Shown: positions 1 through 32,000, numbered from the stretch's first letter. The stretch: DNA of 32,000 nucleotides from Candidatus Lokiarchaeum ossiferum (GCA_025839675.1 CP104013.1:1920001-1952000); one strand, 5' to 3'. The notes: generated by a model from the sequence alone, not told the origin. Program-made: numbers and translations.

Positions 1-2132
1 GCAGACTCAACATAACTCCATTCAAATGAATCAATTTCATTCACGGAAATAAATGCATTTGAAATACCTTCTGTTGGCTGTGAAATATTGTAATATTGCA
101 TTTCATAAGTAGCATTAATCCCTCTAATTGCATTGAAATCATTTGATGTAATATCTTGAACTTGGGTTGGATATTCTACTGTTAATTCATAAGTAAATGT
201 ATGATTCATATATTTAGAATTGTTTATCATAATTGTGAGTACGTGATCACCTGCGGGATATGTTGAAGGATCGATAGTTACATTGTAGGTATTATCTGCA
301 TTATTTTGAGCCGTATTTTCAACCCAACCCGAAATATCTGAAAATCCAATTGTTGCACCAGCAATATGGACAGGAGAATTAGTTATATCTTCATATGATA
401 CAGAAATATTGAATGGAATGTCATTTGTATGAACAATAGAACCATTAGCGTGGGGACTACTAGTAGAATATTGTGAGACACCTGCAATGAAAACACTAGT
501 ATCGTAAACTGAAACATCTGTTTCATTACTCCAAACCAATTGAACGCGAAAATCACCATACCCAGCAAGTGAACCCGCAGAAATATCCCAATCATCGAAG
601 GTATTAACGGAAGTACTACTTCCTACCGATATTACTGGATTTGTTGTATACACCATTTCATCATTTACATCACTAGGATGATAAATAGTTAAATTTACGA
701 TTCCGTTCAGATTTTCTATAAAAGTGGAATTTAATTCAAGAGTGCTATCAGAATAAGCAAAATAGGGTTCTGACAGTTCAACACCTCCTATACCAATTTT
801 AATATCGGAAATAAAATTTGTAGAACTGCAAGTCAGTGTCCATTCTCCATTAACAGCACTAGCTCCATCTACAGTTATAATTTGGGACGTAGAATTCGAC
901 CATATAGGTGTGTTCCATAAAACAGCACCACTTTTATCTAGGGATGTTGCAGTCCAACTTATGGGAATAGTAAAATTGATTGTTTCATATGAAAGATCTG
1001 AATCTGCACTAAGACTAGAAAAAGTTGAAGTGGAAGTCCAAGTGACATCATTACCATGATCAACCAAATATGATGTTGGAGCTTTAAATGATTGAGTATA
1101 ATTAACTGAAGTAAAATTAATATCTGCGGAATAATTCCCCCAATCAGAAGATACAATAAATTCAATATTACTAGAAGAGCAATATTCACCAATTGTATCC
1201 CAATAACCTGAATTGTGACTTGGGGAAGAAGTATTATTATTAACTGCAGTCCCATTTATAGTCAATCCAATAGATTCTGGGTCAGGAGCAGTCACACCTC
1301 CAAGATCTAATGTCACCTTAGTTAAAAAATCAACAGTATATGATTCAAATTCTGGAACGAATAAAATTCTTGGAACATCTAATTTAAAAGAGTCAGCTTC
1401 ATCCCCTTCAGTATCTTCAGATCCTCCTGAATCAGCACAATAGCGCCACCCCACAGCGAAACTATCATTATATGCCATTCGTATTCCAATAAACCATACG
1501 TTATTAACAGTATTAGAGCTAAGTAATTCTTGATTAAGATTTGTAAAATCAGCCCAGTAAGTTCCAGCTGCAGCATTTAAAGTAATACTATAATCAGAAG
1601 AAGTTAAAGCAGATTCTTTTGGAACATATCTTCCCAAGAGAGAATTCCATTCCCCACCATAAATGTGTAAATATAAATCTCCCATGTCGGTACCCGATTT
1701 AGAGATATAGAAGGATGCATCATCCAAATAGCAATCACCAGTAGTGTTGAAATTTATAACATATGTAGGAGCCAACCCAATAGGAACTACACTAAGAGGT
1801 GAAGAATCTTCAATATCATTCTGAATATCGTAAGCTTGAATATTATCAAAAGTAATATTTGTTTTTGAAGTGGTAAAACCTTGAGGAGCAGGACGACTAA
1901 AAGATGTATTAGTTTGATTAACTTCAAATAATGTAGTATTTTCGGTAGCTTGATGGAGAGTCACATTAACATTATTATAATCTCCTGAAAGAGAAGGAGA
2001 ATAATCTTGAGCAATCGGATTTGCAATTACTTCATTTTCAATTTCCTCAATAATTTTCACATTTGAATTACTCGGAATACTGCCCAAAACAATGATAAGG
2101 AATATGATGCAAGAATAGGAATTTTTTTTCAT
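1..2132 (-). CDS. Secreted/surface protein, N-terminal ~710 aa (C-terminus lies beyond the left edge); rich in N-glycosylation sequons
   Basis: It is absent from the ORF track because it runs off the window edge. I reverse-complemented 2132->1 by hand. ATG is at 2130-2132 and the frame stays open to position 3, which is remarkable in AT-rich DNA. The frame was spot-checked at four separate segments. The N-terminus MKKNSYSCIIFLIIVLGSIPSNS looks like a signal peptide or anchor. There are more than 20 N-x-S/T sequons and a Thr/Ser/Asn-rich, beta-type composition. The track ORFs 383-595, 959-1255 and 1379-1576 lie in another frame of the same strand. Confidence 0.75.
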   Translation of the reverse strand, partial: MKKNSYSCIIFLIIVLGSIPSNSNVKIIEEIENEVIANPIAQDYSPSLSGDYNNVNVTLHQATENTTLFEVNQTNTSFSRPAPQGFTTSKTNITFDNIQAYDIQNDIEDSSPLSVVPIGLAPTYVINFNTTGDCYLDDASFYISKSGTDMGDLYLHIYGGEWNSLLGRYVPKESALTSSDYSITLNAAAGTYWADFTNLNQELLSSNTVNNVWFIGIRMAYNDSFAVGWRYCADSGGSEDTEGDEADSFKLDVPRILFVPEFESYTVDFLTKVTLDLGGVTAPDPESIGLTINGTAVNNNTSSPSHNSGYWDTIGEYCSSSNIEFIVSSDWGNYSADINFTSVNYTQSFKAPTSYLVDHGNDVTWTSTSTFSSLSADSDLSYETINFTIPISWTATSLDKSGAVLWNTPIWSNSTSQIITVDGASAVNGEWTLTCSSTNFISDIKIGIGGVELSEPYFAYSDSTLELNSTFIENLNGIVNLTIYHPSDVNDEMVYTTNPVISVGSSTSVNTFDDWDISAGSLAGYGDFRVQLVWSNETDVSVYDTSVFIAGVSQYSTSSPHANGSIVHTNDIPFNISVSYEDITNSPVHIAGATIGFSDISGWVENTAQNNADNTYNVTIDPSTYPAGDHVLTIMINNSKYMNHTFTYELTVEYPTQVQDITSNDFNAIRGINATYEMQYYNISQPTEGISNAFISVNEIDSFEWSYVES

Positions 2133-2459
2133 TCGATTTTCGCTCGGAAGAAATTCTATAATGTAACATGCTTGCATTTTCTACTTAACTTTTTTGAATT
2201 TTATATTGAACTAACAAAAACGTCAAAGAATGGGGCTAGCGAAGGAATACTGATATGTCAAAAGTCGGTTTAAACTGGAGTCATTTAATTAATTTCAAAT
2301 AAAAAAAGTCATTTTTTCTATGAAGAAGTAAAAAATATTTATTCTATATTTTCTAAAATCTATACTATTCAATTCATTTAATTCAGCGGAAAAAATAGAA
2401 AATCCCAAAACCTTGGGGCAAAATCACACAAAAACATTGTAAAAAAAAACGAAAGTGAA

Positions 2460-3161
2460 TTACTCATCTTTTAAAATAATGCGTCCATCTACAGCCACAA
2501 TGCCATCCTTATAGGTGAACAAAGGATTCAAGTCCATTTCAGCTATTTCAGGATAATCGTAGGCGAGTTGGGCAACTTTTTTCAAGGTATCTTTAATGGC
2601 TTCAAAATCGGCTTTGTCGTTTCCCCGATACCCATCCAAAATCTTAAAGCCCTTTATTTCGTGCAACATCTCATCAGCATCAAAATCGGAGATGGGGGCA
2701 ATGCGGAACGAGACATCCTTCATCACCTCGACTAAAACTCCTCCAATACCGAACATAACGGTAGCCCCAAATTGAGGATCTTGCAGAGATCCGATAATAA
2801 TTTCAGCAATAGGTTTAGGAGCCATCTCTTGCACAGAAATTGCTTTGGTCTCATCCACACATTCTATAGCCATGAGCCCATCATAGGCGATGCGAGCCTC
2901 AGCCGCATCTTTGATACCCAACTTTACGGCCCCAGAATCGGATTTATGAACGATTTTATCACTCATTAATTTCATAACTAACGGATAACCAATTGCGTCG
3001 CAGGTTTTAATTACCTCATCCGCGCCATTGGAAGCTAAAACAAGGGCTTGTTTAGGAATGGAAATACCGATGGTTTGTAATAATTCTTTGGATTCAAACT
3101 CGGTGAGAATTTTGCGATTTTCACTTCGCACTTTTGCAATGATTTCATCCACAGTTGCCAT
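2460..3161 (-). CDS. acdB: Acetate--CoA ligase (ADP-forming) / acetyl-CoA synthetase, beta (ATP-grasp) subunit
   Basis: The 233-aa product aligns end to end with my recollection of Pyrococcus ACD beta: GYPLVMKLMSDKIVHKSDSGAVKL, DPQFGATVMFGIGGVLVEVMKDVSFRIAP, EMDLNPLF...AVDGRI. The size is typical for a stand-alone beta subunit. Confidence 0.88.
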   Translation of the reverse strand: MATVDEIIAKVRSENRKILTEFESKELLQTIGISIPKQALVLASNGADEVIKTCDAIGYPLVMKLMSDKIVHKSDSGAVKLGIKDAAEARIAYDGLMAIECVDETKAISVQEMAPKPIAEIIIGSLQDPQFGATVMFGIGGVLVEVMKDVSFRIAPISDFDADEMLHEIKGFKILDGYRGNDKADFEAIKDTLKKVAQLAYDYPEIAEMDLNPLFTYKDGIVAVDGRIILKDE

Positions 3162-3314
3162 GGGTAAAATAAACTAGGTTAAAATTAAACTATTTCGATT
3201 CTGTGAAGATTCTTGGGAAAAAGTTGGGCAGATCCTTATTGCAAGATAAATCAAAGAAAAGCATGTAGGTAATTAAATTAAGGTAGTAAAAAAAAATAAA
3301 AAGATGAGCCTCAA

Positions 3315-6200
3315 TTATAAGCCCATATCTTTTCGGAATTTATATTTCAAAGCTTCCACACTAGCAACGACCACTATGATAAAGAGCAAGATCCACAACC
3401 ATTCAATGGTGAGTGGAATGACTTTAAAGATTGCCCCCAATGGACTTCCGGGAATATAAAGCACAATTGTCAAGACGGAAGAAATTGCAACTGCCCAGAG
3501 CATCATCTTATTGGTTAGTACTCCGATGGTCTTAATGCTATTGTATTCGGATCGACAATTAAATGCATTTGCCATCTCACCGAACATCATTGCAAGGAAG
3601 GTAACCGATCGAGCTTTCCAAAGGTTGAAGGCTAAGAGGAGTTCCTCGCCCGAGAGAGATTTATTCTCATAATGTTCAGTTTGAACTAATGCAGCTAAAC
3701 TGTCAGGAATATCATCGACACTATTCAAGGCAAAAGGTCCGTGGAAGAAACCACCGCTATAATAGAGCAAGTAGATACCGAGGATTAAGATAGTCATAAC
3801 CACACCACGGAAAATCATGGTTTCGATAAAGCGTTTGGTCAAGATGGGTTCATCTTCAGGCCGCGGCATCTGTTTCATGAGAGTAGGATCATATGGATCG
3901 AATCCTAAAGCAAGAGCTGGTGCACCATCAGTAACAAGATTAATCCAGAGTAATTGGATGGCAACTAAGGGAGGTTCAACTCCGATCAAAGCAGCACCCA
4001 ACAATACTAAAACTTCCATAATGTTTGAAGAGAGGAGATATTGAATGAATTTTTTAATGTTATCATAAATACCTCGTCCTTCTTCGACAGCCATCACAAT
4101 GGTGGCAAAATTATCATCCGCTAAAACCATAACTGCCGCTTCTTTGGAAACATCGGTTCCAGTAATTCCCATGGCTACACCGACATTTGCATTTTTTAGA
4201 GCAGGTGCATCATTGACTCCATCACCAGTCATTGCTACAACTTGACCTTCTGCTTGAAGAGCTTTGACAATGTTTTGTTTATGTTCAGGTGAGACACGAG
4301 CAAAAACATGACAATCTCGAATATCTTGATTACTCATGGAAGGAATATCTTTTCCTTCATGAGTTACTTCCCCTTCAGAAATCATACCTAATTCTTTAGC
4401 AATGGCAGTTGCAGTAATCAAATTATCTCCGGTGATCATTTTCACACCAATTCCTGCGTCCTTACATTCTTCAATGGCTTTTTTGACTTCATCCCTTGGA
4501 GGATCAATCATGAATTGCATTCCAACGAAAGTCAAATCCTTTTCAATAGATTCCACTTCAACAGGAATTCCATCAGCAACACGATAGGCGAAACCTAATC
4601 CACGTAAAGCTTCACTCGCTTTTTGTTCGTAGGCTTTTAAGATGGTTTTTTTATCATCATCTGTAATAGGACGTTCTTTACCATCCCAAAGGATAGATTT
4701 ACAATAGTCTAAAATTATTTCGGTAGCACCCTTGATATATGCGATTTTTTTCCCATCAACCATATTAATGGTTGTCATTCGTTTGCGAGTAGAATCGAAA
4801 GGAATTTCATCAACACGAGGGTATTTTTCGTCGATCGCTTTTCGAGGACCATAGGCTTTTTCAGCAGCAGAAATTAAACATCCTTCTGTTGGATCTCCGA
4901 AACACATCCACTTCTCTTCTTTGGCTAAGCGAGCATTATTACATAGTAATCCTGTGCGTAATACCATTTCAAGATCAGGAATTGTTTTCCCATCAACAAG
5001 ATCTTCACCAAGTTTAATTTCACCAGTAGGTTCATATCCTGCTCCAAAGACGTTATAGATTTTTCCGCCAGCCCAAATAGCTCGAACGGTCATTTCGTTC
5101 TTGGTTAAAGTTCCAGTTTTATCGGAACAAATAACAGTTGTACATCCGAGGGTTTCGACTGAATGTAATTTTTTAATAATTGCGTTTCGTTCAGACATCC
5201 GAGTAACACCGATAGCTAAACAAGTGGTGACTACTGCAGGTAAGCCTTCAGGAATTGCAGCAACAGCTAAAGCAACACCCGCGAGTAAGGAAGCAATAAC
5301 TTTGGACAACCAAGCTTCAGGAGTCAATTGTCCGTGGATACCAGCCCAAATAACGTAGATAACTGAGACCAACCCACAAATGATTAAAATAATCTTTCCA
5401 AGCCAAGCACCAAATTCTTCAAGGGATTTTTGCAAGGGGGTCATCATTGTTTCAGCTTCGCTGATCATGGTGGCGATTTTTCCGACTTCGGTTTTCATTC
5501 CGGTTTCAGTGGCAATTACCTTGCCCCGACCATAAGTAGCTAAAGTGGAAGAAAAGACCATGTTCTTGCGGTCGGCTAAAGCGCATTCTTCATTTTCAAT
5601 GATTTTAATATCTTTTTTCACTGCAACGCTTTCGCCAGTTAAGGCTGCTTCTTCAATTTTAAAATTGGATTCTTCGAATAATCGACCATCGGCAGGAATT
5701 TTATCTCCTTCATTGAGAATTAATAGATCTCCTGGAACGATTTCTCGAGCTTTTATCATAACTTCTTTTCCATCACGTACGACTTGAGCATCTGGCGCAG
5801 ACATACTACGTAAAGCTTCAATGGCATCATCCGCTTTTCCTTCTTGAATGAATCCAATAACTGCATTCAAAATAACAATAATTGCAATTACCAGCCAATC
5901 CCATCCAAAAGAAGCTTCACCATGTGAACTGGTTTCGATATATTCCATAATTGCTGAAATTAACGCAGCGGCAATTAAGATGTAAATTAACACATCGTTA
6001 AATTGTTGTAAAAAGACTTTCCAACGAGGAATCTTTTCCGTTGCGGTCAATTCATTTGGACCATATTTTGCCAATCGAGCTTTAGCATCTGCACTGGATA
6101 ACCCTGCCGTAATACTGGTAGATAATTTCTTTTCTACTTGTTCAGTTGAAAAGGTGAACCATTTTTCTTGTGGTTCTTCAATAACGGGTTGAGTTTCCAT
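3315..6200 (-). CDS. P-type ATPase, P2A (SERCA-like) Ca2+-transporting
   Basis: Motifs present: ICSDKTGTLT (phospho-Asp), LTGESVAV (TGES), MITGDN and GDGVNDAPAL. TM4 is AVAAIPEGLPAVVTTCLAIG, TM5 is YLLSSNIMEV, TM6 is LWINLVTDGAPALALGF and TM8 is FGEMANAFN. These closely resemble SERCA1a as I remember it. Confidence 0.92.
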   Translation of the reverse strand: METQPVIEEPQEKWFTFSTEQVEKKLSTSITAGLSSADAKARLAKYGPNELTATEKIPRWKVFLQQFNDVLIYILIAAALISAIMEYIETSSHGEASFGWDWLVIAIIVILNAVIGFIQEGKADDAIEALRSMSAPDAQVVRDGKEVMIKAREIVPGDLLILNEGDKIPADGRLFEESNFKIEEAALTGESVAVKKDIKIIENEECALADRKNMVFSSTLATYGRGKVIATETGMKTEVGKIATMISEAETMMTPLQKSLEEFGAWLGKIILIICGLVSVIYVIWAGIHGQLTPEAWLSKVIASLLAGVALAVAAIPEGLPAVVTTCLAIGVTRMSERNAIIKKLHSVETLGCTTVICSDKTGTLTKNEMTVRAIWAGGKIYNVFGAGYEPTGEIKLGEDLVDGKTIPDLEMVLRTGLLCNNARLAKEEKWMCFGDPTEGCLISAAEKAYGPRKAIDEKYPRVDEIPFDSTRKRMTTINMVDGKKIAYIKGATEIILDYCKSILWDGKERPITDDDKKTILKAYEQKASEALRGLGFAYRVADGIPVEVESIEKDLTFVGMQFMIDPPRDEVKKAIEECKDAGIGVKMITGDNLITATAIAKELGMISEGEVTHEGKDIPSMSNQDIRDCHVFARVSPEHKQNIVKALQAEGQVVAMTGDGVNDAPALKNANVGVAMGITGTDVSKEAAVMVLADDNFATIVMAVEEGRGIYDNIKKFIQYLLSSNIMEVLVLLGAALIGVEPPLVAIQLLWINLVTDGAPALALGFDPYDPTLMKQMPRPEDEPILTKRFIETMIFRGVVMTILILGIYLLYYSGGFFHGPFALNSVDDIPDSLAALVQTEHYENKSLSGEELLLAFNLWKARSVTFLAMMFGEMANAFNCRSEYNSIKTIGVLTNKMMLWAVAISSVLTIVLYIPGSPLGAIFKVIPLTIEWLWILLFIIVVVASVEALKYKFRKDMGL

Positions 6201-6497
6201 TGTAGTTTACCTATAACACTTATTTCTTCGTTTCTTGAAACCAAAATAAATTTCAAGATATGAAACAAGGAAATTTAATTATGGATTTTTAAAAAAGTTA
6301 TTTAGTAGTCTTGGGAAAAAAATGGCAAATTTCTACTAATAAATTGATCCATTTATTTGAAAAGGAAACATCTGAATTGAAATAATGTTAAATCTTCAAT
6401 ATTGCATGATCATTCCATCATAGCATTTCCGAAAATTAGTGATGAATCCTTCAAAAAAATATATTCTTTGATCATATCTTGCTGTGATTTGAACACT

Positions 6498-7346
6498 TCA
6501 TGATCGATTTGGAAGGTTTTCACTTACTATGATCCCATGAGCCTGGATCACATGCTGTTTTAATAGAGAATATACTTCTTTTAACTTGTCAAATATATCT
6601 GATTCACCACTGGTTGCAGTTATATGTAATTCCAATTCCCAATGACCTAGTTCAGATTTTCGTGGGTGAGTTTTGATCCATAAGGAGGGATATTGATCTT
6701 TAAGCTCGTAAACCTTCTGAGTGAATTTAGATTCACCAATGTTTTGAAAAACAAATCCTCCTTGATAAAAATGCTGATCGGAGGAGATCTGTCGCAATTC
6801 GGGTAAAATATGTACAGAAAAGATAGAATGGAGTTCTTTTGGAATCCCGGGCATTGCAATAATTGTAGTATGCCCATTTGTAATTGAAGGAGGAAATCGA
6901 ACCCCTGGAGCAGTGCCCTCTGAATTTGATAACGAAATACATCCTTCAGGCATCATTGCCATTTTTAATAAGTAAGGACGTTCTTGAATCAATTTGTCAA
7001 ATGAAAGGTCAGGATATCGTGTTTCATATCTCTCTTTCATCATTAAAACTGATTGTTTATTCTCTATAAGATTTAAAGGAGGATATAACACATTTGATAT
7101 ACCAAGAATAGTCATATCATCAAAAGTAGGCCCCAAACCACCTGAAACAAAAATATAATTAGGTTTTCGATCAAGAGCACTTCGAAAAGTAGATGAAATG
7201 ATCTCCAAATTATCTGGAATGATAGTGATCTGTGATACTTGAATCCCCAAAGGAACAATTTGATCAATAATCCATTTTCCATTAGTATCAGCAATTTTCC
7301 CAACAAGTAATTCATTTCCCGTCAAGATTATTTCACACTGAATCAT
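6498..7346 (-). CDS. CinA-N / MoaB-Mog fold (MoCF-binding, COG1058-like) protein
   Basis: ILTGNELLVGKIADTNG...IFVSGGLGPTFDDMT is the CinA-N/MoCF-binding signature. The track start at 7403 is a TTG. I prefer ATG at 7344-7346 (MIQCEIILTGNELL), which gives the usual family N-terminus. Confidence 0.7.
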   Translation of the reverse strand: MIQCEIILTGNELLVGKIADTNGKWIIDQIVPLGIQVSQITIIPDNLEIISSTFRSALDRKPNYIFVSGGLGPTFDDMTILGISNVLYPPLNLIENKQSVLMMKERYETRYPDLSFDKLIQERPYLLKMAMMPEGCISLSNSEGTAPGVRFPPSITNGHTTIIAMPGIPKELHSIFSVHILPELRQISSDQHFYQGGFVFQNIGESKFTQKVYELKDQYPSLWIKTHPRKSELGHWELELHITATSGESDIFDKLKEVYSLLKQHVIQAHGIIVSENLPNRS

Positions 7347-7455
7347 TTCACTTCCTATAAAGAGAAGTTCTTTAAAAGTATTTATGATAAAAAAGTCTGT
7401 CAAAAAAATGTAATGAAACCCTTATTTCCGATTTTGAGTTTTTTGACGTATACTT

Positions 7456-8166
7456 ATGACCATAGAAATTGATGATAGCGGCACGGGAGATTTGATTGGA
7501 TCTGCCTTTATTTTATTTTGGAGACGCGAAACCAACGAACTTGTTAAGAAAGAAGTGCCCCTTGAATTATATCAATCGTCTGATTTCAATACCACCACAA
7601 AGAATTACATTCGCCAGCTTTTCATTGATACTTTTGAGGAAATGAAAATTCCCAAAACTGAAGATATTTACCTTTGTACCGGCCCTTGTTTTGATGAAGC
7701 ACGAGTTTTCTTAAAAGAAGAAGAATATAATTATCAAGATGCGAAAATTGAAGGATATTTGCAAGATATGGTCGAACAAACGTATTTAGATCACATCATC
7801 GAAGAATTTGGGGTCCCGCAACATAAAGTCTCCGTCGAGAGTGGAAAAAAGCGATTCTTTGCGATTTTTCATTGGATCACTAAGGATTTTCCACGTCGAA
7901 AAGTGTACGTGAAATCAGGTTTCGAAAAATGGCATACCAAATGGGAACAAGAAGCGGAACAAGAATGGATTGGACGCATGATTAAGACCGAAATGGAACC
8001 CTTGGAACAAAAAAGAGGCCGATATAGTCGAAGAACGCCATATCAAAAGAGAAATCCAAGGAAAACTTCCAAAGGAAAGCCTTACAAGGCAAAAAAGAGT
8101 TCAAAAACAAAGAAACCGAGATCGTATTTTGGGAAACGAAAAAAGAAATCCAGTGCCCCTAAATAG
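7456..8166 (+). CDS. RNase HII-like (type 2 RNase H fold) protein with divergent active-site residues and a Lys/Arg-rich C-terminal tail
   Basis: The N-terminus MTIEIDDSGTGDLIGSAFI resembles RNase HII/HIII motif I (GIDEAGRGPVIGP / DESGTGDYFGP). SSDFNTTTKNYIRQLF resembles RDSKKLTPKRREKLF. EDIYLCTGPCFDEARVF resembles DVIYADAADVDEERFA. All comparisons are to remembered Thermococcus RNase HII. The last ~55 aa are polybasic (KRGRYSRRTPYQKRNPRKTSKGKPYKAKKSSKTKKPRSYFGKRKKK). Confidence 0.45.
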   Translation: MTIEIDDSGTGDLIGSAFILFWRRETNELVKKEVPLELYQSSDFNTTTKNYIRQLFIDTFEEMKIPKTEDIYLCTGPCFDEARVFLKEEEYNYQDAKIEGYLQDMVEQTYLDHIIEEFGVPQHKVSVESGKKRFFAIFHWITKDFPRRKVYVKSGFEKWHTKWEQEAEQEWIGRMIKTEMEPLEQKRGRYSRRTPYQKRNPRKTSKGKPYKAKKSSKTKKPRSYFGKRKKKSSAPK

Positions 8167-8313
8167 CCCTCAACATCATGATGGTCTATGACCAATTTTA
8201 TTTAATTTCTAATTTTCAAAATAACTTCTGCCGTCTTTCCAGAAATCATTTTTTTTGATATCTTATTCTGGTTGGAGAGAGCTTTTTTCTTTCAAAATGA
8301 CTTATCAAAAACG

Positions 8314-8871
8314 ATGAAGGAATATCCAAATTTAAAACCAATTTTCGCTTCTTCCACCATGCATGTTTGGTTTGATAATAAAAAAGTTCAATTTAGCAAC
8401 AATATCATTTACGATTATCTCGATTTGAGAAACAATTCTTCATGGAAAAGCTTTAAACATTTCTTAGCGGAACCAAAAAATTATGAGCAAGAAATTACCA
8501 CAAATTGGAACAATTTACAGATGTTTTTGGATCAAGAAAAAAATATGATAAATGCAATCGATGTCAATCTGAACGTGCAACATTGTGGAATTCAGTTTAG
8601 AGATCCATTTCATCCTTTTGTGAATTGGATTGTGGAATTTGAAGGTCCAGGACATTTTGGAGCCAATTATTATGAGAATATAATTGAACAAGAGATTTTG
8701 GAATACCCCATATACTCACAATACATTTTCGATAAATCTACCCGCGTAATGGAGGTCACTAGTTCGATATCCTATGAAATCAACCCAAATAGACGCATCA
8801 TCGAATATTTTGGACAAAAAGGAGATATTTTGAATGGATATGAAAAAATTTCATTCTCAAAAGGTCACTAA
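8314..8871 (+). CDS. Hypothetical protein
   Basis: The ORF is open from TTG 8272. The first ATG is at 8314 (MKEYPNLKP). I recognise no motif. It lies 105-150 bp downstream of, and co-oriented with, the RNase HII-like gene. Confidence 0.5.
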   Translation: MKEYPNLKPIFASSTMHVWFDNKKVQFSNNIIYDYLDLRNNSSWKSFKHFLAEPKNYEQEITTNWNNLQMFLDQEKNMINAIDVNLNVQHCGIQFRDPFHPFVNWIVEFEGPGHFGANYYENIIEQEILEYPIYSQYIFDKSTRVMEVTSSISYEINPNRRIIEYFGQKGDILNGYEKISFSKGH

Positions 8872-9723
8872 ATCGTTTTCTCCTATCGTTTCAGGGATTT
8901 GGGTTTGATCTGCCAAAAGGTACACGTGAAAACATGCAAATTGATTTTCTTCCGATTCAAATTTTAGAAATCCTTCATAAACATCTAAAATCGTTTGGCA
9001 ATACGATAATCCCAAGCCTAAACCTTGATATTTCTCATCTTCCGGGAGAATTTCTTTAGTTTTTTTGGTAGTAAAGAACGGATTAAATATCTGATCACTT
9101 ATTTTAGCAGATACACCTAATCCATCATCATGAAAATCAATCACTACGTACGTTTTTTCCATGGATCCATGGGAAATAACTTCATTTCTAATCTTAATTT
9201 TCACAAGTTTCTTGTCTTCATTATATTGCGTATCTGTATATTTCTTTCGAAGAGAATAAATGGCATTATCTAAAATATTCATAAATACTTGCTGAATTTC
9301 ATCGCGTCTTACGAAGGAATGTGAAAATTTGGCTTCAGATTCCATTCGAATTTGAATTTGAGATTTGATAATGATCGGGTCCATTAACTTCAAAACACCC
9401 AATAAGATCTCTTCTAAATTACAACTTTTTGGAGTCTTAGAACTGGGGCGTGAAAAATCAAGAAGATTTTTAGTAATTTTCGCCACCCGTTGGCATTCCG
9501 AGAGAATTTCTTGCAGACTATCATAATGTTCAGAAGCAGATGTTAAGGTAAGAGACCCATGTTCTTGAATATCCTCTAATATCAACGAAATATAGTTTTG
9601 TATAATCATTACAGGATTATTAATTTCGTGGGCGACTCCCGAAGCCATTTTACCCAATAAAATAAATTTTTCCGAATCAAGAACTTTTTGAACTATTTCA
9701 TGATTAGCCTTTGTTTCATTCAT
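8857..9723 (-). CDS. Sensor-less (minimal) histidine kinase, DHp + HATPase_c only
   Basis: H-box is MASGVAHEINNPV, N-box is MNILDNAIYS, G1 is DDGLGV and G2 is QGLGLGLSYC. The track start at 9849 overlaps the thiolase 3' end. The internal ATG at 9721-9723 (MNETKANHEIV...) is the plausible start. There is no TM segment or PAS/GAF-sized N-terminal region. Confidence 0.8.
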   Translation of the reverse strand: MNETKANHEIVQKVLDSEKFILLGKMASGVAHEINNPVMIIQNYISLILEDIQEHGSLTLTSASEHYDSLQEILSECQRVAKITKNLLDFSRPSSKTPKSCNLEEILLGVLKLMDPIIIKSQIQIRMESEAKFSHSFVRRDEIQQVFMNILDNAIYSLRKKYTDTQYNEDKKLVKIKIRNEVISHGSMEKTYVVIDFHDDGLGVSAKISDQIFNPFFTTKKTKEILPEDEKYQGLGLGLSYCQTILDVYEGFLKFESEENQFACFHVYLLADQTQIPETIGENDLVTF

Positions 9724-9800
9724 CCGATATCTACATAAGTTGGGGATACTAAAAAATAATTTCCATTTAGAACTAACAAGAAAAATAAAAAAAAGGGGAA

Positions 9801-11033
9801 TTAAAGGCGTTCTAAATACACAGCTTCTGAAACACCACCGCCACCACAAAGTGTGGCCAATCCTTTGGTATTACCAGAATGAATTAATTCATATAGAAGA
9901 GTAACCATAATTCTTGCCCCTGTACAACCTACAGGATGACCTAACCCTATTCCAGATCCATGAACATTAGTTACTTCCCGATTCAATCCTAATTCTCGTT
10001 CACAAGCTAAATATTGAGAAGCGAAGGCTTCATTGATTTCGATTCGTTCAAAATCGCTTAAATTCATGCCGGTGCGTGCTAACAAATTCTTTGTTGCCGG
10101 AACTGGACTCAATCCCATGTGTTCAGGCTCACAACCTCCCATTCCAAAACCACCAAATCGAGCCAAAGGTTTTAGTCCAAGTTCTTTTGCTTTATCCGCT
10201 GCCATAATGACCATTGCAGCAGCCCCATCATTGATTCCAGAAGCATTGCCAGCAGTAACCGTGCCCGTTTTTGGAATAAAAGCAGGACGCAGTTTGGCGA
10301 GTTTTTCCATGGTTAGTCTAGGTTGGAAATGTTCATCCTTGCTAACAATAATTTCACCTTTCCGTCTATCTTTAACAGTAATAGGCACCATTTCATCATC
10401 AAAGATACCTTCTACATTTGCTCTTTCAGCTTCATTGTGTGAACGAAGAGCTACTTCATCTTGTTCTTCTCGAGTAAAATTGAATTTTTGAGCGAGAAAT
10501 TCGGCGGTTAATCCCATAATATATGGTTTTCCACGAGCCCATTCAATGGCACCGTCATTAGGATATTTTACAAAATGACTTCCTGCATGTAATCCATGGA
10601 TCAACCCATCCTTAAATGTTTTATCTTGTAGTCGGCAACCCCATCGAGCTTCTTCAACAACATATGGAACGTTAGACATAGATTCCATCCCACCCACCAA
10701 AACAACATCAGAAACACCAGATTGAATTTGCCAAACACCAGACATCGTTGCTTCCATTCCACTTATACATACACGATTGATTGTCACCGCAGGAATAGTA
10801 TTGGGAATTCCCGCTAATAAAGCCGATACTCTAGCAACATTCAATGCATCAACAGGCTCTAAACAACATCCAAACCGTACGTCTTGCAAAATATTCGGAT
10901 CAATTTCTGCCCGTTTAATAGCTTCGGTCATCACTGCGGCCCCAAGATGAGGTGTTTGCACTTTTTTTAACGACCCACCAAAAGCTCCAATAGGAGTTCG
11001 ACAGGCACTAACAATTACTACTTCACGTGTCAT
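9801..11033 (-). CDS. Acetyl-CoA C-acetyltransferase (thiolase II type)
   Basis: MTREVVIVSACRTPIGAFGGSL is a canonical thiolase N-terminus. The nucleophile Cys is in VNRVCISGMEA. The C-terminal motifs are NVHGSGIGLGHPVGCTGARI and LCGGGGVSEAV. The track start at 11237 adds 68 hydrophobic, low-complexity residues and is probably not real. ATG at 11031-11033 is preferred. Confidence 0.9.
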   Translation of the reverse strand: MTREVVIVSACRTPIGAFGGSLKKVQTPHLGAAVMTEAIKRAEIDPNILQDVRFGCCLEPVDALNVARVSALLAGIPNTIPAVTINRVCISGMEATMSGVWQIQSGVSDVVLVGGMESMSNVPYVVEEARWGCRLQDKTFKDGLIHGLHAGSHFVKYPNDGAIEWARGKPYIMGLTAEFLAQKFNFTREEQDEVALRSHNEAERANVEGIFDDEMVPITVKDRRKGEIIVSKDEHFQPRLTMEKLAKLRPAFIPKTGTVTAGNASGINDGAAAMVIMAADKAKELGLKPLARFGGFGMGGCEPEHMGLSPVPATKNLLARTGMNLSDFERIEINEAFASQYLACERELGLNREVTNVHGSGIGLGHPVGCTGARIMVTLLYELIHSGNTKGLATLCGGGGVSEAVYLERL

Positions 11034-11508
11034 TAAAATCACTTTATTTCTTATTTTTCTAAAAAAACTAAAGAAACTATATTTTGACTCTGAGTATTCC
11101 TTAAAAATAGTTTTTTTAAGTTTTTCGCGTAATTTAGGGAAATTCGTGCTCAAATAAAAACCAATCTCAAGAAGTAATACTATTCCGAGTATTACTACCC
11201 GATTAGTTAGGATTAGATAAATATGTATCCTTTCCATGGAGAAAAGGATGGATTAGAATTTTTTACTTCTAAAAATCGCAAGTCTATAGCTTGGGTTAAT
11301 ACCTTCCGAATTCTTTTAGTATATCCAAGAAACAGAAAAAAACGCGCCAATCAAGATTTTATTGATTAAAAGTGGACTAATCTTGATGAAACTGAAGATT
11401 AATCTTGGTCAAAATACATTTTGAATGATTTATTAATCTAACACTACGAGGGAATTTAATTCATTATAATCAAACACATGTACTTAGTAGAAAAAATAGG
11501 TCGATTTT

Positions 11509-14472
11509 ATGCCCAGTGATCCAAAAAAAAAAAAAAAAACCCCACCGAAAGGATTTACCAATTTGAATCAATTTATGACTCCTTCTTCAGGTTCAAAAAA
11601 AAAAAAATCTTCACAAAAAATAACCCATTTAACTAAAAATGATAAATCAAATTCAAACAAACCAGTATCTAAATCCACTTCTTCAATTACAGAACAAAAA
11701 AAAGATAATCCGGCATCTACCAAGGATTTTAAAAATGCTACGAAGAGCAAAAAAAAACCCCACCTTCAAGAAAAATCCATCGTACGTGATAAGGTAATAA
11801 AAGAAGAAGATATGCTTCAAAAAGTCTTTTTTGAACCGAATTCAGCCCCGATAGGAGATTCTCAATATGATTTTGAATTAGAAAGAGAGAGTCGAGAAGC
11901 ACAAAAATCATGGCATCTTCGGATCTTGCAGAAAGCGGATGAAATAATTCAAGATATGGAAAAAGGCATCCTCCTAACCGTGGATTACGACGGAGGTCAG
12001 AATAAGGCGTTTGCAAAATTTTATGACACTAAAGATCAAAAAATTAAAATCTGGATTGATACTACCAAGCATCAATCATATTGTTATCACAAAGATTCTG
12101 AAGATGAACTATCCCAGAATCTAGATCTGATTGATTTAGAGGGATTTGACCATCTCGAAACTGTGAAAAAATATGATTTATTAGAAGATAAAGAAATTGA
12201 GTTAACAAAAATCTATGGAGATGCACCATCCCATATTGGGGGTGCTAATGGTATTCGGGAAATACTTGGGGGTGCATGGGAATCCAGAATTCGATACCAT
12301 CACAATTTTATTTATGACAATGAATTAATTCCAGGAATGCCGTATAAAATCGAGAAAGGGATAGTATCACCATTAGAACCTGAAATTGATCCAATCCTAC
12401 AACAAGAACTCTTTGAGGTATTTAAAACCGCTCCTGAAGAAATTCAAGAAATGGCAAAGGTCTACCAACCGGTTTTTTCTGCACCTCCAGGCGAAGTTAA
12501 ACGTTTAGCATACGACATTGAGGTAGAAGAAACCCCTGACGGAACCCTACCCGATCCGATGCTCGCAAAATTCAAAGTTATTAGTGTATCCTTTGCTGCT
12601 ACAGATGGACTTAAACAAGTTTATTGTTTGGATCGGGATGATGTTGAAATTGGAACTGTTCCAGAAGATTTTCCCCAAGATGCAGTAGTCAAATTTTTTA
12701 AAGATGAAAGAGAATTGCTAAAAGAAACCTTCCGCTTATTCTGGGATTATCCCATAATTCTAACTTTCAATGGAGATAATTTTGATAATACTTATCTATA
12801 TCACCGCGCCCGACGCATGAAAATTAGTGAAAAAATAAACCCCATTTATGTTTCACGCGGTGGTGGAATGGTTACACATAATACCGATTATAAGCATGCA
12901 ATCCACATTGATATTTTCCAATTTTTTGCAAATCGAAGTATTAAAGGATACGCTTTTGGAGGCGCTTATCTTAAAAATTCACTTGAAGCAGTAGCTTCTG
13001 CGTTACTTGGTGAGGGAAAGGTGAAACATGAAGGGGTACTAATTGGAAAAATGACTCTCGCCGATTTGATCCATTATAACTTGATGGATTCCATGCTAAC
13101 TTTAGAACTCACAACATTTAATAATAATTTGATGTGGAATTTGTTGATAGTTATTATGCGGATCACTCGATTACCCATGCAAGATACGTTCAGGTTGCAA
13201 ATTTCTGCATGGATCCGTTCTCTGATATATTCTGAACACAAGCGAAAAAATTACTTAATTCCACGGATGAGTGAATTAGAACGACGAGGAAAATTTTCAC
13301 GTAATAAAACAGAAAAATTTCAGGGAGCCTATGTAATAGATCCAGTTCCGGGGGCCCATTATAATGTAGGAGTATTGGATTTTTCGAGTTTGTATCCTTC
13401 GATAATTAAAACGCGAAATCTGTCATATGAGACAATTAATTGCCACCATCCAGAATGTGAAGATAATTTTCTTCCCGATTCTCCATATTATACATGTACT
13501 AAACGAATGGGTATTTTTGCATACGTTGTTGGTTTCCTTCGGGATGTACGAGTAAAATGGTTTAAATCCCTCTCAAACAACAAAAATGTTGCAGAAAATG
13601 AACGCCATACTGCAAAAGTAATGGCTGCTGCACTAAAGGTGTTTATAAACGGATCTTACGGTGTGTTTGGGAGTCCAGTGTTTCCTTTTTACTACCTTCC
13701 GGTTGCCGAATCAACCACAAACATTGGACGGTATTCCATTCAAAAAACCATAGATAAATCGGAAGAAATGGGAGTCAAAGTATTGTATGGTGATACAGAT
13801 TCTGTTTTTCTTTTGCAACCGACAGAAAAACAAATAAAAGAATTAGTAAAGTGGTCAGAAGAAAAACTCGATTTAGATTTGGAATTGGAAAAAACCTATC
13901 AATTTCTGGCTCTATCTGGAAGGAAAAAAAACTACATAGGAGTGCGTCAGGGGGGTAAACAAGTCGATTTAAAAGGACTCATGGCAAAGAAGCACAATAC
14001 TCCCGAATTTATAAAAAAACGCTTCAATGATGTTCAAACAGTTTTAACCAAAATCACAGATGATGAATCCTTTAAAGCCAATCGTGAAGAAATAATTCAA
14101 ATCATTAAACAAACAAATCGATTAATTGGTAAAACAAAAGAAAAGGGCGGATTTGACATAAAAGATTATGGAATTATGACTGCACTGAAAAAAGGGATCT
14201 CTGCATACACGAAAGCGATCCCCCAACATGTAAAAGCGGCACAAATGCTTCCCGAACAGGAACAAAAGAAACTCGAACGAGGAACCTTCATCACATATGT
14301 AAAAACGAGAAGTCAAGCAGGAGTAAAACCCGTTTCCTTAGCAACATTAGCTGATATCGATTATAAAAAGTATAAAGAAATGGTAAGGAGCACTTTCGAA
14401 CAAGTTCTAGACGCTTTGGGCATTAATTACGAGGAAATTCAAGGAATTAAGAAATTGTCAAGTTTTTTTTAA
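11509..14472 (+). CDS. polB: Family B DNA polymerase with a ~150-aa Lys/Ser-rich N-terminal extension
   Basis: Exo I is LAYDIEVEE, Exo II is FNGDNFDNTYLY and Exo III is IHYNLMDSM. Pol motif A is LDFSSLYPSII, motif B is KVFINGSYGVFG and motif C is VLYGDTDSVF. The usual archaeal PolB N-terminus begins near MEKGILLTVDYDGG (about residue 150). The frame is nevertheless open from ATG 11509. Confidence 0.92.
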   Translation: MPSDPKKKKKTPPKGFTNLNQFMTPSSGSKKKKSSQKITHLTKNDKSNSNKPVSKSTSSITEQKKDNPASTKDFKNATKSKKKPHLQEKSIVRDKVIKEEDMLQKVFFEPNSAPIGDSQYDFELERESREAQKSWHLRILQKADEIIQDMEKGILLTVDYDGGQNKAFAKFYDTKDQKIKIWIDTTKHQSYCYHKDSEDELSQNLDLIDLEGFDHLETVKKYDLLEDKEIELTKIYGDAPSHIGGANGIREILGGAWESRIRYHHNFIYDNELIPGMPYKIEKGIVSPLEPEIDPILQQELFEVFKTAPEEIQEMAKVYQPVFSAPPGEVKRLAYDIEVEETPDGTLPDPMLAKFKVISVSFAATDGLKQVYCLDRDDVEIGTVPEDFPQDAVVKFFKDERELLKETFRLFWDYPIILTFNGDNFDNTYLYHRARRMKISEKINPIYVSRGGGMVTHNTDYKHAIHIDIFQFFANRSIKGYAFGGAYLKNSLEAVASALLGEGKVKHEGVLIGKMTLADLIHYNLMDSMLTLELTTFNNNLMWNLLIVIMRITRLPMQDTFRLQISAWIRSLIYSEHKRKNYLIPRMSELERRGKFSRNKTEKFQGAYVIDPVPGAHYNVGVLDFSSLYPSIIKTRNLSYETINCHHPECEDNFLPDSPYYTCTKRMGIFAYVVGFLRDVRVKWFKSLSNNKNVAENERHTAKVMAAALKVFINGSYGVFGSPVFPFYYLPVAESTTNIGRYSIQKTIDKSEEMGVKVLYGDTDSVFLLQPTEKQIKELVKWSEEKLDLDLELEKTYQFLALSGRKKNYIGVRQGGKQVDLKGLMAKKHNTPEFIKKRFNDVQTVLTKITDDESFKANREEIIQIIKQTNRLIGKTKEKGGFDIKDYGIMTALKKGISAYTKAIPQHVKAAQMLPEQEQKKLERGTFITYVKTRSQAGVKPVSLATLADIDYKKYKEMVRSTFEQVLDALGINYEEIQGIKKLSSFF

Positions 14473-14490
14473 TTCGTGGAAAATCCTTTC

Positions 14491-14502
14491 AATCTTTTTT
14501 TT
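14491..14502 (+). terminator. Oligo-T tract downstream of polB (candidate archaeal terminator)
   Basis: A T8 run at 14495-14502 lies about 23 nt after the polB TAA, in the 28-bp gap between convergent genes. Archaeal RNA polymerase terminates at oligo-T tracts. This is sequence context only. Confidence 0.3.
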
Positions 14503-15043
14503 AGAGATTTTTCTTAAATTCGGGTAATTCTCGGAGTTTTGTAATAACTTTTTCAACTTCTTGGCGTGAGTTGAACGGAATAGTTGCCACAAGCGATTTT
14601 ATTAGGGGTTGAAAATTGGGAGTAGTTTGCTGAGAAATCGGAATCATTTTTTTTAAAATGGTAACTATGAGATTTTCGTTTAGAAATAGATAATATGGTT
14701 TAATATAAATCACCATGGGACCATATTGCCACGTTTTAGATAAACTGTACATTGCTTTATGGAGTTTTTGTTCAGACCAATCAATATTTTTGATGATTTC
14801 TTCTTCGCGAGCAATTTGAAATTTCAACAAAATTTTCATTAAAGGATTATATTTCAAACGATTTATTGACCCCGGACTCGAGACCAGATAATAGAAAAGC
14901 ATAATTAGTAACATTCCACCAATGGTAAGTATACCAACCAATTCCGACACTAAAGTGTACAACAGAATGCTAATAGCAATAATAATTATAAAAATAAACA
15001 TTTCCAAAAATTGCGGAAGATATTTTCGTAGTCGATATAACAT
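14501..15043 (-). CDS. Hypothetical membrane protein (two N-terminal TM helices plus a soluble C-terminal domain)
   Basis: Hydrophobic segments FIFIIIIAISILLYTLV and VGILTIGGMLLIMLFYYLV. It lies 55 bp downstream of, and co-oriented with, the C25 peptidase gene. No recognisable motif. Confidence 0.55.
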   Translation of the reverse strand: MLYRLRKYLPQFLEMFIFIIIIAISILLYTLVSELVGILTIGGMLLIMLFYYLVSSPGSINRLKYNPLMKILLKFQIAREEEIIKNIDWSEQKLHKAMYSLSKTWQYGPMVIYIKPYYLFLNENLIVTILKKMIPISQQTTPNFQPLIKSLVATIPFNSRQEVEKVITKLRELPEFKKNL

Positions 15044-15098
15044 GAAATTTCACTAATCCCTAATGCACAATCATTAATTAATACTAATCACTTTGATT

Positions 15099-17300
15099 TT
15101 AATCGTTCCTAGAGAAATTTTTGACCACTTCTTCAAATTGATCAGAAAGAATATCATCAAATGAAAGTTCTAATGTTAATTCAGTTAATTTTTTCTTTTT
15201 TCTGAAAAGATTAATAGAAACAAAAGCCGCAATTCCCATTGCAACAACACTAAAATTCAAAATAGATAATATATAGAATTGTAAGGGGGTTTTAATTTTA
15301 AAATTGTACTCTTGAAGAGAATAAAATGTAGTATTTCCATGATTCATATAATCGTATGCAATTATCCCATACTGATACGTGCCATAGTCAAGTAATGGTA
15401 ATTCTATACCAAAATTGCGGGAAAAATTAATGGATTCCATTTCATAGAGCGTATAGTTAGCAAACTCAGAATTACTAAACACTAAATATCCCCTACAAAC
15501 CCCCACCCCGCTATCATCCAAGGTAGCAGTAATTGTTATTTTATCTGATACGGTAGGATTTTGAGGAAAAATCTCAATAGAACTAATTTTAGGAGTGATA
15601 TCATCTAAAAGCACATCAAAAGATCCAAACACAGGAATAAAATTATGGGCAAAAATGGAATAGTTTAATGAAAATTGGCCATGAGGTAAGAAGAAGGAAA
15701 CAACTCCATCTTTCCCTCCCTTTACTTGAAAATATTTATTGTCAGAAAATAATGTTAAGGTGGCGTTGGGGACGATATCTCCATTCTGGTCAGTAAGCTG
15801 GAATGAATATTTTCCTCCTTCATAGACTTGATCTCCAAGAGCCAAGAGGGGTGAAATTGCGGTTGGGGAGGACGTGTAAATATCCACACTCGGATCTCCA
15901 ACTAATGCATACGTAAGTAAAGATTTTCGTTCCATTTCAAAATAGGAAAAATTATAATTGCTTTCTGCATCTAAAAACCATTCACTGTTTGCGTACGCCC
16001 ATTTTGATTCATATAACGCTTTTCCTTGTTGATAATGCCCATTTTCAAACATCTCTCGCATAAAAAGTTTAAATAGAGCCCGATTATCATACTCTAAATC
16101 CACATCTCCAGGATAGTACCATGATAGACGAAGTGCTCCAATATAACCGATCCCAGCATTACCCTGTGAAAGGACAAATTCTTCACCTAATGTATCCCCA
16201 TCAAATCTATTTGTGGAACATGCATCGGCATATATCATTGAATACCTGCCATAATTTGTGAGACTTGAAACATCGCTTGAGCTTAAAGCATATTTCGCAG
16301 AAAATGCAGACGCACTCCCATGACCAGCATAAGCTAGGATTGAAGCCCCATTATTAATGGCAGTTAAAGCTTTGGTCTTGGTCAAAATACTGACCCTCGA
16401 ATCCTCAATAGGAGTATAATAAGAATTTTCATAATAATGAACCCAATCCATGTTTCCTTCAATTAGATTATCAATAATATATTGACTGACCACACCCTCG
16501 TGTTCCCCATCAGGATCACCTTCTTCAGGATTTGGTCCATTGGAAAGGCCGGAAATACTCACATATCTCCCCATCCAATCTCCTGCATTCGATCCATTCT
16601 CATAAAAGATTGTTTTGTCAATGATACTATTCAATTCACTTATAGTGTTGGCGGGGAATCGCCCTACATACACTTCAGGATCATAATCTAACTCTTTTTC
16701 CCCTACTTTCGTGCTGCCATTCCATTCCCAATGTTCACCCCAATATTCATCCCCATCGATATTCCAATTACCCGTTAAATCGGCGTAATAGAAATCTGTG
16801 GGTTTTAAATACTCTGAACCAAAGTTCTCATTATCTTTTACAAGGGGCGTATCGGGATTATAAACATAGCGGATTGGAATTAAATCTGTATCACCCATCA
16901 ACAGGATCCATTCAATGGGATAGATTTCATAATAGGAAATTATAGCATTTCGAATCTTTTCGGGAATATCACGCCCTTCATACGCAGAAAAATTAGATAC
17001 TACCAGAGAAGGAATCCCTCGAGAAGATTTCCATGCTGCAAATTCTTCAGCCGCAACAATATAATCAGAAATATTGGGAGTAATCAATAGCATTGTATAA
17101 TTAACATCATACCACGATTCACTTATCTCAGATTTAACCTTGGTTGCAACTTCTCCCATCATCTCATCAATTATAGTTGAATCTATGGCAGATACAAATG
17201 CAACATTCGAATTTTCAGCATTAAAAAGAAAACTTACACATAAAAGTGATAGAACTAATGCAAGAGATGCTTTTTTTGATCGAATTATAATATTTGACAT
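15099..17300 (-). CDS. Extracellular clan CD cysteine peptidase, family C25 (gingipain-like), C-terminally membrane-anchored
   Basis: Signal peptide is MSNIIIRSKKASLALVLSLLCVSFLF. C25-type blocks are ILLMGDTDLIPIRYVY, PTDFYYADL and PEVYVGRFPA. The catalytic His context is ILAYAGHGSASAF and the catalytic Cys context is MIYADACSTNRF. Ig-like/carboxypeptidase-regulatory-like repeats follow. Then comes the TM helix ILSILNFSVVAMGIAAFVSINLF, RKKKK and a 30-aa acidic tail. Confidence 0.8.
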   Translation of the reverse strand: MSNIIIRSKKASLALVLSLLCVSFLFNAENSNVAFVSAIDSTIIDEMMGEVATKVKSEISESWYDVNYTMLLITPNISDYIVAAEEFAAWKSSRGIPSLVVSNFSAYEGRDIPEKIRNAIISYYEIYPIEWILLMGDTDLIPIRYVYNPDTPLVKDNENFGSEYLKPTDFYYADLTGNWNIDGDEYWGEHWEWNGSTKVGEKELDYDPEVYVGRFPANTISELNSIIDKTIFYENGSNAGDWMGRYVSISGLSNGPNPEEGDPDGEHEGVVSQYIIDNLIEGNMDWVHYYENSYYTPIEDSRVSILTKTKALTAINNGASILAYAGHGSASAFSAKYALSSSDVSSLTNYGRYSMIYADACSTNRFDGDTLGEEFVLSQGNAGIGYIGALRLSWYYPGDVDLEYDNRALFKLFMREMFENGHYQQGKALYESKWAYANSEWFLDAESNYNFSYFEMERKSLLTYALVGDPSVDIYTSSPTAISPLLALGDQVYEGGKYSFQLTDQNGDIVPNATLTLFSDNKYFQVKGGKDGVVSFFLPHGQFSLNYSIFAHNFIPVFGSFDVLLDDITPKISSIEIFPQNPTVSDKITITATLDDSGVGVCRGYLVFSNSEFANYTLYEMESINFSRNFGIELPLLDYGTYQYGIIAYDYMNHGNTTFYSLQEYNFKIKTPLQFYILSILNFSVVAMGIAAFVSINLFRKKKKLTELTLELSFDDILSDQFEEVVKNFSRND

Positions 17301-17569
17301 GGAGAATTAACTCAAGGTGAAATGGGAATATCAGTAATGCTTTTTTACTTAATCAAAACATGAATTCGCAACTTATATATCAATTGCTTTGGAAGTAAAA
17401 TAAGGAAATTTTTAATTGGTACACTCACTGACCGATTTGGTTTCCTATTTGAAAAATCGAAAATTTTTAATCTTAAGTGAAACTAAAAATATTGTTCTTC
17501 ATCAATTATGGTTGATTAATACATCTCTACAATAAATGATGCAGAAATCAAGAAAAAACTAAAAAAATT

Positions 17570-17645
17570 GCCAGTGTGGCTTAGTGGTTATAGCGCCTGA
17601 CTTGTAATCAGGTGGCCGTGAGTTCAACTCTCACCATTGGCTCCA
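17570..17645 (+). tRNA. tRNA-Thr (anticodon UGU), genomically encoded CCA
   Basis: Hand-folded cloverleaf. Acceptor GCCAGTG/CATTGGC has one G-U pair. Anticodon stem is CCTGA/TCAGG with loop CTTGTAA. T-arm is GTGAG-TTCAACT-CTCAC. Discriminator T is followed by CCA, then a T-rich tract. Confidence 0.9.
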
Positions 17646-17680
17646 TTCTTTTCTTTTATGATTCTTCCGACTTTGGCTTT

Positions 17681-18310
17681 TCAAGCTTGAAGATGGATTG
17701 ATTTTAATTCAGTTAAAAGAATTTTGTTTAAAAAATCATCCATGGAAAAATTCATAGGAATCCCAGAATATTTATGATTTCTTATTTCGATTTGAGGAAA
17801 AATACGAATAATTTCCAAGTAATGGGCAGTTAAAGCACCAAATAGAAATTTATTCACTCGAAACTCAAATTCAGGACTTTCTTCATTGGAAATATTTTCG
17901 TTAAAATAGAGATTAATAAATTCTTGTTGGGATTTTTCCACCTCAGAACTTGCTTCGCAAATGAGATTGTTGAAATCGGGAAGATTTTTATCTTCTCGCG
18001 GATGATTCTCGAGAAGATTGATAAGAGATTGCTTAATACTTACATTTATATTGAAGGTTCTACTAATCGGAAAAAATATCAATTGAATTGTCCTTGAGGG
18101 AACGGAATGAAAATGGTTTTCTCGATCTAAAAGACCTAAAACTTCCCTATTATCAAGGGAAGTAAGATGCCACGCCATTTGCAATGAATGTTCATTTAAA
18201 AAAGAACCAAATAAACGTAACGATGGGATATTAGAAAGGGAAATAGGAGGGTTTTTCTGGAGAGCAAACCATTCGGGAAGCAATAGGACCTCATAATCAA
18301 GCATAACCAT
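17681..18310 (-). CDS. Hypothetical protein
   Basis: A 209-aa ORF with no recognisable motif. It is the last gene of a co-directional minus-strand run. Confidence 0.5.
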   Translation of the reverse strand: MVMLDYEVLLLPEWFALQKNPPISLSNIPSLRLFGSFLNEHSLQMAWHLTSLDNREVLGLLDRENHFHSVPSRTIQLIFFPISRTFNINVSIKQSLINLLENHPREDKNLPDFNNLICEASSEVEKSQQEFINLYFNENISNEESPEFEFRVNKFLFGALTAHYLEIIRIFPQIEIRNHKYSGIPMNFSMDDFLNKILLTELKSIHLQA

Positions 18311-18398
18311 TTTTTAGATCATATCTAATAAGGATCTTTTTTTTTTTGAAGTCGACGAGTAAAATGATTTTTTAGATTTTTGTCGGAAGATGAAAAAA

Positions 18399-19637
18399 TT
18401 ACCGAAAATCAAACACCACTTTAATTGCTTGATTCTTTCCTTTAGTACGAGCTACCGCGATTGCTTTCTTATAATCGGCTATTTTATAAAAATGTGTCAC
18501 TAAACCTGTAAATTTTTGCGTATAAAGTGATAATAGATCGATTGCCCATTCAAATGCTGGTTTTGTCTCATTTTGGAAAGCTTCAATACCATGCACAAAA
18601 GCACCTCTTATAATAATTTCTTTATGAATTTGAAGAGACCAATCAATGTGCTTTGTAACTGTAAAACCCATTCCAATGAAGACAATTGTACCATGATGCT
18701 TGATCATGGACAAAGACTCATTTACAGTTTTCTCGCTGGCAACACAATCATAGATCATATCAGGACCTTTTTCACCATAGAGAACTGCAGGGGAAAGCGT
18801 AGGCTTAAATATTGTCCCTTGGGTAATATTGGCGATTTGTTTTTTTCTCTTAGAAAGATCTCGTTCTTGGATGACATGAGATGCACCCATCAATCGAGCT
18901 TTTTCTGCTTGAAATGCATATCTAGCGAGAGAGATAATGGCGACCTTTGGAAAAAAATGTTTTAAAACAAGAATAATCATTAAACCAATGATACCGGCAC
19001 CGATTACAACAGCAGTATCACTTCTTTGTGGAGGTGAATCTAATACAGCATGTATAGCAACAGCCAGTGGTTCAACCAAAACAGCATGCTCATCAGGAAT
19101 GATTTGCGGAATTTTGAACATTTGTTCTTGAAATCCCAAAAAAAATTCACTAAATCCACCTCCCCCAAATCCTCCAAAGGAATGAGTTTTTCGATAAGGA
19201 AGCGAGATTTCATGATCCATGCTATTACCAGCTATGCATAAACAAGCTTGAGGATTATTATTTTGACAACTTGGGCAAAGAGGTAAACCATAGGAATTGC
19301 ACGAGGCGATTGGAGTATAAACAACTCTATCACCAAGAGAAAAAGAAGTGACTTCTTTGCCAATTTCATCGATAACTCCTACTACTTCATGACCCAGAGG
19401 AAAAGGATTTTGAGGAGACGCAAGAATGCTCTCGTAAAGTGAAACATTTAGATCAATCTGATGCAAATCAGAAGTACATATCCCTCCTAAAAGGGATTTG
19501 ACTCGAATTTGAGTCGGATGACTTATTTCAGGAACTTTCCAAGCACGAGAATACTTGGTTAAAAGAAATGAAGAACCTAAATGGATTTTTTTCAAAATAA
19601 CTTTCCACATCTTAAAATCAAACATGAGAGCTTGCAT
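18399..19637 (-). CDS. Zinc-dependent alcohol/polyol dehydrogenase (MDR superfamily)
   Basis: GGICTSDLH (catalytic Zn Cys), GHEVVGVIDEIGKEV (GHE motif), structural Zn cluster CPSCQNNNPQAC, LVEPLAVA, and Rossmann VVIGAGIIGLM. The exact start among M1/M5/M10 is uncertain. Confidence 0.85.
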   Translation of the reverse strand: MQALMFDFKMWKVILKKIHLGSSFLLTKYSRAWKVPEISHPTQIRVKSLLGGICTSDLHQIDLNVSLYESILASPQNPFPLGHEVVGVIDEIGKEVTSFSLGDRVVYTPIASCNSYGLPLCPSCQNNNPQACLCIAGNSMDHEISLPYRKTHSFGGFGGGGFSEFFLGFQEQMFKIPQIIPDEHAVLVEPLAVAIHAVLDSPPQRSDTAVVIGAGIIGLMIILVLKHFFPKVAIISLARYAFQAEKARLMGASHVIQERDLSKRKKQIANITQGTIFKPTLSPAVLYGEKGPDMIYDCVASEKTVNESLSMIKHHGTIVFIGMGFTVTKHIDWSLQIHKEIIIRGAFVHGIEAFQNETKPAFEWAIDLLSLYTQKFTGLVTHFYKIADYKKAIAVARTKGKNQAIKVVFDFR

Positions 19638-19737
19638 ACATTGCTTTGTGGGAAATGTATTTTTATAATTTTCGCAATCTAAGAAGAATTGCTTAATTGA
19701 CGATTAAATCTATCTACAGTGTTGTTTTCAAATTTCA

Positions 19738-20193
19738 TTAGTAGAATTTTGGTGAGTTCAGATATTCTAACAAATCTGGATCTAAGCGAGTTTTGGCATG
19801 ATTTCGGACATCTACTGCCAAAAAAGACAACATATCATCATCAATCCCCGTAGCATCTAACCAAACATAACGAACCCATTCATTTAACATATCATCGGTA
19901 ACCGTTGAGTCTTTCAACAATTGTCGAACAGCGTCAATTTTCATGGTAAACGGAGTTTCGGTATGTTCTAGCATAAGTGCTATCGCCCAGAGGTTTAAAA
20001 TACCTTCTAATATGTCTTCATGTTCCACAAGATGAAACGCAGAGGCAAATAAATCTCGCTTTTTTTCAAGGGGGAAAGTTGAGGCAATGATATTTTTTGC
20101 CAATTCATCGATCCACTCAGATGTTAAATGAGTAGATATTGAATCCATCTTCTGAGCGAGGGCTGCATCTTCAATGATAAATTGCTTAATCAT
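19738..20193 (-). CDS. Hypothetical acidic, predicted all-helical protein
   Basis: A 151-aa ORF, 68 bp downstream of the 865-aa membrane protein on the same strand. No P-loop or other motif seen. Confidence 0.55.
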   Translation of the reverse strand: MIKQFIIEDAALAQKMDSISTHLTSEWIDELAKNIIASTFPLEKKRDLFASAFHLVEHEDILEGILNLWAIALMLEHTETPFTMKIDAVRQLLKDSTVTDDMLNEWVRYVWLDATGIDDDMLSFLAVDVRNHAKTRLDPDLLEYLNSPKFY

Positions 20194-20261
20194 AAAAATA
20201 TAACTGTACTTTTCCGCTAAATATTTTTCATAAAATAAATTTTGAATTTAAAGGAAAGATT

Positions 20262-22859
20262 TCATTCGAGATCAGCATCTGAAGGAATAGAAGGACTTAA
20301 ACCATCATTCGGACCAAAATTCTCAGGAAGTGAAACGTTTTCTTCTGATACCTGTTCTGCTTTAATTTGCGGGTTTAAAAATTTGGTATGAAAATATTGT
20401 TCTAATAATTGATTGAAATCCACCTGAATGGGCATTGTAGCGGCCAAAATTTCTTCAGTGATATATTTTTCTTTAAAGGAATTAATAAATTTTAGAATGG
20501 TTGACTCAATGAAACGTGGATGCATCCGTGAAAGTAAAATGAGCCAAAACCCATTTTCTTTGGTAATATTGAGATAACCCCCATCGATTTCAATAACTCG
20601 AGTATGCGATCCCGTTATCTCTTTTATAATGGATAAAATTCCCGTAAATGCCGCAGAAACGAGAATTATATCCTCCTGTACAATCATTTCGGAAAATTGA
20701 TGAGCTAAAGGCATCCCATTGTCATGCAACGTAATTACTCCAAGAACTGATTTTTTCACCTTTTCGCAATAGAAGAAGAATGAAAAACCACCAACAGATA
20801 CAGCACCGGCCACCACAAATAGATAAAGATACCATGGAAGTGGTTCGATGGTTTGAAAAGCATTTGAAAAAGTTTTGGCGCCTTGATAATAATCACTAAT
20901 AACCTCAACAGTTATAGAATAGTGATTTTCTTGAAGATCAGTGGGACTGGTCCAATTTAGATTCAAAGAAGAAATAAGACCATCAAAATTCTCATCATAA
21001 ACGGTTTGCAAAGCACCCATTTCATTTAGAGCATGCATTTGAACTTTAATCGATATCGGACGGCGTAAAGTGTTTTGAGTCAAATTTTCTTGCATCAAAA
21101 TGGAGTATAGTAAAGTATCCCCCGGTTTCAATTTAGAATTGGTCAATACTATGTCTATATTCACATCATTTTTCAAAATTTGAAGGTTTCTTAGATATTC
21201 TATTGAAGAAAATCCATCTTTAGTTGCTTCTATTTTTAAGGAATGATTTCCAGGGAGAAATCCATATTTATTTAGATCCAGATTAAAACTATACCAACCA
21301 TCCCCGATATCAACCATCTGAGCTTGAACTTCGTTAATGGTTAGAACTACTTCTGCATTTTCTATGGGAATTTTTGAATAATAATCTTGGTATAGACATA
21401 CGATTTCTAGGGTTTCAAACGCAGGTGTGAAGTAATTTTGTGCGATAAGATTGCCTTTTAGGAGTAAAGATAGAGGTAAACTCAAAATACCAAGTTCATT
21501 CTCTCCATAGTACACTATATCGATAGAAAGAACATCATTCACTTCGTATGGATCTATATACCAATCATACTCACAACTTTGAACGTCTTGAAAAGATTGT
21601 AAAGGCTGTAAAAAATTAAGATTATTTAAAAATAACGAGATATCCCCTACTGCATAGCAGTCCACTACAATTTTCACTACTTCTCCTAGAATGATAGAAC
21701 TTGGAACTGATGCTTGAGCAATATAGTTTGGACTTAAAAAATTCAAATTCTGACTTGGAAAATCCGAAACTAGAAGATTTGATGATGAAATTTCATAGGC
21801 AACGGAAGAATTTCCATCCCACAGCTCAATATTTGTATAATCACTTTGCATTCCATAAATTAGCTTTCTATATGATTGAATTGAAAAACCGGCGGGTAAT
21901 TCTGAAAATGACAAATTCCATTGAAAATCATTTACTCGCTGAGTGATTTCGTATTCTATTGGCTCTATTCGAGAATAATTCACATCCATCATGTAATTAA
22001 TCAAGATATTACTCGAAGAGTTATCTGTTATAATAAGATCATTTGGGATATCATCTAAATTAAACGCTAAATCAACTTTTCCATAATTCGAGAGATAGTT
22101 GACAATCTTGTGAGAACCGAGATGTAAATCAATATCTTCGGGTGACAAAAATTGCGTTAAATTGATTCTCATGGAAATATCATAACCACATGAAATCCAG
22201 TTTGCCCCATCATTATACCAGGTTTCAGATTCATTATTTCCACCACCACAAGACTTCAAATAACTTTCTCCCATTGTGGAGTGATACTCTAAATAATATT
22301 TACCTGGATTTAGAAAGATGGGTACTGAAGGAGTAAAGGTGTTCCACCCTTTTGATGTAAATATAGTACTTTCACTGAATACTACCGTACCTGTTTTGCT
22401 ACCCTCACGGATATTAAATAGAAATTCTGAATCGGCTTTATCTTTCTCCATATACAAAGAAAAGTCAAGTATGGAAGAAGCGTAGTCAGTTTGCCATGCT
22501 TGCGAATACTTATAATTGTTAGTTAAAGCATTCTCATCTCCCTCATAAAAAACGGGAGGTATAATAGACTTATTCTGACATTCAAAAATCACAGTTCCAT
22601 CAAAATGATCAAACTCTTCAGGAATAGGAAAAATTAATTCTGAGTTATATTTTTGCCATGGATATTGATTTAAGATATGCTCTTCAGCAGAAAAATTAAA
22701 TTTATTAGAATAATCAAAATCATAACTACTTGCCGAAAAAATTTTTTGAGGAGTTTCCTCACCTTGAATTCGGGTTGAATTAACGGTTACCAATGAAAAA
22801 CACGCGAAACTTGTAATATAGATACTAAAAATGAGGAAAAGTCGTTTAGTATTTTTCAT
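20262..22859 (-). CDS. Single-pass membrane protein: signal peptide, ~670-aa sequon-rich ectodomain, TM helix, cytoplasmic Roadblock/LC7- or longin-like domain
   Basis: Signal is MKNTKRLFLIFSIYITSFACFSL. The TM helix WYLYLFVVAGAVSVGGFSFFFYC is at nt 20766-20840, followed by EKVKK. In the cytoplasmic region, nt 20466-20747 encode VLGVITLHDNGMPLAHQF...ILVSAAFTGILSIIKEITG..RVIEIDGGYLNITKENGFWLILLSR..RFIESTILKFINSF. That pattern reads beta-beta-alpha-beta-beta-beta-alpha, typical of Roadblock/longin modules. The C-terminal tail is acidic. Confidence 0.8.
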   Translation of the reverse strand: MKNTKRLFLIFSIYITSFACFSLVTVNSTRIQGEETPQKIFSASSYDFDYSNKFNFSAEEHILNQYPWQKYNSELIFPIPEEFDHFDGTVIFECQNKSIIPPVFYEGDENALTNNYKYSQAWQTDYASSILDFSLYMEKDKADSEFLFNIREGSKTGTVVFSESTIFTSKGWNTFTPSVPIFLNPGKYYLEYHSTMGESYLKSCGGGNNESETWYNDGANWISCGYDISMRINLTQFLSPEDIDLHLGSHKIVNYLSNYGKVDLAFNLDDIPNDLIITDNSSSNILINYMMDVNYSRIEPIEYEITQRVNDFQWNLSFSELPAGFSIQSYRKLIYGMQSDYTNIELWDGNSSVAYEISSSNLLVSDFPSQNLNFLSPNYIAQASVPSSIILGEVVKIVVDCYAVGDISLFLNNLNFLQPLQSFQDVQSCEYDWYIDPYEVNDVLSIDIVYYGENELGILSLPLSLLLKGNLIAQNYFTPAFETLEIVCLYQDYYSKIPIENAEVVLTINEVQAQMVDIGDGWYSFNLDLNKYGFLPGNHSLKIEATKDGFSSIEYLRNLQILKNDVNIDIVLTNSKLKPGDTLLYSILMQENLTQNTLRRPISIKVQMHALNEMGALQTVYDENFDGLISSLNLNWTSPTDLQENHYSITVEVISDYYQGAKTFSNAFQTIEPLPWYLYLFVVAGAVSVGGFSFFFYCEKVKKSVLGVITLHDNGMPLAHQFSEMIVQEDIILVSAAFTGILSIIKEITGSHTRVIEIDGGYLNITKENGFWLILLSRMHPRFIESTILKFINSFKEKYITEEILAATMPIQVDFNQLLEQYFHTKFLNPQIKAEQVSEENVSLPENFGPNDGLSPSIPSDADLE

Positions 22860-22914
22860 AAGTATCCAACCTCAGAAACCCACTTTCTATATGTATCTAT
22901 ATGAGCTCTGATAT

Positions 22915-23520
22915 TTATTTAAATTTGGGTTTATTTTTTAAAAATAATTCTTCAAAGGTGGATTCTTGAATTTCTTCACTCTTTTCAATTTTAGCACGAT
23001 TAGCAGTTACTAGATTATCCAAACGTTGCCGAATAAAACCAATATGCTCATGAAATTTCGCTGAATGTTCAGCATGAGCGGATTTTAAGAGAGAGAGAAT
23101 ATTCTTTTCTTCATTCTTCAATTGGATTTGAGATTGAATGGTAATTGGAATAGGATAACTAACTAATTTTCCTTCTTTAAATTCTAAATGTAACTTCTCT
23201 TCAATCATAGATTTAAGCTGTTTAATTTGGGTAAGCGAATTTTCAAGGATCGCAATTTGTACATCAGTCTTATTTAGCAATTCCTCAGAGAGTGCTTTAG
23301 CAATTTCATCGTCCACCGATTGGAGAATTCTATTTTGTATTTTTAAAATTTCAGTTTCGAATTTTTGATATAAAATTAAATTCTTGTGACGATGAGCCAA
23401 TATCGCTCCATCAAGTAATTCCGGAAAAATTGTGAGATAATCGGGAGAATTTCCATCCCTATAACGTTCTGGTAATGTGTGGGATAACGGATCTAAGTCC
23501 AACTCGTGGTTCACCATCAA
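22915..23520 (-). CDS. Hypothetical coiled-coil protein
   Basis: The 201-aa product has a central region with heptad-like character, rich in Leu/Ile/Glu/Lys/Gln (ILKIQNRILQSVDDEIAKALSEELLNKTDVQIAILENSLTQIKQLKSMIEEKL). It lies 55 bp upstream of the 865-aa gene on the same strand. Confidence 0.6.
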   Translation of the reverse strand: MMVNHELDLDPLSHTLPERYRDGNSPDYLTIFPELLDGAILAHRHKNLILYQKFETEILKIQNRILQSVDDEIAKALSEELLNKTDVQIAILENSLTQIKQLKSMIEEKLHLEFKEGKLVSYPIPITIQSQIQLKNEEKNILSLLKSAHAEHSAKFHEHIGFIRQRLDNLVTANRAKIEKSEEIQESTFEELFLKNKPKFK

Positions 23521-23741
23521 AAAATTCTTCCAACTTTGTTTTGAATACTACAATTTTATTATAGTAATTTTGCAATAAAAAACATCATAATTTGAATTAT
23601 TTGACTCAGTTCAAAACAATATCTCTGAATTTTTTATTTTAATAGATTCGGTTTTAAATTTCATTTTTTTTCATATTCTTTGCTTATTTATCTAATATTA
23701 AAAATATGTTAATGAAAAAAATCGAATTTCAAAAATTATAT

Positions 23742-24179
23742 TCATTTTTCATAGGTTTCCAGAGAAATCATAGTTTTAGAAGCTTGTATCCCAGGAATAT
23801 TTCGCAAATCATCAATTATAAAACGATCAAGTTCATGGATGGAATGAACTCGAAACTTAACGATTATATCTGTATCGCCCGTAATTATTGATGCTTCTTC
23901 AACTTCAGGGCGTTTTAATAAGTGATGTACGATATCCCGCTGATTTGCTTGAAATACTTTAATCAAAATATAGGCAATGATATTTCCTGAAATTTGATCT
24001 TTATCCAAATTCACGGTATAATTTTTGATAATCTTATGTTCTCGTAACTTTTTGATACGATTATGTACCGTAGTTGAAGGTAAATTAGTCCTTTCTGCAA
24101 TTTTTGCAATAGAAAGGCTAGCATCTTGTTGGAGGACAGCAATTATATCAATATCCTTTGTATCAAGCTTATAATTCAT
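23742..24179 (-). CDS. Lrp/AsnC family transcriptional regulator
   Basis: N-terminal HTH LDTKDIDIIAVLQQDASLSIAKIAERTNLPSTTVHNRIKKLREHKIIKNYT, followed by a C-terminal RAM/ligand domain. The 145-aa size is typical. Confidence 0.9.
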   Translation of the reverse strand: MNYKLDTKDIDIIAVLQQDASLSIAKIAERTNLPSTTVHNRIKKLREHKIIKNYTVNLDKDQISGNIIAYILIKVFQANQRDIVHHLLKRPEVEEASIITGDTDIIVKFRVHSIHELDRFIIDDLRNIPGIQASKTMISLETYEK

Positions 24180-24545
24180 ATTTTATACTTATATTCGGTA
24201 AAATTTAAAAAAATGGATATTTTTTCCATATTTCATAAAAAAAGGGTTAAAAACAAATTTAGCTTATTGCTGTAGGTAAAAAAGAAGAACTTTATTTCGA
24301 ATTTTTTAACTTTAGAGCACATTATGCAGGCTTTTAATTTATTCTAAACAATTATGTTAATTATAAACTTCAATTTACGAATATTTATCATTTTCATTTA
24401 TGAAATAAAAATCGGAATGGAATATTCATCCCAATTTATTATGAATTATTTGAAATTATGAACAACTGTTCCACAATTATTGGGATGATTAATCTTAATA
24501 CAATGACTTTCTAGGAATATCATATAACCAAGAAAGGTTAACCCC

Positions 24546-25481
24546 ATGTTAGAAATAGAAACTACAAGAAGTTCATTTACATATGATGATACCCGTTTAA
24601 TGGCATTGCTGAAAATTCAGACAGAAATGCTAAAATCAATCCATGATTTTCTCTATGAGAAGAAATTGGTTCAACTCATGCCAGTTATCTTATCTCCAAT
24701 AACAGATCCCTTGAATCATTCAGTCTATGATGCGAGCATCACTTACGGAGAACAAAAATTTCAATTAACAAAGAGTATGATTTTTCATAAACAACTCGCC
24801 ATTGGTGCCACATCAGGTCCTGGTATTTATATAATGTCACCAAATGTCAGGTTGGAAAAAGAAACGATGCAACAATCTGGACGACATCTCTTTGAATTCT
24901 CTCAAGTAGATATTGAATTGCGGGGAGCTTCCACCCAAGATTTTATGGATTTCATGGAAGATCTTATCATCGCTACCTTAATTCACATTAAACAAAAATG
25001 TTCTGACGAAGTCGCAATTTTTGAGTCAAGATTAAAAATACCCTCCAAACCATTTCGAGTGTATAACAGTTTTAACTTAAGGGAACAATTTGGGGATGAT
25101 TTTGAACAAATAATGTCTTCCACTTCAACAGATTTTTTCTGGATTATGGACTATACTCGTGAATTTTATGATAAAGAAGATCCTGAACGTAAAGGACATT
25201 ACATCAACTATGATTTATTTTATCCTTACGGTTTCAATGAAGCCCTTTCGGGAGGAGAACGGGATTATGAATATAAGATCCTTCTAAGAAAAATTAAGGA
25301 ACGCAACCAAGATCCCCAGATTTTTGACTTCTACTTAAAAGCAGCAAAAGAAGGGAAACTGACCTCTAGCGCGGGAGGAGGTCTAGGATTAGAACGATTT
25401 TTACGATATATACTTAAAAAATCAAATATAGGAGATATTTGCCTTTTTCCAAAAATTCCAGGCCAAAAAGTGCGAATTTAG
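24546..25481 (+). CDS. Class IIb aminoacyl-tRNA-synthetase catalytic core without an anticodon-binding domain (archaeal AsnA-like asparagine synthetase / AsnRS paralog)
   Basis: Motif 2-like is VRLEKETMQQSGRHLFEFSQVDIEL. FWIMDYTREFYDKEDPE...YDLFYPYGFNEALSGGERDY matches the Asp/Asn-RS active-site block. Motif 3 is AGGGLGLERFLRYIL, ending ...FPK. At 311 aa it lacks an N-terminal OB-fold. Confidence 0.75.
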   Translation: MLEIETTRSSFTYDDTRLMALLKIQTEMLKSIHDFLYEKKLVQLMPVILSPITDPLNHSVYDASITYGEQKFQLTKSMIFHKQLAIGATSGPGIYIMSPNVRLEKETMQQSGRHLFEFSQVDIELRGASTQDFMDFMEDLIIATLIHIKQKCSDEVAIFESRLKIPSKPFRVYNSFNLREQFGDDFEQIMSSTSTDFFWIMDYTREFYDKEDPERKGHYINYDLFYPYGFNEALSGGERDYEYKILLRKIKERNQDPQIFDFYLKAAKEGKLTSSAGGGLGLERFLRYILKKSNIGDICLFPKIPGQKVRI

Positions 25482-25517
25482 TCCAAACTAATTAATAGTT
25501 TTTGTTTTTTTTATGAC

Positions 25518-25943
25518 TTAATTTTCATCATACGCTAGTTGCATCCATTCCAGAAATTCTGCATCCAGCTCTTTTTGAGATCTGATACTTAGTTGATAAT
25601 AAAATCTTCCATCCTTTTGATGGGATGATGCTGTAAAACGGGAACTGAATAGCTGGGTAAATAGCCGAAAGATTATTTTCAACGCTTTTTTTTGAATTTT
25701 AATGGAGCAAAATTGTGACTGTTTTTTTAAAGCAATTATATTTTTTAAAGACTCAACCGAAATCGGTCCGAATTTCTGTACTTGGGAAACAAAATCTCTA
25801 AATAATCGCGCAGTTTCCACAGGAATATTATTTAGATGATGATCTTCAATCGAGTATAACTCACAACTATGACTTTGATTCTTTCGGGTGAAAGTTCTTC
25901 TACAATTCGGACATATCCAAAGTGATTTGTGCATTTTTGGCAT
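25518..25943 (-). CDS. Zinc-finger protein, DUF5655-like
   Basis: WICPNCRRTFTRKNQSHSC at the N-terminus and ELDAEFLEWMQLAYDEN at the C-terminus match the pattern I recall for DUF5655. The family number is from memory. Confidence 0.55.
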   Translation of the reverse strand: MPKMHKSLWICPNCRRTFTRKNQSHSCELYSIEDHHLNNIPVETARLFRDFVSQVQKFGPISVESLKNIIALKKQSQFCSIKIQKKALKIIFRLFTQLFSSRFTASSHQKDGRFYYQLSIRSQKELDAEFLEWMQLAYDEN

Positions 25944-26037
25944 AATTTAATTCTCTCAATATTATCGTTTTTATTCAAAACACATAAAGTAAGATAATTT
26001 GAAAACATAATTGATGTGTTCCATCGAAAGCACTTAT

Positions 26038-26418
26038 TTAATGGATCAATTCTGGTGAAAATACAATTAACGAACGGGCAATTGCGCTAATAGGAAACGG
26101 TTTTTTAAAAACTCTCCTTACAAACACCATTTTTTTGATTCTTTCACTCAGCCCATCCAGATCACTAGTCATTACAAACACGGGTATCTCCGGAAAATTC
26201 TGTTCAACAAAATTTACGATTTCTCCCCCATCCATCCCAGGCATATGAAAATCCGTTAAAATAAAGTTGATTTTAGTTGAAAGCAAAATATCAACCGCTT
26301 CGACACCATTTTGGGCAGTTATTACATTAACTCCAAGTTTTTTACATAAACGGGTTAACATTGTTAGAATATCGGTGTCATCATCCACAATCAACCCTTT
26401 TCCACCTAGCATGATCAT
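26038..26418 (-). CDS. Single-domain response regulator (CheY-like receiver)
   Basis: GLIVDDDTDIL (acidic pocket), ILTDFHMPGMDG (phospho-acceptor Asp context), VFVMTS, and FKKPF (conserved Lys). The track start at 26493 adds a Cys/Ile-rich leader. ATG at 26416-26418 or 26410-26412 is preferred. Confidence 0.85.
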   Translation of the reverse strand: MIMLGGKGLIVDDDTDILTMLTRLCKKLGVNVITAQNGVEAVDILLSTKINFILTDFHMPGMDGGEIVNFVEQNFPEIPVFVMTSDLDGLSERIKKMVFVRRVFKKPFPISAIARSLIVFSPELIH

Positions 26419-26539
26419 TCTCTCCGTGTGATTATTGGTATTATCTTTTATCAGAATATAAAAACAACACAATATTGTGATAACATCCCCCATTTGGTAA
26501 GCATGGATTAAAAATTAAAATTATGGTAGGTAAAAAAGA

Positions 26540-27067
26540 TTAAACTGTTGGATCTGCGAAAACATCTGCCCAAGGGAGTTTGAAGGAAAAAACTATAAAC
26601 TCAATACACAAAATAATAGTCAAAATCCAAAGGATGACCTTCAAACTTCGATTATATTCCATTTGTTTACACGCTCGTTCGATATAACTCACTGCTATAA
26701 TTGATAAAAAGCAGGCAATTATTGAATATGCTATATCAATCCACAGAATAGAAATTGGACCGATTAATGGCACTGTATACCAGAAAATGAAAGTTATCCA
26801 TGGGAAGATTAGAGCTCCAATTACATGAGCATACAGAAATCCCGTTTTATTTTCCAGCTGTTTCCGTAAAAATAGATATTCAATCCCGGTAAAAATCCAA
26901 TAACTAAAGAAGCCAATCTTCCAATGTTGAAAATTAGATTCATCAATTCCGCTGAAAAGATGAAATACAATATTTTGAGACCAATCATAGGTATAATGTA
27001 AAATTATGAAAACTCCTAAAATACCCACACTCCGAAGAAGCAAATATCGACTGTTATCTGTATCCAT
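26540..27067 (-). CDS. Polytopic membrane protein (DUF6512-like)
   Basis: There are 5-6 hydrophobic helices. LHYTYDWSQN....FSGIDESNFQHWKIGFF resembles the HFxYEWS...NES.WEH.K motif of a small membrane-protein family common in Firmicutes. The family number is from memory. Confidence 0.55.
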   Translation of the reverse strand: MDTDNSRYLLLRSVGILGVFIILHYTYDWSQNIVFHLFSGIDESNFQHWKIGFFSYWIFTGIEYLFLRKQLENKTGFLYAHVIGALIFPWITFIFWYTVPLIGPISILWIDIAYSIIACFLSIIAVSYIERACKQMEYNRSLKVILWILTIILCIEFIVFSFKLPWADVFADPTV

Positions 27068-27329
27068 AATTCTATTGAAACATCATCTTATATATAATCC
27101 TTTATTCACTAATCAAATGGAAAAATCTATAATTTTTTCTTCAAATTGAAAAAAATCAATCCAATCGAGATTCTTAAAATGAAAAAGAAGTCTTACATCA
27201 CTTTAATTCCAAATCAAAGTAATTTATAATTTTCCTAGGATTTTTCATCAGACTCATCCAACCGAAATAATTATTAAATTAAATTTTAATTTCACTAATC
27301 TGCTCCAATAGATATCGGTAGATCAAAAT

Positions 27330-27825
27330 ATGTATCCAAAAGAAGGATCGAAAAACAGTTTATCCCCTTAAAATTTTTCTGATTCTCTCTGAGATTTGTA
27401 TTATATTGGCAGACTGTTTTGCAGTTCTCAACAATCGTGCTAAAGTTCCCGAAAAATGGCCCACTTGCAATGGAATCGTGTGAGAATCTGAAATTATTAT
27501 ATCAAAAAAGAAAGACTCACAAAATTCACACACCACGATGTATAGTCCACATGTGATCTATCAATATAATGTATCTGGAATAGGGTACAATTCTTCCTAA
27601 ATATACCGAACGGAAGGTGAGATATCATCTTCAAATTGTGATTCAATTGAACAAATAGTGAATCAATTCAAAATTGGGAAAAAAATTGATGTATATTATA
27701 ATCTTGCTAATCCCAAAGATTTTGCCTTAATCCCTGACCCACCCTCGTCCTTCTTTATCTTTATAACTGCATTTAGCGTCTTAGCAATTGGATTTTTCTT
27801 ATGTGCTTTCATCTTAGATTATTAG
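27330..27825 (+). pseudogene. DUF3592-like membrane protein pseudogene (two in-frame stops, no clean start)
   Basis: The frame ending at TAG 27823-27825 reads ...LKIFLILSEICIILADCFAVLNNRAKVPEKWPTCNGIV*ESEIIISKKKDSQNSHTTMYSPHVIYQYNVSGIGYNSS*IYRTEGEISSSNCDSIEQIVNQFKIGKKIDVYYNLANPKDFALIPDPPSSFFIFITAFSVLAIGFFLCAFILDY. The stops are TGA at 27481 and TAA at 27598. The layout TM-W..G.V...Y.P.V.Y.Y.V.G..Y...V.V.Y.P.NP-TM is the DUF3592 pattern. The only nearby ATG (27330) is in another frame. Confidence 0.55.
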
Positions 27826-27950
27826 CTAAAGAAAAACGATCCATTTCATAATATCCCTTAATTTCATGGGAGAGGAAATTTCTAAAAATAATTAAGTCGG
27901 GAAGAAATAGATTAATTTAGAATTACCCATAAGTAAAGAGTTGAACCTCA

Positions 27951-28199
27951 GTGCCCTTCTTTGATATTAGAAATTTTCTTATAAAATTGCAATGGACCGA
28001 CTATCCCACCAAAGACCAAATAAAGATTGTTTATCGCGCACGAGGTGCCCCCAATGATGAAAATACGGTTACTTGGAATCAAATCACTAAAGTTGAAAAA
28101 ATGGGTATGGATCTCATGGATGAAACCTACATCCCTTTTCATCGTATATTACGTATTACTAATGGGGAAGAAATACTTTACGTTAAACAAAGATTTTAG
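27951..28199 (+). CDS. UPF0248 / MJ1316-domain (DUF504) protein
   Basis: An 82-aa product with a GTG start. IRNFLIKLQW...IKIVYRARGAPNDENTVTWNQI....YIPFHRILRI matches the remembered UPF0248 pattern (LnkLkW...i.Y.hRGap...i.g..I....IPyHRI). Confidence 0.7.
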   Translation: MPFFDIRNFLIKLQWTDYPTKDQIKIVYRARGAPNDENTVTWNQITKVEKMGMDLMDETYIPFHRILRITNGEEILYVKQRF

Positions 28200-28444
28200 C
28201 ATTTTTAGAAGTAAATACAATTTAATGGTCAAATTGGTAGGAAATTTTTCCTTTCTCTCTGAATACAAAAAATCAATTAGATTTCCTACTCGAATTTTTT
28301 AAGTATTTAAATAATCTAATTCCTTAAAACTCGCAGAATATAAAGTTAAATTGGATTCAGATTACTAACTGCAAAACTGTCACCATCAATGAAACCAATA
28401 ATTTTTTAATCATTGAAGAACTTCTTTTGTTACAAACCAACCGT

Positions 28445-28551
28445 GGGGAATTAGTCTAGCTTGGTATGATACTTGGTTTGGGATTTTAGCTCGTTTCGTG
28501 CTAATACAAAACACCAAGAGGTCTGGAGTTCAAATCTCTGATTCCCCACCA
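28445..28551 (+). tRNA. tRNA-Pro (anticodon UGG) with a 30-nt intron at canonical position 37/38; encoded CCA
   Basis: Acceptor is GGGGAAT/ATTCCCC. Anticodon stem is CTTGG/CCAAG. The loop is TTTGGG^[intron]^A, giving anticodon TGG and G37. T-arm is TGGAG-TTCAAAT-CTCTG. Discriminator A is followed by CCA, then T-runs. Confidence 0.9.
28483..28512 (+). other. Archaeal tRNA intron (bulge-helix-bulge substrate)
   Basis: The central 4-bp helix pairs T32-G35 (TTTG) with intron nt 25-28 (CAAA). Two 3-nt bulges, GG^A and AC^A, flank it. The intron's internal helix is TTAGC/GCTAA (28486-28490 / 28500-28504). Confidence 0.8.
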
Positions 28552-28716
28552 TTTTTCTCTTTTTAAAACATTTTTCTTAAATTCTATCTTGGTTTTGAGA
28601 TTAAAAAATGACATATTAGATTGATTCCCAAAAAATCATTCGCAATTATGTAACGGTGATTTAAATAGATTAACCAATACATCAATTAATTTGCTAGATT
28701 TAGCATCAAGAAGCCT

Positions 28717-30660
28717 TCAACTCTCCTTTCGACAATTATAGCAATAATCAGGCACATTTAAAGGAGCCCCACAATGAGAACAATATTTATTTTTTTTCTT
28801 TTTTTCTTTTAAAAGTCTTTTTTGCTGAATATTGTTAGGCTGTGAAAATTTTTTCCGGATAATGTTTCTAGCATAAAAGGTGAGAAATATAATTACGGGA
28901 GACAAAAAGAACAATGTCGCCAGTATATTCATGAGAGGTGTATTTCGAAAACTTCCCGGAATTTTTTCATAAGTAAAATCCCATAAATAGAAGTACACTT
29001 TATTCAGAGAATTTCGGGCGAGATTCTCGCAACTAAAAGAATATACAGAATGTTTATTACTTGTAAATAAGAAAGAACAAGGTGCTAACTCAACAATCAT
29101 ATTTTGGAGTTCATGATAAATTTCTTCGCGTAAGGAGGGATTAGATTCAAATAATCCTTCATTCAATTTAGTATCAATAACGGAGTTATTGATAGAAACA
29201 TAATTATAATTAGATGTACTCAAGAATAAAGCGTTGAGAATATTACTTGGATCGTTGTAATTTGGTTCCCATTCCAACATAAATATTTGAAATTTATGAT
29301 CTGACAAACTACCCGGGAATTCTTTCCAAGTCATTCCATTTAATTCGAGCCTAATCCCTATTTTGGCGAAGGTTGCTTGACATAATTCTCCGATTTCTTC
29401 ATGTAATTTGTTATTTGAATTGTATCCATATTGATAAGTTTCAATAGTGATTGTCTCCCAATCTTCATCGGATGAACTATGTTGTATATGGGCCCAATTT
29501 TCAGGAGTATCCATGCCTTGTTCATTCATAGTCACTGCTTGTATCAAGTGCATTCGAGCTTCGGTTAAATTCATGGCTGGAGCAAAAATAGATGGATCAT
29601 GATATAATATTCCTTTTGGTATAGCAGAAGTCATCCTGGCCAACTCATTTCTACCCAAGTTCTTAATTATATAAGAATAATTGATGGCACTTTGTAAAGC
29701 TTTACGCGTGTGAACATCTAATCTGGTATTGTCAAAGCCTAAAAAACTAATATCAGTACTTGCCATCCTTTCTCTTACATTGTGATATTCACTGGCTTCA
29801 TATTCATCCATAAATTCTGTGGAAACATAATCTACAAAATCAAGATTTCCATTGAAAAAGTCCTGATTCTTATGGAGTTCATTATCATATAAAATCCAGT
29901 GCATTTCCAAAATATCAGGTGCCTCAACATAATAATTTCCACCCCAGTATTCTGTAAAGTATTCTAATTTGATTAATCGATCTTGATGGGAAACTTGTTG
30001 GTATGGTCCAGTTCCAATTAATGTGTCCTTCATAGGCTGTATAATATTATCCAGAGAAAAATAGTTGCCTTCTGGTAAAATAACCGACCCCGTGTGGCAC
30101 AATAAGGCTTCAAATGCAGTAAATTTGTAGTTTAAAACAAATCTTACATGAGTAGAATTTAATACTTCCGTGCGATTAATTAAAAGAGGAGTAACAGGAA
30201 AATTGGCTTTCAAGGGCATATATAATCTCGCAATTGGCGTGGGAGTCTGGTTTAAACAGAAAAGAGTTAATCTATCAAAAGAAAATACCACATCCTCAGG
30301 ACCAAATGAAGAATCATCATGGAATGATATATTTTGTTTTAACTCAAGAGTGTAATTCCATTGTGAATTGTAATATCCAAGATTAGATTTGACCCATTGC
30401 CCAAAATCTACAGCCAGCAGGGGCATAATTGAACACTCTGGATCAGTTAAATTATAAGAAAAAAGCCCTTCCATTATTTGATCGATCATTTCAAAGGAAG
30501 CACGGTCATTGGCCAAATGAGGATCTAGATCTACTGCAAGCAAAGATTTACCGTAAATCATGGGTCGATCTTCTAAATTAGATTCTCCAGAAGCTAGGAG
30601 GGGGTAGAATAAACATCCAGTTAGGAACATAAATAGAAGTATGAATGAATTTGTTTTCAT
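28717..30660 (-). CDS. Family-5 (Opp/Dpp/Nik-type) solute-binding protein with a C-terminal TM anchor and cytoplasmic zinc ribbon
   Basis: Signal is MKTNSFILLFMFLTGCLFYPLLASG. The SBP_bac_5-type N-terminal block is GKSLLAVDLDPHLANDRASFEMIDQIMEGLFSYN, and the ectodomain has a typical length. The TM helix LMNILATLFFLSPVIIFLTFY is at nt 28873-28935. It is followed by a basic linker and CSHCGAPLNVPDYCYNC (CxxC-x9-CxxC). Confidence 0.85.
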   Translation of the reverse strand: MKTNSFILLFMFLTGCLFYPLLASGESNLEDRPMIYGKSLLAVDLDPHLANDRASFEMIDQIMEGLFSYNLTDPECSIMPLLAVDFGQWVKSNLGYYNSQWNYTLELKQNISFHDDSSFGPEDVVFSFDRLTLFCLNQTPTPIARLYMPLKANFPVTPLLINRTEVLNSTHVRFVLNYKFTAFEALLCHTGSVILPEGNYFSLDNIIQPMKDTLIGTGPYQQVSHQDRLIKLEYFTEYWGGNYYVEAPDILEMHWILYDNELHKNQDFFNGNLDFVDYVSTEFMDEYEASEYHNVRERMASTDISFLGFDNTRLDVHTRKALQSAINYSYIIKNLGRNELARMTSAIPKGILYHDPSIFAPAMNLTEARMHLIQAVTMNEQGMDTPENWAHIQHSSSDEDWETITIETYQYGYNSNNKLHEEIGELCQATFAKIGIRLELNGMTWKEFPGSLSDHKFQIFMLEWEPNYNDPSNILNALFLSTSNYNYVSINNSVIDTKLNEGLFESNPSLREEIYHELQNMIVELAPCSFLFTSNKHSVYSFSCENLARNSLNKVYFYLWDFTYEKIPGSFRNTPLMNILATLFFLSPVIIFLTFYARNIIRKKFSQPNNIQQKRLLKEKKKKNKYCSHCGAPLNVPDYCYNCRKES

Positions 30661-30931
30661 AAAACTTTCCTTTCGTATATTTGGGGATCTATAATAGAAA
30701 ATAGTGGCAAGCTTATTTTAAAGTAGTGGAAAAAGTCTCCACCAATCCTTATGTTAAGAACAAAATTAGTAATCCTCAAATTAAAGATTGTAGATCAAAT
30801 TGTATTTCTGAGTATTCCATGTGAACACCTGAGGTTTTGTAGGAGTGGATTTATTTACGAAATTTCGAATAGTAACAATACTAAGACTTTTTTTTTAACT
30901 ATAAAAAGTCAATGAGAAATAAGTGAAAATA

Positions 30932-31402
30932 ATGGTTGATACATCGAATGTAATTAGAAACGGTCCAAAAGTGACCCGTCCGAACATGACAAATGCCACT
31001 TCGGAGAAACAAATTGACGCATACTTTGATATGGCAAACCCAGAAGCAAAATGGCGGAATATAATAATTATTGTAGTGGGTTTGATGAATCTGATATTAA
31101 TAGGAATAATGTTTGCCTACATTGAAGATGAATTTTGGTTAGTGGTGGCGATAATAGTTGCCGTGATAACAATTTTCCCTGCAATTTTATTGGTATTTAA
31201 AAAAAAATCAGAATATCGTTTCTTTACTTATTGCATCAATGTGTACGGGATAGTGGCAGCGATATCCATTTTTAGTGCTATCATGATACTTCCAATTATA
31301 ATTACTTTAGTTTTCATGGTTGATGTAATTTCTACGGATTTTGCGCTGCAACCTCAAGGAATAGCAAGTAAGAACATGGAAACGGATGAAAGATTGGATT
31401 AA
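30932..31402 (+). CDS. Hypothetical membrane protein (about 4 TM helices)
   Basis: The ORF is open from GTG 30923. The first ATG is at 30932 (MVDTSNV). It has four long hydrophobic segments and no motif. Confidence 0.5.
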   Translation: MVDTSNVIRNGPKVTRPNMTNATSEKQIDAYFDMANPEAKWRNIIIIVVGLMNLILIGIMFAYIEDEFWLVVAIIVAVITIFPAILLVFKKKSEYRFFTYCINVYGIVAAISIFSAIMILPIIITLVFMVDVISTDFALQPQGIASKNMETDERLD

Positions 31403-31724
31403 ACGAAACACAAACCAAAGAATATGAAGGATATGGCACTTGCAGTGAGAACTACGTGTGAAAATAAACTCGCTGTAAGGATATTTTTTATCATCTTTTT
31501 TTTCACCCTGTAAGCATGGATACATAACTTGTCTTAAATAAAATTATGGATCTTTCTAAAGCAAAATCTTTAAACTAAGTAAAGAAGAGACGAGAAACGT
31601 ATTCAATATTCTTCCATTAATAAAAATATGGAACGAATAAGAGAATATATTTTAAGCGATTATTTTCCGAATATGCAAAATATTTTCCGTAGTTTTTTAT
31701 ACTACATTTACCAATAAATTGTTA

Positions 31725-31949
31725 ATGAACTTACATAACAGTAATATTACTGCCACATTAGGAACAACAACAAAAACAAATTCTCTGTCGATATATCTTC
31801 CAAAAGGAGTCATACGTTTCATTAATCACTTGAAAAATACGTGGAAAGTATATCTTATTACCTCAATAACAGCCCTTATCTTTTTCATCTTATTTCAATT
31901 GGAGATTGCAATGCAACCGGAAGGATGGCGCGCCTATCAATTTCCCTAA
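31725..31949 (+). CDS. Possible small membrane protein
   Basis: A 74-76-aa ORF (TTG 31719 or ATG 31725) with one hydrophobic helix, LITSITALIFFILFQL. It is short and unsupported by any motif. Confidence 0.2.
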   Translation: MNLHNSNITATLGTTTKTNSLSIYLPKGVIRFINHLKNTWKVYLITSITALIFFILFQLEIAMQPEGWRAYQFP

Positions 31950-32000
31950 TAACAATTTTAAAAAAGTGGTAGGGGTAAAAGAGAAAAATTAAGATCTGCT

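Follow-up and report, generated by a model that had tools for sequence, protein, structure and literature searches.

Eukaryotes use Roadblock and longin domains as docking platforms for small GTPases, and here we describe this fold at the intracellular end of an Asgard surface protein. Such domains, which have expanded in Asgard archaea, form dimers that serve GTPases as platforms (PMC10933270). The Roadblock/LC7 family (PF03259), which includes dynein LC7, bacterial MglB and the Asgard proteins 7f8f and 9jq8, has a five-stranded sheet and a central helix in common with the cytoplasmic module of our protein, and the two are alike in sequence at the profile level (E = 1e-5). Moreover, the module's conserved central helix corresponds to the helix that mediates dimerisation in known members (PMC10933270). 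Known members, however, are small and soluble or are fused to GTPases, whereas the module forms the cytoplasmic end of an 865-aa type I protein; their N-terminal amphipathic helix is replaced in the module by the end of a transmembrane (TM) helix, and extra helices are present at the C-terminus.

Longin domains (Sec22b, VAMP7 and Ykt6; the sigma and mu adaptins; zeta-COP; the SRX domain of SRP receptor alpha) have the same order of elements as the module and give its best whole-domain superpositions, with negligible support from sequence profiles. As SRX does with SR-beta, the module could bring a longin-type fold together with an Arf-like GTPase at a membrane. Longin SNAREs begin with the longin domain, carry a SNARE motif and are anchored by their tails, whereas the receptor is a type I protein with a C-terminal module.

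Ragulator embodies the same concept of a membrane-held platform: Roadblock dimers anchored by LAMTOR1 dock Rag GTPases on lysosomes, the platform recruits GTPases that have no lipid anchors, and LAMTOR4/5 and EGO-TC are among the structural matches of the module. LAMTOR1 is a helical accessory protein and, we infer, a possible analogue of the 201-aa protein encoded next to the receptor. The Ragulator anchor is a lipidated, separate subunit with no ectodomain, whereas the receptor has a covalent TM helix and an ectodomain, and Ragulator docks Rag GTPases, whereas a Rag-like partner of the receptor is hypothetical. The Streptomyces conservon comprises the sensor kinase CvnA, the Roadblock protein CvnB, CvnC and the small GTPase CvnD, and resembles a G-protein-coupled system (PMC4316618). 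It is like the proposed receptor in being a prokaryotic combination of membrane sensor, Roadblock and small GTPase, but its Roadblock is a separate protein of a fixed four-gene operon, whereas here a Roadblock-like domain is fused to the receptor. The conservon also has a histidine kinase and a GTPase, whereas receptor loci have neither a kinase nor a conserved GTPase gene; of the four-gene set, a kinase domain is absent from the receptor, and DUF742 and GTPase genes are absent from the cluster. The receptor is a known fold in a new architecture; a preliminary description of the locus had considered this architecture undescribed, and we likewise found no description of it in the searchable literature.

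Results

Gene layout

The window, by which we mean the whole 32-kb stretch of the Candidatus Lokiarchaeum ossiferum genome that was analysed, contains the following genes:

19738-20193, minus strand: 151-aa acidic protein (ORF)
20262-22859, minus strand: 865-aa protein, NEF87_001588 (ORF)
22915-23520, minus strand: 200/201-aa protein, NEF87_001589 (ORF)
23742-24179, minus strand: Lrp/AsnC-family regulator (Pfam AsnC_trans_reg and HTH_24)
24546-25481, plus strand: asnA (NCBIfam asparagine synthetase A, E = 5e-102)

The first three are the ORFs of the preliminary description, and they are present as stated there, with gaps of 68 bp (between the 151-aa and 865-aa genes) and 55 bp (between the 865-aa and 201-aa genes). 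Public gene calls begin NEF87_001589 one codon later, which gives 200 rather than 201 aa, and the 865-aa ORF of the window is 100% identical to NCBI NEF87_001588 from Ca. Lokiarchaeum ossiferum. The three genes are indeed co-directional, but this is not special to them, since they belong to a longer series of eight genes (14501-24179) all read in one direction, for which a relative shows synteny. A sequence scan agreed with the earlier statement that the two flanking proteins have no P-loop, and found none in the 865-aa protein or in any window ORF of at least 80 aa.

The 865-aa surface protein

NEF87_001588 is a glycoprotein-like, type I single-pass cell-surface membrane protein composed of the following parts:

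22779..22859, minus strand: signal peptide or signal anchor, residues 1 to ~27 (hydropathy, AlphaFold)
20835..22778, minus strand: ectodomain, residues ~28-675, ~650 aa (AlphaFold, Foldseek, profile)
20766..20834, minus strand: single TM helix, residues 676-698 (hydropathy, AlphaFold)
20370..20765, minus strand: cytoplasmic Roadblock/longin module, residues 699-830, ~130 aa (alignment, profile, AlphaFold, Foldseek)
20265..20369, minus strand: acidic C-terminal tail, residues 831-865 (pLDDT < 50)

The signal peptide and single TM helix proposed earlier are both seen by hydropathy and AlphaFold. The putative signal peptide has a basic n-region (K2, K5, R6) and then a hydrophobic core; hydropathy places the hydrophobic segment at residues 6-27, and AlphaFold predicts a helix at residues 4-19 followed by a low-confidence linker. 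The TM segment spans residues 677-698 by hydropathy and belongs to an AlphaFold helix at 676-702, which extends as a basic juxtamembrane helix (CEKVKK) up to residue 702 and abuts the first module strand, b1, beginning at residue 705. The C-terminal tail is variable between family members and has no common motif, and the last 40 residues of the protein carry a net charge of -6.

The ectodomain is predicted to be an all-beta chain of about five PKD/Ig/macroglobulin (MG)-like sandwich domains, with pLDDT values of 80-94 across residues 57-670. Foldseek matches it to strings of MG/Ig domains (C3/C5, A2M, CD109, PorU) and its profile matches the PKD domains of KIAA0319L (E ~1e-3), so that modelling, structural matches and profile matches all support the Ig-like segments noted before. 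A weak match to an S-layer protein was also seen. The ectodomain had been called sequon-rich, a claim that is weak for the 865-aa protein by itself, which has 14 N-X-S/T sequons (12 of them in the ectodomain) against 9.4 +/- 2.8 expected, but strong for the family, whose ectodomains hold 418 against 196 +/- 12 expected.

Fold of the cytoplasmic module

Profile sequence searches and the predicted structure place the cytoplasmic module in the Roadblock/longin superfamily, the fold proposed in the preliminary description. The AlphaFold model (pLDDT 88.3, pTM 0.82) has the element order b-b-a-b-b-b-a-a-a and reproduces every strand and helix that had been assigned from the sequence:

Strands: b1 VLGVITLH, b2 PLAHQF, b3 TRVIEI, b4 GYLNITKE, b5 FWLILLS
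Helices: IILVSAAFTGILSIIKE between b2 and b3; PRFIESTILKFINSFKEKY after b5

In model numbering the core consists of strands 7-14 and 19-24, helix 33-49 and strands 55-60, 63-70 and 73-79, with C-terminal helices at 83-101, 104-109 and 117-125. The most conserved motif in the family alignment of the module, L[IV]SGAxxGxxSLIKEITG, lies in the central helix.

The two halves of the superfamily are supported by different searches. A profile of 26 family modules compared with PDB sequences gave 16 matches, 15 of them Roadblock/LC7 and none a longin chain, the best being 7f8f_A (Asgard Robl_LC7, E = 1e-5, profile positions 6-78). Pfam Robl_LC7 (PF03259) matched five of the 26 modules below threshold (best E = 0.0055); no member reached the threshold, and the window protein had no match at all. 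The longin families are represented in sequence-profile searches by a single one of the 26 members, which matches Fuz_longin_1 or Intu_longin_1 with E values of 0.05-0.08. The top Foldseek matches of the module are all longin or Roadblock structures. The longin matches are Sec22b, VAMP7, Ykt6, sigma/mu-adaptin and zeta-COP (TMq 0.53-0.64 over ~130 columns), with Sec22b, VAMP7 and Ykt6 superposing at TMq 0.59-0.64 and rmsd 3.2-4.4 A over 123-136 columns; the Roadblock matches are LC7, LAMTOR4/5, EGO-TC and Prometheoarchaeum Roadblock2 (9jq8).

The Roadblock core is present in the module, with a five-stranded antiparallel sheet (b1-b2, b3-b4-b5) and a long helix leading from b2 to b3; the Roadblock N-terminal amphipathic helix is absent, the AlphaFold model having only a 4-residue helical turn before b1. 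The module also has longin topology as defined in PMC10933270, that is, b-b-a-b-b-b-a-a with no N-terminal helix and at least two C-terminal helices. Its setting is the reverse of the longin SNARE layout, the order being signal peptide, ectodomain, TM helix and module, and there is neither a SNARE motif nor a coiled-coil segment between module and membrane.

Family, topology and constraint

The architecture of the 865-aa protein defines a family that is restricted, as far as sampled, to Lokiarchaeia. An exhaustive HMMER search found ~31 clusters with this architecture (31 representatives), and every member with a name belongs to the Lokiarchaeia (Lokiarchaeum, Promethearchaeum and related MAGs, including P. 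syntrophicum MK-D1). At least one genome apparently has more than one receptor paralogue; in MK-D1 two stand in tandem. A location of the C-terminus inside the cell, as first proposed, is strongly supported across the family, with K/R averaging 4.6 after the TM helix versus 1.1 before it family-wide, and sequons numbering 2.97 per 100 aa outside versus 0.49 inside (21 members).

Constraint differs sharply along the protein. The module has a dN of 0.049, compared with 0.51 for the distal ectodomain (residues 31-240), 0.19-0.30 for the remaining ectodomain and 0.34 for the C-terminal tail (831-865). The module therefore evolves ~ten-fold more slowly than the distal ectodomain, the fastest part, and is 92% identical to its orthologue versus 64% for the whole protein. 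The Lrp/AsnC regulator gene has a comparable dN of 0.058.

The 201-aa neighbour

The 201-aa gene genuinely recurs next to the receptor, and its family is found only beside receptors of this kind. All five detected members have a receptor gene at most two genes away, in one or other of two different arrangements, and homologues are adjacent to the receptor in loci L007, L009, L013 and L019. This exclusive association was not anticipated in the preliminary description. The 201-aa protein is cytoplasmic, carries a conserved motif, L[VL][QS]YPIPx[TS]I, and has no match in Pfam, NCBIfam or the PDB; its C-terminal half (dN 0.047) is constrained as strongly as the receptor module (0.049), whereas its N-terminal half has a dN of 0.169. 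An SD-like TGAGG lies 11-15 nt upstream of the receptor ATG and is kept in L007. The 201-aa partner is absent from most lineages and so cannot be essential to the family's core function, and since the 201-like gene and the receptor gene of the P0005 clade converge, they are not co-transcribed there.

Small GTPases near the receptor

The 32-kb window contains no GTPase gene. Across ~ten independent lineages, ~4 of ~150 genes neighbouring the receptor encode small GTPases, which is roughly the genomic background of these GTPase-rich genomes. Locus L026, the only one among the ~10 lineages to have a pair of small-GTPase genes immediately before the receptor, is a suggestive exception. There the receptor follows, in the same direction, a possible longin-like ORF, an Arf/Rag-like GTPase and a Ras-like GTPase, the gaps being 17, 47 and 166 bp. 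In L010 and L008 GTPases lie 1.5-4 kb from the receptor, and six other lineages have none near it. The connection between receptor and GTPases is one that we infer.

Discussion

The best explanation of the protein, which we put forward tentatively, is a surface receptor whose module docks a soluble partner, likely a small GTPase or its regulator. The fold, topology, family, constraint, coupling of the TM helix to b1, partner gene and L026 hint all favour it, as do the published role of Roadblock/longin dimers as GTPase platforms and the protruding surface densities of L. ossiferum, which has no S-layer. By analogy with known Roadblock/longin domains, which act as dimeric platforms, dimerisation of the module is probable, with its highly conserved central helix as the interface, and the dimer would then offer a docking site fixed to the membrane's inner face. 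The likeliest partner would be a small GTPase of the Arf/Rag/Rab-like kinds in which these archaea abound, or a regulator of such a GTPase; for the Lokiarchaeum and P0005 clades the putatively helical 201-aa protein is a further candidate. What the fast-evolving ectodomain meets at the surface would thereby be linked to GTPase-controlled processes within the cell, with signalling in either direction. Against this explanation stand the lack of a GTPase gene in the window, the background rate of GTPases elsewhere, the sub-threshold Pfam Robl_LC7 matches and the frequent absence of the 201-aa gene. Also against it, the closest relatives of the module in sequence are LC7-type Roadblocks, which in dynein are structural dimerisation subunits and not GTPase regulators.

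A bolder version of the docking receptor, which we consider unlikely, is that these proteins supply the missing means of bringing Asgard small GTPases, which have no eukaryotic-type lipid anchors, to the membrane: a TM-anchored longin/Roadblock dimer would dock and regulate specific Arf/Rag/Rab-like GTPases upon ectodomain contact. If true, Lokiarchaeia would have a direct route from surface contact to GTPase-controlled remodelling of cytoskeleton or membrane, and a prokaryotic forerunner of Ragulator-like, SRP-receptor-like or adaptor-like platforms.

It is possible, if less likely than a docking receptor, that the 865-aa protein is one of the abundant coat or adhesin proteins on the surface of S-layer-less Lokiarchaeia and the module only a dimerisation or oligomerisation foot, like LC7 in dynein. 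Such a foot may link the protein to the cortical cytoskeleton without any GTPase taking part. The LC7-type sequence matches and the lack of a conserved GTPase neighbour are consistent with such an anchor, as is a generic PKD/Ig/MG-like ectodomain of the kind found in archaeal surface proteins, with its weak S-layer match; L. ossiferum itself has no S-layer and displays many unordered, protruding surface densities (PMC9834061). However, the low dN of the module (0.049) and its invariant surface-loop residues KEITG suggest a specific partner and not self-association alone, there is a dedicated neighbour gene for a cytoplasmic protein, and one lineage has an adjacent GTPase pair.

We find it improbable that the module is a sorting device which, in the manner of longin SNAREs or adaptor sigma/mu chains, marks the protein or a membrane patch for remodelling machinery such as ESCRT, possibly during protrusion or vesicle formation. 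Its best full-length structural likeness is to the longin domains of SNAREs and adaptor small chains (TMq ~0.6), Promethearchaeum loci place the receptor between Snf7 genes and Vps4/ESCRT-II genes, and L029 has Vps28 and Yip1 genes nearby. Proximity to ESCRT genes is nevertheless confined to one genus and may therefore be inherited synteny, the Lokiarchaeum window has no ESCRT gene, and the protein has type I topology, is not tail-anchored and lacks a SNARE motif.

The preliminary description saw in the 201-, 865- and 151-aa genes one signalling operon under the Lrp/AsnC regulator, a proposal to which we give little credence. The short gaps of 55 and 68 bp, the retained SD-like element before the receptor gene, the recurrence of the 201-aa gene and the presence of AsnC-type genes nearby in two clades speak for it, and the three-gene unit is partly borne out by the 201-aa gene. 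As a conserved partner the 151-aa gene can be discarded: only the window and L007, the closest relative, were found to have it, all other lineages lacking it, and in L007 two unrelated genes, one on the opposite strand, stand between it and the receptor. The product of the 151-aa gene is acidic as described (27 D+E versus 14 K+R) and has no family match in Pfam or NCBIfam. The convergent 201-like gene of the P0005 clade likewise argues against a single operon. The regulator does lie upstream on the same strand, but its inclusion in the cluster is not supported; it forms a divergent pair with asnA, its stop codon is followed by a T8 run, and it is probably a separate transcription unit. Divergent asnC-asnA pairing is a classical arrangement, and it explains the regulator's position more economically than cluster membership does, although loci L007, L009 and L013 also carry AsnC-type genes close to the receptor, so that the recurrence extends to one clade besides that of the window.

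Finally, it is highly improbable that the module is a profilin-like or GAF-like alpha-beta sandwich reporting a cytoplasmic metabolite outward as a small-molecule sensor under inside-out control, for although its general alpha/beta sandwich shape is common to ligand-binding folds and a docking partner is only putative, no GAF, PAS or profilin structure is among the top 50 Foldseek matches and no such fold appeared in profile or Pfam searches.

The receptor gene and its relatives

ORF calling placed the three genes that a preliminary description had proposed as a novel signaling cluster exactly where they had been claimed to lie, and the products of the 865-aa and 201-aa ORFs are 100% identical to NEF87_001588 and NEF87_001589, respectively, of Candidatus Lokiarchaeum ossiferum, the source of the window. 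With the Lrp/AsnC regulator gene found on the same strand, the genes are:

19738-20193, minus strand, ORF of the 151-aa protein
20262-22859, minus strand, ORF of the 865-aa receptor
22915-23520, minus strand, ORF of the 201-aa protein (public gene calls begin one codon later)
23742-24179, minus strand, Lrp/AsnC regulator

The gaps within the trio are 68 and 55 bp. Because the trio is part of an eight-gene co-directional run (14501-24179), its co-directionality alone is uninformative. Pfam and NCBIfam searches of the 865-, 201- and 151-aa proteins matched no family and single-sequence queries of the PDB with the three proteins returned nothing; the link to Roadblock proteins is visible only with a family profile, not with single-sequence queries.

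A word-indexed homology search found one relative of the receptor (63% identity), and with a domain profile it returned one fragment. Exhaustive HMMER with residues 699-832 as the query yielded 31 cluster representatives, of which 22 reach E <= 1e-10. In most members, of 850-900 aa, the module occupies about residues 700-830; the ectodomains are homologous too. All members bearing a name are Promethearchaeota or Lokiarchaeia MAGs, labeled in the databases as ‘hypothetical’, ‘COG1470 family’ or ‘carboxypeptidase-like regulatory domain’. Genome scans, made with a 7-sequence subset of the 26-sequence module alignment (A1), add several Promethearchaeum MAGs and Promethearchaeum syntrophicum MK-D1, in which tandem receptor paralogs are encoded (locus L015, taken from within 3446760-3465184 of NZ_CP042905.2, reversed):

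L015 5126-7771, receptor paralog
L015 7934-10435, receptor paralog

Some members depart from the common form. P0024 (939 aa) continues beyond the module for an additional ~100 aa at the C-terminus, which include a CPVC motif. P0010 (185 aa) and P0052 (225 aa) have little more than the TM helix and the module, plus a short stub outside the cell, and may represent either truncated gene calls or minimal forms anchored in the membrane. No shared linear motif was found in the C-terminal tails of the family. The divergent P0019 (916 aa, module identity 28%; L028 8001-10751, Logan SRR22273277_956) comes from the same sequencing run (SRA sample) as the window’s own contig and may be a second L. ossiferum paralog; L028 has a GC content of 0.40 versus 0.34 for the window, with a tetranucleotide correlation of 0.95, and its gene context, Peptidase_M42 upstream and a DUF4011 helicase downstream, is that of P0009 in L008.

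The cytoplasmic module has a Roadblock/longin fold

An HMM built from A1 and run against all PDB sequences gave 16 matches at E <= 10, of which 15 belong to Roadblock/LC7. The Robl_LC7 protein 7f8f ranks first (E = 1e-5) and dynein light chain roadblock comes next (E 0.006-0.09), with alignments over profile positions 2-79. The Pfam Robl_LC7 model matches 5 of the 26 modules, below threshold; their consensus is S..G.MILH..G.P.A..IS......D..LISGA..G...LI.EITG..LRTI.IEGGY. The AlphaFold2 model computed from A1 (pLDDT 88.3, pTM 0.82) has the order strand, strand, long helix, three strands and three helices, and reproduces every strand and helix that had been assigned by eye. All 50 PDB matches listed by Foldseek for the module belong to one superfamily, 26 of them at E <= 0.001. 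Longin matches span the whole model with TMq 0.53-0.64 (Sec22b, VAMP7, Ykt6, sigma/mu adaptins, zeta-COP, sedlin and Mon1/Ccz1), and Roadblock matches cover a 75-100-residue core (LC7, LAMTOR4/5, C7orf59-HBXIP, EGO-TC, Nprl in GATOR1 and Prometheoarchaeum Roadblock2). The profile search, the model and the Foldseek matches confirm the Roadblock/longin fold first suggested for the receptor alone and extend it to the family.

According to Tran et al., Roadblock domains have helices at both the N- and C-termini, and longin domains have no N-terminal helix and a second C-terminal helix (PMC10933270). By this criterion the module resembles longin domains in topology and Roadblock domains in sequence. 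The TM helix of the full-length model (676-702) continues into the first strand at residue 705, so that the membrane anchor occupies the place of the Roadblock N-terminal helix.

Topology and ectodomain

By hydropathy, the window receptor has a signal-like segment at its N-terminus (residues 6-27) and one TM segment (677-698); basic residues (CEKVKKS) follow the TM helix and the stretch before it is not basic. Across 21 family members, the mean number of K/R residues is 4.6 in the 15 residues after the TM segment versus 1.1 in the 15 before it, and the density of N-X-S/T sequons per 100 aa is 2.97 in ectodomains versus 0.49 in cytoplasmic parts. Because K/R residues cluster after the TM segment and sequons concentrate in the ectodomains, the C-terminal module faces the cytoplasm, in agreement with the topology originally assigned. 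The ectodomain had also been described as sequon-rich, which holds for the family (418 sequons in the 21 members versus 196 +/- 12 expected from composition) but is a weak excess in the window receptor alone (14 versus 9.4 +/- 2.8).

The full-length model, predicted from an alignment that left out locus-derived rows, has a pLDDT of 77.9 (80-94 over residues 57-670) and an all-beta ectodomain of about five sandwich domains. Foldseek finds only macroglobulin/Ig-like strings for the ectodomain (complement C3/C5, alpha-2-macroglobulin, CD109 and PorU), with very low global TM-scores, and these and the all-beta model bear out the Ig-like segments noted earlier. The ectodomain family profile weakly matches KIAA0319L PKD domains (E about 1e-3) and an S-layer protein (E = 0.05), and scattered sub-threshold Pfam matches (MG2, Big_7, SpaA and others) agree with a sandwich-type ectodomain. 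No catalytic or thioester domain is evident in the model or in the Foldseek, profile and Pfam matches, and the ectodomain is of a generic kind, an extended stalk at the surface or similar to an adhesin. It is firmly shown that the family consists of type I proteins of the cell surface, restricted to Lokiarchaeia, whose cytoplasmic domain lies next to the membrane and belongs to the Roadblock/longin superfamily.

The two sides of the membrane are under different constraint. We computed dN between the window and the orthologous genes of L007, a 39-kb contig, and used dN instead of ratios because dS is saturated.

Nonsynonymous divergence (dN) between the window and L007
Cytoplasmic module: 0.049 (92% identity)
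TM helix: 0.10
Proximal ectodomain: 0.19-0.30
Ectodomain residues 31-240: 0.51 (44% identity)
Acidic tail: 0.34
Lrp regulator (calibration): 0.058
ADH (calibration): 0.113

The cytoplasmic side thus changes at the pace of a core regulatory protein, whereas the outer side evolves as an exposed surface does.

The 201-aa protein is a recurrent neighbor of the receptor

In L007 the genes follow the order Lrp, a 206-aa paralog of the 201-aa protein, an opposite-strand multi-TM gene, the 201-aa gene, the receptor, two unrelated genes (one on the opposite strand), the 151-aa gene, ADH, a 207-aa gene and the C25 peptidase. The gap between the 201-aa and receptor genes is 55 bp, as in the window. The 206-aa paralog (8381-9001, plus strand; 32% identity), which adjoins the Lrp gene, and the 220-aa multi-TM protein (9046-9708, minus strand) are absent from the window. 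The 151-aa gene is separable from the receptor because the two unrelated genes intervene in L007, and it was found in none of the other lineages sampled.

In the clade of family representative P0005 (L009, L013 and L019), whose receptor module is only 47% identical, a homolog of the 201-aa protein (E = 1e-10 to 1e-9) is encoded directly downstream of the receptor and convergent with it. The 201-aa family has five detected members, which share the motif L[VL][QS]YPIP.[TS]I and are all encoded at most two genes from a receptor gene; outside the window, L007 and the P0005 clade, the gene is absent near the receptor in the lineages sampled. The 201-aa protein's C-terminal half has a dN of 0.047, a constraint equal to that of the module. 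Hydropathy reveals no hydrophobic segment in the protein, the family profile gives only chance-level matches in the PDB and Pfam (e.g. Cmr4, E = 0.02) and no relatives of known function are detectable. An SD-like TGAGG lies 11-15 nt ahead of the receptor start codon in both the window and L007, compatible with possible co-transcription of the 201-aa and receptor genes. Of the three-gene signaling unit proposed at the outset, the partnership of the 201-aa gene with the receptor stands and the 151-aa gene drops out.

The Lrp/AsnC gene, which had been noted upstream of the trio, has a simpler reading than a link to the receptor. It diverges across 366 bp from a gene for an archaeal-type (AsnRS-like) asparagine synthetase A (24546-25481, plus strand; NCBIfam E = 5e-102), a pairing also present in L007, and a T8 run follows its stop codon. 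Pairing of asnC with asnA is a classical arrangement, known from E. coli. In the P0005 clade, AsnC-type genes also occur 1.5-3 kb from the receptor.

Is the module a GTPase platform?

The proposal that the module connects to small GTPases finds no partner close by: the flanking proteins lack a P-loop, as had been stated, and the window as a whole contains no P-loop ORF or GTPase family match. In L026, a 151-aa ORF, an Arf/RagA-like GTPase (178 aa) and a Ras-like GTPase (170 aa) (6268-7835, plus strand) lie directly upstream of the receptor (8001-10580) and are co-directional with it, with gaps of 17, 47 and 166 bp. This 151-aa ORF is unrelated to the window’s 151-aa protein and may be longin/Roadblock-like; its similarity to the module's first half is weak (hhalign E = 2.4e-4, probability 44%). 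The arrangement, seen in one MAG lineage, is suggestive but anecdotal. In L010, genes for an LRR protein and a Ras-like GTPase occur 1.5 kb upstream and are separated from the receptor by a gene on the opposite strand. L008 carries an Arf/Rag-like gene on the other strand at a distance of 4 kb, and no GTPase genes were found near the receptor in the remainder of about ten independent lineages. These amount to about 4 small GTPases per about 150 neighboring genes, a rate close to chance for GTPase-rich Lokiarchaeia genomes, and we rejected GTPase enrichment as a general feature of the neighborhood.

Promethearchaeum loci place the receptor between Snf7 genes and Vps4/ESCRT-II/EAP30 genes. In L012 and L014-L017 it is upstream of the Vps4, ESCRT-II and EAP30 genes by a few kb, and in L012 it is also downstream of two Snf7 genes, i.e. 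within an ESCRT gene neighborhood. We treat this proximity as weak functional evidence because the synteny is within one genus.

Known Roadblock/longin domains are dimeric small-GTPase platforms, as in MglB, Ragulator, the Rag C-terminal domains, TRAPP, Mon1-Ccz1 and SRX (PMC10933270). Asgard archaea encode dozens to more than 100 small GTPases and many Roadblock/longin proteins (PMC4917890, PMC10933270), the GTPases are without lipid-anchoring systems (PMC4917890), and both the role of these proteins and their access to membranes without prenylation are a standing question (PMC4917890, PMC10933270). The L. ossiferum cell is bounded by one membrane, from which many unidentified proteins protrude, and lacks an S-layer (PMC9834061). 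Because of these properties of the domains, the GTPases and the L. ossiferum surface, we infer that the module would be a docking platform covalently anchored to the membrane, whose likeliest client would be a GTPase or GTPase regulator, with the 201-aa protein as a putative clade-specific accessory; signaling could run outside-in or inside-out. The main rival is that the module could serve a coat or adhesin protein only as a foot for dimerization or anchoring and involve no GTPase. With no GTPase in the window, a background rate nearby and L026 as the exception, the GTPase link of the docking platform is plausible but unproven.

Among the closest known systems, soluble Roadblock/LC7 and MglB proteins and the longin domains found in SNAREs and adaptors differ from the receptor in that the domain is not attached on the cytoplasmic side of a large type I ectodomain protein. 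Ragulator is a membrane-tethered Roadblock platform, but it is anchored through a separate, lipidated subunit. In the Streptomyces conservon a membrane sensor and a GTPase are combined with Roadblock as a separate protein (PMC4316618), whereas in the receptor the module is fused. We found no description of the architecture in the searchable literature, though the Lokiarchaeum longin/Roadblock census of Klinger et al. 2016 and the asCOG tables may count the domain without comment, and we rate the receptor as a new architectural variant of a known fold.

The family offers a concrete, testable contact between the cell exterior and the GTPase/Roadblock machinery, and experiments are feasible since members are present in L. 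ossiferum as well as P. syntrophicum MK-D1, the two cultured Lokiarchaeia. It may also help to identify some unassigned surface densities in cryo-tomography. Even if the module is only a dimerization foot, it defines an unannotated domain family with an unannotated partner family, that of the 201-aa protein.

Other genes in the window

The window encodes conventional two-component parts and a DUF5655 protein, with no evident link to the receptor, and two surface or extracellular proteins:

8857-9849, minus strand, soluble HisKA/HATPase_c histidine kinase
26038-26493, minus strand, stand-alone receiver-domain protein
25518-25943, minus strand, DUF5655 protein
15099-17300, minus strand, Peptidase_C25 (gingipain/PorU-like), 733 aa, Pfam E = 1.5e-59
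28717-30660, minus strand, SBP_bac_5 extracellular solute-binding protein, 647 aa

The sole heavily N-glycosylated protein found in P. syntrophicum belongs to the SBP_bac_5 class of solute-binding proteins (PMC11284389). The Peptidase_C25 protein, with a signal sequence at its N-terminus and a TM anchor at its C-terminus, is a surface protease; its gene belongs to the same co-directional block as the receptor and is syntenic in L007, and its kin PorU is also among the structural matches of the receptor ectodomain.
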